A program made the translations under genes and the position numbers. A DNA stretch of 56,442 bases, taken from Verrucomicrobiales bacterium (GTDB lineage Bacteria > Verrucomicrobiota > Verrucomicrobiia > Verrucomicrobiales > DEV007). Positions 1 through 56,442 of this stretch are shown in pieces. The notes under the pieces are model-generated. The model made no database searches, had not been told where the DNA came from, and saw nothing but the letters and a program-made list of their open reading frames with translations. Where the stretch lies: positions 1 through 56,442 of the forward strand of contig JAAZZC010000239.1 in NCBI GenBank assembly GCA_014239335.1. The letters are read 5' to 3'. Within the stretch, counting starts at the first letter, position 1. Each line of letters starts with the position of its first letter.

Positions 1-787
1 CACGCGTATTATCCACCAAGTGAAAACGAGCCAAGCGATGAAGGAAAGTGTCGGGCAATTTTCCATTTATCAATTCTTTTTTCTCGCCAGCCGTGACCCA
101 AAAATTATCTCTACCGAGAGACGCATTCATTATTTTACGGTAAGTATTTTCCGTTTTTTCATAACCTCCTAAGACCTTAGTTGTTACTCTTATAACCAGA
201 CCTCCTTTGGGTGGACTAGGATTGTACCTAGGATCAGACTTACCTTTTGTTATTTTACCAAAGTCTGTGACTCGAGGTTCTTTCATAGCTTTCCTCATCA
301 TATTGATCACACGTTCAGCGCCACGATTGTTAGAAAATCCGAGCAATTTTCCTGATGCGTCAGCAACGTAAAGCCCCTGAGTAGTTCCCTTGCCGACCTT
401 CCTTGGTCCCTGGTTAGCTATTTTTTGATAGAAGGAGCCCTCATTGTCTTTTTGTCGGCGCTGATAGGCCTGATCTATAGCTATCGGGATAAAATTTTCT
501 TTAAGTAATTTGACGACTTCAGGATTTTTAAAAGTAGACTCACGGTCCAGTACACCATTGTTTCACGTACAAGTCATGGGATGCCCATCCATGGCCCAAA
601 TGAAAATCAGTTTGTTCTGTTGATTGGCATCATTTTGGCCATCAATGACTGATATTTTCCAAGGAATCGAACGCCAAGTTTCATCAGAATCAGGCTGCAA
701 GCTCTGGTGTAAAGTTTTGAACTCTTCATGTGTAAGTGACCAAGATATTTGGCTAATTCCCAAAAAAATGAGAAGAAAGTATTTCAT
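1..787 (-). CDS. Exported thioredoxin-fold (Thioredoxin_7/DUF255-like) protein, candidate selenoprotein. In-frame TGA at 563-565. The 3' end runs off the window.
   Basis: The minus-strand ORF 787->566 encodes a signal peptide (MKYFLLIFLGISQISWS) followed by ...KLIFIWAMDGHPMTCT, then TGA. The same frame stays open for about 187 more codons to position 1 (NNGVLDRESTFKNPEVVKLLKENFIPIAIDQAYQRRQKDNEG...). The context resembles the beta1/redox-motif/alpha1 part of thioredoxin-like proteins. Confidence 0.6.
535..549 (-). other. Small hairpin 13 nt downstream of the in-frame UGA (UGGAC-CGUGA-GUCUA); possible minimal bacterial SECIS
   Basis: Hand folding gives a 5-bp stem (one G.U pair) and a 5-nt loop. 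G and U fall at positions 23-24 counted from the U of UGA, the same positions as the SelB-contacting G23/U24 of E. coli fdhF. The stem is short and no energy was computed. Confidence 0.3.
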
Positions 788-880
788 TTTTCTATTCTTT
801 CATAGTCAGTAGGGCTGTCAATAATTACCCCATAATTCATATTCTATAAGTACATTAATTAAAGGATACAGTAACAAAGT

Positions 881-1096
881 TTAATCTCTGAACGGCCTTG
901 TCCATTTAATAACCCACCAGTTAGGAAGCTTAATTCCAATATAAGAAGCAGGAATTTGGACAAACCCTTTATAAAAATGATTCATCCTAACTGTGTATTT
1001 TCTTTGGTTAGACCACGACACTGCAGTAAGCGTTAACCCACATATAAAATAAATACATAATATGGCTAAGAGCATTTTCCATATTACCTTCTTCAC
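881..1096 (-). CDS. Hypothetical small membrane protein (71 aa, GTG start)
   Basis: ORF with one hydrophobic helix (MLLAILCIYFICGLTLTAV). No recognisable family. Confidence 0.25.
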   Translation of the reverse strand: MKKVIWKMLLAILCIYFICGLTLTAVSWSNQRKYTVRMNHFYKGFVQIPASYIGIKLPNWWVIKWTRPFRD

Positions 1097-1304
1097 TTCG
1101 TTTATTTAATAGCCTCTCGCACCAAATCAAATTCCTTACTTTGAAATTTTAGTATTTTTTCAAACTCATTTTATCACAAGCTACTCCCCTAAGAGGTGCA
1201 AAATCCATACAATCAAATGAGAAAAAGTATTTTTGTAAGAATGAATGAGTTAATGTATTTGAATCGGTTTCTCTATTTCCTCCTAAAGGGTACAGTAAGC
1301 TGAT

Positions 1305-2639
1305 ATGAAAAAGCTGTTATTACCACTCACCCTACTCGTATGGTCACTGGCAACTTTCGAGTCAATAGCAAAGCCTCCCCCTAACATTGTCTTCATCTTG
1401 AGCGATGACCAGGCCTGGACGGATTATAGTTTCATGGGTCACCCTGAAATCAAGACACCACACCTTGATGAATTAGCCCGTCAAAGCCTCGTTTTCGAGC
1501 GCGGGTATGTAGCCGCTCCATTGTGCCGCCCATCATTGGCATCAATGCTTACCGGTCTCTACCCCTTTCAGCACGGCATCACGGGAAACGATGTTGACGG
1601 ACCGAACCGGAGAGCCGAACTAGATGTGCCTGTACGTAAGCAATTTTACACTCATCAAAACTTTGTCAGATTCCTGAAAAATAATGGCTATCTAGCTTAT
1701 CAGTCCGGCAAATGGTGGGAAGGATCATGGCAAGACGGTGGCTTCACTCATGGCATGACACATGGGGACCCGGCCCGGGGAGGACGCCATGGAGATGAGG
1801 GCCTTACGATCGGCCGTAAATCAATGAAACCAGTCAAGGAGTTCATTGATCTGGCCATTGAAAAGCAACGGCCATTCCTGACGTGGTATGCTCCATTCCT
1901 ACCACACACTCCCCACAATCCCCCGGCACAGCTATTGAAAAAATACATCTTGCCCGGACGCTCAATAGATGAGGCTAAATACTATGCGATGTGCGAATGG
2001 TTTGATAGCACTTGCGGAGAACTACTCGATTATCTGGACAAGAAAGAGATCAGGGAAAATACATTAATTATCTATATCTGCGATAATGGATGGGCTGCAG
2101 CCAGTACTAACAAAGATGACCCGGCTCAAAAACTCTGGAAGGGATACGCTCAACGCTCTAAGAGCTCACCTTTTGAGAAGGGTATCCGCACACCAATCAT
2201 GTTATCTTGGCCTGAACGGATTAAAAAAGAACGAGTGCAGGATCTAGCTCATTCCATTGACATTTTCCCCACCATTGCCGCAGCTGCCGGGCTAAAATTA
2301 ACAGTAAAGTTACCTGGTATAAACCTACTCGATAGGCAAGCAAGGGTGAAGCGCAAGCGTGTCTTTGGCGTTTGTCATTCCGTTTATAACATGAGCCCCG
2401 GCAATCCCGACGGGACTCTGCAATACCTCTGGTGCGTCGAAGATAACTGGAAACTCCTTCTTCGCTACAGCGGGCTGGATACGACGCGCTACAAGCAACT
2501 GCATATCTGGGACAAGGAACCCACCAGACTCTACAATTTGAAGATCGATCCCCATGAAAAAAACGAGTTATCCGCAATGCACCCGGAAATCGTCAACCGC
2601 CTAAGGAAGGGAATTCATGAATGGCATCTCGCACCATGA
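1305..2639 (+). CDS. Sulfatase (formylglycine-dependent family, S1) with a signal peptide and an atypical C-R-P-S-L motif
   Basis: NIVFILSDDQAWTD... and PLCRPSLASMLTG are the typical sulfatase N-terminal metal-binding and FGly region, but Leu replaces the canonical Arg. ICDNGW is also present. Confidence 0.85.
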   Translation: MKKLLLPLTLLVWSLATFESIAKPPPNIVFILSDDQAWTDYSFMGHPEIKTPHLDELARQSLVFERGYVAAPLCRPSLASMLTGLYPFQHGITGNDVDGPNRRAELDVPVRKQFYTHQNFVRFLKNNGYLAYQSGKWWEGSWQDGGFTHGMTHGDPARGGRHGDEGLTIGRKSMKPVKEFIDLAIEKQRPFLTWYAPFLPHTPHNPPAQLLKKYILPGRSIDEAKYYAMCEWFDSTCGELLDYLDKKEIRENTLIIYICDNGWAAASTNKDDPAQKLWKGYAQRSKSSPFEKGIRTPIMLSWPERIKKERVQDLAHSIDIFPTIAAAAGLKLTVKLPGINLLDRQARVKRKRVFGVCHSVYNMSPGNPDGTLQYLWCVEDNWKLLLRYSGLDTTRYKQLHIWDKEPTRLYNLKIDPHEKNELSAMHPEIVNRLRKGIHEWHLAP

Positions 2640-2702
2640 TCCCTAACCACGACGAATGAGTTAAAGGCGCAGGATTTTTTCGACGCCATGGGATAAAGCA
2701 AA

Positions 2703-3260
2703 CTACTTCTTTGGCGTGATTTTTTTCGTGTTTTTATCAACCTGAGCCTTGATATCGACCTGAGTGGTTTTTACCAGCTTGGCGACTTCGTTACCCAAAT
2801 TGCGGGCAATTAAACCGCTAGGATCACAGCCTTTGCTGATAGCTGCGATTTTGCCACCCTTTCCAATGAGAAAATTACTGGGCATGGTCTTGGTATCAAA
2901 AATCTTCCAGCTATCTTTTGTCGGATCCAATGCGTACTGCATGTTTAGTTTTTTTGTTTTCACATAAGTCGCGAATTTATTATCCGGCTCAGCAAAAACG
3001 GCGACGAACTTAATGCCGTCTTTCTTGTAGGCTTCATGTAGTGCTTGGAAATAGGGCAACTCACGATCGCAACCGAGACAACCGCAGGTAAGCCGCACCA
3101 ATACCGGTCCATTCTTAGCCAGTTTAGCAAGGTTGATTTCCTTGCCTTTGGTGTCCTTGATTTTGAATTCAGGAGCAGCATCGCCGACCTTTAATGGATC
3201 AGCATAGGTGTTCCAAGTCGTGGCGAGAATGAGTGTCAAAGTGGCAAGAATACTTTTCAT
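2703..3260 (-). CDS. Exported TlpA/redoxin (AhpC/TSA-like thioredoxin-fold) protein
   Basis: Signal peptide MKSILATLTLILATTWNTYA. VGDAAPEFKIKDTKGKEINL...VLVRLTCGCLGC contains a CxxC. I chose the ATG at 3260 over the TTG at 3308 used by the ORF track. Confidence 0.75.
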   Translation of the reverse strand: MKSILATLTLILATTWNTYADPLKVGDAAPEFKIKDTKGKEINLAKLAKNGPVLVRLTCGCLGCDRELPYFQALHEAYKKDGIKFVAVFAEPDNKFATYVKTKKLNMQYALDPTKDSWKIFDTKTMPSNFLIGKGGKIAAISKGCDPSGLIARNLGNEVAKLVKTTQVDIKAQVDKNTKKITPKK

Positions 3261-3535
3261 TATATTTCCAATGGAAAAAATCCTACATGAGTAAACAGGC
3301 CGCTCCAACCTTTATTTATATATTACAGGAAACATCTACGGAAATAGACTCGCTAGGCCTGGATTGTTTTATCTAGGCTATTTTGTTATAATCATAATAT
3401 GAAAAGGCCGTTCATTATCATTTTATTCTTTTTTGTTCTGCCAGCGGTGACCCCCTTAACCTTTTTTAGTTTCTACGATGACCTTACCGTCCTTTCCTCT
3501 TGACTCGACACCCCGAGGACAGCTTCAATTTACCC

Positions 3536-4960
3536 ATGTTCCGAATTCTTTTTCTCTTTTCTCTCACCTTGGCATTTACCTTAACGTCCCTATCTCTTGA
3601 GGCAGCCAAAGACAAACCCAACTTCATCATCATCTTCACTGATGACCAGGGTTATGGTGACCTCAGCTGCTTTGGCTCGACCAAAATAAAAACTCCAAAC
3701 ATCGACCGTATGGCTAAAGAGGGGCGGAAGTTTACCAATTTTATGGTGGCGTCTCCTGTCTGTACTCCCTCACGCGCAGCACTTCTCACAGGCTGCTACC
3801 CAAAGCGCGTCGGCATGCACCAACACGTGCTCTTTCCATCTTCCACTAAGGGACTAAACCCCTCAGAACACACCATCGCCGATCACCTGAAGAGCCAAGG
3901 TTACGCCACCGCCGCCTTCGGCAAGTGGCACCTCGGACATCACCCTGAGACACTTCCTCAAAAGAACGGCTTCGACACCTACTTCGGAATTCCCTACTCA
4001 AATGACATGAATCATCCAGATAACAAAGGTAAGCCTCTGGGCCGATCCCCAGGCATGGATGTGCTCTGGAAAGACCCTGAGTCCACGCTCACCAAGTGGA
4101 ATACCCCGCTAATGGAAAACGAAAAAATTGTGGAGCTACCTGTCGACCAGCGGACAGTCACTCGCCGTTACACTCAGAAAGCTATCGATTTCATCACAAC
4201 CAACCAGAAGAATCCTTTTTTTGTCTACTTGCCGCATTCAATGCCCCACATTCCTCTCTACGTTCCCGATGATGTTCGCGATCCGAACCCCCTGAACGCC
4301 TACACAAACACCATCGAACACATCGATGCCGAGGTTGGGCGCCTCATGGACAAGGTACGTGAACTGGGCCTTTCAAAGAATACCTATGTAATCTATACAA
4401 CCGACAACGGTCCCTGGTTGCCATTCAAGCACCATGGAGGTAGCGCCGGCCCCCTCCGTGACGGCAAAGGCTCAACCTTTGAGGGCGGCCAACGTGTACC
4501 CTGCGTGATGTGGGCACCTGGACGTATCCCCGCAGGGACCGAATGCCACGAACTCATGGGAACCATCGACTTGCTGCCCACGATCGCCGCCCTGACCGGC
4601 ACCTCACTCCCCGCCGATCAGAAAATTGACGGCCTGAACGCTTCGGCTCTGCTCGCTAAGGACGCCAAATCCCCACGCAACGAGTTCCTTTACTATACCT
4701 CGCGAGGCGACATTCAGGGTCTGCGGCAAGGCAAATGGAAACTTCTGGTAAAAAAGAAAAAAAAGCCCAGAAACGCAGGTAAGAACTGGAAAGCCCCTGC
4801 CCCTGAAATTCTACTTTTTGACCTCATCGCGGACATGGGTGAAAAAAACAATCTGGCCAAGGAGAATCTAAAAAAGGTTAAGGATCTCACTGCTCGCATG
4901 GATGAACTGGACGCTGAGATCACCAAGAATGCTCGTACTCCATGGCACAAATCAAAATAA
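3536..4960 (+). CDS. Sulfatase (arylsulfatase A/GALNS-like), exported
   Basis: NFIIIFTDDQGYGDLSCFG, canonical CTPSRAALLTG, GKWHLG and TTDNGP. The ATG at 3536 gives the signal peptide MFRILFLFSLTLAFTL. Confidence 0.9.
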   Translation: MFRILFLFSLTLAFTLTSLSLEAAKDKPNFIIIFTDDQGYGDLSCFGSTKIKTPNIDRMAKEGRKFTNFMVASPVCTPSRAALLTGCYPKRVGMHQHVLFPSSTKGLNPSEHTIADHLKSQGYATAAFGKWHLGHHPETLPQKNGFDTYFGIPYSNDMNHPDNKGKPLGRSPGMDVLWKDPESTLTKWNTPLMENEKIVELPVDQRTVTRRYTQKAIDFITTNQKNPFFVYLPHSMPHIPLYVPDDVRDPNPLNAYTNTIEHIDAEVGRLMDKVRELGLSKNTYVIYTTDNGPWLPFKHHGGSAGPLRDGKGSTFEGGQRVPCVMWAPGRIPAGTECHELMGTIDLLPTIAALTGTSLPADQKIDGLNASALLAKDAKSPRNEFLYYTSRGDIQGLRQGKWKLLVKKKKKPRNAGKNWKAPAPEILLFDLIADMGEKNNLAKENLKKVKDLTARMDELDAEITKNARTPWHKSK

Positions 4961-5063
4961 GTGATGGAAAAGTCGATACTAATAGCGCTCTCAAACTTGT
5001 TAGTCTTACCTATCCACGCGGTCGATGTCAGTGACCTAACGTACTCTGTAAATGGAGCTCTAG

Positions 5064-6305
5064 CTATTTAACCCTGTCAGCTTTCGCTAGATAATCGGGA
5101 TCAATATCCACACCGATTCCGTGGCCGTTAGGTGCAGTCATGGATCCGTTTTTGACCGTGATCTTCTCGCCTGTTGATTCCCAGGGAAAATCGTCAGTCA
5201 ATCCCTTGTATTCCTGATGAGGTCCAGGGTTGGGACAGCATGCGGCGTAGATTCCCATGTAAAGAAATCCAAGGCCACCGCCGGAAATGTGAGGGGTACA
5301 ATCAAAGCCTTTGGCTGCTGCCATCTGAGCAACGCGCAGTGAGCGGATCAGGCCACCGTAGTAAAAGATGTCAGGCTGAAAGATGCGGACACCACTATTT
5401 TCAACCATCCATTTAAAACGCCACTGACTACTCTCCTGTTCGCCCCATGCAATGGGAATATCCAATGCGTCAGCAACTCGTTTAGTTTCGTCAAGGTAGT
5501 CGAAGGGCACGGGTTCCTCGTAAAATGCAAACTTGTTTGCCTCCAGTATTTTACCGACTTCAATGGCCTTTTCCACTGAGACATATGAACTGTTTGCATC
5601 AGCGTAGAGAGTGCATCGTCCACCCAAGGATTCGGCGACCATGGGAATTAATTTCTCGGTCCGGCCGGGAACCTCATCTATTACTTTCATCCGCCCTCCA
5701 ATTTTGAGCTTCAATGCTTTGGCATCGATACTATCTACTGATTTAATGATGCGGCGCAGGGATTCCTGAGGATCTTTAGAACGATGGTTGTTGGCGATAT
5801 AAAGATCAATCTGCTTACGTCGCTGTCCGCCCAATAGATCCGCCGCTGAACACTTGGCGACTCTTCCTAGGAGATCGAGGATCGCGAATTCGGCTGCCGC
5901 GAGTTGAATCCAGAACAGTTGTCCTTGCATCTTGTAATTACTGCCGCTAAGAAAAACCCCATCAACCAATTGATCCAGATCCCGTGCGTCTTTGCCACGC
6001 ATATATGGAGCGATCACCTTAGTGAAGACGTGTTGGCTCAGCTCCATCTTTCTGGGATGCCCAACGGACCAGCCTTCAGCGCCATCTTTAGAGCGGGCAT
6101 GAATGAACCAATCTCCACCCCGTTCATACAATTCAAGCGACTCGATAATCACTGGGTTAGGAAGGCGTTCGCGCTGAATAAATGGTTTGAATGTTCCAAT
6201 CGGATCCACGGGCTTGCTGTGACCTTGAGGGATTCCGCCCATAAAAACAGCGGTTGCAGGGATGCTTGTAGAGAAGAGAAAACTTCGCCGATTCATGAAT
6301 GCCAT
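5064..6305 (-). CDS. Enolase-superfamily (mandelate racemase/muconate lactonizing enzyme-like) protein with a twin-arginine signal
   Basis: N-terminal MNRRSFLF is a Tat motif. MR/MLE-like landmarks are KLKIGG, LYADANSSY, FYEEP, WGEQE and FQPD. Confidence 0.75.
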   Translation of the reverse strand: MAFMNRRSFLFSTSIPATAVFMGGIPQGHSKPVDPIGTFKPFIQRERLPNPVIIESLELYERGGDWFIHARSKDGAEGWSVGHPRKMELSQHVFTKVIAPYMRGKDARDLDQLVDGVFLSGSNYKMQGQLFWIQLAAAEFAILDLLGRVAKCSAADLLGGQRRKQIDLYIANNHRSKDPQESLRRIIKSVDSIDAKALKLKIGGRMKVIDEVPGRTEKLIPMVAESLGGRCTLYADANSSYVSVEKAIEVGKILEANKFAFYEEPVPFDYLDETKRVADALDIPIAWGEQESSQWRFKWMVENSGVRIFQPDIFYYGGLIRSLRVAQMAAAKGFDCTPHISGGGLGFLYMGIYAACCPNPGPHQEYKGLTDDFPWESTGEKITVKNGSMTAPNGHGIGVDIDPDYLAKADRVK

Positions 6306-6776
6306 GGGAGGATGATAGAATGGAAAGGTGACCCTATAAAGGTGAAAACAAGCGCGCGAGTTTTATCAGCTTATTATATAGGTAACATAAAATGCAGTTT
6401 CTAGTTGAGAGGCTTCCAGCCGCCACCCATGAGCCAAGATTTTTAGGATTTTTTTTCAGATCCCCTACATATATACAGCACACCTCGCACGAAAAAATGG
6501 CCTATCCCCCGTGGCGTGGGCTGATGGTTTAGGAGTTGGGATCCTTTTTCTCCATAGCAGGCACCGGAGAAAATAGATCCCGAAAAGAATTGATCACTGG
6601 ATCCATGAGCAGTGAATCATGAGAGGTTATACACGATTCATGGTGGAGGTTCAGGGTGCAAAAAAGGTTCAAAAGAGTAGCCACTTTGGGTAGCCACCAA
6701 GGATAAAAAGTGCTAGTATGAAAAGGTAAACTAAAACAACTTCCTAGTTTTGAACTGTATATACAGTCTTTGAAAA

Positions 6777-6852
6777 TGGAGCCGGCTGACGGACTCGAAC
6801 CGTCGACCTACTGATTACAAATCAGTTGCTCTACCAACTGAGCTAAGCAGGC
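6777..6852 (-). tRNA. tRNA-Thr (anticodon UGU), 76 nt with encoded CCA
   Basis: The reverse complement GCCTGCTTAGCTCAGTTGGTAGAGCAACTGATTTGTAATCAGTAGGTCGACGGTTCGAGTCCGTCAGCCGGCTCCA folds as a cloverleaf. It has a GTTCGAGTC T-loop and the anticodon loop TT-TGT-AA. There is one U4.C69 mismatch in the acceptor stem. Confidence 0.9.
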
Positions 6853-6940
6853 ATCTACATCGAGATGGGCGTAGAATCTCCTATTATTTTAGAGTTTTTC
6901 AACAAGAAAAATATCGCCAGAGAAATTTAAATCGCTTAGC

Positions 6941-7171
6941 TCATTCACCTTTGGACTTTTCTTCTTTCGAATTCTTCTTTTTCTCCTCAGGAAAAGAGAT
7001 TTTTCCATCGTAATCAATGACAACAAATTTCATCTCCATAGCACTTTTGGCTATTTCTTTGGAAATAGGTTTTCCGGGCGCTTTATCGTTTCGTATTTGT
7101 TCAGCAACTTTTTTGCTAAACCTCACGACCATGACCCCCCAGTCATCCTCAATCGATGACCCTTTAATCAT
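6941..7171 (-). CDS. Hypothetical small protein (76 aa), Lys/Glu-rich C-terminus
   Basis: ORF only. Located in the low-GC islet. Confidence 0.35.
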   Translation of the reverse strand: MIKGSSIEDDWGVMVVRFSKKVAEQIRNDKAPGKPISKEIAKSAMEMKFVVIDYDGKISFPEEKKKNSKEEKSKGE

Positions 7172-7204
7172 GGCGTTAAGGTGAAATTCTTCAGACTGTT
7201 TCCA

Positions 7205-7447
7205 TCAAAATTTTTCCTCCACGGCCTTGAATGCAAGTTGTGGTATTCCCACTTGTCGTGCAATTGCAGTATAGAACTGGTCAGGATCAGCGTACTCTTG
7301 GATCGGCTTCACTCCTTCGATCTTAGTCTTATATCTTTTCTCAAAGAACTGAACCGTTCCTCTCTCTGGCTCTTTTTCATCGCAACCATTAGCCACCAAA
7401 AAAGAGTTAATTATAAAAAACGATAGGGCAATTAGAGGCATCTTCAT
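7205..7447 (-). CDS. Hypothetical small lipoprotein (80 aa)
   Basis: Signal peptide plus lipobox (FLVANG-C). Confidence 0.45.
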   Translation of the reverse strand: MKMPLIALSFFIINSFLVANGCDEKEPERGTVQFFEKRYKTKIEGVKPIQEYADPDQFYTAIARQVGIPQLAFKAVEEKF

Positions 7448-7494
7448 ATGTTTACTTTGTGTTACAAAGTAAAAAAGTCAATTCAATTTTCCTC

Positions 7495-8064
7495 TCAGTT
7501 ATTATCCCTTAGAGTGTAATAGTTATATTCGTTACCTTTACCATCTTTCAGATTTTTCTTCTGGTCCGGACCGGGCCACTCTGAAACAACCTCTAATACT
7601 CCATCGTAATTTTTGACTAAACCTTGTACGTTTTTTATATCTGATGGAAACATTTCAGAAAATGCGCCACCAATGATCGTTATCGCGTACCCAGAAACGT
7701 CGCTTTTGATAGACTCACGATCCCCCGCTTCATTGGTCACTTCCATAAATTGCTTGCCTCTAAAGCGAATATCAAAACCTCCGATTGCACCTAGAACTAA
7801 CCTTTTTGGCTCTTCAAAGGATTCCCTAGTAAGCCCATAAACGGTCAGATCCCCCTTCCCCTTAACGTGAAGAATGGCCCATATATCCTCAAGGGTAATA
7901 TCCTCATTATATCCTAACTCCTTAATTTCAAGCTCAGGGATCTTTTCCAGCTCCGCCTTAATGTCCTTGTATTCGGCCCAGTAACCAGGCCCCACAAAGG
8001 TATACCAAAGCCAAAAAAGAGGCAGGCCAGGAAATAAAAATACAAATATTAAAAATCTTTTCAC
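7495..8064 (-). CDS. Hypothetical membrane-anchored or exported protein (189 aa)
   Basis: N-terminal hydrophobic segment MKRFLIFVFLFPGLPLFWLW. No recognisable family. Confidence 0.5.
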   Translation of the reverse strand: MKRFLIFVFLFPGLPLFWLWYTFVGPGYWAEYKDIKAELEKIPELEIKELGYNEDITLEDIWAILHVKGKGDLTVYGLTRESFEEPKRLVLGAIGGFDIRFRGKQFMEVTNEAGDRESIKSDVSGYAITIIGGAFSEMFPSDIKNVQGLVKNYDGVLEVVSEWPGPDQKKNLKDGKGNEYNYYTLRDNN

Positions 8065-8086
8065 CTCTTAATAAATCCTAATAGTT

Positions 8087-8476
8087 TTAGGGCATCTTAA
8101 TTTTACCAATGTCGTGAATGCCTCTACTAGGATTTGGATCCTTATATTTAAGATCATATGTTTGTAATTTTGGCTTCTTGAGAACGATGCCTCCTGAATA
8201 ATCTATTTTTTTTGAAAAAGGTGGCTCATTAAAAATCGCATTTATATAAATCACACCATTCTTCTCAGCCCACTCCACATCATGAAATATCTGGGCAGAA
8301 TGCACAATCGAAGTCTTGAAAGAGATTGGAATAAATACATCTTCTTTCCCAATTTTTTTTGCATCGCCAAAAATGATTCCATCTTCAGCAAAGAACGATC
8401 TAGGCTTCTTATCTAGACAACTCGTTAGACATAGAGAAATAACTATGCAAGCGATAGTGGGATATATTCTCATCAT
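8087..8476 (-). CDS. Hypothetical lipoprotein (129 aa)
   Basis: Signal peptide plus lipobox (CLTS-C). Confidence 0.5.
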   Translation of the reverse strand: MMRIYPTIACIVISLCLTSCLDKKPRSFFAEDGIIFGDAKKIGKEDVFIPISFKTSIVHSAQIFHDVEWAEKNGVIYINAIFNEPPFSKKIDYSGGIVLKKPKLQTYDLKYKDPNPSRGIHDIGKIKMP

Positions 8477-8484
8477 TTAAATCT

Positions 8485-8964
8485 CTATAAGGTGTAGGTG
8501 TGAACATAGATCAGGCCGCTCGCATCATCAATAGCCATCCAGCCATTATAGCGCCCAAAATAAGTCTTGGTTTCGTATAATCTAAGTTCCATAAATTTTT
8601 CTTTTGCTAGCCACCATTTTTTATCACCTTCAGGAGAAGAAAATCCCGTCACTTCGTTGTAAGGCTCCTTTAAATTTTGCGACCATTTCTTTGCCTCCTC
8701 TTTAGGCACTTTGATTAAAGCAAAAAACAAAAAATCAGAAGGTCCCACACCAGCAAATAGGTGCCCGTCTCCTATCCGAGTCTCAATGTAATGGGCGTCC
8801 AGAATTTCTGAAGGGACTTCGGAAAGAGGTTCAATGATTTTGTTCATCACGGCGACCCTTTCCTCGAGCCCTAAACCAGAAGAATCCAGAACGGGATTTT
8901 CCGTAACATCACACCCGGCCAGAAAAAGAATCAGAAAGAAACTGCCAATAATTTGCGCAAGCAT
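8485..8964 (-). CDS. Hypothetical lipoprotein (159 aa)
   Basis: Signal peptide plus lipobox (FLAG-C). Confidence 0.5.
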   Translation of the reverse strand: MLAQIIGSFFLILFLAGCDVTENPVLDSSGLGLEERVAVMNKIIEPLSEVPSEILDAHYIETRIGDGHLFAGVGPSDFLFFALIKVPKEEAKKWSQNLKEPYNEVTGFSSPEGDKKWWLAKEKFMELRLYETKTYFGRYNGWMAIDDASGLIYVHTYTL

Positions 8965-9078
8965 TTATTGTAATATATTATAAAATTCAGAAGATTTTGT
9001 AATTTACTAACATTACATTTGAATTATAGTTAGTTAAATTCGTCATTTATTAAACTAACACCTACCTCTTTATCTATT

Positions 9079-9333
9079 ATGCTTGCTATCGCTGGAATAT
9101 TATATGTCATCTGTTCAATTCTTTGCCTTGTAAGCGGAATAATGCTTATCGTCAAAGGTTTTAAACAAAGCACGGGTTGGGGTCTAATTAATTTATTAGT
9201 GCCTTTTGGTGTTTTCTTTTATATGGCTAAGTTTTGGGATGATGCAAAGGGTGCGGCAAAATTATTCATCATCTCGCTTATTGGTTACGTGGTTGCTTTC
9301 TTGCTTGCCTTAGTGGGTGCTGGTGCCGCTTAA
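9079..9333 (+). CDS. Hypothetical small integral membrane protein (84 aa, about 3 TM segments)
   Basis: Three hydrophobic stretches. No recognisable family. Confidence 0.45.
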   Translation: MLAIAGILYVICSILCLVSGIMLIVKGFKQSTGWGLINLLVPFGVFFYMAKFWDDAKGAAKLFIISLIGYVVAFLLALVGAGAA

Positions 9334-9454
9334 TAGAGGCTGTTGCTGCTCAGGGTTAAACAGTGTTGGTGACATTGGCCTTGATGCCGAACTCCTCGAA
9401 GGGTTTGATCAGTAAAAGCTAATTCGGTGACATTAAACTGATGACATTAAACTG

Positions 9455-10399
9455 TCAGACTTTGATGAGCTGACTCACGTGACTCTCGACAGCGTCCCCG
9501 AGCCCATCAATATTGTATCCTCCCTCAAGGATAGACACGAGCCTCCCGTCCGAATACTTATGAGCAACATCAAGGAGAACCTTAGTCAATTCGGTAAAAT
9601 TCTCATCAGTGAGCCTGAAATGACCAAGAGGGTCCCCGAGCCTAGAATCAAAACCGGCCGATATCAGAACAAGATCAGGTTTAAATTCTTCCATTGCCTC
9701 CATGAAGTCTTCACTGAAGAAAGGTCCCAGCTCTTTGAATCCTGAACCTGCCGGCATGGGCCGATTCATGGTCGATCCTTCGCCTTTCCCGTTACCGGTC
9801 TCATTATGAGCCCCGGTGCCAGGGTACCAGGGTGATTGATGGGTACTAAAATAGAAAACCGAACCGTCATTATAAAAAATGTCCTGAGTCCCGTTCCCGT
9901 GATGAACGTCCCAGTCAATGATAGCCACCTTCTCGGCCCCGTGCTTGGACTGGGCGTAACGGGCAGCAATGGCCACATTATTAAAGATGCAAAAACCCAT
10001 TCCACGGTCCGCTGAAGCATGATGGCCCGGGGGCCGGACCGCACAAAATGCATTATTACACTTTTTATCAAAAACGTTATCAATTGCGTTGAGCACTGAA
10101 CCGGTAGCCTGCGACGCTACCTTGTATGATTCCTTGCATACATTCGTGTCACCCGTACTCAACTCTTTTTTGCCTTCAGAAATGTCCTTCCTCACAGTGT
10201 CCAAGTACTGAGCAGTATGGCAGCCTAGGATCTCAGAATCTGTCGCATTCCTAAGATCAATTTTTAGACACTTTTCTGGAACTCCTCTTTTATTAAGAGC
10301 TTCAGTAATCGCTCGGTAGCGGGCCGCGGATTCCGGGTGCCCCGGACCAGTGTCATGTTTTTTGAATACCGGATCCAGTAGTAGAGCAGTCTTTGCCAT
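9455..10399 (-). CDS. Histone deacetylase-family (HDAC/AcuC-like) zinc amidohydrolase
   Basis: [31 protein letters not shown] and EGGY motifs. Confidence 0.9.
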
Positions 10400-10512
10400 G
10401 TTCAGATTCTAATTCAAATTCAGGGAACTGGCCAGAATGATCCTCAAAGCCTAGTAGAATCGCTTGCACATGAGCATCTTAAACCGGATAGTGCTAATGG
10501 TTTACAAGAGAA

Positions 10513-11829
10513 GTGGAAGAAAAAGAAAAACAACTGCGAATTGGTCTTGCTGGGCTAGGTAACGTCGGGACCGGCGTGTACAAGAATCTGCTCAAGAATC
10601 AGGAGCTATTGAGTGAGAGGACCGGAACGAATCTCATAGTCACAAAAATTGCGGTGCGGGACATTAACCGGAAACGGGACATCGAAGTCCCTAAAGAATT
10701 AATCACCGCGGACTGGAAAGAATTAATCGAAGACCCTAACATCGATGTGATTGTGGAGTTGATCGGAGGCGTGGACGAAGCCTTCAAGCTAATCAGCGGA
10801 GCGCTGAATGCGAACAAGGCCGTAGTCACAGGAAATAAGGCCGTTCTGGCGGAGCGTGGCAAAGAATTAATTGAGCTCTCAGAAAAGCAAAACGCTCCGC
10901 TCTACTGTGAGGCAGCCGTTGCCGGAGGAATACCAATCATCAAAGCAGTGAAGGAGGCTCTCATCGGAAACAGGATCGGATCCATCTATGGAATCATCAA
11001 TGGTACCTCGAACTATATTCTAACGAGAATGAACTCGGGAGGCATTGAATTTACTGAAGCCCTCGAAGAGGCAACAGAAAAAGGATACGCCGAGGCCGAC
11101 CCTTCACTAGACATCAATGGTTGGGACGCTGGCCACAAGGCGATCATTCTTGGATGGTTATCCTACGGGCAGTGGCTGAGGACCGAGGAGGTTTCTGTGA
11201 TGGGCATAGAGGACATTTCCCTAGACGATGTTGCCTTCGCAGATGATCTAGGATATGAGATTAAGCTGCTAGGAGTTATTAGGCAGGCGGAGAACGATGA
11301 ACGTATAGAGGTTCGAGTCTCCCCCAACCTGATCCCTAAAGACCATATTCTCTCTTCAGTGGATGGGGTCTTCAACGCGGTAGCCGTGCACGGAGACGTT
11401 GTAGGAGAAACCCTATTCTACGGAAGCGGTGCTGGGCAGGACGCGACTTCGAGCGCCGTCATCAGCGATCTGGCCGACGCCGCGGAGAATATCAATAATC
11501 GGGTAGGGTGCACTGGATTTGTCCCAAAAGGAGAGTTCGGCACTGTCCTACCTCTTTCTGAAACCATCTCACAATACTACTTACGGTTGAGCGTTGCTGA
11601 CAGGCCAGGTGTACTTGCCAAAATTGCAACCATTACAGCAAATCATGATGTGGGAATCCTTTCAGTAATTCAACCTGAGCCCGAATCCTCAACGGAACAT
11701 ATTCCTCTTGTACTTCTCCTGCATGATGCCAGTTATGGAACCGTGCAGGCGGCGCTTAAATCCATACTTGAACTCGATACAGTCGAGCCTGAACACACGC
11801 TCCTACGCGTGGAAACATTGGAACAATAA
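10513..11829 (+). CDS. hom: Homoserine dehydrogenase with a C-terminal ACT domain
   Basis: IGLAGLGNVGTG Rossmann motif, the INGTSNYILT...GYAEADPSLDINGWD core and an ACT-like tail. GTG start. Confidence 0.9.
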   Translation: MEEKEKQLRIGLAGLGNVGTGVYKNLLKNQELLSERTGTNLIVTKIAVRDINRKRDIEVPKELITADWKELIEDPNIDVIVELIGGVDEAFKLISGALNANKAVVTGNKAVLAERGKELIELSEKQNAPLYCEAAVAGGIPIIKAVKEALIGNRIGSIYGIINGTSNYILTRMNSGGIEFTEALEEATEKGYAEADPSLDINGWDAGHKAIILGWLSYGQWLRTEEVSVMGIEDISLDDVAFADDLGYEIKLLGVIRQAENDERIEVRVSPNLIPKDHILSSVDGVFNAVAVHGDVVGETLFYGSGAGQDATSSAVISDLADAAENINNRVGCTGFVPKGEFGTVLPLSETISQYYLRLSVADRPGVLAKIATITANHDVGILSVIQPEPESSTEHIPLVLLLHDASYGTVQAALKSILELDTVEPEHTLLRVETLEQ

Positions 11830-11842
11830 CCATTCAATAGCC

Positions 11843-13204
11843 TTGCGATTCCTTTCGACAAGAGGTTCGGCTCCTCCTCTTAATTTCACTGATGCGTTTG
11901 CCGCAGGACTCGCACCGGACGGGGGCCTCTATGTTCCGCAAAGACTACCATCAATTCAAGGACTCCTAGAAAAAGGACCAACACGGTATCCGGAACTGGC
12001 AGCCGAATTCTTTCAATTGTTAGATGATGACCATTCAAAAGAACAGACCAATGAACTCTTTGAAAAATCATACTCAAGCTTTGAAGATCCTGGAAACGCA
12101 GCACCACTAGTTGAACTCAGCGATAGCACTTACATTCTGGAATTATTTCATGGACCAACGTTCGCTTTCAAAGATTTTGGACTTCAACTCGTCGGCAACA
12201 TGTTCGAAGAACAAATTGCAAGGACAGGCAAAGCAATCAACGTCCTAGGAGCAACTTCAGGGGACACCGGATCAGCAGCCATTCATGGCCTCGCTGACAA
12301 GGAAGGCGCCCGCGTCTTCGTCCTGTATCCTGAAGGAAGAATTTCAGATATTCAGGAACGGCAAATGACATGCACTGGATCTGATAACATTTTTCCTATA
12401 GCCATTGAAGGATCTTTCGACGATGCGCAAAGGATAGTGAAAGACCTGTTCGAAGACCTCAATTTCAAGTACAGAGCCCGCCTCTCGGCAGTGAACTCCA
12501 TTAACCTGGCCAGAATATTAGCCCAATGCGTTTATTACATTCATGCATATAAGCAATTACCAAAGAAGCACAATGAGCACGTCCATTACGTTGTACCAAC
12601 CGGAAACTTTGGTAACGTTTTAGCCGGATGGTTAGCGGGCCAGATGGGATTACCAGCCGAACAGTTCACGGTAGCGACGAACCAGAATGATTTACTGTTC
12701 CGTTTATTTAGGGAAGGCATTTACGATCCAAGGACAGTGAACCCGTCCCTAGCACCTTCGATGGACATTCAGGTCGCATCAAACTTTGAACGTTTTCTTT
12801 ACTATCATCTCGGAGAAGAAGGCCAAAGCACTTCAGAGATAATGAAAGAAATCAAAAAAGGAAACGAAGTTATCATTCCTGAATTCGATGCTGGAAAATT
12901 CTCTGCTACACGAACCGATGATTCAGGCATCATTGAAAATATCCGTAAAGCCAAAGACCACTTCAATTATGTACCGGACCCGCACACGGCCTGTTGCTTT
13001 AATGAAGTGGCAAATAACCAGACAACTATCATGCTAGCCACAGCCCATCCGGCTAAGTTCCCAGAAACAATCAACGAGGCAATTAATGAGAGTCCCAAAC
13101 ATCCTATCCTCGAAAAACTCAGAAGCCGTACTCCTAAAAAAGAAAGATTACCGGCAAATACAGATGCAATTAGAGAATATCTGGAAGAGAATATTTTACA
13201 ATAA
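11843..13204 (+). CDS. thrC: Threonine synthase (long form)
   Basis: (M)RFLSTRGSAPPLNFTDAFAAGLAPDGGLYVP, the FHGPTFAFKDFG PLP-lysine motif and ATSGDTGSAA. I placed the start at TTG 11843, 13 nt after the hom stop. The track ORF from 11708 overlaps hom. Confidence 0.85.
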   Translation: MRFLSTRGSAPPLNFTDAFAAGLAPDGGLYVPQRLPSIQGLLEKGPTRYPELAAEFFQLLDDDHSKEQTNELFEKSYSSFEDPGNAAPLVELSDSTYILELFHGPTFAFKDFGLQLVGNMFEEQIARTGKAINVLGATSGDTGSAAIHGLADKEGARVFVLYPEGRISDIQERQMTCTGSDNIFPIAIEGSFDDAQRIVKDLFEDLNFKYRARLSAVNSINLARILAQCVYYIHAYKQLPKKHNEHVHYVVPTGNFGNVLAGWLAGQMGLPAEQFTVATNQNDLLFRLFREGIYDPRTVNPSLAPSMDIQVASNFERFLYYHLGEEGQSTSEIMKEIKKGNEVIIPEFDAGKFSATRTDDSGIIENIRKAKDHFNYVPDPHTACCFNEVANNQTTIMLATAHPAKFPETINEAINESPKHPILEKLRSRTPKKERLPANTDAIREYLEENILQ

Positions 13205-13275
13205 GACTCACTTTAGAACTTTAATATATTGAATTATTGTAAATAGTTGCCACTCAATTTTAATTAGAACGGGAC

Positions 13276-14493
13276 TTGTCACTCATAGTACAGAAATACG
13301 GAGGCACTTCAGTAGGTAACACTGAAAGGATTAATAGTGTCGCCAAGCGGATCCTTGAGACCCAAAAGGCAGGGCATCAGGTCGTGGCTGTGGTCTCCGC
13401 CATGGCCGGAGTCACTAATAGACTCATTGAAATGGCAAACGAGGTATCTCCAGACAATGAGCCTACGGACCGTGAAATGGATGTTCTCTTAGCTACAGGA
13501 GAACAAACGACTATTGCTCTGACTTCAATGGCAATTAACGCTATGGGTGGCAAAGCCATCTCATTGACCGGAGCACAGGCAGGAATTGTCACGGACGGAG
13601 ACCATACAAAAGCAAGAATATCAAATATTACACCGGACGAAGTTCATCGACTCCTCGATGAAAACCACATCGTCATTCTGGCCGGATTTCAGGGCCGGAG
13701 CCCGGATGGGCGCATTACTACACTCGGACGTGGCGGTTCAGATCTGACCGCTATAGCAATGGCGGCAGCCATAGATGCTGACTTATGTCAGATACTAACA
13801 GACGTTGATGGAGTCTACACATGTGACCCCCGTGTCGTACCCGAGGCTCGGAAAATTAATGAAATTTCGTATGATGAAATGCTGGAAATGGCTTCATCTG
13901 GCTCTAAGGTAATGCAGTCAAGATCCGTTGAGTTTGCCAAAAAGTTTGGCGTTAAGTTTGAAGTAAGAAGCAGCCTAAATGAAAACCCAGGAACAATCGT
14001 GACAGAAGAACACCCTAACATGGAATCCGTGGTCGTTCGTGGAGTAAGCATCGAGCGAGAACAGGCAAAGGTAACCATCGAAAATGTTTCCGATGAGCCG
14101 GGAGTCGCCGCGAAAATATTTCATGCAATTTCCGATTCGGGTGTCGTGATCGACATGATTGTGCAGAACGTCTCCAAAACGAATCAGACTGATATCTCGT
14201 TCACCTTGCACCGATCGGACCTGAAAAAGGCAAAACAAACGATAGATCCTATCCTTAAGGATCTGGGTAACGAATCCTCCATCGAAACGACTGACGGTAT
14301 TGGTAAACTTAGCGTGGTCGGAATTGGCATGCGCTCTCACTCCGGAGTCGCAGCTCAGATGTTTGCTGCCCTTGCAAATAATGGTATCAATATTCAAATG
14401 ATATCAACCTCAGAAATAAAAACTGCGGTCATCATCAAAGAAGAGGATCTTGAGCAATCTGCCAATATAGTCCATTCTGCTTTCAACCTTTAG
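13276..14493 (+). CDS. lysC: Aspartate kinase with tandem ACT domains
   Basis: (M)SLIVQKYGGTSVG, LGRGGSDLTA and C-terminal ACT repeats. TTG start. Confidence 0.9.
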   Translation: MSLIVQKYGGTSVGNTERINSVAKRILETQKAGHQVVAVVSAMAGVTNRLIEMANEVSPDNEPTDREMDVLLATGEQTTIALTSMAINAMGGKAISLTGAQAGIVTDGDHTKARISNITPDEVHRLLDENHIVILAGFQGRSPDGRITTLGRGGSDLTAIAMAAAIDADLCQILTDVDGVYTCDPRVVPEARKINEISYDEMLEMASSGSKVMQSRSVEFAKKFGVKFEVRSSLNENPGTIVTEEHPNMESVVVRGVSIEREQAKVTIENVSDEPGVAAKIFHAISDSGVVIDMIVQNVSKTNQTDISFTLHRSDLKKAKQTIDPILKDLGNESSIETTDGIGKLSVVGIGMRSHSGVAAQMFAALANNGINIQMISTSEIKTAVIIKEEDLEQSANIVHSAFNL

Positions 14494-14577
14494 CAGCTCA
14501 TTAACTCAATACATTTTTAAATAAAAAATCCCCAAAAAATAACCTAAGTCACTTAACCTAATAACAAGAAGTAAACA

Positions 14578-15546
14578 TTGTACAAGAGTCTCTTAATCAT
14601 CTTTGGGATAATTTATTTGGCGCCTACCGGGTTCAGCAAAAAGGCAATTGGGTACTTGCCTGAACCCTCAAAAAAAGACACTGAAACCATTCTCCGAATT
14701 CAGATATTTCTTGATGAGAAAATGTTTGGGCCCGGTAAGATTGATGGTCAGATGGGACAATTTACCCGCAAGGCAGTTGCCCATTACAATTTTGGATACG
14801 ATCTGAAATACGATAACTATTATAAGGTAATAAATGAATCAAATGCGGTTATTGATGAGCTCTTTACTACTTACACTATCAAGGAAGAGGATTTCAATTT
14901 TGTTGGAGAAGTCTCTTTTGAACCTTCTGAGCAGGCAGAAATTGATTACCTTTATTATAGATCAATACTTGAATTTGCAGCCGAACGTTTCCACTCTGAT
15001 GAAAAATACCTCACAAAAATAAATCCTGAAATAGATTGGGAAAAGGCAACCGCAGGTACTGTCATTAATGTTCCAAATGTGACTCCGTTTAAGATTGAAG
15101 ACATAAAAAAAGATAAGTCATTCCAACGGGAAAGAAAACTAAGTAAGCGACTAGTCATCGTGGATACAACTCAAAAGCTTGTAGCCATATGGGAAAAAAA
15201 GAAGATACTTGCTACATTTCCTATAACGCCCGGCCAAGAAAAATTCATTCATCGTGGTAGCTGGGTCATTCAAAATATGATAACTACCCCAACGTTCAGA
15301 TGGGATCAAAGCATGCTTGAAACAGGGAAACGCAGCAATGAAGCTCACCTACTGCCACCAGGCCCTAACAGCCCAATAGGAATTTTCTGGGCAGGATTAA
15401 ATAAGGGTGGGATCGGTCTGCATGGGACCTCCTCTCCCCACACAATTGGTCGGTCCAGAAGTGCCGGTTGCGTTAGACTGGCTAATTGGGACGTTGTCCG
15501 CCTTTCAAATCTAGTGAGACCTGGGGCAAAAGTGGAAATGCGCTAA
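14578..15546 (+). CDS. L,D-transpeptidase (YkuD domain) with a peptidoglycan-binding-like N-terminal region
   Basis: GIGLHGTSSPHTIGRSRSAGCVRL matches the HG...SxGCxR catalytic motif. GKIDGQMGQFTRKAV is PG_binding_1-like. TTG start. Confidence 0.8.
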   Translation: MYKSLLIIFGIIYLAPTGFSKKAIGYLPEPSKKDTETILRIQIFLDEKMFGPGKIDGQMGQFTRKAVAHYNFGYDLKYDNYYKVINESNAVIDELFTTYTIKEEDFNFVGEVSFEPSEQAEIDYLYYRSILEFAAERFHSDEKYLTKINPEIDWEKATAGTVINVPNVTPFKIEDIKKDKSFQRERKLSKRLVIVDTTQKLVAIWEKKKILATFPITPGQEKFIHRGSWVIQNMITTPTFRWDQSMLETGKRSNEAHLLPPGPNSPIGIFWAGLNKGGIGLHGTSSPHTIGRSRSAGCVRLANWDVVRLSNLVRPGAKVEMR

Positions 15547-17079
15547 CTAGCCACGCTTTCTCCATGGCTGGGAACTTTTAGATACGGGTCTTCTCTGCTT
15601 CTTAGATAACTGATCAGTTCCCTCAGCAAAGTCATACCAAACCTTTATAAGTTGATTCCTTAACTTTGGCCTGGACTTGGACAGATCCTTCAGTTCGGTC
15701 CGGTCTGCGACCATATCATAAAGTTCCCAAGGGCCGCCACGAGCCGAAACCACTTTCCATTTTCCTTTGCGGACTGCACGATTATTGCCAAAATGAAAAT
15801 ACAGAAACTCATGATCTTCTCGTTTCTCCCCCTCAATAATCGGTAAGAGGGATTTCCCCATTAATTTTGAGTTTGGATTCTTGTCAGGGTAATCAACCCC
15901 GGCCAGATCCATGCAGGTAGGCATAAAATCAACGAGATGCCCCACCTGATCTGTGATGGCACCTTTCTTTGTTTTTAAACCCTTCGGCCAATGAACGATC
16001 ATCGGGCTACTTATGCCACCCTCGTGTTGGTTCTGTTTGTACCAGCGAAAAGGTGTGTTACCCGCATGCGCCCAACCAGTATCGTAAGTCCAATAACTCT
16101 CAGGATCCCACGGCATCTTATCAGCGCCTCGTGTCCGCTCAAAAGGACAGGCCCCATTATCAGAACAAAACATAAATAAAGTATTTTCAAAAACACCAAG
16201 TGCTTTGAGCCTTTCAACAAGTTTCCCTATACCTTGATCCATTCGATCAACCATTCCTGCATAAGCGGCCATACGAAAGTCCTCCCAGTCCTTTTCTTTA
16301 TCAGTGAGATCATTCCATGGCCTAACGTTCTGAGGTCGCGGGCTCAATGGCCAGTCTTTTTTTATCAACCCGAGATGAAGTTGCTTATCATAACGTTTCT
16401 CTCGTAACCGGTCCCAGCCTCCCGTATACTTGCCGCGGTATTTCATGACTTCTTTCTTAGGTGCCTGAAGTGGGTAATGGGGGGCATTGTATGCGAGGTA
16501 CAAAAAGAAAGGCTTGTCCTTATCCTTCTTTAAACTCTCATTCACAAAACGAATTGCATAGTCCGTGTTCGCGTCCGTAGTATAAAAACCTTCCTTCGGA
16601 ACATCAAATTTCTTACCATCAAGTCGAAATGAGTCATCACCAGTAAAGAAATTAGTGGCACCGCTCAGATGACCAAAGTATCGACTGAATCCTTTATCAG
16701 TCGGCTCCTTTTCCAGATGCCACTTCCCTACCATCAATGTCTGATAGCCTGCAGGCCTGAGAACCTCGGCAATAGTTGGCCCATTGGACAATTTAGCAGA
16801 GCCTGCTTGCCCGCAATACATTCCGGTCAACAGATCCACTCTGGAGGAATGACACTTGGCTGTATTATAGAACTGAGAGAATCTGAGACCGTTCTCAGCT
16901 AAACTGTCTAGGACAGGGGTCTCGATCTCTCCGCCGTAACATCCCAGATCTGCAAATCCAAGATCATCGGCCATGATCAGAACAACGTTGGGCCTTCCAG
17001 ATGCATCTGAAATATCTGGCCACGCATAGCAATAAAGGAAAGCAATTAGCAGGAAAAGTTTTCTTATAAAATAGATCAT
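15547..17079 (-). CDS. Sulfatase, exported, with an atypical C-H-S-S-R motif
   Basis: NVVLIMADDLGFADLGCYG, AKCHSSRVDLLTG, GKWHL and CSDNGA. Confidence 0.85.
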   Translation of the reverse strand: MIYFIRKLFLLIAFLYCYAWPDISDASGRPNVVLIMADDLGFADLGCYGGEIETPVLDSLAENGLRFSQFYNTAKCHSSRVDLLTGMYCGQAGSAKLSNGPTIAEVLRPAGYQTLMVGKWHLEKEPTDKGFSRYFGHLSGATNFFTGDDSFRLDGKKFDVPKEGFYTTDANTDYAIRFVNESLKKDKDKPFFLYLAYNAPHYPLQAPKKEVMKYRGKYTGGWDRLREKRYDKQLHLGLIKKDWPLSPRPQNVRPWNDLTDKEKDWEDFRMAAYAGMVDRMDQGIGKLVERLKALGVFENTLFMFCSDNGACPFERTRGADKMPWDPESYWTYDTGWAHAGNTPFRWYKQNQHEGGISSPMIVHWPKGLKTKKGAITDQVGHLVDFMPTCMDLAGVDYPDKNPNSKLMGKSLLPIIEGEKREDHEFLYFHFGNNRAVRKGKWKVVSARGGPWELYDMVADRTELKDLSKSRPKLRNQLIKVWYDFAEGTDQLSKKQRRPVSKSSQPWRKRG

Positions 17080-17204
17080 GAGATATTAAGTTTTTAGAAT
17101 CAACTTCAGTAAATGAAATCTTAATCAAATAAAAAGACTATTAAAGATTTGAGTTTATTACTTGGCGCAACCAATTTGAAGCATTAGGTAATGATTACTA
17201 CCAA

Positions 17205-18566
17205 ATGATTCGCTTCCAAAGCCTCACTCGCAACATAGAAATTGGAGCGAATTGTTACCTTCTTAGCTTAGGGGATAAGCGAATTCTGATTGATTCAGGA
17301 ATGCACCCGAAAGCAGAATCAAAGGATGCTCTGCCTCAGTTCGATCGAATCCTTGATGAGCCCTTAGATGCGGCCATCCTTTCTCATGCACATCTGGACC
17401 ATTCAGGATCCTTGCCTGTCATCCAAAGACATTACCCAGAAATGCCGGTCTTCATGAGTGAAGCGACTGATGCCCTGGCCCAGGCACTACTGCACAATTC
17501 AGTGAATGTAATGACTTCCAAGAGGGAAGAACTTGGGATTAATGAGTATCCATTTTTCACTCACCGTGAAATTCACAAAGTGAATAGGCAATGGCATCCG
17601 CGAAGAAACGGTAGGAAATTTGAATTGCATGAGACTGGGGGCGCTTCATGTACTTTTTATGATGCCGGCCACATCATGGGAGCGGTCAGCCCCCTATTTG
17701 AATTTTCGGGAAAAAAAATACTGTATACGGGTGACGTTCACTTTGAGGATCAGAGCATTCTTAAGGGAGCGGACCTTCCAAGTGAAAGGATTGACGTTCT
17801 CATATTGGAATGCACCCGCGGCGGAGCTTCTCGGGACCCCGAATATACCAGATGGTCTGAAGCAGAAAAACTCGCATTGAGGATGGAAGAATGTCTCGAG
17901 GGAAAGGGTTCAGTCATGATCCCTCTATTTGCTATGGGAAGGACACAGGAAACAATCATGATGCTTCACGAACTTCAAAGGGCCAGAAAATTAAGGAACT
18001 CTTCATTCCTAATAGGTGGGCTCAGTATCAAAATGACAAAGATCTATGACAGATTTTCAAATCGTATTAGACGCAATCACCAAGGATTAAACCTGATGCG
18101 CGTGAAAGGCTTGCTATCTACCCCTCGGTTCAGGGGAGAACTTCCAAAACTAGAACAAGGTAACGTCTATACACTGTCTAGCGGAATGATGACAGAGAAG
18201 ACCATGTCAAATAGACTAGCTCAACAGTTCATCGCTAACCCCCGTAACCTTGTCGCCTGCGTCGGATATGCCGATCCTGACTCACCGATGGCAAGGCTCA
18301 TTGGATCAGAAAGAGGAGAAGAGGTACTGTTGGATTCAAAAAAAGAACCTGTTAAACGTCAATGCTCAGTGCAAAGTTTTGACTTCAGTGGGCACGCCCC
18401 GCGAGAGAGTCTAATTGAATATGCGGAATCAGTTCATCCTAAAAAAATTATTCTAGTGCACGGTGACAAAGAGGCCATCGAATGGATGAAGCAAAGACTA
18501 GGTCAACGGTTACCGGAAACAGAAGTAATCATTCCTGATCCAGGAAAAGAAATAGATTTAGAATAA
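17205..18566 (+). CDS. MBL-fold beta-CASP family metallo-hydrolase (RNA-metabolising type)
   Basis: The HAHLDHSGSLP motif, a beta-CASP-like middle region and C-terminal FSGHA...VHGD. Confidence 0.8.
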   Translation: MIRFQSLTRNIEIGANCYLLSLGDKRILIDSGMHPKAESKDALPQFDRILDEPLDAAILSHAHLDHSGSLPVIQRHYPEMPVFMSEATDALAQALLHNSVNVMTSKREELGINEYPFFTHREIHKVNRQWHPRRNGRKFELHETGGASCTFYDAGHIMGAVSPLFEFSGKKILYTGDVHFEDQSILKGADLPSERIDVLILECTRGGASRDPEYTRWSEAEKLALRMEECLEGKGSVMIPLFAMGRTQETIMMLHELQRARKLRNSSFLIGGLSIKMTKIYDRFSNRIRRNHQGLNLMRVKGLLSTPRFRGELPKLEQGNVYTLSSGMMTEKTMSNRLAQQFIANPRNLVACVGYADPDSPMARLIGSERGEEVLLDSKKEPVKRQCSVQSFDFSGHAPRESLIEYAESVHPKKIILVHGDKEAIEWMKQRLGQRLPETEVIIPDPGKEIDLE

Positions 18567-18579
18567 TTTTCCAGTCCCT

Positions 18580-19629
18580 CTATTCTGCAGAGAGTTGATC
18601 CTCTACCGCCTTTAGCCGGGATAATATATTTGGAAGTCTCCTTGGAAAAACCATTTCTTTTCGGACCCTCTCAATCGGACCGGCAGGGAAGCCAGAATAG
18701 AATGCAGGCTTACTAGGCTCTCCACCCGCCAAACTCTTCGTAACTCCGGTCCTCGCAACAAGCACAACATTGGACCCGATCTCTATGTGACCAGCCACAC
18801 CTACCTGAGCCGCCATTGTCACATTATCTCCAATCTTACAACTGCCTCCGATGGCCGTATCAGCAACAAAAATACAATTCTTACCTATGATAACATTATG
18901 CGCTACCTGGACCAGATTATCAAATTTGGTTCCTTGACCTATTAAGGTCTTTCCGAAACGGCCACGGTCTATTGTACAATTTGCTCCAATTTCGACATCG
19001 TCTTCGATTATCACGTAGCCAAAGTGTTCAATCTTTTGATGAGCTGATCCGTCATATTCAAACCCAAAACCATCAGAGCCAATGATACTTCCTCCATGCA
19101 CGATCACACGTTTTCCAATTCGTGAACGATCATAAATCACAACATTTGGATAAAAGTAACCATTCTCACCCACTTCCACATTGGAACCTATAATGACTCC
19201 AGCACCAATCGTAGTGCCTTCCCCTATCTTTGTTCTTGCACCAATGACAACATTCGGCCCTACGCTGACGGTGGCCGGATCTATTTGAACGTCCTCAGCA
19301 ATGACTGCACTAGGGTGGATCCCTTTCTCATATGAATCTGATTCTGAAGCGTACAGGTCCTTGGCAATTTCATTAAATGCCATGGATGGGCTCTTAACCT
19401 TAATGAGAGGAACATGACTAACCTCTTCATTAAACTCTAAGGAAACAAGAACGGCAGCAGCCTTAGTTGATTTTAGATCATTTAAGTAACGACCATCATG
19501 ATAAAAAGATAACTCGTCTGGGCCGGCCCCTGAAAGAGAAGCGAGCCCCTTTACCCCAATTTCTTTCTGGGCAGGGTTAATGACTTCAGCTTCAAGCTTA
19601 GCTATTATGTCGCAAAGTTTAATCTGCAC
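18580..19629 (-). CDS. lpxD: UDP-3-O-acylglucosamine N-acyltransferase
   Basis: LpxD-type N-terminal domain followed by long left-handed hexapeptide repeats. Sits in the classical bamA-skp-lpxD arrangement. Confidence 0.9.
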   Translation of the reverse strand: MQIKLCDIIAKLEAEVINPAQKEIGVKGLASLSGAGPDELSFYHDGRYLNDLKSTKAAAVLVSLEFNEEVSHVPLIKVKSPSMAFNEIAKDLYASESDSYEKGIHPSAVIAEDVQIDPATVSVGPNVVIGARTKIGEGTTIGAGVIIGSNVEVGENGYFYPNVVIYDRSRIGKRVIVHGGSIIGSDGFGFEYDGSAHQKIEHFGYVIIEDDVEIGANCTIDRGRFGKTLIGQGTKFDNLVQVAHNVIIGKNCIFVADTAIGGSCKIGDNVTMAAQVGVAGHIEIGSNVVLVARTGVTKSLAGGEPSKPAFYSGFPAGPIERVRKEMVFPRRLPNILSRLKAVEDQLSAE

Positions 19630-19669
19630 GGGTTGGAGGGGTTCCTCCTTTTATTAACGATGCACCCTA

Positions 19670-20254
19670 CTAAGGAGAAGGTGCATTCTTGTTCAATACT
19701 CCAATGAGTTCTTCACTAAAATCAACTGCGTCTTTAGAATGCAGGAGAAAAGGAATGCCGCGCGTTCCAAGGCCCGACTTATCAAAGACTATGTCATAAT
19801 TCTTTTTCTTGGCCATATCGCCGACAAAGTCCTGAATCTCTTCAATCAAAGCTTTACGCTTTCGGTCAACTTCTGTGAGCAGCATTCTCTGCCTCCTGTC
19901 TGACAGCTCCTTCTTCTCACGCTCAAGAGCACGTGCCTTAGACGCCACTTCTTGCGCTTCTTTCTGCTTCTTCTTTCGAAGCTCTTCACCAATTGCTGGA
20001 TCTTTAATTTCTGTTGCCAATTTCTGATAACCATCCAAAAGCTTTTTATAATCGTTATTAATGGACTCTAGCTCTTTCTTGGCCGCTTCTTTTTGCTCAT
20101 TCACAACCTTATCCGCATCCTTTGTCTTGTAATATTCCGCAAAGACTCGATTCATATCAACGATCCCAATCTTCATTCCCTGTGCACCGGCACCGGACAT
20201 CATGAAGGCTAGACTGATTATAACAACTGGAAGAAAGAAGGCAGATTTCGTCAT
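19670..20254 (-). CDS. skp: OmpH/Skp periplasmic chaperone
   Basis: Signal peptide followed by KIGIVDMNRVF and a long charged coiled-coil. Located between bamA and lpxD. I preferred the ATG at 20254 over the GTG at 20278. Confidence 0.8.
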   Translation of the reverse strand: MTKSAFFLPVVIISLAFMMSGAGAQGMKIGIVDMNRVFAEYYKTKDADKVVNEQKEAAKKELESINNDYKKLLDGYQKLATEIKDPAIGEELRKKKQKEAQEVASKARALEREKKELSDRRQRMLLTEVDRKRKALIEEIQDFVGDMAKKKNYDIVFDKSGLGTRGIPFLLHSKDAVDFSEELIGVLNKNAPSP

Positions 20255-20353
20255 AATAATAAAAGGAGAATCCTCCACAATAGTTTGATTTTCAAGATAA
20301 ATACTTGGTTCCGCAAAGTCCTTTTAAAAGGATATGATAGTTCACGCTAAAAA

Positions 20354-22630
20354 TTAGCGGAACTGATACCCCATATTGAACTGGAACCTCATCTTATCCT
20401 CTACCCATTCATTTGTTTGCATGGGCCAGGCCACATCTAATCGGATCGGACCCATCGGCAGGTACAAGTCAAGTCCTATACCATAATCAGACAAATAGTC
20501 TCCCCCAAAGTCCCAAGCATCGTTGGAAAGCATTCCTCCATCATAGAAAACATGACCTCTAAACTTCTTTAAATTAAGTAATGGGAAACTATACTCTGCG
20601 GTAAAATAAGCTGCGGTCCTTCCTCCTAATGGTTCTCCCTGTTCGTCACGAAGTGCTGGGCTACTTGCCTCACGATACTCATATCCTCGCAAACTACGGG
20701 CACCTCCCAAGAACTCACGCTCAAAGATCGGAACATTATCATTACCGTCAACGCTACGGTACTGCCCATTAATGCTCAAAATAGTATCAAAAGGTAAAAG
20801 GAAATATTTTGATCCTGAAAGCTGAACTCCATAAGTTTCCACATCACCAAAGGAAACATCAGTGCCAAGAGATATCCGGTGCCCCCGTCTGGTCAAGTAC
20901 TGACTATCTGTAGTGTTTATCACATAGTTTACCGCGAAGAGAGCACGATCATATTCGCCCTCTTCCTTTCTGAGGGTGTCACTTGAATCTGAATCCACAT
21001 CAATTTCATAATTTTCCAGACTCGCCTTGAACGAAAGGGACGTGTATTCACCGAGCGGCCTACGCAAACTCATATAGGCTCCCCCAATGGTTTGATCATA
21101 CTTATCAGAAAGATATAAGAGGTCCCTAAAATAGAGTCCCGTTCCAAATGCAAGCTTCTTATCAAATAGCCACGGCTGAGTATAATCGAACTGAAAGTCC
21201 TTCCGCCTCCTACCATACTGTACTCCCAAACGAATCTTTTCACCGCCACCTACGTGAGGCTTGCCGAACAACCTGAAATTGGTCTGAACGATATCCATGA
21301 ATCCAACCAAATTATCAATCGAACTGAATCCGGCACCAAAGTTCACCGTGCCTGTCGATTTCTCTCTCACCTCAATACTAATGTCTGTATGGTCAGGCGT
21401 TGCAGAGTCTGTCGGAGTCACATTAACCCCATCAAAGAATCCCAATCCCATGAGGCGGTTACGGCTCACTTCTAATCTCGTTTCATTGTATACATCTCCA
21501 GGAGCGAGTGCCAATTCGCGACGAATGACCTTATCGAGGGTCCGATCATTACCACTAATATTAATCAACTCGACCGTTGATTGAACGCCTTCTGACACTG
21601 CGTATTCGATATCAACCATGGTCTCTGAAGAACTGTCAACACGGGGAGAAATGCGCACATTTGAATACCCATTGTTCGCGTAATACCTCCGCAATCCGAC
21701 CAGATCAGTACTAATGCCTTCGGAAGAATACACGGCACCTTCCCTCATCTCTAGAAGGGGCAAAACATCCTTCTGCGACACGGCCTTTATTCCTGAAACA
21801 GAAACCTTATTTACTGTGAACCTATTGCCCTCATTAATATGAATGACAAGATCCACCTTATCACCTGCAGGCTCACGCACTACCTCAGTCACACGTGCAT
21901 TTATATATCCTTCGTTACGATAATATTCCTCAATCCTAACAACATCCTCTTCGAGTTCAGCAGAATCAATCCCCCGGTTCTTTTTGAAAACATTATACGC
22001 ACGACTGGCCTTCACATGCATCTGACCCGAGAGGAGCCGATCAGAAATGGATTCGTTGCCAAAAAATTTAACCTTGCTGAGCCTTTCCAAAACTCCCTCA
22101 TCAACGACAAATGTGACTCTCGAAAATCCAGGTCTCTCTGCTCCACCAACCTTATAGGTAATACCCACATTGGAAAATCCCTTCTTCTTATACAGTGCCT
22201 CTAAGCTCACTCGAGCCGTTTCAAGGAGCGTATCATCAAATGCTTCACCAATTTCAAGTGCCGTCTCTTTGCGTAATTTATTAGTGGCCAAAGAATTCCC
22301 AATAAAAGAAACCTCCCCCAAAATTGCACGGGTCTGGACCAAAAATATAACACGAACACCACCTTCATTCGGTTCGGTCAAAACCCTCACATTATCCACT
22401 AACCCACTCGAATAAAGATTCTTGATATCCTTTTCGACTTCCATCGCATCCAGTTCGCTACCAACTTTACTACGTATCTGAGCAATGAGAGCAGCCTGGT
22501 CTACTGTTGGAGCTCCCGCATACTGAATTGAAATATCAGTAATCTTCTCGGCATGCAAAACTGACTGACCAAGTACTAGAAAAATGAAAATGAACGCGGC
22601 TGAGATTAATTGCCTAATATGAAATGTCAT
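20354..22630 (-). CDS. bamA: Outer membrane protein assembly factor BamA (POTRA repeats plus Omp85 barrel)
   Basis: 758 aa with repeated POTRA-like units. The C-terminal barrel ends in ...FQFNMGYQFR. Confidence 0.9.
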   Translation of the reverse strand: MTFHIRQLISAAFIFIFLVLGQSVLHAEKITDISIQYAGAPTVDQAALIAQIRSKVGSELDAMEVEKDIKNLYSSGLVDNVRVLTEPNEGGVRVIFLVQTRAILGEVSFIGNSLATNKLRKETALEIGEAFDDTLLETARVSLEALYKKKGFSNVGITYKVGGAERPGFSRVTFVVDEGVLERLSKVKFFGNESISDRLLSGQMHVKASRAYNVFKKNRGIDSAELEEDVVRIEEYYRNEGYINARVTEVVREPAGDKVDLVIHINEGNRFTVNKVSVSGIKAVSQKDVLPLLEMREGAVYSSEGISTDLVGLRRYYANNGYSNVRISPRVDSSSETMVDIEYAVSEGVQSTVELINISGNDRTLDKVIRRELALAPGDVYNETRLEVSRNRLMGLGFFDGVNVTPTDSATPDHTDISIEVREKSTGTVNFGAGFSSIDNLVGFMDIVQTNFRLFGKPHVGGGEKIRLGVQYGRRRKDFQFDYTQPWLFDKKLAFGTGLYFRDLLYLSDKYDQTIGGAYMSLRRPLGEYTSLSFKASLENYEIDVDSDSSDTLRKEEGEYDRALFAVNYVINTTDSQYLTRRGHRISLGTDVSFGDVETYGVQLSGSKYFLLPFDTILSINGQYRSVDGNDNVPIFEREFLGGARSLRGYEYREASSPALRDEQGEPLGGRTAAYFTAEYSFPLLNLKKFRGHVFYDGGMLSNDAWDFGGDYLSDYGIGLDLYLPMGPIRLDVAWPMQTNEWVEDKMRFQFNMGYQFR

Positions 22631-22941
22631 TATGGTATTCAGAGTATCTTATTGAAGGTCAGTGGAATTATGGACAAATCGCGCGGCTTCATTCAAGCCA
22701 TTTATCGAATTATACATAAAAGTTAATTGTTTTTCTTTTGTCTTCTTTTGTTAAGTTACGGATCTCAAATCTAATCCATAATTTGATATAAATTACTTAT
22801 TATAAGCCAATTGGGATGTTAATAGCTCGGTCTTTGTTTAATATAATTAGCTGGCTTGATAGTAAAGTTTATAAAAAATTGTTAATATTAATTAATTTTT
22901 GTTCGCTTCAAGTGATATTAATGGGAAAAATCAAATAAATC

Positions 22942-23970
22942 GTGCAGGAGAATTTTTACACAGAAGCCACAGAAACTGACTTTGATGTCTCTTTGAGACC
23001 TCCAGAACTAACGGAGTTTTTTGGGCAAGAGAAAGTTAAAGAACGGATTTCCTTAATGATAGAAGCCGCACAGCAGAGGGAAGATGTTCTGGCTCATATC
23101 CTATTATCTGGGCCTCCAGGCCTAGGCAAAACAACTCTGGCACATATTATCGCCTCCGCTACCGGATCCCAATTACATTCAACCAGTGGACCACAAATTG
23201 AAAAGGCCGGGGACCTGGCCGGAATACTCACTAACCTTAAGAGGGGTGATGTTCTATTCATTGATGAGATCCATAGGCTGCACCCAGCCATCGAAGAATA
23301 TCTGTACCCCGCAATGGAAGACTATCGGTTAGATATCATTATTGATCAGGGCCCCAATGCCAGAACCATCGAACTCTCATTACCAAGATTCACTTTGGTC
23401 GGTGCAACGACTCGTGCCGGAATGCTGACCGCCCCTCTCAGATCAAGGTTCACGATGACGAACCGGCTCGATTACTACACTGCAGAAGAACTCACTAAAA
23501 TAGTAAGCCGATCAGCTAACCTGCTCAAAGTTGAGATCAAATCAGGCGGCGCAATAGAAATCGCATCCCGTTCAAGAGGAACTCCAAGAGTTGCCAACTC
23601 ATTATTGAGATGGGTACGGGACTTCGCTCAGGTCAAAGCAGACAGCATCATCACTCAGGAAGTTGCAGACGGGGCCCTTAAAATGATCGACATTGATGAT
23701 GATGGTCTCGATGAAATGGACAAGAGGATACTCGAGGCTCTAATCTACAAGTTTGATGGCGGGCCCGTGGGACTAAATTCATTGGCCGTTGCCGTCGGCG
23801 AGGACTCCTCAACGATCGAAGAAGTCTACGAGCCTTATCTCATCATGCAGGGAATGCTTGCTAGAACCCCCAGGGGCCGAGTAGCAATGAAACGCTCTTA
23901 TGAAAAACTAGGAGTCACTGCACCGAGTCATGCCTCAGGAACCAATCCTGAGCTAGGTTTGGATTCATAG
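22942..23970 (+). CDS. ruvB: Holliday junction branch migration ATPase RuvB
   Basis: [15 protein letters not shown], the Walker A motif [17 protein letters not shown] and RTPRG. GTG start. Confidence 0.95.
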
Positions 23971-24047
23971 TTTTATCCACTCACTTGCGCGCATTCAGAG
24001 TTCGGCCCTTCTCGGCAAACACTAAAGAACCCCTTCACTACAAAAAC

Positions 24048-25439
24048 ATGAATAGAATTTCAGTTCCTGTTATACTCCTAACCCTTGGTATATTTCTTAA
24101 CTTTGCAGTCAAAGGAGCCACTCCCAATATACTTTTTATCTTTGCAGATGACTGGGGCTGGGGCGATCTCAGCTGTCATGGGCATCCCTATGTAAAAACA
24201 CCTAATATTGATAGGTTAGCAAAAGAGGGCACAGACTTTCATCGCTTCACTGTGGCCAGTGGCGTCTGCTCTCCTAGCCGGACCGCTGTGATGACTGGTC
24301 ATTTCCCGGCACGCTACAACATTAATGGTCATTTCGCATGGGTTCCCAGTAATGCTAGGAGAAACATGCCTGACTGGCTCAATCCAGAAGGGCCTCTCCT
24401 CTCCAAGTTTCTCAAAAGTGCCGGTTATGCAACTGCCCACTTCGGCAAATGGCATCTTGCCAATGACATGATTCCTGACTCTCCTTTGCCAAGCCGATAC
24501 GGCTTTGATACTTATGGAGCCTTTAACTGCTCAGGTAAGCAAATGCCAGTTCACGAAGATGCTAAAAGCACCATAGCATTTATTGAGAACAGTAATCGTG
24601 CTGGAAAGCCCTTCTTTGTGAACCTATGGCTTCATGAACCTCATACTCCGTTTCATACCGTAGAAAAATACCGCAAGCAATTTCCCAAATTAAAAGAACA
24701 AGACAATATTTATGCTTCGGTACTGGCACATGCCGATGATCGTGTAGGTGAGGTGTTGGACGCACTGGATCGCTTACAGCTTACAGAAAATACATTAGTC
24801 ATTTTCAGTTCGGATAATGGGCCGGCCAGGGCATTGCCTGATACTGCGCTAAAATCGATGCACGATACCGCAACGGGTGAAGGATTTAATATTGCAGCCG
24901 CAAAAGGTATCACTGGTGGACGCAAAGGATACAAGGCTTCGCTATTTGAAGGCGGTGTAGGGGTCCCCTTCATCGCACGTTGGCCTAAACATATAGCAGC
25001 AGGCAAAATAGATAAGACATCCATCCTATCTGCTGTGGATCTACTTCCAACTTTCTGTGAAATTGCAGGAGCGAAGCTCCCAGGGTCCTACAGTCCTGAT
25101 GGAATGAGCCAGGTATCAGCTCTGAAAGGAAAGGGCCAGAGTCTCCGTCAAAAACCTCTCTTCTGGAAAGCAACCTCTCCCTGGCCAGCTCGAAAATCAA
25201 AACCTGACCACTGGGTCTCCTATGCAGTCGTAAGCAAAAAATGGAAAATGGTAACTAATCGGAATTCTCAATATGTCGAACTGTATGATTTAGTCATTGA
25301 TCCATTTGAAAAAAATGACCTTAAAGAAAAATACCCAGACAATGTAAAGCAACTAAAAAAAATGTTAACTCAGTGGCAAGAATCCCTCCCAAAAAAGCCG
25401 ACCGGCAATGTCTTTTCAAAACTGCGTGAGAAAAAATGA
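24048..25439 (+). CDS. Sulfatase, exported
   Basis: NILFIFADDWGWGDLSCHG, canonical CSPSRTAVMTG, GKWHL and SSDNGP. The ATG at 24048 gives a signal peptide. Confidence 0.9.
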   Translation: MNRISVPVILLTLGIFLNFAVKGATPNILFIFADDWGWGDLSCHGHPYVKTPNIDRLAKEGTDFHRFTVASGVCSPSRTAVMTGHFPARYNINGHFAWVPSNARRNMPDWLNPEGPLLSKFLKSAGYATAHFGKWHLANDMIPDSPLPSRYGFDTYGAFNCSGKQMPVHEDAKSTIAFIENSNRAGKPFFVNLWLHEPHTPFHTVEKYRKQFPKLKEQDNIYASVLAHADDRVGEVLDALDRLQLTENTLVIFSSDNGPARALPDTALKSMHDTATGEGFNIAAAKGITGGRKGYKASLFEGGVGVPFIARWPKHIAAGKIDKTSILSAVDLLPTFCEIAGAKLPGSYSPDGMSQVSALKGKGQSLRQKPLFWKATSPWPARKSKPDHWVSYAVVSKKWKMVTNRNSQYVELYDLVIDPFEKNDLKEKYPDNVKQLKKMLTQWQESLPKKPTGNVFSKLREKK

Positions 25440-25441
25440 GA

Positions 25442-26407
25442 TTATAGGCCTATCGCTTTGCCCTCTCTGACAGAAACCTCGATCGCCTCAATGATTTTCT
25501 GCGCCGTAATGGCATCATCAAGGTTCGAGAGTGGTGCCCGATCACGCTCAATGCATTCCTCTATAAAATAACGAACAGTATTAAGTATCGAGTAATGATA
25601 GGCTGAATAAGTGTGAGAATGAACGACTGCCTTCTGGTTCTGCACCCAATCAGCATGGCTAAAACGCGTCGACCCTGTAGTCCCTATCAATTTTATCTTA
25701 AATGTCCAGTTATCAGCGGCATGGTCATCAGCGGCAAAGCTCGCCTGAAGGTGAGCTAAGGCACCTCCCTCAAGTTCCAGGATAGCCATAGCTAAATTTT
25801 CTTTGGCTACGGTCCCGTCATTAATAGTGGAAGCCATCGCCATCGCCTTTCTTGGCTTGCCTCCAAGGAAAGATGTAATATAAGCGTGATGTGTTAGAAT
25901 TTGCCTGATAACACCTGGATATCGCTGGGCCACTTCTTCGGGATGATGAATGTTATAGAAAATATAAATGGCCACCAAGTCGCCTAGCTTACCTGAGTCC
26001 AAAAGTTCACGAGTGCGGATCACGCTATCCTCATACAAATAATTATGTACCGGCACACAGAGCTTTCCTGATTCGTTTGCTACGGCTTTAATCTCTTCGA
26101 TCTCATTAATGTTAGAGCTGACTGGCTTTTCAAGTAGGACATGTTTTCCTGCACGGAGGGCACTGACCGCACACTCACAATGATCCTCTAATGGTGTCAG
26201 GACAAAGACTGCATCAATTGATGGATCAGCTAACAATGACTCTGCCGAATCAAAGGCCTTGCAATTGTATTGGAGGGACTTCTCCTGTGACTTTTTCTTA
26301 TCAATGTCAAAGAGGCCCACTAAGTCGGCACCTTCACATCCCTGAACCCCCGCAGCATGTAAATCAGCGATATCACCAGCACCATAAAAACCGACCCTAG
26401 TTATCAC
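25442..26407 (-). CDS. Gfo/Idh/MocA-family NAD(P)-dependent oxidoreductase
   Basis: N-terminal Rossmann motif VGFYGAGDIA and the EKP motif (LLEKPV). Confidence 0.8.
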   Translation of the reverse strand: MITRVGFYGAGDIADLHAAGVQGCEGADLVGLFDIDKKKSQEKSLQYNCKAFDSAESLLADPSIDAVFVLTPLEDHCECAVSALRAGKHVLLEKPVSSNINEIEEIKAVANESGKLCVPVHNYLYEDSVIRTRELLDSGKLGDLVAIYIFYNIHHPEEVAQRYPGVIRQILTHHAYITSFLGGKPRKAMAMASTINDGTVAKENLAMAILELEGGALAHLQASFAADDHAADNWTFKIKLIGTTGSTRFSHADWVQNQKAVVHSHTYSAYHYSILNTVRYFIEECIERDRAPLSNLDDAITAQKIIEAIEVSVREGKAIGL

Positions 26408-26409
26408 AG

Positions 26410-26778
26410 CTAAACGATTTGTTCTGGCTTACCAATGCCGAGTTGAAATTCATAATACTCAGGACCCAGTTCAGCAAAAGGTTCTTTTAACTTCTCTATG
26501 TCCTCCTTAGTAGCATGAATCTCCAGACGTAATAGATCAGAGATACCCAATGCCTCGCCAATTATAGAACCAACATTGTCAGCGTGAGCCAGTAATCCTT
26601 CGGCCCCATTATAAGCTTCACGACAATGAACCACATCACCTGACAACGTAAAATCATACCACAAACAGCCATCTTCCTTGGCCGTCGCTTCGATGAACTG
26701 ATCGAGAAGTTTTCTGAACTCCTCCATTTTTCCAGAATGAACTTTAAAATAAGGGTGAATACTAACTACTTTGCTCAT
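26410..26778 (-). CDS. ABM-domain (antibiotic biosynthesis monooxygenase-like) small protein
   Basis: Ferredoxin-like pattern of about 120 aa: FKVHSGKMEEFRKLLDQFIEATAKEDGCLWYDF...EAYNGAEGLLAH. Confidence 0.55.
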   Translation of the reverse strand: MSKVVSIHPYFKVHSGKMEEFRKLLDQFIEATAKEDGCLWYDFTLSGDVVHCREAYNGAEGLLAHADNVGSIIGEALGISDLLRLEIHATKEDIEKLKEPFAELGPEYYEFQLGIGKPEQIV

Positions 26779-26891
26779 AGCTATTTTTTGAACAAGTATT
26801 CATCTCTGGTCAAGCCCGAGGATTCACTCTAAGTAAAATTAGCGAAGAATTTAAATTTCATACATTTATTACTACCATTGCACCGCAATGA

Positions 26892-28373
26892 ATGCGTAGC
26901 ATCATGACAGACATGCGAAAATTCATAATAATCACTCTAGCCATTGCTTTCAGTACTCTTAGCAGCTTCGCACGCAAACCTAACATCATCTTTATCCTTG
27001 CCGATGACCTAGGTTATAATGAGCTCGGGTGCTTTGGACAGAAATGGATCAAAACACCGCACATTGATCGCCTCGCCAAGGAAGGAATTAAATTCACTCA
27101 ACACTATTCTGGGCAGGCAGTCTGCGCGCCTTGCCGCTGCGTGCTCATGACAGGAAAACATACTGGGCATGCATACATAAGAGATAATGGAGATCCTAAG
27201 GACGGATCCACTAAACATTTCCCTTTCCCGGGACAGAATCCAATTCCAGATGATGAAATTACTATCGCAGAAATACTAAAGACCCAGGGCTACACAACCG
27301 CAGCCATCGGCAAGTGGGGACTCGGTCACTTCGGATCTAGCGGAGACCCCAACAAACAAGGTTTTGATCTGTTTTTTGGTTATAATTGCCAGCGACATGC
27401 TCATAACCATTTCCCAAGGTTCTTGTGGAGGAATAATAAAAAAGTTCCGTTACCTGGAAATGATCGGAAGCTGGATGGAAAGATCCACTCTCAGGACGCA
27501 TTCACCGAGGAAGCTCTGAGCTTCATCAAGAAAAACAAAGAAACCCCATTTTTCCTTTACCTTCCATTCGCCATTCCTCACCTAAGCATTCAAACAACGG
27601 ATAAGTGGCTAAACGAATACAAGAAAGTGATCCCTGAAGAAAAACACACTCATAGAGGTTACCTTAAGCATCCTTTCCCACGCGCTGGATACGCAGCAAT
27701 GATCACACAAATGGATGACTCTGTCGGACAAGTCCACTCACTAGTCAAAGAGTTAGGACTTGATAATGACACCTTGATCGTTTTCACGTCTGACAATGGA
27801 CCAACATTCAATCGACTCGGAGGTTCTGATTCTGATTTTTTCAAGAGTGCCGGCGTCTTTAAGGGACTCAAAGGGAGTCTCTATGAGGGAGGAATCAGAG
27901 TCCCAACGATCGTTCGGTGGCCAGGAAAAATAAAACCTGAGACCACTAGTAACCATATCAGTGCTTTCTGGGACTGGATGCCAACACTCTCTGAAATTGC
28001 AGGGACCAAGGCACCTGATGTTACGGACGGCATCTCATTATTGCCGTCCCTGCTCGGCAAGAAGCAGGAATCTCATAAATTTTTATATTGGGAGTTCCCA
28101 TCTTATGGGAGCCAGCAAGCTGTCAGGTTAGGGAATTGGAAAGGGATCAGGCAAAAGATATCCAAAGCAAAGACAACCGCTGAAATTAAAACTGAACTTT
28201 ATAATCTCGAACTGGATCCCGGCGAAACTAAGAATGTCGCTGATCTTAATCCAGAAATACTGGAAAAAATTGAATCAATCATGGTCAAGGAACATGTACC
28301 CAGTAAGCTGTTTCCTATCCTCCCCGAAGAACGTCTCAGGGCACGTAAAAAAAAATTAAATAAGTCCAACTGA
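26892..28373 (+). CDS. Sulfatase, exported
   Basis: [19 protein letters not shown], the [11 protein letters not shown] (CxPxR) motif, GKWGLG and TSDNGP. Confidence 0.9.
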
Positions 28374-29485
28374 TGGGCAAAGAAAAACCTAAGCGGACCT
28401 GGGTCGAGATTGATCCGAATGCTCTCAGAACAAATCTCGGTCATGCTCGTGAACTAGCAGAAGGTGCCGATGTAATGGCTGTGGTCAAGGCTGACGCGTA
28501 TGGTCATGGATTTTCCGAAACGATAAAGGCACTCGATTCTGAGGTCAGCGCCTTTGGCGTTGCGACTCTGAATGAAGCGTTGGCCGTCATGTCAGTAACG
28601 GAAAAGACTACAGACATCATGATCCTCGGGGCACTTTTACCCGATGAACGGGAAGATGCCGTCAGCGCCAGACTGCACGTCACAATTTCAAGCTTAGTCG
28701 AAGCAAAAGAATATGATGAAATTGGGCGACGGACCGGTTCCCGGGTCAAATCTCATATTGTATTGGACACTGGAATGGGACGTCTCGGATTCACTGATAA
28801 GGATTTCATTTCTGAATTCCCTCAAATATCCTCTTTATCGAATATTGAAATTGAAGGAGTCGCTACCCACTTTCCCTGCTCTGACCGGGACTTAGAATTC
28901 ACCAATAATCAAATTAAAAAATTCGAAACAATTATCAAGAAATCAAAATTAAAAGCGCGTTGGATCCATCTTGCTAACAGTGCAGGAGTAATTAATTTTG
29001 GAAATGCGGGTGGCAATATGATACGCCCCGGGCTGATGCTTTACGGAATCTCCCCAATACCCGATTCAATTCACAAATTCAAGCCTGCTATGGAATGGAA
29101 GACTCGAATCACTCAGATAAGGAAATTACCTTCAGGGTCTGGGATCAGTTATGGACAAACGTTCGTTACTAATAAAACTACTCTGGTCGCAACAGTCGCG
29201 GTAGGTTATGGGGACGGTTATCCGAGATCAGTTTCCGGAAATGGTGCGGAGGTGATCATCCAGGGAAAACGTTGCCCAGTACTCGGCAAAGTCACGATGG
29301 ACATGATAATGATAGATGTGAGTGAACTGACTCCTTCACCTTGTCCGGGAGACGAGGTGACCCTGCTCGGAGGACAAATGATAGAACCTATCACGGCTAC
29401 AGAATTAGCATCAAAGGCCAGAACGATCCCTTGGGAAATTCTCACAGGAATTTCTCCAAGGGTAGAACGCCTCATTCGCTCATAA
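28373..29485 (+). CDS. alr: Alanine racemase
   Basis: VVKADAYGHG is the PLP-lysine motif. The C-terminal beta-domain contains VGYGDGYPR. The ATG overlaps the preceding TGA by 1 nt. Confidence 0.9.
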   Translation: MGKEKPKRTWVEIDPNALRTNLGHARELAEGADVMAVVKADAYGHGFSETIKALDSEVSAFGVATLNEALAVMSVTEKTTDIMILGALLPDEREDAVSARLHVTISSLVEAKEYDEIGRRTGSRVKSHIVLDTGMGRLGFTDKDFISEFPQISSLSNIEIEGVATHFPCSDRDLEFTNNQIKKFETIIKKSKLKARWIHLANSAGVINFGNAGGNMIRPGLMLYGISPIPDSIHKFKPAMEWKTRITQIRKLPSGSGISYGQTFVTNKTTLVATVAVGYGDGYPRSVSGNGAEVIIQGKRCPVLGKVTMDMIMIDVSELTPSPCPGDEVTLLGGQMIEPITATELASKARTIPWEILTGISPRVERLIRS

Positions 29486-29543
29486 AAGAAAGATAGATTC
29501 GCAAGAAAATCAGGGCTAAATTCAAAATTAATCATAGATACCA

Positions 29544-29909
29544 GTGTTCCAAATCATCTTCAATGAAATCAGCGCGGCCGAAATTTCAAGCCTCAGCACC
29601 ATCAATCAGCTTGAACTTCTCAATGAATTCAAAGTTGAGCCGGAGGACTTGGAAAAGACGAGTAACGAGAGCCCCTTCGGCATCATGGAAAGGGATGGTA
29701 CAAAACTATATAGGTACAGATCCAAGGACTACAGAATTTATTTCGAAGTGATAGATAATAGCGTCACAGTTCACCGCGTATTGCATAAGAATACACTGAA
29801 AGACTTTTTGTTCAGATCAAAGTTACCAGTTTCAGAAGACAAGGCACTGGGTCAATCAAAACATTTCTGGTCAATGATCGAAGAAGGCGAAAAGGCAAGG
29901 CGATTATAA
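29544..29909 (+). CDS. RelE/ParE-like toxin-fold protein with a C-terminal extension of about 35 aa
   Basis: FQIIFNEISAAEISSL... and LYRYRSKDYRIYFEVIDNSVTVHRVLHK resemble the RelE/ParE core pattern (yR.r.gdyRiiY.v.d..v.v..v.hR). GTG start. Confidence 0.5.
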   Translation: MFQIIFNEISAAEISSLSTINQLELLNEFKVEPEDLEKTSNESPFGIMERDGTKLYRYRSKDYRIYFEVIDNSVTVHRVLHKNTLKDFLFRSKLPVSEDKALGQSKHFWSMIEEGEKARRL

Positions 29910-29951
29910 TTACAGACATCAATCCAAAGAACTATTACAAGAGTCAACGCA

Positions 29952-31118
29952 ATGACCCTTGAAAATTTACTCAATAACGAAGAAGAACGGATCCGGCGTT
30001 TTCCAATAGCAAAGGAAAAGATCTTCTTAGGCCATGCCGCAGTCACTGCTCTGCCTCTTTGTGCCGCTGAAGCGATGGCACAATACGCGCACTCTAGCAG
30101 TAAGGACCACCAAGAGTTTCCTGAATTCATTGAAACAATGAACGACACTAGGCGCTTAGCAGCAGACCTGATCGGAGCAAAAGCTTCAGAAATTGCTATT
30201 CTAGGCCCCACCTCATTAGGTCTTAGTCTATTTGCAAACGGAATCGACTGGAGAGCCGGTGACGAGGTCCTTTGCTATCAAGATGATTACCCAGCAAACG
30301 TTTACCCTTGGGTCGAACTTCAACGCAAAGGAGTCAAAACTAAATTCCTTGAACCAGAAGAATCAGGAACCATTACTCCTGAATTAGTCGAATCATCAAT
30401 TGGGCCCGCAACGCGACTCGTCGCACTGGCCAGTTGTCATTATCTTACAGGTTATCGGATCGACATTGACACAATAGGCAAGATGCTTAGGGAGCGTGGA
30501 ATTCTCTTTGCTTTGGACGGCATACAAACCTGTGGCGCCTTTCCTACACCCGTACAAAATGTTGATTTCATGAGCTGCGATGCCCATAAGTGGCTGCTAG
30601 GACCAATGGCGATAGGAATCGTTTATGTTAAGCAAGAAAACTTCGAAATGCTAAGGCCTACCCTGCTCGGAGCATGGAATGTTCATTCTCCAGACTATAT
30701 TACACAGGAAAAAATTAAATTTCACCCAACGGCCAGACGTTACGAGCCTGGCGTTTTAAATGCCTCCGGAATCGTGGGCTTTAAAGCGGCACTGGAACTT
30801 ATCAATGAATTTGGTATGAAAAATATTTCCTCGCAGCTTTTAAAGCTAAAATCTCATCTCATTAACAAATTAGAATCACTCGGATTCTCCATTAATGGGC
30901 CCAAAATTGGCAATAATGCTTCATCGATTACTACATTTAAGCCTTCAGAGGGAAATGCATTGGCAATATTCGATAAACTCACTAAAGCAGGAATTATATG
31001 CTCATGTAGAAAAGACCGCTCAGGTGAGCAATTCCTGCGATTTAGCCCTCATTTCTATAATACAGAAACAGAAATTGACCGTACTATAGAAATTTTAACA
31101 CTCGGCACCAATTCCTAG
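29952..31118 (+). CDS. Class V aminotransferase / cysteine desulfurase-like PLP enzyme
   Basis: FMSCDAHKWLLGP is the PLP-lysine context. The fold-type I pattern is present. Confidence 0.8.
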   Translation: MTLENLLNNEEERIRRFPIAKEKIFLGHAAVTALPLCAAEAMAQYAHSSSKDHQEFPEFIETMNDTRRLAADLIGAKASEIAILGPTSLGLSLFANGIDWRAGDEVLCYQDDYPANVYPWVELQRKGVKTKFLEPEESGTITPELVESSIGPATRLVALASCHYLTGYRIDIDTIGKMLRERGILFALDGIQTCGAFPTPVQNVDFMSCDAHKWLLGPMAIGIVYVKQENFEMLRPTLLGAWNVHSPDYITQEKIKFHPTARRYEPGVLNASGIVGFKAALELINEFGMKNISSQLLKLKSHLINKLESLGFSINGPKIGNNASSITTFKPSEGNALAIFDKLTKAGIICSCRKDRSGEQFLRFSPHFYNTETEIDRTIEILTLGTNS

Positions 31119-31184
31119 GGCTTGACTCTGGAATAGAAAAGGAGGATCTAATATACAAAATCATCGGTAAATCAGCTAAAGCCC

Positions 31185-31664
31185 ATGCCAGTTACAAGAA
31201 GAAATCGTAAATCTGAGGAAGAAAAACCTCCAAACTCAACAATTGATCTAGATAAGATCAAAGAACTGATCAAGCTCATGGAAGACCATGAATTGACAGC
31301 GTTTGAACTGGAGGATGCCGGATTCAAAGTTCGGCTCGAAAAGGGTGGTTCACAAGAACAGGTGTTAGCACCTATCGCAGCCCCGGAACCTGCCGCAGGA
31401 GCAACAAGCGAAAAGATCGTTGCTGAAGATACAGAACAAATAACATCTCCAATGGTCGGGACCTTCTATAAGTCTCCTACGCCAGACGCTGACGCATTTG
31501 TCAAAGTAGGTGACGCAGTCGATGAAGGAACAGTAGTCTGTATCATTGAAGCGATGAAGGTAATGAACCAAATCAAGGCCGAGAAGTCTGGCGTCATTCA
31601 ACGCATACTCGTAGATGACGCGTCCCCGGTCGAATTCGGCCAGGGCCTCTTCGTAATAGCCTGA
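31185..31664 (+). CDS. accB: Acetyl-CoA carboxylase biotin carboxyl carrier protein
   Basis: Ala/Pro linker and the [12 protein letters not shown] biotinyl-lysine motif. Immediately upstream of accC. Confidence 0.9.
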
Positions 31665-31692
31665 AAATAAAAAGGCTCGATTCGAGAATAGA

Positions 31693-33048
31693 ATGTTCAA
31701 AAAGGTCCTCGTTGCCAATCGCGGTGAAATCGCTCTCCGGGTTATCCGTGCATGTAAAGAACTCGGAGTCAGGAGCGTTGCCGTATATTCAGAGGCCGAC
31801 ATTGATTCGATGCATGTTCAACTCGCTGACGAAGCGATCTGCATTGGACCAGCGCCGAGCGCGGAGAGCTACCTCAAAGCCAACCGCATCATCAGCGCCG
31901 CAGAAGTTGCCAACGTGGATGCGATTCACCCAGGTTACGGGTTCCTCTCGGAGAACCCAGACTTTGCTGAGATTTGTGAAAGCTGTAAGATTAAATTCAT
32001 AGGCCCCTCAGCCAAAGTCATTTCAATAATGGGTGACAAGAATGAAGCAAGAGCCACTGCGAAAAAATTCAAAGTCCCCGTGACCCCAGGAACTGAAGGG
32101 ATCGTCAGTAATGTGCAGGAAGCAAGCAAAGAAGCCGAAAAGATAGGATATCCTGTCATGATCAAAGCGTCCGCCGGCGGCGGCGGTAAAGGAATGCGCC
32201 CATGTTTTAACGAGGCGAACCTCGAATCGAGTTTTCAAAATGCCCGTAATGAAGCAGAAAAAGCCTTCGGAAATGGTGATGTTTATATTGAAAAACTCAT
32301 CCTCAATCCACATCACATCGAGTTTCAAATAGTGGCCGACTCGCATGGAAACGTTGTTCATCTAGGCGAACGTGACTGTTCTCTACAGAGAAGAAACCAG
32401 AAGATCATTGAAGAAGCGCCGTCACCTTTGCTTAATAAAAATAAACGTCTAAGGAAAAAAATGGGGGACGCGTCTGTCCGGTTAGTCAAAGAGATCGGTT
32501 ACGAAAATTGTGGCACTATCGAATACCTTGTAGACGAAAGCGGAGACTTCTACTTCATGGAAATGAACACAAGGATTCAGGTCGAGCATCCGATCACTGA
32601 AGAAATTAACGGATGCGACCTCATTAAAGAGCAGATCAGAATCGCTGCCGGTGAAAAGCTCAGCGAGCATGTTCAAAATAGTAGCCCTCGCCAACACTCC
32701 ATTGAGTGTCGCATCAATGCTGAGGACCCTTACAATAATTTTACGCCAAGCCCCGGGAAAATTAATTTCTGGTTCCAGCCGGGTGGTCGAGGCGTCAGAG
32801 TAGACACTCACGTTTACTCAGGATATCAGGTGCCTCCATTTTACGATTCCATGATAGCCAAGCTCATTGTGACGGGAGCGACCCGTGAAATAGCTATAGA
32901 TAGAATGCAGAGAGCATTAAATGAATTTTTGATTGAGGGAATCAAGACCACGATCCCATTTCAAGACGCAATCATTAAGAACTCTGATTTCCGTAGTGGA
33001 AACTATAACATTGGTTGGGTAGAGGCCTTCTTGAACGATCTTAAATAA
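31693..33048 (+). CDS. accC: Acetyl-CoA carboxylase biotin carboxylase
   Basis: [33 protein letters not shown] and [14 protein letters not shown]. Confidence 0.95.
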
Positions 33049-33087
33049 TATTATCGGTCCGATCAAAGCTACAATCACAACTCCATC

Positions 33088-33714
33088 GTGAAGCTGTATT
33101 CAATACTCGACCTTGGTTACGTTGATGAAAAAGACATAGCCATCAAAACTGAATCAATCTGCGATTCAGGGATCAGCATGCTTCAACTCAGAGCAAAAAA
33201 TCATGATCCCGAAGGGATCCTAGAAATGGCTAAAATTCTAAGGCCTATCTGTTTGAAGTACGAAGTTCCATTCATTATCAATGATTACCCTGAAATTGCT
33301 GCCGAAGTCAGCGCGGACGGCGTCCATATAGGACAAAACGATGGAAATTTAGAGGAGGCTCGAATTTTGGCGGGAAACTGCAAGATTGTAGGACGCTCTA
33401 CCCATTGCCCAGAACAGGCCAGGGACGCTCATAGGGAAGGAGCTAATTATATAGGATTTGGACCTCTCTATCCTACAGCCACTAAGCCCGGAAGACCGGC
33501 GATCGGATTAAATGAAATTATACGGGTCCATAATGAAGTGCCATTACCAATATTTTGCATCGGTGGTATCACAGAACAGACACTCCCCGAAGTATTAAAT
33601 GCTGGGGCTCAGAACGTCGTTATCGTCTCGAATCTCTTGCAAAGTGAAGACATTAAATCTTATGTCTCGCGAATCCAAAGAATCGGAAAAAAGAACTCAG
33701 ATCAAAAATCATGA
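33088..33714 (+). CDS. thiE: Thiamine-phosphate synthase
   Basis: MLQLRAK, INDYPEIA, DGVHIGQND and FCIGGI. GTG start. Confidence 0.85.
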   Translation: MKLYSILDLGYVDEKDIAIKTESICDSGISMLQLRAKNHDPEGILEMAKILRPICLKYEVPFIINDYPEIAAEVSADGVHIGQNDGNLEEARILAGNCKIVGRSTHCPEQARDAHREGANYIGFGPLYPTATKPGRPAIGLNEIIRVHNEVPLPIFCIGGITEQTLPEVLNAGAQNVVIVSNLLQSEDIKSYVSRIQRIGKKNSDQKS

Positions 33715-34622
33715 AAGTAATCGTTGCCGGAACTGTCGCTATTGATGACGTCAAAACTCCTAAAGTTGAAAGGACGGGTCTGATGGGAGGTTCAGCGTCG
33801 TACGCTGCAATGGCATGCAGTTTCTTCGCAACGACTCGGATCGTCGGCATCATTGGCAAGGACTTCCCAAAAGAACACATAACAACACTCGAAAATAACG
33901 GGATCTGCACTGAGGGAATTGAACGCAGTGAAGGAGATAGCTTTTATTGGTCTGGAGAATATCACGAAAATATGGATGATCGAACAACTCATGACGTCGC
34001 AATCAATGTATTGGAAGCCTACGAGCCTAAGATCCCCGAATCGTATTTTGACACTGAGCTTGTCCTACTCGCAAATATGAGCCCCAGAAACCAGATCGAT
34101 GTATTAGATCAATGCAGCAATGCAAAGTATTCCATTGCTGACACAATGGACATCTGGATCAATAACGAACGGGACGAATTGATTGAGCTTCTCCGGAAAA
34201 TTGATCTCTTGGTCATTAACGAATCGGAGGCTCAGCTTTTCATGGAAACAAGGAACCTCGTAAGGGCCGGAAAGAAATTAATGGGCCTCGGCCCAAAGAA
34301 TGTCATCATCAAGACCGGCGAGCACGGCTCCATGCTGTTCGGTAAAAATGAGAACGAATTTTTCCGTCTCGGAGCCTATCCGCTCGAAGAAGTTGAAGAC
34401 CCTACAGGAGCGGGTGACTGTTTTGTGGGTGGAATTGCAGGGTTCATCGCATCACAGAATCAAGGATCTCCAAATTTTAATGATCTAAAAGCTGCCGTAG
34501 CCAGAGGCACTGTAATGGCCAGCTTCGACTGTGAGTCATTCAGTGTGGAAGGTCTGAGCAGTTTGGATTCCGAACAAATATCTGAACGTTTGAACCAATT
34601 ACTGAGCTATACCCAGATATAA
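33711..34622 (+). CDS. PfkB-family carbohydrate kinase
   Basis: DPTGAGDCFVGG is the PfkB signature 2. ATGA overlap with thiE. Confidence 0.8.
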   Translation: MKVIVAGTVAIDDVKTPKVERTGLMGGSASYAAMACSFFATTRIVGIIGKDFPKEHITTLENNGICTEGIERSEGDSFYWSGEYHENMDDRTTHDVAINVLEAYEPKIPESYFDTELVLLANMSPRNQIDVLDQCSNAKYSIADTMDIWINNERDELIELLRKIDLLVINESEAQLFMETRNLVRAGKKLMGLGPKNVIIKTGEHGSMLFGKNENEFFRLGAYPLEEVEDPTGAGDCFVGGIAGFIASQNQGSPNFNDLKAAVARGTVMASFDCESFSVEGLSSLDSEQISERLNQLLSYTQI

Positions 34623-34672
34623 ATTATTGAGAAGGGATTCTCTTTCTTTTTCATATTCAAAGATCAAAAGCC

Positions 34673-35857
34673 CTACTCATCGGTCAGATTCTCGAGTAAT
34701 TTCCAGCTCATTAATTTCATGCGCGGAACATGGAATGGACCTTTCCAAAGGTTCCCTTTCAGGGTTGAGCTGATACTCCCATCACGGTGAAGATAACCGA
34801 ACCATTCACCGTGCTCAGGATCAGGAAAAAACTTGTAAGCCCACTCGTGAACTTGTCTGTGCCATTCCGCATATTTCGGGTCACCGGTAATAGAAAAAGC
34901 GAATATTGTAGCAATGATGGCTTCGGCCTGCGGCCACCAGAATTTCATATCATGCCAATACTCCTGCACAGGGATGCCCTTCATATCAACGAAGTACAGG
35001 ATCCCTCCAAACTCATTATCCCATCCCCGTTCCCAGCTCCAGTCAAGGATCTGGCATCCTGTCTTGATTAGACTCGGATCGTTACGAATTTTCCCCTCCT
35101 GCATAATGAACCAGGACGCTTCTATCGCATGACCAGGGTTCAACATTCGGCCATCAAAGTGATCTATTATTTCTCCATCCGTTCCAACATTTTCCAACAC
35201 GCAACGAAGGTCCGGTTTTAGATGATCTCTGCAAATTTGCTCAATGCTACGATCAATCCACTCCTCAGCATCCGTAAGACCGATCGAATCACGCAGCTCC
35301 TGAGCTGTTGTAATTGTAATCATTGGAAACCCAAGACTCTTCATGGGCCGAACATCAGTGAACTTTGGATCGACTCCACGAGGATCAAGGTTATGACTAA
35401 TGAATCGGTCAAATGTTCTTCGGGCCTTCTCAGCATAATGTTTCTCTCCCGTGGCCTTGAAAAGTTCCCCATAAGCAATCGCAGCAAAACTTTCCGAGAA
35501 GGCATAGCGTCTCTTTCGGATCGGATCCCCTCCCCGAGTGAGGTGAAACCACATCCTCCCGTCGGACGGATCGAAGCAATGGTCGTCCATGAATTTGGCC
35601 CCATGCTTAGCTAATTCGAGCCATTCTGCTCGCTCTTCAACATTATTGTACAGCTCGCCTAATAGCCAAGTGAACCTTCCCTGCTGCCAGACACCCTTAT
35701 CGGTATCTATGACTTTCCCGCCCCGGTCAAGGGACATCATGAAACCACCATGATCGCGATCAACGCAGTTCTTAATCCAAAAAGGAATTACATCATCAAG
35801 CAGACTATTACGGTAAATCGAGATAAATTTTTCCCGAGAATCGGCATCTGATATCAT
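34673..35857 (-). CDS. AGE-family (N-acylglucosamine 2-epimerase-like) epimerase/isomerase
   Basis: The length and alpha/alpha-barrel-type pattern (FWIKNCVDRDHGGF, GHAIEASWF, YLHRDG) are typical of this family. Confidence 0.75.
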   Translation of the reverse strand: MISDADSREKFISIYRNSLLDDVIPFWIKNCVDRDHGGFMMSLDRGGKVIDTDKGVWQQGRFTWLLGELYNNVEERAEWLELAKHGAKFMDDHCFDPSDGRMWFHLTRGGDPIRKRRYAFSESFAAIAYGELFKATGEKHYAEKARRTFDRFISHNLDPRGVDPKFTDVRPMKSLGFPMITITTAQELRDSIGLTDAEEWIDRSIEQICRDHLKPDLRCVLENVGTDGEIIDHFDGRMLNPGHAIEASWFIMQEGKIRNDPSLIKTGCQILDWSWERGWDNEFGGILYFVDMKGIPVQEYWHDMKFWWPQAEAIIATIFAFSITGDPKYAEWHRQVHEWAYKFFPDPEHGEWFGYLHRDGSISSTLKGNLWKGPFHVPRMKLMSWKLLENLTDE

Positions 35858-35872
35858 TTCTTACTCTATAAC

Positions 35873-36760
35873 TTAATCAGAAGTCACAAGTTGACCCTTT
35901 GCCTTCGTCTTAATTGAATAGAGGGACTTGCGGGCCGTGATAAATAAGGTGTCGTAATCTTTACCGCCAAAGCAAACATTGGCAGGATGTTCAGGAGTCG
36001 GTATCAGTCCCAACTTTTTCCCGGCAGAATTAAAAATATGAATGCCTCCTCGCGAAGTGGTATAAATTCTTCCTTCCGTATCAATGCACATCCCATCACA
36101 ACGCACATTCATAATAAAGACGGGATCACCCAAGAGGCCCTCTTCTACCACATCATAAGCATGAATTTTACCAATATTTCCAGAGTCTGCAATGTAAACC
36201 CTTTTCTGGTCCGGAGAGAAGGCAATTCCATTTGGCATATCAAAAGTCTTACAAGCGACGCTCACGGACCCGTCACTCTTCAGTCGATAGACCCACTTAC
36301 CTCCTGCCTCTGCTTTTCTCCCCCTCAGTCCATAACTTGGATCCGTAAACCAGATCGTTCCGTCACTCCTAATTGCTAAATCATTTGGAGAATTGAATTT
36401 CTTCCCTTTATAATTATCTGCCAGAACCTTAACGGTCCCGTCAGATTCGGTCCTGACAAGATTTCTCCCACCATGCTGACACGAAAGGAGATTCCCTTTA
36501 AGATCGAGAAGGTTTCCATTAGAGGCCTCCACTTTTCTCCATTCCTTAATGCCTTCTTTTTTGGTCCATTGCAGTTGCAAGGACCGCGGGATATCCGAAA
36601 ATACCAAACGATTCTCTTTGGCTATCCATACTGGTCCCTCAGTAAACTTCATGTCAGTTCCAAGCTGCTCGGCAGTTGCCCCTTCACTCAGAATTGAGGA
36701 AAGATCGGCAAAAGCAGCATTCATCGCAAAGTTCAGGAATAAAACCGATAATAATTTCAT
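35873..36760 (-). CDS. Exported SMP-30/gluconolactonase/LRE-family protein
   Basis: TEGPVW, NSPNDLAIRSDGTIWFTDP, PNGIAFSPD and CDGMCID. The ATG at 36760 gives the signal peptide MKLLSVLFLNFAMNAAFA. Confidence 0.8.
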   Translation of the reverse strand: MKLLSVLFLNFAMNAAFADLSSILSEGATAEQLGTDMKFTEGPVWIAKENRLVFSDIPRSLQLQWTKKEGIKEWRKVEASNGNLLDLKGNLLSCQHGGRNLVRTESDGTVKVLADNYKGKKFNSPNDLAIRSDGTIWFTDPSYGLRGRKAEAGGKWVYRLKSDGSVSVACKTFDMPNGIAFSPDQKRVYIADSGNIGKIHAYDVVEEGLLGDPVFIMNVRCDGMCIDTEGRIYTTSRGGIHIFNSAGKKLGLIPTPEHPANVCFGGKDYDTLFITARKSLYSIKTKAKGQLVTSD

Positions 36761-36798
36761 ACTCATAGAATGGGCCAGAACCAATATAATTGGCAAGC
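36741..36798. repeat. 58-bp direct repeat, copy A (covers the start codon and upstream region of the SMP-30 gene)
   Basis: aaaaccgataataatttcatacTcatagaatgggcCagaaCcaAtataattggcaagc matches 44100-44157 at 54 of 58 positions in the same orientation. Confidence 0.9.
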
Positions 36799-36934
36799 TC
36801 ATCATAGGGCATAGATGGTTGCTTCATTAAATAGCCTCTTATTTTTCTTCAGTTTCACCATCAACTCGCTACCTGAAGCAGAATAATGAAATCCATTGCT
36901 GAGAAACAACAACTCAAGCTGAAGAATCCTCCAG

Positions 36935-36958
36935 GTCCGGGCAATAGTCAGCCCAGAC
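36935..36958 (-). terminator. Possible terminator hairpin downstream of the LTD-CotH gene
   Basis: On the minus strand, GUCUGGGC-UGACUAUU-GCCCGGAC forms an 8-bp stem (one G.U pair) about 30 nt after the stop codon. No clear U-tract follows. Confidence 0.3.
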
Positions 36959-36987
36959 TTACAAGGTTGTTTTCGTTCACAGAATTA

Positions 36988-39900
36988 TTACTCCCCGGGA
37001 AATAGAAAATTGACGCGCATTCGGAAGAATTTTTTCGTGTGTAATTCACCTGCCTCATCGTTCCTGAGAGTTAATGTTTCCGTGCCATCTCCGTTATCAT
37101 TGGCGGATCCGATTTGGATTGTCATGGGGTGCCACGTTAATAGGTCTCTGGAGGTTTCAGCAATATAATTGAGATCTGCTGCGTTTTTCTGGCGACGGAA
37201 ACTAAAATAAAAGTGGCCCTCGGACATGGTAGTCGTCGGAAGACTTCCCGGTGGGTTCGGTACACGTGGATCGAGGCCGAAGGCGTATTTAAGAAGGTTA
37301 GAAGTGCCGTCGCTGTTCAGGTCGACCAAAGGTTTGCTGATCGACAAGTTGTTACGTTCTGCTTCGGTGAAGTATTGCGTTTGCCAGCTTTGGAAATCCA
37401 TCCCAAAGCTTGTGTTCGGCTTGCCCGGGTTACCGTGGAGTTCTGCGGAGATCCCCCACGCAAGCGAGTTGCCCCAGGAATCGATATCGGCAGCATTTGC
37501 GTCGCGGATGTGCAGTGAACGACCGCCGCCATCGGTGGCCGGATACCAATCACTGTCACCGTAGGCGAACTGCTGAATGACGTTCCCCGGCTCGTCGCGC
37601 AGATCTAATCGCTCACCGTTGTTGCGCAGGTTGGATCTTGGATATTCACCAACAACTGGTAAGGCTTGGCCGTATCGTGCTTCGAATGCAGTGCGATTGC
37701 GCACTGCTACGACATAGCCGCCAGCAGGGACCGTCGTACCGATCGGGAACGTGAACGAGATGCCGTCTTGAAAGTGTACGCCTCCCACATTAAGCGGATC
37801 AGTGCCAATGTTTTTGAACTCGATGAACTCGAACTCGTTGGGATCATTGCTCACCGCGAGTTCGGCTGGGGTGGTCGGTAATGCCGGATTATAGTGGATT
37901 TCGGTGATACGCAAAAACTCGGGTGGGGTCGGTCTTGTTATCGTGCTGGTGATCGTGAGATTGTAAGTGTCGAGCAAGTTGTCCTGAAAATCGTAGGTCT
38001 CCAGCGCGATCGCATTTGCGCCAGTCAAAAGCGGTAGACTCACCCGCCACGTGTCACCATTCAACCATTCTACGGCCAGCGGCGCATCGTTGCCGGCGAG
38101 CCGGAACTGGCGAATATTGATCCAACCCTTGCCTTCGATCACGGCCGAGGTGTCGGCGACAGAGAAGTTGTTTCCGCCGTTAGTGGTGACGCTGAACTCC
38201 ACGTCCGATGGTAATTGTGATAGCGCAAAGTTTCCGCGGGCGTTGATATATCCCGCCTGACTTCCAAAATTCTGGCTAACTAGGCTTCCATAGTGTGTCA
38301 GCCAAGTGCTCATATAAGTTGTGTTAAAAGTCGTGTTAACTAGATCCTGAACATGCCCCCAGTAGAGGCGCCTATACTTTGGAATGTTAATCACATCACT
38401 CAAGTTGCCACCACCGGGTAACATCGACGAGTTGATGCCAGAGTTAAACACGAAGTCCATGTCCCACGGGAGCGCTGTTACTCCACGGCCATTCTCTGGA
38501 ACATAGATACGGATATTATGGCGCAAACCGCCTTGAACAAAGGTGTCGCCGATTCCGCACAGCAAAGTCATCGCCGTGTATCGACACCACTCATCGACGT
38601 CCATCCACTCGCCGATCTCGCCTGCAAGCTGTGCAGCCGGCAAGTCGAACATCTTACAGAAATTGATCAGTCCGGAGTAGTCGTCTCGTCGCCGTCCGGT
38701 ACGGATCTCGAATGATGCGCGGGAATCTTCCTTACTGTCGCCTAGATCGCGCATGTCGGTACCCATGTGGGTAAATGGTATCGGCGGCTTAAATCCTTCC
38801 GTGCCACCGATACTCGACACCGGGTCGTAGGTAATATCTAGGTTGAATACACTCCCGTTGGAATCATTGGAAAACTGTGATTCGGTAAACAGCCCACCGT
38901 AACCGGCCATCAGCATCTGTGAGGTACCGGTGTAGGTATTACTGGGGCCGACCAAGTGGATCAGCTCGTCATACATGGATGGGATTCCGGCATGGTTGAA
39001 CATGTGCTTCACGAAAATTTCGTGCTGCTGCCGAGCGACTGGCGTGCGCGCCGAACGATCGATGCTCAGGCTGTCGTGTATACCGCGGAAGAGCTGATCA
39101 GCAGGCAGGCCGATGTTGAACCCGCGAAAGGAAGAGCCGTCGCGTGCCCGACCGGCGCCGCTACCGCGCAAGCGCACTCCAGCATTATAGAAAATCTCGC
39201 GGCGATTGTAAATTATGGCACCTCCGAGCCGTTCATTACTCATCAAATTGAGATTACTGAGCATGAAATTGCGGTCGCTGTCGAGCATGATCAAGCGTAC
39301 CTCCGGCACAGCGAGATTGGAGCCTTGACCGTTGTCGACTTGAATCAGGGCACGCGAATCTGGACCAGATTCAGGCGCAAACGACTGAATACCGAGCGCG
39401 TCGGCCGCTTCGATCCAGAACTGAATTACGGTCCCAGACGGTTGACCAGTAAGCAGTCCACGCCCATGCCCGTCGTTATCTACAAAGAAATTAAAGGGCT
39501 GGACTGGGCCTTCGTCAAAGCGCGCCTTCAGCACGAAGTCACCTAACCCATCGGGATCCGATACATCTGCCGTGATTTCAATAAACTCGTTAGCCGCTGG
39601 CACTGGCGGGTCATGACGCAGGTTCCTGAATGTCGGCCCAATGTTGGTCTCGAGCTGCGAGTTCACAGCACCTGGACTGCCACAGTTTTCCGGTCGGTCG
39701 AGCTGCGTCGTGCGCGCGAGCCGCTGATAGTAGCAGCGCGAATTGATCTGATTCGAGCCAGCCAGCCAGCGCGCGAGGAACGTGACCTCATAGATCTGGC
39801 CACTGAAGATCTGGCTATTGTTGATAAAAGTGGTCTCGAGATGATTGTGACGTGTGTCCGTCGCTCCCTTTGCGTTGAGGTGTAGGACATTGTTTCCGGG

Positions 39901-42630
39901 GTTGCCAGGTTCAGGGATGACGTTGCTGTGGCGGTGGTTGCCGAGGATGCGCCACTTGGTTGTGCCAGATGAGAACGACCCGTTCTGGATCAGTTCCTGC
40001 GCTGCACCATCAGGGTCACGCACCACGCTAACGTCGTCGATCAATACTTCGCCAGCACGCAACATACCAAGCCGGAACTCGTTCCAAGAAGTCAAGCCAT
40101 AGCTCTGTGATCCATTAGAGCGATAGCTAATTGTCTGCCACTGCGTCTTGTTAGACTCGTCACTCGCCGCCCATGCCTGTGGGTTGGAGTTGTCGGCATC
40201 CGGATCACGCAGTTCAAGACTTGAGCCGTTGCCGTCTGCGAGCGCCGACCAGCGACCGCCCTCAAAGTAGCGTACTTCATCGACCGGATTTTTGACACCA
40301 TCTTCGAGTCGGATGGTGTCGCTGGTATTGCTGAGCCGGTTGCGATAATTGCCAACGATTTTACCTGCAATCGATGGATATTTTGTGACTAGCGATGTGG
40401 GGTTTTCCGCGACGACCAGGAAATCGCCCGCGCTGATACTCGTGCCCTCCGGGAAGTTGAAATCGATTCCACCGTTGATCGACCATCCCGTAATATCGAT
40501 CGACGCATTGCCTTTGTTGAATAGCTCAATCCACTCCTCGTCGCGTTCGGTGATCGGCACTGTTGGAACTGCGGTTAAGGCCACCAGTTCTGCACCGAAA
40601 ATGATATCACTACTGGCGGGAAACTGCTGATGAACCTCGACCGAAAGGCGGTTACTTCCGACGACCAGGCTCCCGGGTGGAATAGCAAAGGGCCCTTGGT
40701 AACGAGCGTTCGGCACACCCGGGCTAGCGGTCGTCGAAACATCGATCGCTCCATTCGGCAAGTTGAACCGATACACCTCGACTCCATTAAGGAAAAAGAT
40801 CGCTCCATCATCAATGATGTGCCGCAGTTGAAGTGCACGGAGTTTGTCCTTCTGCTTAGCGTCCAGAACGAACTCGGTCTCGAAGTAATAGGTTACAATG
40901 GAATTGGTAGCGGAAGGCGCAAAGTTAGTCCTCAGTGGCTCTGGCATAGACGCAGGCGCCGTTTCTGATCCGAGCAGTGCCGGCCCGCTAAACCAGTTGA
41001 AATTGTCGACCAAGTGCACGTCCCGTTCCCAATTAGAACCAAGATCGGCACCGCTTTCATTGTATCGCCACGTCGCCTCAATCGGGATCAGTGTGAGCAT
41101 TGAACTGATTCCATCGCTGCCCGGATCTTCGCGGAAATGATACATGATTTCGTTAATTACTATGTCTGTGTTGAAGTCGAAGCGGTTCGGTGCGCCGAAG
41201 GTCAGTTCGTCAGGCACTAACATTTTTCCATCATGCTCGGCCGAGAAAGCACATGGTAAGTCTTTGGCGCGTGCCGCGTGGATAAGGAACTCCTTCCCGG
41301 GCGAATACAGGAAAAGGCGGTCACCTTTGGCCGGGCGAAAGCCGAGCTCAGCTTCGTCGATGACCAGAAAACCACCAGCGGAGATCATGGTTGTGTTGGA
41401 AATCGTGTAACTCGTATCCACCGTGCCACGTGATCCAAGCACATAGTTCCCCACATCGATGTTCTCTTCCCCGGTATTGGCGAATTCGATCTGGAAGCTG
41501 GCGTTACCAGCACCGGTGATCTCGCTGATGACGAGGGAAACTTCCTCTATAGGCAAGATCTTCTGAGTCATATTCAGGTCGGCGCCGAAAATGATGTCGC
41601 TGCTGCCGCTGCTCTGCTGGTGAACTTCTACGGAAAAGCGGTTGGTTCCCGTGACGAGGGCATTGGTGGGGAGGATAATCGGCCCTTCGTAAGTAGCGTT
41701 GCTCACGCTGCCTCCAGACGTCGTCGATGCGTCCACTGCACCGGGGTCCATGTTGAAGCGCGGCAAAATCTCCGTGCCATTGATATAGAACACTGCACCG
41801 TCGTCAATCACATGGCGCAAAATCAAGCTATCAATATTCGCAACCTGCTCTGCCGTCAGTTCGAAGTCGATTTCGAAGTAGTAGGTGAGGATGTCATTTT
41901 CTCTCGGATTTACGAAAATCGTCACGAGTGTTTCCGGTAACGACGCGGCGGTGGTTTCGAAACCGAGCAGTCCGGCGCCCGTCGGCCAAGCAGGGTGCGC
42001 GTTAAGGGCCCAATCCTCGCCGAGGTCGGCTCCGCTCTCATTGAATCGCCAAGTGGAATCGATTCCAAAAATTTGTGTTGGCGGACCAATTATTACTTCG
42101 ATAGAAAAATTCTGTGCTCCCGGCGTGCCGCCGACTTCGGCGCTGGCACGCCAGTTTGCCGGGTCGGCACTGCCCGTGCCTTCGTCTGCCTTGGCCAAGG
42201 TCGCTCCCGAACCGTCGGCTCCGACTGGCCACACTCCGCTGTCGCCAAATTCAATCTCGTTCATCAGTCGCCCCGAATTGTTATGCAAGCGCAGACGCTC
42301 GCCATCGTTGTTGAGTTGTCCTTCCCACGGGCCGAGGGCGACCGCCCCGAGCTCGGCGGGATTACCGCTGATCAGCAGATAGCCTCCAGCGGGAACCACA
42401 GTTCCAGCGGGAATCACGTAGTCGACTCCTCCTGCAAGGCGCCAGTGCGAAACATCGACGTTGATGGCCATCTGGTTGTGCAATTCGATCCACTCCGGCT
42501 TTTCCGCCAATTCGGGGTGATATTGAATTTCATTGAACACCACGACGCTGTCGGCATGTAATTTTTCCGGCAAGGCAACGATGCTCATTATGCCACAAAG
42601 CAAGAGCCAGCGTGTGTAAGGAGAAATCAT
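36988..42630 (-). CDS. Giant secreted multidomain protein (about 1,880 aa): lamin-tail domains (LTD), a duplicated galactose-binding-like module, a CotH kinase-family domain, a C-terminal LTD and a C-terminal beta-sandwich module
   Basis: Signal peptide, then LTD signatures (VVFNEIQYHP...EWIELHN...VSHWRL; EEWIELFNKGNASIDITGWSI; ITEIHYNP...FEFIEFKN). CotH-like region: IIYNRREIFYNAGVRLRGSG ... HNIRIYVP...WDMDF. The tail contains DLNSDGTSNLLKYAFGLDP and ends in ...FFRMRV. Confidence 0.85.
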   Translation of the reverse strand: MISPYTRWLLLCGIMSIVALPEKLHADSVVVFNEIQYHPELAEKPEWIELHNQMAINVDVSHWRLAGGVDYVIPAGTVVPAGGYLLISGNPAELGAVALGPWEGQLNNDGERLRLHNNSGRLMNEIEFGDSGVWPVGADGSGATLAKADEGTGSADPANWRASAEVGGTPGAQNFSIEVIIGPPTQIFGIDSTWRFNESGADLGEDWALNAHPAWPTGAGLLGFETTAASLPETLVTIFVNPRENDILTYYFEIDFELTAEQVANIDSLILRHVIDDGAVFYINGTEILPRFNMDPGAVDASTTSGGSVSNATYEGPIILPTNALVTGTNRFSVEVHQQSSGSSDIIFGADLNMTQKILPIEEVSLVISEITGAGNASFQIEFANTGEENIDVGNYVLGSRGTVDTSYTISNTTMISAGGFLVIDEAELGFRPAKGDRLFLYSPGKEFLIHAARAKDLPCAFSAEHDGKMLVPDELTFGAPNRFDFNTDIVINEIMYHFREDPGSDGISSMLTLIPIEATWRYNESGADLGSNWERDVHLVDNFNWFSGPALLGSETAPASMPEPLRTNFAPSATNSIVTYYFETEFVLDAKQKDKLRALQLRHIIDDGAIFFLNGVEVYRFNLPNGAIDVSTTASPGVPNARYQGPFAIPPGSLVVGSNRLSVEVHQQFPASSDIIFGAELVALTAVPTVPITERDEEWIELFNKGNASIDITGWSINGGIDFNFPEGTSISAGDFLVVAENPTSLVTKYPSIAGKIVGNYRNRLSNTSDTIRLEDGVKNPVDEVRYFEGGRWSALADGNGSSLELRDPDADNSNPQAWAASDESNKTQWQTISYRSNGSQSYGLTSWNEFRLGMLRAGEVLIDDVSVVRDPDGAAQELIQNGSFSSGTTKWRILGNHRHSNVIPEPGNPGNNVLHLNAKGATDTRHNHLETTFINNSQIFSGQIYEVTFLARWLAGSNQINSRCYYQRLARTTQLDRPENCGSPGAVNSQLETNIGPTFRNLRHDPPVPAANEFIEITADVSDPDGLGDFVLKARFDEGPVQPFNFFVDNDGHGRGLLTGQPSGTVIQFWIEAADALGIQSFAPESGPDSRALIQVDNGQGSNLAVPEVRLIMLDSDRNFMLSNLNLMSNERLGGAIIYNRREIFYNAGVRLRGSGAGRARDGSSFRGFNIGLPADQLFRGIHDSLSIDRSARTPVARQQHEIFVKHMFNHAGIPSMYDELIHLVGPSNTYTGTSQMLMAGYGGLFTESQFSNDSNGSVFNLDITYDPVSSIGGTEGFKPPIPFTHMGTDMRDLGDSKEDSRASFEIRTGRRRDDYSGLINFCKMFDLPAAQLAGEIGEWMDVDEWCRYTAMTLLCGIGDTFVQGGLRHNIRIYVPENGRGVTALPWDMDFVFNSGINSSMLPGGGNLSDVINIPKYRRLYWGHVQDLVNTTFNTTYMSTWLTHYGSLVSQNFGSQAGYINARGNFALSQLPSDVEFSVTTNGGNNFSVADTSAVIEGKGWINIRQFRLAGNDAPLAVEWLNGDTWRVSLPLLTGANAIALETYDFQDNLLDTYNLTITSTITRPTPPEFLRITEIHYNPALPTTPAELAVSNDPNEFEFIEFKNIGTDPLNVGGVHFQDGISFTFPIGTTVPAGGYVVAVRNRTAFEARYGQALPVVGEYPRSNLRNNGERLDLRDEPGNVIQQFAYGDSDWYPATDGGGRSLHIRDANAADIDSWGNSLAWGISAELHGNPGKPNTSFGMDFQSWQTQYFTEAERNNLSISKPLVDLNSDGTSNLLKYAFGLDPRVPNPPGSLPTTTMSEGHFYFSFRRQKNAADLNYIAETSRDLLTWHPMTIQIGSANDNGDGTETLTLRNDEAGELHTKKFFRMRVNFLFPGE

Positions 42631-42639
42631 CAATGAGGA

Positions 42640-44061
42640 CTAGGGAAAGAATTCCCGCAGTCGATAGAACTGAAACCGCTTACCGGGTTCCACTGAACCC
42701 TGCACGGTGGTAGTTGTTCCGGCATTACCCTGCACACTGTCATCAATTTCTTCCCAACCGCCGGGTTGTCCGCCGGGCAGCAGGCTGGTGGAAATATCCA
42801 ACGCATAAAACTTTCCGGGTAGGGAATTAAAAGTGATTGCCACTTCTCCACTGTTAGGATCGTAAACAATGTCTGTGACCACCAGGGGCACTGCCAGAAC
42901 TTGACCGTAGATTTCCAGCTCATCAATGCAGATATTTGGATCCGAAACCAACACCCTAAGACCAGTGGCTATTACAGCGCCGTTTATACCGTATTGATGC
43001 CTAAGTGACAATGATGATGTGTAGTTGATAGTACCAATGGTGTTCCAGTCATCGGTAGTGGCTGGATCGGTCGCGGTGGTGATTTGCAGGGTGTATATCC
43101 CGTTACTGCGGTCACTATATGTGCCGGTGTTATCCCGTCCGAAGGCGATGGAATCAATCGTGAACTGACCACCGAGATCAACCCCGATATAAGGGTTCGG
43201 GTCTCCGGCCGGAAAGTTGGCGAGCCAGCTATTGCTGTTACCGTAGACCCCGTCGTTGACATTGGTGATGAGGTGGACACCAGCGCCATATTCGCTGGAA
43301 CCGAATGCTGTGCCCCCCTGTGCCAGGTTGTCAGGAACCGCGGCGTTAAAAAAGTCACCATCATTGCCGTCCCAAGTGAACTCGTAACCTGCTGTGGGAG
43401 CAAGTTCCATCGGCAGCGGTGGTTCTTGAACCTCGCCTGGGCTTGCGTAGAGTTCAATCTCATCGATGCAAGCTCCACTACCTAATCCATTTCCTGGAGC
43501 TATGATCCGCACTCCGGTTGCACTGACCGGATCGAAGTTGTAGCGGTGCCGAAGGTGGGGGCTTTGGTAGTTGGTCCCGGCAACGGGAGCGCCGTAGTTC
43601 AACGTGCCGATAGTGTTCCACCCAGTGTTTGCGTCCCCGGTGTCAGGCGTATTCTCATCGGGGTTCGGCATGCGGGTGAACTGCAGGGTATAAATGCCCT
43701 GGTTGCGATCACTATATGTTCCAGTATTATCCCGTCCGAAGGCGATGCTGGAGATGGTCATCTCCGTCGTCCCGAGATTGATTCCGCAGAAAGAATTCAA
43801 CGAGTTGCCGATCCAGCTGTTACCGTTGCCATAAATACCGTCGTTGAGGTTGGGAATGTCGTGGGATGGCCTGAACGCGCCGTTGTTAATCAGGTCGAGC
43901 GCAAAGGCAGTGCCTGTCAGTGCCAGATTATCTGGCGCAAAATCGCCGGACTCTTCGACCAGCACCAGATTACCAGGTCCATCAAGAATCACTTCAGACC
44001 GCAAACACGACATGAAGCCCATCATTACAGTGATTACGAGGGCGTTGAAATGCGTAGACAT
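42640..44061 (-). CDS. Secreted (possibly lipoprotein) protein with two discoidin/F5-8-type-C-like modules and a C-terminal beta-sandwich module
   Basis: The internal repeat DNLA..GTAF...NDG.YGN.NSW......G..LG....I.SIAFGRDNTGTYSDR..GIYTLQ...CIDE.E.Y occurs twice (nt 43447-43938 and 42904-43338). I preferred the ATG at 44061 (MSTHFNALVITVMMGFMSC). It ends 9 nt upstream of the CotH gene. Confidence 0.75.
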   Translation of the reverse strand: MSTHFNALVITVMMGFMSCLRSEVILDGPGNLVLVEESGDFAPDNLALTGTAFALDLINNGAFRPSHDIPNLNDGIYGNGNSWIGNSLNSFCGINLGTTEMTISSIAFGRDNTGTYSDRNQGIYTLQFTRMPNPDENTPDTGDANTGWNTIGTLNYGAPVAGTNYQSPHLRHRYNFDPVSATGVRIIAPGNGLGSGACIDEIELYASPGEVQEPPLPMELAPTAGYEFTWDGNDGDFFNAAVPDNLAQGGTAFGSSEYGAGVHLITNVNDGVYGNSNSWLANFPAGDPNPYIGVDLGGQFTIDSIAFGRDNTGTYSDRSNGIYTLQITTATDPATTDDWNTIGTINYTSSLSLRHQYGINGAVIATGLRVLVSDPNICIDELEIYGQVLAVPLVVTDIVYDPNSGEVAITFNSLPGKFYALDISTSLLPGGQPGGWEEIDDSVQGNAGTTTTVQGSVEPGKRFQFYRLREFFP

Positions 44062-44099
44062 AAAAAAATTATAAATAGATAATTGCCCAGAAAACAGCA

Positions 44100-44157
44100 A
44101 AAACCGATAATAATTTCATACCCATAGAATGGGCTAGAATCATTATAATTGGCAAGC
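44100..44157. repeat. 58-bp direct repeat, copy B (upstream of the discoidin gene)
   Basis: 54 of 58 positions identical to 36741-36798. Contains a duplicated ATGAAATTATTATCGGTTTT (MKLLSV...) start. Confidence 0.9.
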
Positions 44158-44373
44158 CGATTACCTTTCATCACAAAACCTATCCATGCGCGATAGCCTC
44201 TGAAGTGGTCAGGTGAAGTCCAAGAATAACAAAAATATCAACCAATTGCGAATACCCTATTGTTTCCTGTTCATAATATTTTATCGCTGTTCTGATCAGC
44301 CATAAACCCTTTTATAAAATAGCATGTAATATCAACTGGGCCCCTGAGTCTTATTTAATTTAGGGGAACGATA

Positions 44374-46335
44374 TTATTTGCCCCGAAAGGCTTTACCGTT
44401 CCGGTAATTGCTAAGCGCGGCCCGGAGACCGGCATCATTAGCACCTACTGATTGAGCATAATGAAGCGCTCTCGTTGTAGTTTCGATTGCTCCCTTAAAG
44501 TCACCAGTTTCAGCGAGTGCTGCTGCCAGTGTAGACAGTGTTGTGTGGTTTTTTCCACCATCTGCTTTAATGATTGGCGTAATCAGTTTGACTGCTTCCT
44601 CACCGTTCCGCAATTCTGAATCAGGATGCGTAGAAAGAAGCCAAGCTAGATTATTTGCGGGGAACATCCAACCGGGACGGACTTGAAGTGATTTTCGATA
44701 ATGCGTGACTGCATCGTGGCCCTTTCCTGTGGCCTGCAAGGCATTGCCAAGTTGAAAATGCGCTACAGCATCAGTCGGTTTCATTCGGACACAAGCACGA
44801 AAATGATTGAGGCTTTCTACCAAGTTACCACTTCCGGCTTCGGCTATGCCAAGATTAAAACGGAAATCAGGATTGTCCTTATAAACAGAAAGTGCAGCTT
44901 TGAGATGATTGCGTGCCGGTCGGATCTGATTATACTTTAAAAGCAGGATACCGGCACTGCGGTGATAGTCAGCTTCGTTCTCAGTAGTAGCCGATATTCC
45001 GGCAAAGACCCGAACGGCTTGTTCTAAATTATTTTCATCGAGCAAAAGCCTTCCAAGGTAGAGGCGGGTTTCTTCTGACTCGAAGCGTAGAAGATAATCT
45101 TTGAGATAGCGTTTGCGCAGTGATGGGTTTCCGGCCCTAGCAAATGATTCTGCTAAACGAATCGCCTGTGGAGGGAAAAGGTCCGAAGCCCAGCGTCCAG
45201 GGAAAGGCACAGCTGCATCACGGGCTTCAATTTCCGGTTTGCTCAGTAGAGCTACGTCATCAAGAAGCGTGAAAAGAGGAACGTGACCTTTGTAAATTGC
45301 TGCGACCCGACCTTCTTTATCCAATAAGAAGCTAGTAGGGATAGGCAGAGGTTGCTGTAGCTCCACAAATGTTCGATGAAAAATGTCCAACACATCGAGA
45401 ATTTCCGGTGACGCCTTTCCACTGTTAAATGGAAATGTTATGGGAGTAGTCTTCCGCTGGTTTTCGTCTAGAAGGCCAACATTTAGAGCAACTATATCTA
45501 ACCCAGCTTCACGGATTTTTTTCTCGTGTTTAGTCCACTCGCTAATTTCAGCGACGCATGGAGCACAGCTTTCGGACCAGAGATTAATCAGTTTAGGAGA
45601 ATTCCCCGTATCGGGGATACCTTCTAATCGTGGCAATGGAATGCGACCGATGAGCCAGGTCCGTGTAGTATCATTTGATTCATTAAAAGTAATTTGGCTA
45701 GTCTTTATCGCTAAATTTTCTGCCGGGGGTTTCCACAACACTGCCTGCCCTTTGCCTTGTTCTAATGTGTGGTATTGATGCATTTTTAAACCACTGATCT
45801 TTTCGACTTTTCCGCCTGGCCAGTAAACTGTTGCACTTGAAATAGTGGCCTTATTTCCCAAGCCAAAATGAAGCCACTTACTCGATTGGGCAAGAAAACC
45901 ATCCCCTGCGCGGACGGTTTTACTACGCAACCTGTTATCACCTAAGTCTAGAACAACTCTAGCACCAACGGCATCTTTATTGCTTGAGGTGCCACTCAAA
46001 CGCAACGCCAGCCAGTCACCTCCACGACTGCTGTTGCGTAGGAGCCTTACGCGGGGAGCATTGCGGTTGCTAACCCAGAGGTCCTGGCTTCCGTCGAAGT
46101 CCCAGTCGCAAACTGCCACTGCCCGCCCATCATCATATAGGCTTAGGCCGGTAGCAGCTGAAGCATCAGTGAAGCGCCCATCCCTGGTATTAAGAAAGAA
46201 GCAATTACTTTCGTTCCCGCTGAAAGAACGTCCTTGGCCGATTAATTCTGTCAGTGCTTTCCACCCGAGTTTGTAGCGATCACTTGCTTTAATATCAGCC
46301 AGTGCGGCTGAAAGATTTTCAGGAGATTGAGACAC
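44374..46335 (-). CDS. C-terminal segment of a CRTAC1-like protein: last FG-GAP blade, ASPIC/UnbV domain, TlpA-like thioredoxin domain (CAPC) and TPR repeats
   Basis: CDWDFDGSQDLWVSNRNAPRVRLLRN, AVGARVVL...GDGFLAQSS.WLHFGLG (UnbV_ASPIC-like), LINLWSESCAPCVAEISEW, and TPR-like repeats at the C-terminus. It lies in frame with 46357-48192 across a single TGA. Confidence 0.75.
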   Translation of the reverse strand: MSQSPENLSAALADIKASDRYKLGWKALTELIGQGRSFSGNESNCFFLNTRDGRFTDASAATGLSLYDDGRAVAVCDWDFDGSQDLWVSNRNAPRVRLLRNSSRGGDWLALRLSGTSSNKDAVGARVVLDLGDNRLRSKTVRAGDGFLAQSSKWLHFGLGNKATISSATVYWPGGKVEKISGLKMHQYHTLEQGKGQAVLWKPPAENLAIKTSQITFNESNDTTRTWLIGRIPLPRLEGIPDTGNSPKLINLWSESCAPCVAEISEWTKHEKKIREAGLDIVALNVGLLDENQRKTTPITFPFNSGKASPEILDVLDIFHRTFVELQQPLPIPTSFLLDKEGRVAAIYKGHVPLFTLLDDVALLSKPEIEARDAAVPFPGRWASDLFPPQAIRLAESFARAGNPSLRKRYLKDYLLRFESEETRLYLGRLLLDENNLEQAVRVFAGISATTENEADYHRSAGILLLKYNQIRPARNHLKAALSVYKDNPDFRFNLGIAEAGSGNLVESLNHFRACVRMKPTDAVAHFQLGNALQATGKGHDAVTHYRKSLQVRPGWMFPANNLAWLLSTHPDSELRNGEEAVKLITPIIKADGGKNHTTLSTLAAALAETGDFKGAIETTTRALHYAQSVGANDAGLRAALSNYRNGKAFRGK

Positions 46336-46343
46336 GACCTGTC
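46331..46343 (-). other. Small hairpin 13 nt downstream of the in-frame UGA at 46357-46359 (GACA-GGUCG-UGUC); possible minimal SECIS
   Basis: 4-bp stem with a GGUCG loop. The E. coli fdhF SECIS apical loop is GGUC at nearly the same distance from UGA. The stem is short and no energy was computed. Confidence 0.3.
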
Positions 46344-46356
46344 GCCAATAGAAACT

Positions 46357-48192
46357 TCACAAGTCCCCAGTGTCCTCGGTTGTGATGAATCCATTCGCAA
46401 CGTAAATGTCCTCCCAACCATCATTGTTGAGATCCACAAACTTCGCGCCCCATGCCCACCGCGCCATTGTTACCGCAGCATTTTCACTGACGTCGGTGAA
46501 TCCGGACCCAATATTTGCAAATAGGCTGTTGCCACGAGCATGACGGCGAAATGCCTCAATTTCTTGTTCTATTCCAGAACGAAATTTGCGCTGGTAAGTG
46601 ATGCGGTTCCCAGCAGAAGAGAACATGTTGCTTATATAAGGATCGGGGCGGCCGTCATTATTGTAATCACCCCAGGTGATACTCATCCCGGCCGACATAT
46701 CTTCAACTCCTTGACTGCCCGCGACGTCAATGAATTTTCCATTACGATTAAGGTAGAGGTTATTGCGTCCGAAATCGTTAGCCACATAAAGGTCGGAGTC
46801 CCCATCTAGATCAAAGTCCGCCCAGGAACAGGCATAGCTGTATCGGGTATTATTAACATCCAACCCACACTCTACTGTCGCATCGGAGAAGTGCCAATTT
46901 CCATCGTTGCGAATCAGCAGGTTAGCCCCGCCGTTGTTGGCATCATGATAGGGAATCGGTTGACCGAGGATTCCCTCAGAATTATTCAATTCGCGTGCAG
47001 GGTTCCGACCACAGAAATACAGATCAAGATCTCCGTCCAAATCGTAGTCAGCCGCTGCGAGAGAATGCAGGTTAGAAGGGGCCTTGGTTTCTGTTCGCTT
47101 CGTAAAAATACCTGCACCGTTATTTTCCATCAGCATCCAATACCATCCTTGTGCTAGCGCAAGATCCTGATCCCCGTCATTGTCCAGATCGACAAAGAGA
47201 ACCGCACGAGTTAGCTCCATCCAATCAACGCCCGATTCAGCTGATACATCCTTCAATGTGCCATTTAAATTACGTACATACAGTTTGTTGGGTAAGCCTC
47301 CCTGCTGGCAGACATAAATGTCATCAAGTCCATCCCCATTGGCATCACCAAGAGAGATTCCCTGAAGACCGTTCACATCAATTCCAAAATCACCCTGAAG
47401 ACGTGAGCGCCAGTGATCAATGCCCAGCATGAGTTGATCTTGAAATGAAGGGGCCTCCTTGAAAACGCTTGCCGTAACATCATCGAAATTTAGTCCTCCA
47501 CCCTGCTTCGGAAGGATCTCTTCGTAATCGATCAGTTTTATTCCAAGAAGTTCGGGCGGGTTTCCGGATCTCCAGCTACAATGCCATCGGGCATTTTGTT
47601 GAGCTGTGCCGTGAGCAGTTTTACCACTCGCAAAATAAATAATCTTAGTGTTGAACATACCTTCCGGTGATTTGGAAGGAGTGATGTTGTATGTCTTTAA
47701 CTTCAGTTTATCTTCTGTCCCGCTCGGGTAAATTGCTCGCAAAGAAGTGAGGGCTTGGCTAAGTGGTAACTTCGTCGAGCTGGTACCCTTACCAGAACGC
47801 CATACGCTTAGCAGTTCATCGGTATAGCTTTCCTGTAGATCGGAAGGGCGCAAAGGCTGCACCAATATTTCTGGCAAGCTTGCTTCCGGATCTAAAAGTT
47901 CTTCGAGGCGTTGATGAGCCGCATCGCTCACCACTTCGGAATCCCATCCCTCATCAGCCGCCGCATCTGTCCGCCGCAGAATAACTTCAATTGCTGCATC
48001 GCGCGGCCCTTTGTCAGGCAGGTATGCTTTTGTTAGTAGTTCGTTTTGATTAGGGAAGCGTAATTCTTTTTCCGCTGAGTTGGTTTTAGCACTTTTTTTA
48101 TCACAACTTGATAACAAGTGTGATATAAGAATTAGGAAAACCATCAGACGGACTGAAAGCCGCGTCGTTTGTTTTCGAAATAAAATATTCAT
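46357..48192 (-). CDS. N-terminal segment of a CRTAC1-like lipoprotein: six FG-GAP/VCBS calcium-binding blades
   Basis: Lipobox LLSS-C. Six DxDxDG-type motifs are present (GDANGDGLDD, VDLDNDGDQD, ADYDLDGDLD, ADFDLDGDSD, GDYNNDGRPD, VDLNNDGWED). It ends ...TEDTGDL-TGA. Confidence 0.8.
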   Translation of the reverse strand: MNILFRKQTTRLSVRLMVFLILISHLLSSCDKKSAKTNSAEKELRFPNQNELLTKAYLPDKGPRDAAIEVILRRTDAAADEGWDSEVVSDAAHQRLEELLDPEASLPEILVQPLRPSDLQESYTDELLSVWRSGKGTSSTKLPLSQALTSLRAIYPSGTEDKLKLKTYNITPSKSPEGMFNTKIIYFASGKTAHGTAQQNARWHCSWRSGNPPELLGIKLIDYEEILPKQGGGLNFDDVTASVFKEAPSFQDQLMLGIDHWRSRLQGDFGIDVNGLQGISLGDANGDGLDDIYVCQQGGLPNKLYVRNLNGTLKDVSAESGVDWMELTRAVLFVDLDNDGDQDLALAQGWYWMLMENNGAGIFTKRTETKAPSNLHSLAAADYDLDGDLDLYFCGRNPARELNNSEGILGQPIPYHDANNGGANLLIRNDGNWHFSDATVECGLDVNNTRYSYACSWADFDLDGDSDLYVANDFGRNNLYLNRNGKFIDVAGSQGVEDMSAGMSITWGDYNNDGRPDPYISNMFSSAGNRITYQRKFRSGIEQEIEAFRRHARGNSLFANIGSGFTDVSENAAVTMARWAWGAKFVDLNNDGWEDIYVANGFITTEDTGDL

Positions 48193-48315
48193 GCGGACAA
48201 ATGAAGAAAATCACTTAGATCCCTTCCTAACTACAGTTCTCAAATATAATATATATTTAACACTAGGATATTAAAAACAAGCAGAAACATGATTTGCATT
48301 CCTCCAAAAACTGAA

Positions 48316-51300
48316 ATGAGAAAGAGATGGGTATTATCCTTAATTTTTTTTGCGGGAGCATTGATGTCTTCAGCTCAGGCAGAGCTCATTGCGTTTTACA
48401 CATTCGATGATGCGGGGGCCCCTTTTGCGGACAGCTCCGGCCAAGGGAACGACATTTCTGGCACTGTAGGAACAGCCCCGACCTGGGGATCGGACATTGG
48501 TTTCGGTGATACAGGAGCCTATGATTTTGCCGGCGGCACTCTCACGGTTCCAATCGACATTAATGCGAGCGTAGTACCTGACATGACTTGGGGAGCATGG
48601 GTCCGCACTGACAACACGAGCCCCGGACTGCGCAAGATCATGGGACATGATAATGGTGCTTGGGACCGGACAATTGGTCTCGACAGTCGCAATGGCCAAT
48701 TCCGTTACACCTCATTCACCGGTTTTGGCCGCCCAGTAGTTGGAGACCTTCCGGGACCCGAAAATACGGAGGACTGGACATTCATTGCCGCCAGTTACGA
48801 CTCAGCGGCTGGCACTGTTTCGGTTTATGTGGATTTGGACGCATCCTCTATAGATGATGAACTGGTAGCAGTGACCGAAACGGCCAGATGGAACAATGGT
48901 CAGGGCACTTTTGCCATAGGTGGGCTAAGGCCTGACAACACGGCCGAGCTCTGGGACGGCACCATCGATAACGTTTTTGTTTACGATGAAGTCCTATCAA
49001 TAGAACAGATCACCGCACTGAGAAACAATTTCGAGGTTCCGCAGCAACCGGTCATTCATTCCTTCGTTGTTAGCCCGGGATTCATTAACAGCGGAGAAAG
49101 CGCAAAGCTTTCATGGGAAGTCGAAGGTGCTGAAAATATCTCGATTCAACCGACCTCATTGCAAAACGCAAGAGCAAAAGGGTCCCTACACATTTTTCCA
49201 GCCGAAACAAAAACCTACACTTTAACCGCAAGCAATGGTGCTGGGAATGTTCAGGCAGAAGTCACTATTGGAGTTGACGCCGAAGCGGTCGAGCCAAGCA
49301 TCACCGAGTTTCAGGCAAGAAATAATGGCACGCTCACCGATAAGGATGGGAACACTCCGGACTGGATTGAGATCCACAACCCCAATCCATTCACTTTTGA
49401 TATAGGAGGCTACGTGCTAGAAGATGAGAATCAGAGATGGGTATTTCCTGCCGGGACGCGAATGCAGCGTTATAGTTATCTTGTTGTTTTTGCTTCAGGA
49501 CTGGATGAGCCTTTGCCGGCAGGCGACGAGCTTAATACAAATTTTAAGCTCTCGTCTTCAGGTGAAAATCTGAGACTGCTTGCTCCCGACGGTAAAACAA
49601 TACTCAGTGATTTTTCTGATTTGCCTATACAGGAACGTGGCATTTCCTACGGAACCGATTCTAACAATGGGGGAAAGGGGTACCTAAATCCGCCAACGCC
49701 GGGAGAACCTAACGGGAAGGTTCTGGATGGTCGTGTTAAAGATACCAAGTTCGATGTCGACCGCGGTTTTTACGATGGGCCGTTTACTGTAAATGTTTCT
49801 TGTGCCACTCCGGGAACATCCGTCAGTTACACTATCGATGGATCCATGCCAACCCCTGAGCACGGGACCAGAATTCCCCCCAATGATGAATTTTCATTGG
49901 GACTGGCGGCCATTGAGATTTCCACTACCACAGTCTTGCGTGCCATTGCTTTTAAAACGGGTTCACTGGCGAGCAACGTTGATACGCAAACTTATATTTT
50001 CCCCAAGGACGTTATCAGGCAACCCGAAAATCCTAGAGGCTTCCCCACAAGTTGGGGTGAATTCACCGGCGTTAACGGTGGAAGTCAAGGACAACCGGTA
50101 CCTGCCGATTACGAAATGAACCCTGCAATCGTGAATGCTAATCCTGAAGGTCTCAAACAGGCTTTAATGGAATTACCAACAATGTCCATTGTTGCCGATC
50201 CTGAGGATCTTTTCGGCCGAAACGGAATTCTCTCGAACCCCTTTGGTAATGTGAATGGCATTGGAGTTCACAATCAGAGACCCTTCATTGCAGATCGTCT
50301 CGCATCAATGGAGTGGATTCAACCAGACGGTGAGCGTGAAATCCAAGTGAATTGCGGAGTACGTTTGGTTGGAGGCTGGAGCCGACACTATCGGGCCTCT
50401 CCAAAGAAGTCGTTGCGTTTGATTTTTCGCAGTCAATTTGGTCCTACTAAACTGAATTTTCCCATTTTCGGAGAAGATGAAATTGATGAGTTTGATAAGA
50501 TTCAGCTACGAGCCACTTTCAGTGATGGCTGGGTGGACAATGCTCACCCGGCCCAATTTCTTCGAGATCCCTTTATGCGTGAAACTTATCTGGCCATGGG
50601 ACAGCCAGGTTCACGTAGCAACTTTGTTCATCTCTATCTTAACGGTCTTTACTGGGGCATCTACAACCCCAGTGAAAGACCGGACGGTAATTATGCTGCT
50701 AGCCATTTCGGAGGTTCAGAGAGTGATTACGACGCAGTGAAACACGAAGGACTGCGTGGTCCTGGTCAGGCTGTCACGGACTCTTTTGAAGTCATCGACG
50801 GGACATCTGAGCGCTGGAAAGAAGCGTTGGCTGTGAGTGGCCGGGACATCAAAGATTCGGCGGTCTATGCCGAGTTCAAAAAATACGTCGATGTGATTTC
50901 CTTGGCAGATTACGTCCTTGTGAATTCGTTCCTTGCGAATATGGATTGGCCTGGAAAGAACTGGTATGCTTTTGGGCGCAGGGACGGTTCTGATGGCGGG
51001 TTTAAGTTTTCACCCTGGGATTCTGAATACTCTTTGCATAACTTGAACGGGAACCGAGTAGATATTAGCGGCAGCAACACACCTGCTCGCTTTTACAGCC
51101 GCGTTCGTAGCAATCCGGAATTCCGGCTCTTGTTCGCTGACAGAGTTCACAAGCATGCCTTTAACGGAGGCTCACTCACGGTTGAATCGATGGTCAAACG
51201 ATACACTGAGATGGCAAATCACATAGAACCAGCAATTGATGCTGAAGCCGCCCGCTGGGGAGACAATCGACACACGCGTCAGGGCAGACGTGATTATAGA

Positions 51301-53181
51301 AAATCAAATTGGCTCTCGACCCGTAATGCTGTTCTCAATAATTTTCTCAAGAATCGACCTCCAATTGCAATCTCGCAGTACCGTGCTGCTGGCCTCTATC
51401 CTTCAGTGAATGCACCCGAATTTAACCAGCACGGTGGATTTTTGGATGACGGCAATGACCTGACTTTGGATACTTCCTCAAAAGGCACGATCTTTTATAC
51501 ATTGGACGGCAATGACCCCCGTCTTTTTACCAGCGAGAATGATACTATCACAGCTCTCATTGAGGATGAGGCTGAAAAATCAGTGATTTTTGTTGCCAAT
51601 GCAGCCGATGAGCCTCCAGTGAATTGGAATGCCCTTGGCTTTGATCACAGTGGCTGGCTTAAGGGAACTCTCGGTGCCGGTTATGAAAAGTCAGGTAACG
51701 GACGCTACGATCCGCTGATCGATGAATTATTTGATTTTGAATCGCTGGCGACCTCTTCAAATCAGGAGACGATCTATATGCTTACGGATTTCTGGATAGA
51801 TGATCCTTCAGTTTTTAATCTGCTCACCCTCAAAGTCCGTTACGATGATGGTTTTGTTGCATATATTAATGGAATCGAAGTTGCCCGGGAAAATATTCCA
51901 GGTTCTCCCGGCGAATTGGTTCCATGGGACGAAAATGCCTTATCCAATCACTCAGACAATCTCGCTGAACAGTTCACTGCCGTTGACGCAACCGCGGGTG
52001 TTCCACATTTGCGTGCCGGCAATAACATTCTTGCGATACAAGCCCTCAACAGTGGGAGGGCCAGTAGTGATTTTCTGATATGGCCAAAGCTCGAAGCTGC
52101 AACTGTGGGAGACGGTCCAGGGCCTTCGGCCTTGAGTTATGGCGGATCCCTTAACCTAGAAAGTTCAGCTACTGTGAAGGCTCGGTTACTATCATCATCG
52201 GGTCAATGGTCCGCTCTCACGGAAGCAACTTTTACAGTCGCTGCTGAAGCCGCAAATGTAAGTAACCTGGTAATTTCCAAAATCCATTATCATCCGCTTG
52301 AACCCAGCGAAGAAGAAATCGCGGCAGGACATGATCAGGAGAGTGATTTTGAATACATAGAGCTTTTTAATATCAGCAAGAAAACGGTTTCACTTTCGGG
52401 ATTTAATTTTACAAATGGTATAGAGTTTCAATTTGATCCGAGCATTGTTTCTGAAATAGAACCTGGAGGCCGTGCTTTATTGGTTTCAGATATTGCGGCA
52501 TTTCAGTTTCGTTATGGGAACGGAATTAAAATTTTGGGTGAGTTCAATGCCGGAAAACTCAACAATGATGGTGAGGCATTGTCTCTTAATGGACCTGATG
52601 AATCCGAGATCTGGAATTTTGAATATAATGACTCTGAGGCTTGGCCTGATTCTCCTGACGGTGGAGGAACTGCGCTTGTGTTGATCGATCCAGAGAATCC
52701 AAAAGAGAATCAAGCTTTGAGTTTCCCTGAGAATTGGCGGCCATCGTCTGGAAATGAAGGACTCCCGGGCAGAGATGATAGAGTTTCGTTTGCAGTTTGG
52801 CTTTCAAATCAACCCAATCCTGACCCTAACGCCGACCCAGACGGAGATGGCTTGAATCAATTATTAGCATTTTCTATTGGGCTTTCCGAAAAATTAGATC
52901 CAAGTGCGTTCCTTCCTAACGTTTCTCTAGAATCTCTGCAAGTTGGAGAAACTGAGGAAATATACCCTGTAATTTCGATTCGCCAGCGCACCGGTATTGC
53001 GGACGTGAAGTTTGAAATTGAGAGTTCAACTGATCTTTTGAATTGGAGTCCTGCAAATGGCGTATTGATCTTGACCAAAGATTTGAAAAATCCCACAATG
53101 TTAAGGACTTACCGTGATTCGAAGCCATACAAAGATAATGTTAATCGGTTCTTTCGGGTAAGAGTATCCAGCAACTTATGA
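48316..53181 (+). CDS. Giant secreted multidomain protein (about 1,620 aa): LamG-like module, Ig-like domain, LTD, CHB_HEX_C/Fn3-associated-like domains, CotH kinase-family domain, galactose-binding-like module, LTD and a C-terminal beta-sandwich module
   Basis: Signal peptide MRKRWVLSLIFFAGALMSSAQA. LamG pattern (FYTFDD...SGQGND...WGAWVRT...VYVDLD...WDGTIDNVFVY). LTD (DWIEIHNPNPFTFDIGGYVL; FEYIELFNISKKTVSLSGF). CotH-like (VNCGVRLVGGWSRHY, VHLYLNGLYWGIYN, SPWDSEYSL). The tail ends in ...FFRVRVSSNL. Confidence 0.85.
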   Translation: MRKRWVLSLIFFAGALMSSAQAELIAFYTFDDAGAPFADSSGQGNDISGTVGTAPTWGSDIGFGDTGAYDFAGGTLTVPIDINASVVPDMTWGAWVRTDNTSPGLRKIMGHDNGAWDRTIGLDSRNGQFRYTSFTGFGRPVVGDLPGPENTEDWTFIAASYDSAAGTVSVYVDLDASSIDDELVAVTETARWNNGQGTFAIGGLRPDNTAELWDGTIDNVFVYDEVLSIEQITALRNNFEVPQQPVIHSFVVSPGFINSGESAKLSWEVEGAENISIQPTSLQNARAKGSLHIFPAETKTYTLTASNGAGNVQAEVTIGVDAEAVEPSITEFQARNNGTLTDKDGNTPDWIEIHNPNPFTFDIGGYVLEDENQRWVFPAGTRMQRYSYLVVFASGLDEPLPAGDELNTNFKLSSSGENLRLLAPDGKTILSDFSDLPIQERGISYGTDSNNGGKGYLNPPTPGEPNGKVLDGRVKDTKFDVDRGFYDGPFTVNVSCATPGTSVSYTIDGSMPTPEHGTRIPPNDEFSLGLAAIEISTTTVLRAIAFKTGSLASNVDTQTYIFPKDVIRQPENPRGFPTSWGEFTGVNGGSQGQPVPADYEMNPAIVNANPEGLKQALMELPTMSIVADPEDLFGRNGILSNPFGNVNGIGVHNQRPFIADRLASMEWIQPDGEREIQVNCGVRLVGGWSRHYRASPKKSLRLIFRSQFGPTKLNFPIFGEDEIDEFDKIQLRATFSDGWVDNAHPAQFLRDPFMRETYLAMGQPGSRSNFVHLYLNGLYWGIYNPSERPDGNYAASHFGGSESDYDAVKHEGLRGPGQAVTDSFEVIDGTSERWKEALAVSGRDIKDSAVYAEFKKYVDVISLADYVLVNSFLANMDWPGKNWYAFGRRDGSDGGFKFSPWDSEYSLHNLNGNRVDISGSNTPARFYSRVRSNPEFRLLFADRVHKHAFNGGSLTVESMVKRYTEMANHIEPAIDAEAARWGDNRHTRQGRRDYRKSNWLSTRNAVLNNFLKNRPPIAISQYRAAGLYPSVNAPEFNQHGGFLDDGNDLTLDTSSKGTIFYTLDGNDPRLFTSENDTITALIEDEAEKSVIFVANAADEPPVNWNALGFDHSGWLKGTLGAGYEKSGNGRYDPLIDELFDFESLATSSNQETIYMLTDFWIDDPSVFNLLTLKVRYDDGFVAYINGIEVARENIPGSPGELVPWDENALSNHSDNLAEQFTAVDATAGVPHLRAGNNILAIQALNSGRASSDFLIWPKLEAATVGDGPGPSALSYGGSLNLESSATVKARLLSSSGQWSALTEATFTVAAEAANVSNLVISKIHYHPLEPSEEEIAAGHDQESDFEYIELFNISKKTVSLSGFNFTNGIEFQFDPSIVSEIEPGGRALLVSDIAAFQFRYGNGIKILGEFNAGKLNNDGEALSLNGPDESEIWNFEYNDSEAWPDSPDGGGTALVLIDPENPKENQALSFPENWRPSSGNEGLPGRDDRVSFAVWLSNQPNPDPNADPDGDGLNQLLAFSIGLSEKLDPSAFLPNVSLESLQVGETEEIYPVISIRQRTGIADVKFEIESSTDLLNWSPANGVLILTKDLKNPTMLRTYRDSKPYKDNVNRFFRVRVSSNL
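48427..48991 (+). repeat. LamG-module DNA repeat, copy 1
   Basis: Ungapped alignment with 53312-53876 (offset 4885). My hand count found about 44 mismatches in 565 nt (about 92% identity), with perfect runs above 40 nt. Confidence 0.9.
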
Positions 53182-53206
53182 ATTTATTTCAACCAACCTT
53201 GAGATT

Positions 53207-55186
53207 ATGAAACACTTTGTCCTATTATTTTGTCTACTAGCCATTCTACGGTATTCTGCAAGTGGAGAACTCATCGCACTGTATTCATTTGATGATGCTG
53301 AGAATCCGGGCGCGGACAGCTCCGGCCAAGGAAACGACATTTCTGGCACTGTAGGAGCGGCCCCGACCTGGGGCTCGGACATTGGTTTCAATGATACAGG
53401 AGCCTATGATTTTGCCGGCGGCACTCTCACGGCCCCAGTTGACATTAATGCCGGTGTAATACCTGACATGACTTGGGGAGCATGGGTACGCACTAATAAC
53501 ACGAGCCCCGGGCTGCGCAAGATCATGGGACATGATAATGGTGGTTGGGATCGCACAATTGGTCTCGACAGTCGCAATGGCCAATTCCGTTACACCTCAT
53601 TCACCGGGTTTGGCCGCCCGGTAGTTGGGGACCTTCCGGGACCCGAAAGTACCGAGGACTGGACATTCATTGCAGCTAGTTACGACTCAGCGGCTGGCAC
53701 TGTTTCGGTTTATGTGGATCTGGACGCATCCTCTGTAGCTGATGCACTTGTAGCAGTGACCGAAACGGCCAGATGGAACAATGGCCAAGGAAGTTTTGCC
53801 ATAGGTGGACTAAGGCCTGACAACACGGCAGAACTCTGGGACGGAGCAATCGATAACGTTTTTGTTTACAATGAAGCGCTGTCCGAAGAGGAAATTGATG
53901 CGCTGAGAACCGATTTAGTCGGAATGGAAATAAGTGATCCACGCATTGTGATTTCACGCGATAAGCCACTTTTTGGAATGATCAGAACTGGTATAGTTCC
54001 AGAGGCCGAAAAGCGTTCGATTACCATTCGCAACACCGGGGAAGACAATGACCTCAACATCACTGAAATCGCGATTACCGGTGATGATGCAAGCGCATAC
54101 TCATTAACAGATGAACCCTTTGCACTTGCCCCTGGAGAGGAGAAAACAATTGAAATCACTCTTACAACTGATGGCGTAGCTGGTGATTATGTGGCTTCTC
54201 TGGAAATTCAAAGTGATGATTCTGACAATCCTACCGTGACCATTGAACTTGATACTACTATTGAATTGATACCGCCTGCGACGCTTCTTGCGTTTTACAC
54301 ATTTGACGACCCCAATGACCCGTTCGCAGACAGTTCTGGGAACGGAAATGATCTTGCTCAGGGTAACGGAGTAGAACCGAGCTGGGGCGCAGACATAGGA
54401 TTTAAAGGATCCGGTGCGCATGACTTTACCGGTGGTACCCTCCTTTCGCCGATTGACATTAATCCAGGTCAATTGCCTGATATGTCTTGGGGCGCATGGG
54501 TGCGCACTAACAACACAGACCCTGGGCTACGAAAGGTCATGGGGCATGATAATGGTGGTTGGGACCGGACCCTTGGTCTTGACAGCCGCAATGGCCAATT
54601 CCGTTACACCTCATTCACCGGGTTTGGACGGCCGGTAGTTGGAGACCTTCCGGGACCTGCAAATGCGGAGGACTGGACATTCCTTGCCGCTAATTACGAC
54701 TCGAAGGACTCAACGGTTTCAGTTTACGTCGATTTGGATGCATCTACTATCGATGATGATTTGGTAAAGGTGACAGAACCCGCTAGGTGGAACAATGGTC
54801 AGGACACTTTTGCAATAGGTGGCATACGACCTGATAACACAACTGAACTTTGGGACGGAGCTATCGACAATGTTTTTGTTTACGAGGGCATCTTGACTGA
54901 TGAGGAAATGAAAGACCTCCGTGATCGTGCCGCAATTGCGGGTGAGGTTTTGCGCATTACAGAAGTCGTTCGCAACCCCGATAATTCGTTTACCCTGACC
55001 TGGACATCCAATCCTAATGCAGGAACAACCTACACTGTTCTGTTCAGTCAGGACCTGAGCGAACCTTTGGAATTCTGGGGAGACGACGATGATAGCGTGG
55101 CGAGTGGTGGAGAAATGACAACTCATACCACGGGCATATTTGAAGCCGTTGATAAATTGTTTTTGATAGTAAAAAAGAACGAGTAA
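53207..55186 (+). CDS. Secreted protein with two LamG-like modules flanking an Ig-like (ASH/choice-of-anchor-D-like) domain, plus a C-terminal beta-sandwich module
   Basis: Signal peptide MKHFVLLFCLLAILRYSASG. LamG modules at aa ~20-235 and ~360-575. The middle region reads ITIRNTGEDNDLNITEIAITGDDASAYSL. It starts 25 nt after the preceding gene. Confidence 0.8.
   Translation: MKHFVLLFCLLAILRYSASGELIALYSFDDAENPGADSSGQGNDISGTVGAAPTWGSDIGFNDTGAYDFAGGTLTAPVDINAGVIPDMTWGAWVRTNNTSPGLRKIMGHDNGGWDRTIGLDSRNGQFRYTSFTGFGRPVVGDLPGPESTEDWTFIAASYDSAAGTVSVYVDLDASSVADALVAVTETARWNNGQGSFAIGGLRPDNTAELWDGAIDNVFVYNEALSEEEIDALRTDLVGMEISDPRIVISRDKPLFGMIRTGIVPEAEKRSITIRNTGEDNDLNITEIAITGDDASAYSLTDEPFALAPGEEKTIEITLTTDGVAGDYVASLEIQSDDSDNPTVTIELDTTIELIPPATLLAFYTFDDPNDPFADSSGNGNDLAQGNGVEPSWGADIGFKGSGAHDFTGGTLLSPIDINPGQLPDMSWGAWVRTNNTDPGLRKVMGHDNGGWDRTLGLDSRNGQFRYTSFTGFGRPVVGDLPGPANAEDWTFLAANYDSKDSTVSVYVDLDASTIDDDLVKVTEPARWNNGQDTFAIGGIRPDNTTELWDGAIDNVFVYEGILTDEEMKDLRDRAAIAGEVLRITEVVRNPDNSFTLTWTSNPNAGTTYTVLFSQDLSEPLEFWGDDDDSVASGGEMTTHTTGIFEAVDKLFLIVKKNE
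53312..53876 (+). repeat. LamG-module DNA repeat, copy 2
   Basis: See copy 1. It also aligns ungapped with copy 3 (offset 1014). Confidence 0.9.
54326..54890 (+). repeat. LamG-module DNA repeat, copy 3 (more diverged)
   Basis: Same module at clearly lower identity. It still shares an exact stretch of about 40 nt, cgcaatggccaattccgttacacctcattcaccgggtttgg, with copy 2. Confidence 0.8.
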
Positions 55187-55369
55187 TTGAGACATTCGGA
55201 CTGACACAAGAAGAGCAAAGGCTTGTGCATTGCCTTGGCAATCGATTTAGGCTCACTTTTGCCGGGATCTAAATGAAAAGATCTTACCATCTATTATTTC
55301 TATCTCACTTGAGCAAACCCAATAATCGATCCATATTAATGCGTCCCATTAATAGAAGACTCACCTCAA

Positions 55370-56442
55370 ATGATATTAATTCGTCTCATCATCCTTAGTT
55401 CCCTGGTATTGATTTCAACCTCATTAGCTGAAAAATACCCCCCTCCTCCTGGCGGCTGGGACTATAATTTTAACGGAAGCTCTGATTCAAATGTATCAAC
55501 TAAGGCACTGGACGGAACATGGGACCATAACAATAGTTCAGATCATTGGGACGGAACCGCTCCCGGCACAGGCAATCCCGGAGGAGTGGTCACGGTCCCC
55601 ATAAGTGGTGAGCCCGGTAACAAAGCGCTACTAATAGTGGATGCGGTCAAGTCTTCAGGAACGAACAATAACCGCAGGCTGACACTGACACATGATCTGG
55701 AAACGAACGAAGGGACACCAGCAGACTTTATGGATGACGGTGCAACTTTCGCCTTCAGGCTGCGTCTACCAGAATCAGCCACTGACTTAGAGAATGCTCC
55801 CAATGGGTTAACTCCTCACAGTGGGGCAAAAGGAATCATTAATTTCAGAGGGTCAGGAGGTCGGGTCGGTTTTGCGTTTGGAATCGCGGGGACTGACTCT
55901 GCTTATGAGGAGAGCGGAATGTTCATCAGTGACAGTTCCAATACAATTTTCAAAGGCCTTGATCCTACGGTCTGGAATGAGTTCTGGGTAACGATAAGAA
56001 AAAACGAAGAGAACAGTGCAAAGTACGATCTTAAGATCTACATGAATGAAGCGACTGTGCCTGATTTCTCAGAGACGATCTCCCTAGCAACGAGCAGTGA
56101 TGAAAGGTATCCCTACATGTCGATGCAACTCTCATCGACTTCTGATGAAGGAGCCGTAGAAATTGATTATATAGCGTATAAGGACGGGCTCTTCCTGCCG
56201 AACAATTCAGATAACGATGAATTGCCTGACACTTGGGAAATGAGTCATTTCCCTGATCTTCTTCAAAATGAGAATGGAGACCCTGACTCTGATGGGCTTA
56301 TCAATGGAAGCGAATTCACCTACAGCACTGATCCCAACTTGCCAGACACTGACGCGGACGGGATCAAGGACGGACATGAAGTCAATGTTTCCGGCACTGA
56401 TCCCAATTCTTCCGACACTGATAAGGATGGACTCAGTGACGG
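55370..56442 (+). CDS. Secreted protein (5' partial; the 3' end runs off the window): concanavalin/LamG-like jelly-roll followed by thrombospondin-type-3-like Asp-rich calcium-binding repeats
   Basis: I translated this by hand because it is absent from the ORF track. MILIRLIILSSLVLISTSLA is a signal peptide. It continues ...LKIYMNEATVPDF...VEIDYIAYKDG, then DSDGLINGSEF, DTDADGIKDGHE and DTDKDGLSD. The frame is open to the window end. Confidence 0.7.
   Translation, partial: MILIRLIILSSLVLISTSLAEKYPPPPGGWDYNFNGSSDSNVSTKALDGTWDHNNSSDHWDGTAPGTGNPGGVVTVPISGEPGNKALLIVDAVKSSGTNNNRRLTLTHDLETNEGTPADFMDDGATFAFRLRLPESATDLENAPNGLTPHSGAKGIINFRGSGGRVGFAFGIAGTDSAYEESGMFISDSSNTIFKGLDPTVWNEFWVTIRKNEENSAKYDLKIYMNEATVPDFSETISLATSSDERYPYMSMQLSSTSDEGAVEIDYIAYKDGLFLPNNSDNDELPDTWEMSHFPDLLQNENGDPDSDGLINGSEFTYSTDPNLPDTDADGIKDGHEVNVSGTDPNSSDTDKDGLSD

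What the first reader, a model, noticed from the sequence alone, without database searches (positions are those of the whole stretch)
1..787. In-frame TGA in an exported thioredoxin-fold protein (T-C-T-TGA): candidate selenoprotein
The minus-strand ORF reads signal peptide ...KLIFIWAMDGHPMTCT, then TGA at 563-565. The same frame then continues without any stop for about 187 codons to the window edge (NNGVLDRESTFKNPEVVKLLKENFIPIAIDQAYQRRQ...).

The TGA sits where thioredoxin-fold proteins carry the second redox residue of CxxC, at the end of beta1 and start of alpha1. The downstream F-x-NPEVVKLLKENFIPIAID resembles Thioredoxin_7/DUF255-type proteins. A Cys lies two residues upstream.

Thirteen nt after the UGA there is a small hairpin, UGGAC-CGUGA-GUCUA. 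Its loop G and U fall at positions 23-24 from the UGA, as in the E. coli fdhF SECIS. TGA is otherwise used as a normal stop in this window (for example sulfatases, accB, thiE), so any recoding would be site-specific.
Basis: partly seen in the sequence, partly recalled or inferred. Interest (0 to 1): 0.7.

Follow-up and report, generated by a model that had tools for sequence, protein, structure and literature searches.

The report
Unannotated exported selenoprotein gene (C-x-Sec)
The in-frame TGA is almost certainly a selenocysteine codon in one continuous gene for an exported thioredoxin-like protein, a family common in marine Verrucomicrobiota and Planctomycetota that gene callers split in two and that I could not find in current selenoprotein lists.

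Summary

- **The site.** On the minus strand, an ORF with a signal peptide (787..566) ends in ...GHPMTCT. TGA follows at 565..563, and the frame stays open to window base 1.
- **Conservation.** The same TGA is present in all 47 sequences examined. These include 41 genome-scan loci from Verrucomicrobiota/Planctomycetota MAGs, some only about 30-45% identical. Protein sequence is conserved on both sides of the TGA.
- **Cys homologues.** Four read-through homologues carry C-T-C at this position.
- **Hairpin.** A 5-bp hairpin with loop C-G-U/G-N-N lies 13 nt after the UGA. It is kept through compensatory changes at three pairs and freezes synonymous sites (Arg CGT 42/42, Asp GAC 42/42). It is missing from the Cys-form genes.
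- **Structure.** An AlphaFold model (pLDDT 86.7) places C-x-Sec between strand β1 and helix α1 of an AGR/Thioredoxin_7-like fold.
- **No alternative start.** In the window, no start codon occurs for 72 codons after the TGA.
- **Support for the Sec trait.** A second conserved in-frame TGA at 46357-46359 has a GGUC-loop hairpin.

Not shown: selA/B/C/D in this genome, selenium incorporation, and the protein's function. The family is absent from NCBIfam and from the 2026 list of 119 families. I rate it a new member of a known kind.

The parts
1..787 (-). One continuous selenoprotein gene. It is 5'-complete and cut at its 3' end by the window edge (262 of about 374 codons).
   Evidence: Translation. 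Full-length orthologues of 373-378 residues in L004 and L001. Conserved protein sequence on both sides of the TGA in 42 genomes.
737..787 (-). Predicted Sec-type signal peptide (MKYFLLIFLGISQISWS). The cleavage site is inferred by eye.
   Evidence: The sequence has a charged N-terminus, a hydrophobic core and a small-x-small motif. Homologues have equivalent N-termini, e.g. MKLLLLIPIFFAQATFG. No predictor was run.
569..571 (-). Cys73 codon (TGT), the invariant partner of the Sec in the C-x-U motif.
   Evidence: Cys is present in 42 of 42 sequences (TGT 12, TGC 30).
563..565 (-). UGA read as selenocysteine (residue 75).
   Evidence: TGA in 41 of 41 genome loci and in all 47 sequences examined. 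It is aligned with Cys in P0132, P0149, P0235 and P0212.
550..562 (-). 13-nt spacer between the UGA and the hairpin (AACAAUGGUGUAC).
   Evidence: Codon +1 is AAC in 42 of 42 sequences, and codon +4 is GTG in 39 of 42.
535..549 (-). SECIS-like hairpin: UGGAC / loop CGUGA / GUCUA. Loop G23 and U24 are counted from the U of UGA.
   Evidence: RNAalifold predicts this hairpin as the only consensus structure, and 99.5% of cells are paired. Pair types: 17-31 UA/CG; 18-30 CG/GC/GU/UG; 19-29 GC/AU/GU. Synonymous entropy is 0 at Asp GAC, Arg CGT and Glu GAG. The hairpin is absent from Cys-form genes.
1..562 (-). Coding sequence downstream of the Sec codon. It covers the rest of the thioredoxin-like domain and the start of a C-terminal domain with no recognised relatives.
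   Evidence: There is no ATG/GTG/TTG in frame for 72 codons after the TGA. The AlphaFold model of Cys-form P0132 has pLDDT 86.7. Foldseek matches only the N-terminal domain.

Best explanation
**What it is.** Window 787..1 (minus strand) is the 5' part of a single gene for an exported selenoprotein of about 374 residues.

**How decoding works (inferred).** Codon 75 (UGA, 565..563) is decoded as selenocysteine. A compact mRNA hairpin begins 13 nt downstream: a 5-bp stem with a 5-nt loop C-G-U/G-N-N. It is predicted to recruit SelB with Sec-tRNA(Sec) while the UGA sits in the ribosomal A site. This is the same geometry as the minimal E. coli fdhF SECIS, with loop G23/U24.

**The protein (partly inferred).** After export through its signal peptide, the N-terminal domain folds as a thioredoxin-like (AGR/Thioredoxin_7/DsbH-type) module. 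Cys73-Thr-Sec75 sits in the loop between strand β1 and the N-terminus of helix α1, which is the classic redox-active position. My best guess for function is a periplasmic thiol/selenol oxidoreductase that cycles through a Cys-Sec selenenylsulfide. The C-terminal domain of about 220 residues would then supply substrate binding.

**Shown versus inferred.**
- Shown: the conserved UGA, the Sec/Cys pairing, the RNA hairpin under selection, and the fold with the position of the motif in it.
- Inferred: the SelB mechanism, export, and the redox function.
For: 1. **Conserved TGA.** TGA is at the identical codon in all 47 sequences examined. These are the window, 41 genome-scan loci (mostly Verrucomicrobiota and Planctomycetota MAGs), L001/L004, and three distant members.
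2. **Systematic truncation by gene callers.** Nearly all of the best 120 listed hits (912 in all) to the joined protein start [MV]LDRES, four codons after the TGA. All of the best 120 N-terminal hits (477 in all) are 62-121 residues long. Gene callers therefore cut the family at this codon everywhere.
3. **Protein-level selection on both sides.** W, A, M, D, G, H, P and C are invariant upstream while their third codon positions vary.
4. **Sec/Cys pair.** P0132, P0149, P0235 and P0212 have G-C-T-C, encoded by TGT in L049 and TGC in L050.
5. **Hairpin.** It is the RNAalifold consensus with 99.5% of cells paired. Compensatory changes occur at three of five pairs. Synonymous entropy falls to 0 at codons +6 to +8, against 1-2 bits elsewhere. 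The Cys-form genes have no hairpin.
6. **bSECIS consensus.** The hairpin meets the published criteria for loop size, stem length, G[G/U] in the loop and 16-37 nt spacing (here 18 nt) (PMC13188914).
7. **No alternative start.** The window has no start-type codon for 72 codons after the TGA, so the conserved downstream residues cannot be made as a separate protein.
8. **Fold.** The AlphaFold model of Cys-form P0132 has pLDDT 86.7 and pTM 0.83. C118-T119-C120 lies between β1 (106-111) and α1 (121-128). The best PDB matches are the thioredoxin-fold proteins AGR3 and AGR2, with target TM-score 0.67.
9. **A second Sec-like site in the same window.** A conserved in-frame TGA at 46357-46359 has a hairpin GCGNCA-GGUC[G/A]-UGNCGC with rich covariation in 51 metagenome loci. 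This argues that the organism decodes Sec.
Against: - No selA, selB, selD or tRNA-Sec gene lies in the window or in any fetched locus. The rest of the genome could not be searched.
- The window's own hairpin is weak. It folds at -3.2 kcal/mol and includes a G-U pair. This fails the -7.5 kcal/mol cut-off of the published bSECIS model, and it is not the minimum-free-energy fold of the local sequence.
- Much of the covariation separates only a few clades, so the number of independent events is small.
- There is no Rfam match.
- The redox function is inferred from fold and motif only. Gene neighbourhoods are not conserved.
- Several distant homologues lack both Cys residues, so the family scaffold is not always redox-active.
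Confidence: 0.9

Rival explanations
1. The TGA is a genuine stop. The locus would then encode two separate proteins: a 74-residue exported peptide and a protein of about 295 residues that starts just downstream, as gene callers annotate it.
For: Public annotations call two genes. In many homologues a GTG lies four codons after the TGA.
Against: - In the window that codon is GTA, and no start-type codon follows for 72 codons.
- The three codons between the TGA and the supposed start (Asn-Asn-Gly) are invariant at the protein level.
- The stop would split one thioredoxin fold between β1 and α1.
- Cys-form homologues are single polypeptides.
Confidence: 0.03
2. The TGA is a sequencing or assembly error, or marks a pseudogene.
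For: None beyond the bare presence of a stop codon in a single contig.
Against: TGA is at the same codon in 47 sequences from many projects. Amino-acid conservation with synonymous variation is seen on both sides.
Confidence: 0.01
3. The UGA is recoded, but not to selenocysteine. Possibilities are hairpin-stimulated near-cognate read-through (Trp/Cys/Arg), a suppressor tRNA, or a lineage-wide UGA reassignment such as the UGA-to-Trp change reported in some Verrucomicrobiota.
For: - UGA-to-Trp reassignment is reported in Verrucomicrobiota (abstract of PMC13462651).
- The Sec machinery has not been demonstrated for this genome.
- Read-through homologues of the second TGA family have Ser, Ala or Asn rather than Cys at the site.
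Against: - TGA ends 7 of 31 long ORFs in the window at the expected domain ends. Only two TGA sites have convincing coding sequence on both sides. There is therefore no global reassignment.
- The aligned residue in read-through homologues of this family is Cys, next to a second Cys in a thioredoxin-fold active site.
- The position and loop of the hairpin match the bacterial SECIS consensus.
Confidence: 0.05

Closest known systems
Bacterial SECIS elements, as in E. coli fdhF and the bSECISearch consensus (PMC13188914, Fig. 2 legend)
   Same: The hairpin lies inside the coding sequence directly after the UGA. It has a 5-nt apical loop with G then U/G at loop positions 2-3, which are nucleotides 23-24 from the U of UGA. 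The UGA-to-loop spacing is 18 nt and the stem is 5 bp. That G23/U24 are the fdhF contact bases is from my own knowledge.
   Different: Only a 5-bp stem is conserved. There is no conserved lower helix and no bulged U. The window copy is weaker (-3.2 kcal/mol) than the consensus energy cut-off. The loop sequence CGUG[A/C] is almost invariant, which suggests sequence-specific recognition.
Thioredoxin_7 / DsbH (DUF255) proteins and the AGR2/AGR3/TXNDC12 group of thioredoxin-fold proteins
   Same: These give the best structural matches (3ph9 AGR3, 9i3u AGR2; target TM-score 0.66-0.67). They also give the only Pfam similarities, spanning the TGA (PF03190, PF13899). The redox residues sit between β1 and α1.
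   Different: Pfam scores are below the gathering thresholds. The motif is C-x-U/C-x-C rather than CxxC/CxxS, on a longer β1-α1 loop (GHPLGCTU). An extra C-terminal domain of about 220 residues has no PDB or Pfam relative.
VPGUxxT family thioredoxin-like selenoprotein, type 2 (NCBIfam NF041383; 'OS_HP5')
   Same: It is the only selenoprotein-specific model with any similarity (E 2e-4 to 2.5e-3). The similarity is confined to the N-terminal thioredoxin-like 65-70 residues around the active site.
   Different: Scores are 17-21 bits against a cut-off of 275. The motif is different, and there is no similarity in the C-terminal two-thirds.
Selenoprotein families with a C-x-U motif (UshA-like, rhodanese form 3, ferredoxin-thioredoxin reductase, Trx-like Sec.1; Table 1 of PMC13188914)
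   Same: Cys and Sec are separated by one residue.
   Different: The folds or domains are different (COG0737, rhodanese, FTR, PF13192). None of their models matches this protein.
C-x-C thioredoxin-fold disulfide isomerases such as B. subtilis YphP/bacilliredoxins (from my own knowledge; not tested here)
   Same: A thioredoxin-like fold with two redox residues separated by a single residue at the N-terminus of α1.
   Different: They are cytoplasmic, single-domain and all-Cys. No sequence similarity was detected.

Membership tests
Bacterial selenoprotein gene (Sec-UGA plus SECIS) | In-frame UGA conserved among orthologues, with coding conservation on both sides | tested here: met
   TGA in all 47 sequences. 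Invariant residues with variable third codon positions on both sides.
Bacterial selenoprotein gene (Sec-UGA plus SECIS) | Homologues with Cys aligned to the UGA | tested here: met
   C-T-C in P0132, P0149, P0235 and P0212. The codons are TGT and TGC in L049 and L050.
Bacterial selenoprotein gene (Sec-UGA plus SECIS) | bSECIS geometry: 3-9 nt apical loop, 4-16 bp upper stem, G in the first two loop positions, 16-37 nt between the UGA and the loop | tested here: met
   5-nt loop C-G-U/G-N-N, 5-bp stem, 18 nt spacing. Criteria taken from PMC13188914.
Bacterial selenoprotein gene (Sec-UGA plus SECIS) | bSECIS stability: minimum free energy of -7.5 kcal/mol or lower | tested here: not met
   The window hairpin folds at -3.2 kcal/mol. 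The 51-nt minimum-free-energy fold is -6.0 kcal/mol with a different structure. The criterion is met in some homologues, e.g. L023 at -11.7 with an extra lower stem.
Bacterial selenoprotein gene (Sec-UGA plus SECIS) | The hairpin is under selection as RNA (covariation; loss in Cys forms) | tested here: met
   Three of five pairs show compensatory types. Synonymous entropy is 0 at codons +6 to +8. There is no hairpin in L049 or L050.
Bacterial selenoprotein gene (Sec-UGA plus SECIS) | selA, selB, selC (tRNA-Sec) and selD in the same genome | not testable with these tools
   None is present in the 56 kb window or in the fetched flanks. Indirect support comes from the second SECIS-bearing TGA gene in the window.
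Bacterial selenoprotein gene (Sec-UGA plus SECIS) | Selenium incorporated in the protein | not testable with these tools
   Needs 75Se labelling or mass spectrometry.
Pfam Thioredox_DsbH (PF03190) / Thioredoxin_7 (PF13899) | HMM score at or above the gathering threshold (27 bits) | tested here: not met
   13.6-19.7 bits for PF03190 and 15.4-15.7 bits for PF13899.
Thioredoxin fold (structural class) | A β-α-β-α-β-β-α core with the redox residues at the β1/α1 junction | tested here: met
   AlphaFold model with pLDDT 86.7 and its secondary-structure order. Foldseek to AGR3/AGR2 gives target TM-score 0.67 and probability 1.00, with E of only 5e-3.
NCBIfam NF041383 (VPGUxxT thioredoxin-like selenoprotein, type 2) | Score at or above the cut-off (275 bits) | tested here: not met
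   17.5-21.4 bits, over the N-terminal 65-70 model positions only.

The most novel reading that the evidence does not exclude
This is a previously undescribed selenoprotein family in which Sec forms greatly outnumber Cys forms. It is exported, has a C-x-Sec centre in an AGR-like thioredoxin domain, and carries a C-terminal domain with no known relatives. A second unlisted in-frame-TGA family lies in the same window; its read-through homologues have Ser/Ala/Asn rather than Cys at the site. Together they point to an unrecognised selenoproteome in marine Verrucomicrobiota and Planctomycetota. That selenoproteome would be served by an unusually compact 5-6 bp SECIS with a sequence-specific loop at nucleotides 21-26.
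Probability: 0.5. Interest if true: 0.65.

Novelty: new member of a known kind. Interest (0 to 1): 0.55.

Why it matters
Selenoprotein genes are routinely mis-annotated, and this family shows the scale of the problem. Hundreds of clusters in public data are split into two "hypothetical proteins" at the Sec codon.

Recognising the family would have several consequences:
- It corrects the annotation of many marine Verrucomicrobiota and Planctomycetota genomes.
- It adds a family, and probably a second one, to the bacterial selenoproteome.
- It extends clear Sec usage to abundant polysaccharide-degrading marine lineages.
- It provides a very small, well-conserved SECIS (15 nt) that could help in modelling SelB recognition and in engineering Sec insertion.
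- The C-x-U centre in an exported thioredoxin-like protein is a testable new redox catalyst.

Tried and rejected
- **Single-sequence AlphaFold of P0149.** The model was useless (pLDDT 33.6). It was replaced by a run with a 90-sequence alignment.
- **Rfam.** There was no SECIS or other match at the gathering threshold over the whole window, or at E up to 10 over bases 440-640.
- **tRNA-Sec and sel genes.** ARAGORN on the window and 43 loci found no tRNA-Sec. A Pfam survey of 29 of the 31 long window ORFs (the two halves of the second TGA gene were instead scanned against NCBIfam) found no SelA, SelB or SelD.
- **A longer SECIS.** A lower stem appears in L023 but cannot form in the window clade, so I do not count it as part of the element.
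- **A helix enclosing the UGA.** This 4-5 bp helix (alignment columns 11-15 with 27-31) is 89% paired. Its variation (UGU/GUA against UGC/GUG) tracks genome G+C content and its fifth pair is often broken. I left it as unproven.
- **Gene-neighbourhood clustering across 42 loci.** This gave mostly shadow ORFs. One neighbouring ORF cluster, which includes a window ORF and which I take to be sulfatases though I did not annotate it, recurs in 14 of 42 loci. The window alone has five sulfatase genes, so I do not treat this as a functional link.
- **Foldseek on the C-terminal domain.** No credible PDB relative was found.
- **NCBIfam.** No family reaches its cut-off.

Full report
**1. The observation**

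On the minus strand an ORF starts at 787 (ATG). It encodes MKYFLLIFLGISQISWSL...KLIFIWAMDGHPMTCT and meets TGA at 565..563. The same frame then runs without a stop for 187 codons to window base 1.

Thirteen nucleotides after the TGA lies UGGAC-CGUGA-GUCUA (549..535). The loop G and U are nucleotides 23 and 24 counted from the U of UGA.

Taken alone, this hairpin is unremarkable. It folds at -3.2 kcal/mol, 53 of 200 shuffles fold as well, and the minimum-free-energy fold of the local 51 nt is a different structure.

**2. The TGA is conserved wherever the gene occurs**

A search with the joined protein found 912 relatives. Nearly all of the best 120 are 295 residues long and begin [MV]LDRESTF, four codons after the TGA position. 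A search with the 74-residue N-terminal piece found 477 relatives, and the best 120 are all 62-121 residues long. Gene callers therefore cut this family at the same codon everywhere.

I then read the DNA directly:
- L001 (NCBI MAG) and L004-L007 (JGI) have TGA after ...GHP[LM][GA]CT.
- All 41 genome loci from a scan of GTDB species representatives have TGA at that codon. They are mostly Verrucomicrobiota plus several Planctomycetota MAGs, 45-99% identical.
- Three much more distant members also have it: L132, L133 and L134, representatives of 50%-identity clusters.

In total 47 of 47 sequences carry TGA.

Residues on both sides are under protein-level selection. For example W, A, M, D, G, H, P and C upstream are invariant while their third codon positions vary freely.

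In the window itself there is no ATG, GTG or TTG in frame for 72 codons after the TGA. The highly conserved stretch NNGVLDRESTF...QGPRK can therefore only be made by reading through.

**3. Cys homologues**

The profile search of 1.8 billion cluster representatives returned mostly N-terminally truncated proteins, plus a few full-length ones. Their residues at the site are as follows:

| Residues at the site | Proteins |
|---|---|
| G-C-T-C, second Cys aligned with the TGA | P0132, P0149, P0235, and the kinase-fused P0212 |
| C-T-G | P0263 |
| C-V-A | P0222 |
| C-S-S | P0266 |
| Neither Cys present | P0129, P0154, P0169, P0236 |

The Cys codons are TGT in L049 and TGC in L050. This is the classic Sec/Cys pair used to define selenoproteins (PMC13188914). 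Unusually, Sec forms appear to outnumber Cys forms by a wide margin.

**4. The hairpin is an RNA element under selection**

- **Frozen synonymous sites.** Across 42 sequences, synonymous-codon entropy is 1-2 bits for most conserved residues. It falls to zero at codon +1 (AAC 42/42), +6 (GAC 42/42), +7 (CGT 42/42, for six-fold degenerate Arg) and +8 (GAG 27/27). It is low at +4, +5 and +9.
- **Consensus structure.** RNAalifold predicts exactly one structure on the 75-column alignment, the 5-bp hairpin. 99.5% of its cells are paired, and slid controls drop to 17-47%.
- **Covariation.** With the distant members added, the pair types are as follows:

| Pair (nt from U of UGA) | Pair types (count of distinct sequences) |
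|---|---|
| 17-31 | UA 31, CG 2 |
| 18-30 | CG 25, GC 6, GU 2, UG 1 |
| 19-29 | GC 31, AU 1, GU 2 |
| 20-28 | AU 34 |
| 21-27 | CG 34 |

- **Loop.** The loop is CGUGA, CGUGC, CGGCG or CGGGA.
- **Absent from Cys forms.** In the two Cys-form genes the homologous region cannot form the hairpin.

The element meets the published bSECIS geometry. That geometry is a 3-9 nt loop, a stem of at least 4 bp, G[G/U] at the start of the loop, and 16-37 nt from the UGA (here 18). It fails the -7.5 kcal/mol stability criterion in the window copy.

The covariation separates a limited number of clades, so it represents few independent events. The frozen synonymous sites are the stronger argument.

**5. The protein**

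Pfam gives only sub-threshold hits, but they span the TGA: Thioredox_DsbH and Thioredoxin_7.

NCBIfam gives no family at threshold. The only trace is NF041383, the VPGUxxT thioredoxin-like selenoprotein, at 17-21 bits against a cut-off of 275.

An AlphaFold model of Cys-form P0132, built with a 90-sequence alignment, is confident (pLDDT 86.7, pTM 0.83). It shows a thioredoxin-type β-α-β-α-β-β-α domain. C118-T119-C120 sits in the loop between β1 (IFVWAM, 106-111) and α1 (121-128). The Sec-equivalent residue is the last one before the helix.

Foldseek against the PDB finds AGR3 and AGR2 (thioredoxin-fold, PDI-related) for this domain, with target TM-score 0.67. It finds nothing credible for the C-terminal domain of about 220 residues.

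The N-terminus looks like a Sec-type signal peptide, by inspection only.

In some distant homologues the whole module forms the C-terminal part of Ser/Thr protein kinases.

Gene neighbourhoods differ between lineages and give no functional lead.

**6. Is the organism able to insert Sec?**

This could not be tested directly. The window and all fetched flanks lack tRNA-Sec and the sel genes.

Two indirect points help.

First, TGA is a normal stop in this window. It ends 7 of 31 long ORFs, at the expected domain ends. Only two TGA sites in 56 kb have convincing coding sequence on both sides. This excludes a genome-wide reassignment such as the UGA-to-Trp change reported in some Verrucomicrobiota (PMC13462651).

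Second, the other TGA site (46357-46359, minus strand) behaves the same way:
- It joins a 611-residue FG-GAP/VCBS repeat ORF to a 660-residue continuation with UnbV_ASPIC, redoxin and TPR regions.
- More than 100 homologue clusters end at ...DL just before it.
- L051 and all 51 motif-bearing metagenome loci have TGA there.
- Eleven nucleotides downstream lies the hairpin GCGNCA-GGUC[G/A]-UGNCGC. It shows A-U, G-U, C-G, U-G and G-C at one pair, and A-U to G-C at the closing pair. Its loop is GGUC, like E. coli fdhF.

Two independent SECIS-like sites at the same distance from their UGA codons, in one 56 kb window, make Sec decoding by this organism very likely.

**7. Mechanism, with what is shown and what is inferred**

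- Shown: a conserved in-frame UGA, a Sec/Cys pair, a selected RNA hairpin at SECIS distance, a thioredoxin fold, and the motif at the active-site position.
- Inferred from established knowledge of bacterial Sec insertion: SelB with Sec-tRNA(Sec) binds the hairpin loop and delivers Sec to the UGA.
- Inferred from sequence: the protein is exported. A Cys73-Sec75 selenenylsulfide acts as the redox centre of a periplasmic oxidoreductase. I put the specific function at about 0.5. Metal or metalloid binding is the alternative.

**8. Comparison with what is known**

The 2026 compilation of 119 prokaryotic selenoprotein families lists no family with this domain, motif or architecture (PMC13188914). 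Its C-x-U families (UshA-like, rhodanese form 3, ferredoxin-thioredoxin reductase, Trx-like Sec.1) have other folds.

The GOS tables list only UxxC or CxxU thioredoxin-like families. One 15-sequence family there is labelled "Unknown" and cannot be checked. The deep-Sep and BSepDB papers do not mention it.

NCBI records call both halves "hypothetical protein".

I therefore rate this a new member of a known kind: a new selenoprotein family that uses the known bacterial mechanism. The caveat is that lists held only in supplementary files were not searched.

**9. Verdict**

My confidence that this UGA encodes selenocysteine is about 0.9. Interest is moderate (0.55). It is a clean and probably undescribed family with an unusually compact SECIS, and it comes with a second candidate family. 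New selenoprotein families are, however, reported regularly, and the mechanism itself is not new.

Noticed in passing
window 44374-48192 (minus strand); TGA at 46357-46359: There is a second conserved in-frame TGA. A 611-residue FG-GAP/VCBS ORF (...NGFITTEDTGDL) is followed by TGA and, in the same frame, SFYWRQVV... (UnbV_ASPIC, redoxin with WSESCAPC, and TPR regions). All 51 motif-bearing metagenome loci and L051 have TGA there. A hairpin GCGNCA-GGUC[G/A]-UGNCGC lies 11 nt downstream and shows strong covariation. Read-through homologues have Ser, Ala or Asn at the site, not Cys. This is probably another unlisted selenoprotein family, with an unusual Sec/Ser pairing.
   Followed up: partly
proteins P0212, P0222, P0266: Distant homologues of the whole module (thioredoxin-like plus C-terminal domain) form the C-terminal part of Ser/Thr protein kinases of 812-1055 residues. 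They lie after a hydrophobic segment, which suggests an extracytoplasmic sensor role. P0212 keeps C-T-C, P0222 has C-V-A and P0266 has C-S-S.
   Followed up: partly
window 2703-3308 (minus strand): An AhpC/TSA-Redoxin family protein with a signal-peptide-like N-terminus and a TCGCLGC motif lies about 1.9 kb from the selenoprotein gene, between two sulfatase genes. No link between the two was tested.
   Followed up: no
window 1305-2639, 3500-4960, 15547-17079, 23985-25439, 26892-28373: There are five sulfatase genes in 56 kb, typical of polysaccharide-degrading marine Verrucomicrobiota. A neighbouring ORF cluster that I take to be sulfatases also recurs near the selenoprotein gene in 14 of 42 loci. 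Given how common sulfatases are here, this is probably coincidence.
   Followed up: partly
window 36988-42633 (minus strand) and 48289-53181 (plus strand): Two giant proteins (1881 and 1630 residues) carry CotH kinase-like and Lamin Tail domains. They flank the second TGA-containing gene.
   Followed up: no
contig of P0149 (JGI 3300048101; no DNA held): The Cys-form homologue P0149 sits in an apparent operon between an asparagine synthase-like gene and radical SAM plus SPASM genes. The gene boundaries overlap or abut. This could be a lead to the function of the Cys forms.
   Followed up: no
alignment A2 columns 11-15 with 27-31 (window 570-566 with 554-550, minus strand): A possible 4-5 bp helix (G[U/C]ACG with [N]GU[A/G]C) would enclose the UGA in its loop. 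It is 89% paired across 39 sequences. Its variation tracks genome G+C content and its fifth pair is often broken, so it remains unproven.
   Followed up: partly

What the first reader, a model, noticed from the sequence alone, without database searches (positions are those of the whole stretch)
44374..48192. Single in-frame TGA splits a 7-bladed FG-GAP/ASPIC lipoprotein after blade 6: Sec, read-through or fresh pseudogene
ORF 46357-48192 (lipoprotein signal plus six DxDxDG FG-GAP blades) ends ...FITTEDTGDL-TGA. Reading on in the same frame gives SFYWRQV-V(GTG)SQSPENL... with no other stop. This runs straight into ORF 44374-46335, whose first recognisable element is the seventh blade (CDWDFDGSQDLWVSNRN), followed by the ASPIC/UnbV domain.

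A beta-propeller divided 6+1 between two polypeptides is implausible, so the two ORFs are almost certainly one gene of about 1,270 codons. Thirteen nt after the UGA there is a hairpin, GACA-GGUCG-UGUC. Its loop (GGUC...) and spacing closely resemble the apical part of the E. coli fdhF SECIS. The geometry parallels the hairpin after the other in-frame TGA at 563-565. The downstream 653-codon frame is fully intact, so if this is a nonsense mutation it is very recent.
Basis: partly seen in the sequence, partly recalled or inferred. Interest (0 to 1): 0.65.

Follow-up and report, generated by a model that had tools for sequence, protein, structure and literature searches.

The report
Uncatalogued selenoprotein: CRTAC1-like propeller lipoprotein
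The "split" gene is almost certainly one 1,272-codon gene whose in-frame TGA encodes selenocysteine, and it belongs to a large, widespread family of exported bacterial propeller proteins that is missing from current selenoprotein catalogues and is routinely annotated as truncated.

Summary
On the minus strand, ORF 46357-48192 ends GDL-TGA, and the same frame continues SFYWRQVV... into ORF 44374-46335.

It is not a pseudogene:
- 37 species-level genomes from Planctomycetota, Verrucomicrobiota and Acidobacteriota carry TGA (never TAA or TAG) at exactly this codon, and the frame continues.
- 132 of 134 short cluster representatives among the best 150 library hits end at this column.
- Close full-length relatives have Cys (TGC) there.

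A 17-nt hairpin (GCGRCA-GGUCG-UGUCGC) starts 11 nt after the UGA. Evidence that it is a selenocysteine insertion element (SECIS):
- It is 97% paired, with compensatory changes.
- It shows strong synonymous-codon constraint.
- It is weak or missing in the non-Sec, non-Cys relatives examined.
- It survives as a fossil in two Cys forms.
- It occupies the same positions as the E. coli fdhF SECIS.

The exact sequence recurs in three independent marine metagenome assemblies and in RNA-derived contigs. The window holds a second conserved in-frame TGA gene.

All 30 complete Sec forms keep an intact CxxC in a fused TlpA/ResA-like domain, and most keep Cys664. This suggests a periplasmic redox relay, which is inferred, not shown.

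No FG-GAP/UnbV family appears among the 119 catalogued prokaryotic selenoprotein families. The Sec machinery could not be checked here.

The parts
44374..48192 (-). One selenoprotein gene: 1,272 sense codons plus TAA. It is currently read as two ORFs (46357-48192 and 44374-46335).
   Evidence: Full-length contiguous homologues. The same in-frame TGA in 37 loci.
48103..48192 (-). Signal peptide with lipobox L-S-S-C. Cys30 (48103-48105) is the predicted lipidation site, so the protein is exported.
   Evidence: Read directly from the translation. No dedicated signal-peptide predictor was run.
46033..47385 (-). FG-GAP beta-propeller (approximate limits, residues about 270-720). It runs across the TGA: six DxDxDG motifs before it and one after.
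   Evidence: Pfam FG-GAP_3 E 1.8e-35 in ORF1 and E 1.7e-5 in ORF2 residues 41-88. The AF2 model of homologue P0013 matches murine CRTAC1 9etn_A with TM 0.74.
46357..46359 (-). UGA = predicted selenocysteine, residue 612.
   Evidence: TGA at the aligned codon in 37 of 37 Sec-type loci, never TAA or TAG. TGC in Cys forms. 132 of 134 short cluster representatives end at this column. Zero differences in three metagenome assemblies.
46326..46349 (-). SECIS-type hairpin of the window copy: lower stem AUUGG/UCAAU, bulged C, upper stem GACA/UGUC, apical loop GGUCG (46335-46339). The family core hairpin corresponds to 46329-46345.
   Evidence: 97.4% of cells paired, 3 pairs with compensatory changes, 0 of 500 shuffles reach the covariation score, and synonymous-codon constraint is strong; the window copy alone gives -6.0 kcal/mol, z = 0.27; same position and loop motif as the E. 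coli fdhF SECIS.
46201..46203 (-). Cys664 (GNESN-C-FFLN), a candidate resolving or partner cysteine of Sec612.
   Evidence: Cys in 22 of 30 Sec forms and 5 of 9 Cys forms, against 8 of 90 other forms; Fisher p about 3e-11. In the P0013 model it is the first residue of the first strand after the two-helix insert. Its spatial proximity to Sec612 was not measured.
45769..45972 (-). UnbV_ASPIC domain (residues 741-808).
   Evidence: Pfam PF07593, E 3.2e-16.
45298..45606 (-). TlpA/ResA-like thioredoxin-fold domain (residues 863-965) with C876-A-P-C879 (45556-45567).
   Evidence: Pfam AhpC-TSA 27.2 bits (cut-off 26) and Redoxin. NCBIfam ResA and TlpA weak hits. This region of the homologue model matches TlpA and ResA structures 4txv, 1jfu and 2f9s. 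CxxC is intact in 30 of 30 Sec forms.
44470..45078 (-). C-terminal TPR array (residues about 1039-1241).
   Evidence: Multiple Pfam TPR families, e.g. TPR_2 E 3e-15. TPR fold matches.

Best explanation
Window 44374-48192 (minus strand) is a single gene for a 1,272-residue exported lipoprotein. Codon 612 (UGA, 46357-46359) is decoded as selenocysteine.

**Decoding.** Decoding is directed by a bacterial SECIS hairpin that lies inside the coding sequence, in the codons for W-R-Q-V-V-S. In the family this is a 17-nt stem-loop that starts 11 nt after the UGA and has a GGUCG loop. SelB with Sec-tRNA(Sec) would bind it while the ribosome sits on the UGA, as in E. coli fdhF. When selenium or the machinery is limiting, translation would stop after 611 residues.

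**Protein architecture.** An N-terminal domain is followed by a CRTAC1-like FG-GAP propeller, a UnbV/ASPIC domain, a TlpA/ResA-like thioredoxin-fold domain with CxxC, and a TPR array. By homology to the model of P0013, Sec612 is the first residue of a helix that directly follows a propeller strand.

**Function (inferred, not shown).** Sec612 is a redox-active residue working outside the cytoplasm. In most members it pairs with Cys664. The pair is kept reduced by the fused CxxC domain, which would itself be recharged by a DsbD/CcdA-type membrane reductase. The TPR array would hold a protein partner or substrate.

The stated confidence applies to 'one gene, UGA = Sec'. I put the redox-relay part at about 0.45.
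For: **1. Conserved UGA.**
- 17 of 119 database homologues end at exactly this column.
- 37 loci from different species-level genomes have TGA there, never TAA or TAG, followed in frame by SF[FY]WRQVV. They comprise about 14 Planctomycetota, about 18 Verrucomicrobiota, 4 Acidobacteriota and one unclassified bacterium.
- Among the best 150 representatives of 50%-identity clusters, 132 of the 134 shorter than 900 aa end ...DL at this column.

**2. Sec/Cys pairing.**
- 9 full-length homologues, including the two best-scoring ones, have Cys there.
- The codon is TGC in the 4 that were fetched.

**3. SECIS.**
- The hairpin is 97.4% paired over 38 genes, 3 of 6 pairs show compensatory changes, and RNAalifold predicts the same helix.
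- Val+7 is GTC in 35 of 38, Val+8 is GTG in 33 of 38, and Ser+9 is TCG in 29 of 31.
- The neighbouring Ser+11 uses all four TCN codons, which serves as an internal control.
- 9 homologues with a Ser, Ala, Asp or Glu codon encode the same or a nearly identical peptide (WRQVV in seven) but have only a weak hairpin or none.
- Two Cys forms keep an intact fossil hairpin and two have lost it.
- The family hairpin fits the published bSECIS geometry: 5-nt loop, G in the first two loop positions, and 17 nt between the UGA and the loop (PMC13188914).
- It occupies the same positions, 15-31, as the fdhF element.

**4. Codons after the UGA are translated.** The codons between the UGA and the first possible restart vary synonymously (AGT/AGC, TTC/TTT, CGA/CGG/CGC/CGT/AGG) while the peptide is kept.

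**5. The base is real and the region is transcribed.**
- Three metagenome assemblies show 0 differences.
- RNA-derived contigs span the TGA.

**6. TGA is not reassigned.** It ends 7 of 32 ordinary ORFs in the window.

**7. A second conserved in-frame TGA gene lies in the same window**.

**8. Relay.**
- The CxxC is intact in 30 of 30 Sec forms, against about 22-32% Cys at these positions in other forms (p about 3e-15).
- Cys664 is enriched (p about 3e-11).
- TlpA/ResA fold matches appear.
Against: - No Sec machinery (selA, selB, selC, selD) could be looked for in this genome. None is in the window or in the fetched loci.
- The window's own hairpin is weaker than the family consensus. TCT instead of TCG gives a C-U mismatch. 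It folds at -6.0 kcal/mol, above the -7.5 limit of the bSECIS model, and is not distinguishable from shuffles.
- The Sec column is not a conserved Cys in the wider family: D 26, S 24, E 21 and C 9. That is unusual for a catalytic Sec, so the redox role may be a novelty of one clade or may be wrong.
- Eight of 30 Sec forms lack Cys664.
- The distance between Sec612, Cys664 and the CxxC could not be measured, because no model coordinates were returned.
- The co-occurrence statistics are not corrected for phylogeny.
- There are no protein-level data.
Confidence: 0.88

Rival explanations
1. Sec is inserted as described, but it serves as a soft-metal ligand (for example for Cu, Hg or Zn) rather than as a catalytic redox residue. 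It would act together with Cys664. The fused TlpA-like domain would only keep the ligands reduced, in the way TlpA reduces the copper-site cysteines of ScoI and CoxB.
For: - The aligned column holds D, E or S in most non-Sec relatives. These are all possible metal ligands, and the propeller repeats carry DxDxDG calcium-type motifs (column counts).
- One fold match of the homologue model is the TlpA-CoxB mixed disulfide, 4txv.
- Several catalogued selenoproteins are metal binders (Table 1 of PMC13188914).
Against: - No further conserved Cys or His cluster was seen around Sec612 (one search lists all columns with 40% Cys or more).
- The column also holds G, A, M and Q in some relatives.
- Nothing here distinguishes this reading from a catalytic role.
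Confidence: 0.25
2. The UGA is read through without selenocysteine (near-cognate tRNA, with the hairpin as a stimulator), or it acts mainly as a regulated terminator. The cell would then make a 611-residue propeller fragment and only some full-length protein.
For: - No Sec machinery was demonstrated.
- The window's hairpin is weak.
- A truncated product is expected whenever Sec insertion fails.
Against: - Only TGA is ever found, never TAA or TAG.
- The replacement seen in close relatives is Cys (TGC), not Trp or Arg.
- The hairpin has the position, size and GGUC loop of a SelB-binding SECIS.
- A second gene in the window has the same kind of conserved TGA, next to a Cys in a thioredoxin-like context.
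Confidence: 0.05
3. There are two real genes. The TGA is a true stop, and the downstream part starts at the GTG eight codons later.
For: Gene callers annotate it this way in well over a hundred protein clusters. A GTG lies at codon +8.
Against: - That GTG is simply the second Val of the conserved WRQVV and is part of the hairpin.
- The seven codons before it are conserved as protein with synonymous changes.
- The frame is always kept, with zero spacing.
- Full-length relatives are contiguous.
- The downstream piece would lack a signal peptide yet carries a periplasmic-type TlpA-like domain. The upstream piece would be a propeller missing its last blade.
Confidence: 0.02
4. It is a recent nonsense mutation (pseudogene) or a sequencing error.
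For: A single in-frame stop in an otherwise intact gene is what a fresh mutation would look like in one sequence.
Against: - The same TGA is present in 37 other species-level genomes of three phyla.
- It is implied in about 130 distinct 50%-identity clusters.
- It recurs identically in three independent assemblies and in RNA-derived contigs from a strain with a synonymous difference nearby.
Confidence: 0.01

Closest known systems
E. coli fdhF selenocysteine insertion (UGA140 plus SECIS, SelB-dependent)
   Same: - In-frame UGA followed by a SECIS inside the coding sequence.
- An 11-nt spacer, then a 17-nt stem-loop at positions 15-31 counted from the U of UGA.
- A loop containing GGUC, closed by C-A/U-G pairs (one search compared).
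   Different: - The stem here is a continuous 6 bp with a 5-nt loop (GGUCG). In fdhF it is 3+3 bp with a bulged U and a 4-nt loop, and the GGUC sits one position later (position 22 rather than 21).
- The protein is unrelated: an exported propeller, not a molybdoenzyme.
- Binding to SelB was not tested.
CRTAC1 / ASPIC-UnbV family (FG-GAP propeller plus UnbV_ASPIC; solved structure 9etn, murine CRTAC1)
   Same: - FG-GAP repeats with DxDxDG motifs followed by a UnbV_ASPIC domain.
- 9etn is the only PDB sequence hit (E 1.5e-16).
- It is also the top fold match of the homologue model (E 4e-24, TM 0.74).
   Different: - CRTAC1 has no Sec, no thioredoxin-fold domain and no TPR array.
- The bacterial Sec forms add an N-terminal domain, a two-helix insert that begins with Sec, a TlpA-like CxxC domain and TPRs.
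- To my knowledge no enzymatic function is known for either.
TlpA/ResA-type periplasmic thiol-disulfide reductases, and fusions such as Neisseria PilB (Trx-like domain plus MsrA/MsrB). The PilB comparison comes from my own knowledge.
   Same: An exported thioredoxin-fold CxxC domain is fused to a second domain that carries the redox-active residue. The implied electron supply is DsbD/CcdA.
   Different: The partner domain here is a beta-propeller, and the reactive residue is Sec. The relay is inferred from co-occurrence only.
[quoted passage not shown]
   Same: These are extracytoplasmic ResA/TlpA-like modules. NF041054 also aligns with the TPR part of this protein (E 1.2e-5), so a ResA-like plus TPR module is shared.
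   Different: In those families Sec sits inside the thioredoxin motif. Here the motif is CxxC, and Sec lies about 260 residues upstream in the propeller. The score is far below the family cut-off (24.8 bits against 300).

Membership tests
Bacterial selenoprotein gene (Sec-UGA plus bSECIS) | The in-frame UGA is conserved at the same codon in orthologues, and the reading frame continues. | tested here: met
   37 of 37 Sec-type loci have TGA followed by SF[FY]WRQVV. 132 of 134 short cluster representatives end at the column.
Bacterial selenoprotein gene (Sec-UGA plus bSECIS) | Homologues have Cys aligned with the UGA. | tested here: met
   9 of 102 full-length homologues that span the column have Cys, including the best-scoring P0001 and P0004. 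The codon is TGC in 4 of 4 fetched. Most distant relatives have D, S or E.
Bacterial selenoprotein gene (Sec-UGA plus bSECIS) | bSECIS geometry: 3-9 nt apical loop, 4-16 bp upper stem, G in the first two loop positions, and 16-37 nt from the UGA to the loop (PMC13188914, Fig. 2A). | tested here: met
   The loop is GGUCG (5 nt). The stem is 6 bp in the family and 4 bp plus a 5-bp lower stem in the window. There are 17 nt between the UGA and the loop.
Bacterial selenoprotein gene (Sec-UGA plus bSECIS) | bSECIS minimum free energy of -7.5 kcal/mol or lower. | tested here: inconclusive
   The family 17-mers mostly fold at -7.3 to -10.0 kcal/mol (range -1.2 to -10.0, mean -7.3). The window copy gives -6.0 kcal/mol over 45 nt, z = 0.27. 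The -9.2 over 60 nt includes an unrelated second hairpin.
Bacterial selenoprotein gene (Sec-UGA plus bSECIS) | The hairpin is under selection as RNA: covariation, synonymous constraint, and absence from non-Sec homologues. | tested here: met
Bacterial selenoprotein gene (Sec-UGA plus bSECIS) | The genome encodes selA, selB, selD and tRNA-Sec. | not testable with these tools
   None are in the 56-kb window or the loci. The whole genomes could not be read. Indirect support comes from a second conserved in-frame TGA gene in the window.
Bacterial selenoprotein gene (Sec-UGA plus bSECIS) | Selenium is shown in the protein. | not testable with these tools
   This needs 75Se labelling or mass spectrometry.
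Any of the 119 catalogued prokaryotic selenoprotein families | Shares the family's domain or NCBIfam model. | tested here: not met
   - Table 1 of PMC13188914 (May 2026) lists no FG-GAP, VCBS or UnbV_ASPIC family.
- No selenoprotein model reaches its cut-off in NCBIfam release 20.
- The main texts of five selenoproteome papers hold none of the terms FG-GAP, ASPIC or VCBS; CRTAC and UnbV, searched in three of them, are also absent.
- The BSepDB family table itself was not available.
CRTAC1-like / ASPIC-UnbV proteins | FG-GAP repeats followed by a UnbV_ASPIC domain. | tested here: met
   PF13517 E 1.8e-35 and PF07593 E 3.2e-16. 9etn sequence and fold matches.
TlpA/ResA-like thiol-disulfide oxidoreductase domain | Thioredoxin fold with a CxxC motif in an exported protein. 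| tested here: met
   AhpC-TSA 27.2 bits against a cut-off of 26, and C876-A-P-C879. TlpA and ResA fold matches for the homologue model. Lipoprotein signal. Redox activity was not tested.

The most novel reading that the evidence does not exclude
The Sec-containing clade is a new class of extracytoplasmic selenoenzyme. A CRTAC1-like beta-propeller carries the catalytic selenocysteine and is recycled through Cys664 and a fused TlpA-like CxxC domain.

This would be a selenocysteine active site on a beta-propeller scaffold, a fold that does not appear among the 119 catalogued prokaryotic selenoprotein families. It would also be the first enzymatic function assigned to the ASPIC/UnbV (CRTAC1) superfamily. 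The family is abundant in marine Planctomycetota and Verrucomicrobiota.
Probability: 0.4. Interest if true: 0.75.

Novelty: new member of a known kind. Interest (0 to 1): 0.62.

Why it matters
**1. Annotation.** More than a hundred sequence clusters of this family are stored in public databases as roughly 550-830-residue 'FG-GAP repeat proteins' cut at the Sec codon. Their C-terminal halves are either called as separate genes or lost. A family model with Sec at this column would repair all of them.

**2. Selenium biology.** This adds a large, non-thioredoxin-fold, exported family to the selenoproteome of marine Planctomycetota, Verrucomicrobiota and Acidobacteriota. These groups are barely represented in current catalogues.

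**3. Function.** Bacterial ASPIC/UnbV proteins and animal CRTAC1 have no known biochemical activity. A selenocysteine that always travels with an intact CxxC domain is a concrete, testable pointer to redox chemistry at a defined site of the propeller.

**4. Tools.** The SECIS is very short, highly conserved and fdhF-like, so it may work in E. coli expression systems.

Tried and rejected
- **Rfam.** Neither gathering thresholds on the whole window nor E up to 10 on 46200-46450 gave a SECIS match. Rfam returned nothing relevant, so this says little.
- **tRNA-Sec.** ARAGORN found only tRNA-Thr in the window and no tRNA-Sec in 37 loci.
- **Conserved neighbours.** All-against-all clustering of ORFs in 38 loci found no conserved partner gene. 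The gene is stand-alone, so context gives no functional hint.
- **Source contig.** The exact 611-aa product is not on record. The best GTDB representative is only 58% identical, so the source genome and its Sec machinery could not be reached.
- **Model coordinates.** The structure tool returns none, so distances between Sec612, Cys664 and the CxxC could not be measured.
- **Global TGA reassignment (code 4 or 25).** Rejected, because TGA terminates 7 of 32 ordinary ORFs.
- **Covariance model of the hairpin.** I considered building one to score the window copy. I dropped the idea because the hairpin lies in conserved coding sequence, so a hit would not be independent of protein homology.
- **First CxxC count.** My regex count for non-Sec forms undercounted. 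The alignment-based counts are the ones used.
- **Supplementary tables.** The BSepDB family list is not held, and Haft and Gwadz 2023 is not held.

Full report
**1. What is in the sequence.** On the minus strand, an ATG at 48192 opens a frame that runs to TGA at 46357-46359 (611 codons, ending ...FITTEDTGDL). The same frame continues SFYWRQVVSQSPENL... for 660 more codons to TAA at 44374-44376.

Pfam finds FG-GAP_3 (E 1.8e-35) and FG-GAP before the TGA. After it, Pfam finds one more FG-GAP_3 repeat, UnbV_ASPIC (E 3.2e-16), AhpC-TSA/Redoxin and a TPR array. The N-terminus has a lipoprotein-type signal (LLSS-C30).

**2. The stop is conserved, so this is not a broken gene.**
- A search of the 5.8-billion-protein collection returned many full-length relatives of 1,000-1,450 aa.
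- It also returned 17 relatives of about 700-840 aa that all end at ...DL, exactly the window's last residue before the TGA.
- I fetched the DNA of relatives from one genome per species. In 37 loci the aligned codon is TGA, never TAA or TAG, and the frame goes straight on with SF[FY]WRQVV.
- By record title, these genomes are about 14 Planctomycetota, about 18 Verrucomicrobiota (Roseibacillus, Akkermansiaceae, Verrucomicrobiales), 4 Acidobacteriota and one unclassified bacterium.
- In an exhaustive HMMER search of 1.84 billion cluster representatives, 134 of the best 150 hits are shorter than 900 aa. Of these, 132 end ...DL at this column.
- The 'truncated' form is therefore the rule in the window's closest relatives, across well over a hundred lineages that differ by more than 50%.

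**3. What replaces the UGA in relatives.**
- Among the full-length homologues the column holds D 26, S 24, E 21, C 9, and a few G, A, M, Q, H, N, Y, R and T.
- The two best-scoring full-length relatives (P0001, P0004) are among the nine Cys forms, and a neighbour-joining tree places a Cys-rich group next to the main Sec group.
- In the four Cys forms fetched, the codon is TGC, one step from TGA.
- There is no conserved Trp, Arg or Gly.
- In the same tree, 27 of 30 complete Sec forms sit together, with a few C, S, D or A forms interspersed.

**4. The SECIS.**
- In the alignment of 38 TGA genes, a hairpin G-C-G-R-C-A [GGUCG] U-G-U-C-G-C begins 11 nt after the UGA.
- 97.4% of cells are paired, three of the six pairs show compensatory double changes, and none of 500 shuffles reaches the observed covariation score.
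- RNAalifold predicts the same helix.
- The hairpin is written in the codons for W-R-Q-V-V-S, so I tested whether protein conservation alone explains it. It does not:
  - Val+7 is GTC in 35 of 38, Val+8 is GTG in 33 of 38, and Ser+9 is TCG in 29 of 31 Ser codons.
  - The Ser two codons later uses TCT, TCC, TCA and TCG almost evenly.
  - Nine relatives with Ser, Ala, Asp or Glu at the Sec column encode the same or a nearly identical peptide (WRQVV in seven) with other codons and have only a weak hairpin or none (0 to -6.3 against a mean of -7.3 kcal/mol).
- Two Cys forms (P0004, P0013) still carry a perfect hairpin and two (P0001, P0022) have lost it. This is what Sec-to-Cys replacements of different ages would leave behind.
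- The geometry fits the published bacterial SECIS model: 3-9 nt loop, G in the first two loop positions, and 16-37 nt from the UGA to the loop (PMC13188914).
- I compared it directly with E. coli K-12 fdhF. There the UGA is followed by 11 nt and a 17-nt stem-loop GGUUGCA-GGUC-UGCACC at positions 15-31. The family hairpin also occupies positions 15-31 and has the same CA-GGUC-...-UG apex.

**5. A caveat on the window's own copy.**
- The window has TCT where the family has TCG, which breaks one outer pair.
- RNAfold instead pairs AUUGG with UCAAU below a bulged C, under the 4-bp GACA/UGUC top.
- That structure is only -6.0 kcal/mol and is no better than shuffled sequence (z = 0.27).
Its weight is entirely comparative.
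- The loop and its distance from the UGA are unchanged, and the downstream 660 codons are intact. I therefore regard the copy as functional, perhaps with lower insertion efficiency.

**6. The base is real and the gene is expressed.**
- Contigs from three independent marine metagenome runs of three different studies match 46100-46600 without a single difference.
- In those runs, many other contigs match only 46327-46365. This is the footprint of the conserved UGA-plus-SECIS stretch of related genes.
- RNA-derived contigs span the junction (46265-46429 with 0 differences; 46345-46518). One strain shows a synonymous change six codons upstream while keeping the TGA.
- DNA carry-over in these libraries cannot be excluded.

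**7. The genome uses TGA as a stop elsewhere and has a second such gene.**
- TGA ends 7 of 32 ordinary ORFs in the window, so the codon is not reassigned.
- At 563-565 (minus strand) a second in-frame TGA interrupts a secreted protein (...IFIWAMDGHPMTCT-U-NNGVLDRESTF).
- More than 100 database homologues, all of 295 aa, begin at VLDRESTF, four codons after that TGA.
- Four fetched loci all carry the in-frame TGA with a conserved upstream part and a small hairpin.
- This supports Sec decoding in this lineage.
- The direct test, selA/selB/selD/tRNA-Sec in the genome, could not be run. None lies in the window or in the loci, and the source genome could not be reached.

**8. What the protein is.**
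- The only solved relative by sequence is murine CRTAC1 (9etn, E 1.5e-16).
- An AlphaFold model of the Cys-form homologue P0013 (1,184 aa, pLDDT 91.2, pTM 0.92) matches CRTAC1 over the propeller and UnbV part (E 4e-24, TM 0.74).
- The model matches TlpA/ResA thiol-disulfide reductases over the redoxin part and TPR proteins at the C-terminus.
- In the model, the residue equivalent to Sec is the first residue of a helix (CSFFWRQVV) that directly follows a propeller strand. Two helices later, the equivalent of Cys664 opens the next blade's first strand.

**9. How it probably works.** The first part is shown by comparison. UGA612 is recoded as Sec by an fdhF-like SECIS, giving one exported 1,272-residue lipoprotein.

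The second part is inferred:
- In an alignment of 30 complete Sec forms and 99 other full-length forms, both cysteines of the redoxin CxxC are present in 30 of 30 Sec forms. They are Cys in only about 22-32% of forms with another residue at the Sec column.
- Cys664 is present in 22 of 30 Sec forms and 5 of 9 Cys forms, but in 8 of 90 others.
- Sec forms without Cys664 tend to have a CPHC-type motif instead of WCxxC.
- I read this as a redox relay outside the cytoplasm, running from Sec612 to Cys664 (where present), then to the TlpA-like CxxC, then to a membrane reductase of the DsbD/CcdA type. The TPR array would hold a partner.
- A metal-ligand role for the Sec/Cys pair, kept reduced by the same domain, is a serious alternative.
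- The statistics are not corrected for shared ancestry, and no distances could be measured.

**10. Novelty.**
- The May 2026 inventory of 119 prokaryotic selenoprotein families lists no family with FG-GAP, VCBS or UnbV_ASPIC domains (PMC13188914).
- None of the terms FG-GAP, ASPIC or VCBS occurs in the main texts of the BSepDB, deep-Sep, GOS or 2022 and 2026 review papers; CRTAC and UnbV, searched in three of them, are also absent.
- Full-text searches pairing selenoprotein terms with FG-GAP or ASPIC found nothing relevant.
- NCBIfam release 20 has no matching selenoprotein model, and sources name the truncated pieces simply 'FG-GAP-like repeat-containing protein'.
- The recoding mechanism is canonical, so this is a new family of a known kind. 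It is unusual in fold, size, location and abundance.
- I could not see the BSepDB family table or the Haft papers, so a prior listing under another name cannot be fully excluded.

**11. Verdict.** The pseudogene and two-gene readings are refuted by comparative data. What remains open is the presence of the Sec machinery in this genome, the efficiency of the window's weakened SECIS, and the chemistry performed by Sec612.

Noticed in passing
window 1-786, minus strand (the gene runs off the window start); TGA at 563-565: A second likely selenoprotein: a secreted protein reading ...IFIWAMDGHPMTCT-U-NNGVLDRESTF.
- More than 100 database homologues (295 aa) all start four codons after the TGA.
- Four fetched loci (L081, L083-L085) keep the in-frame TGA, the upstream 69-79 codons and a small hairpin (UCGAC-CGUGA-GUCGA; the window has UGGAC/GUCUA, a double change that preserves pairing).
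- Only weak thioredoxin-like hits were found (DUF255 E 0.002; NF041383 at 17.5 bits against a cut-off of 275), so it also seems uncatalogued.
   Followed up: partly
L086 (P0004) and L088 (P0013), compared with L087 (P0001) and L089 (P0022): Cys-form homologues (TGC) differ in what remains of the SECIS. Two keep a perfect SECIS-type hairpin (a fossil SECIS) and two have lost it. This suggests repeated Sec-to-Cys replacement of different ages.
   Followed up: partly
loci L007, L011, L017, L028, L031 compared with most other Sec-type loci: There are two subtypes among the Sec forms. Most have W-C-x-x-C in the redoxin domain together with Cys664. A minority have a C-P/A-H-C motif and lack Cys664.
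   Followed up: no
alignment A2, codon before the UGA: The Leu codon before the UGA is TTG in 29 of 38 Sec genes, but in only 1 of 13 non-Sec or Cys relatives. This could be a context effect or simply a difference in genome composition.
   Followed up: no
window 29952-31118 (+): A class-V aminotransferase (Aminotran_5, E 3e-55). This is the family that includes cysteine desulfurases and selenocysteine lyases. There is no evidence here that it is linked to selenium.
   Followed up: no
window 36988-42633 (-), 42640-44100 (-), 48289-53181 (+), 53207-55186 (+): The selenoprotein gene sits among very large secreted proteins with CotH, lamin-tail, LamG and chitobiase-C domains, plus a 486-aa protein with no Pfam match. 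The rest of the window is ordinary chromosome (five sulfatases, BamA, LpxD, RuvB, threonine pathway genes), which fits a marine verrucomicrobium. GC content is 46%.
   Followed up: partly
window 46327-46365 in metagenome runs X1-X3: Contig depth spikes over just these roughly 35-40 bases, because many other contigs in the same samples match only the UGA-plus-SECIS stretch. The motif could serve as a DNA probe for this gene family in metagenomes.
   Followed up: no
window 6941-7447, minus strand; TGA at 7205-7207: A third place where two open stretches of about 80-90 codons are joined in frame by a TGA. Both pieces are short and have no domain hits, so it is probably two small genes or chance.
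   Followed up: no
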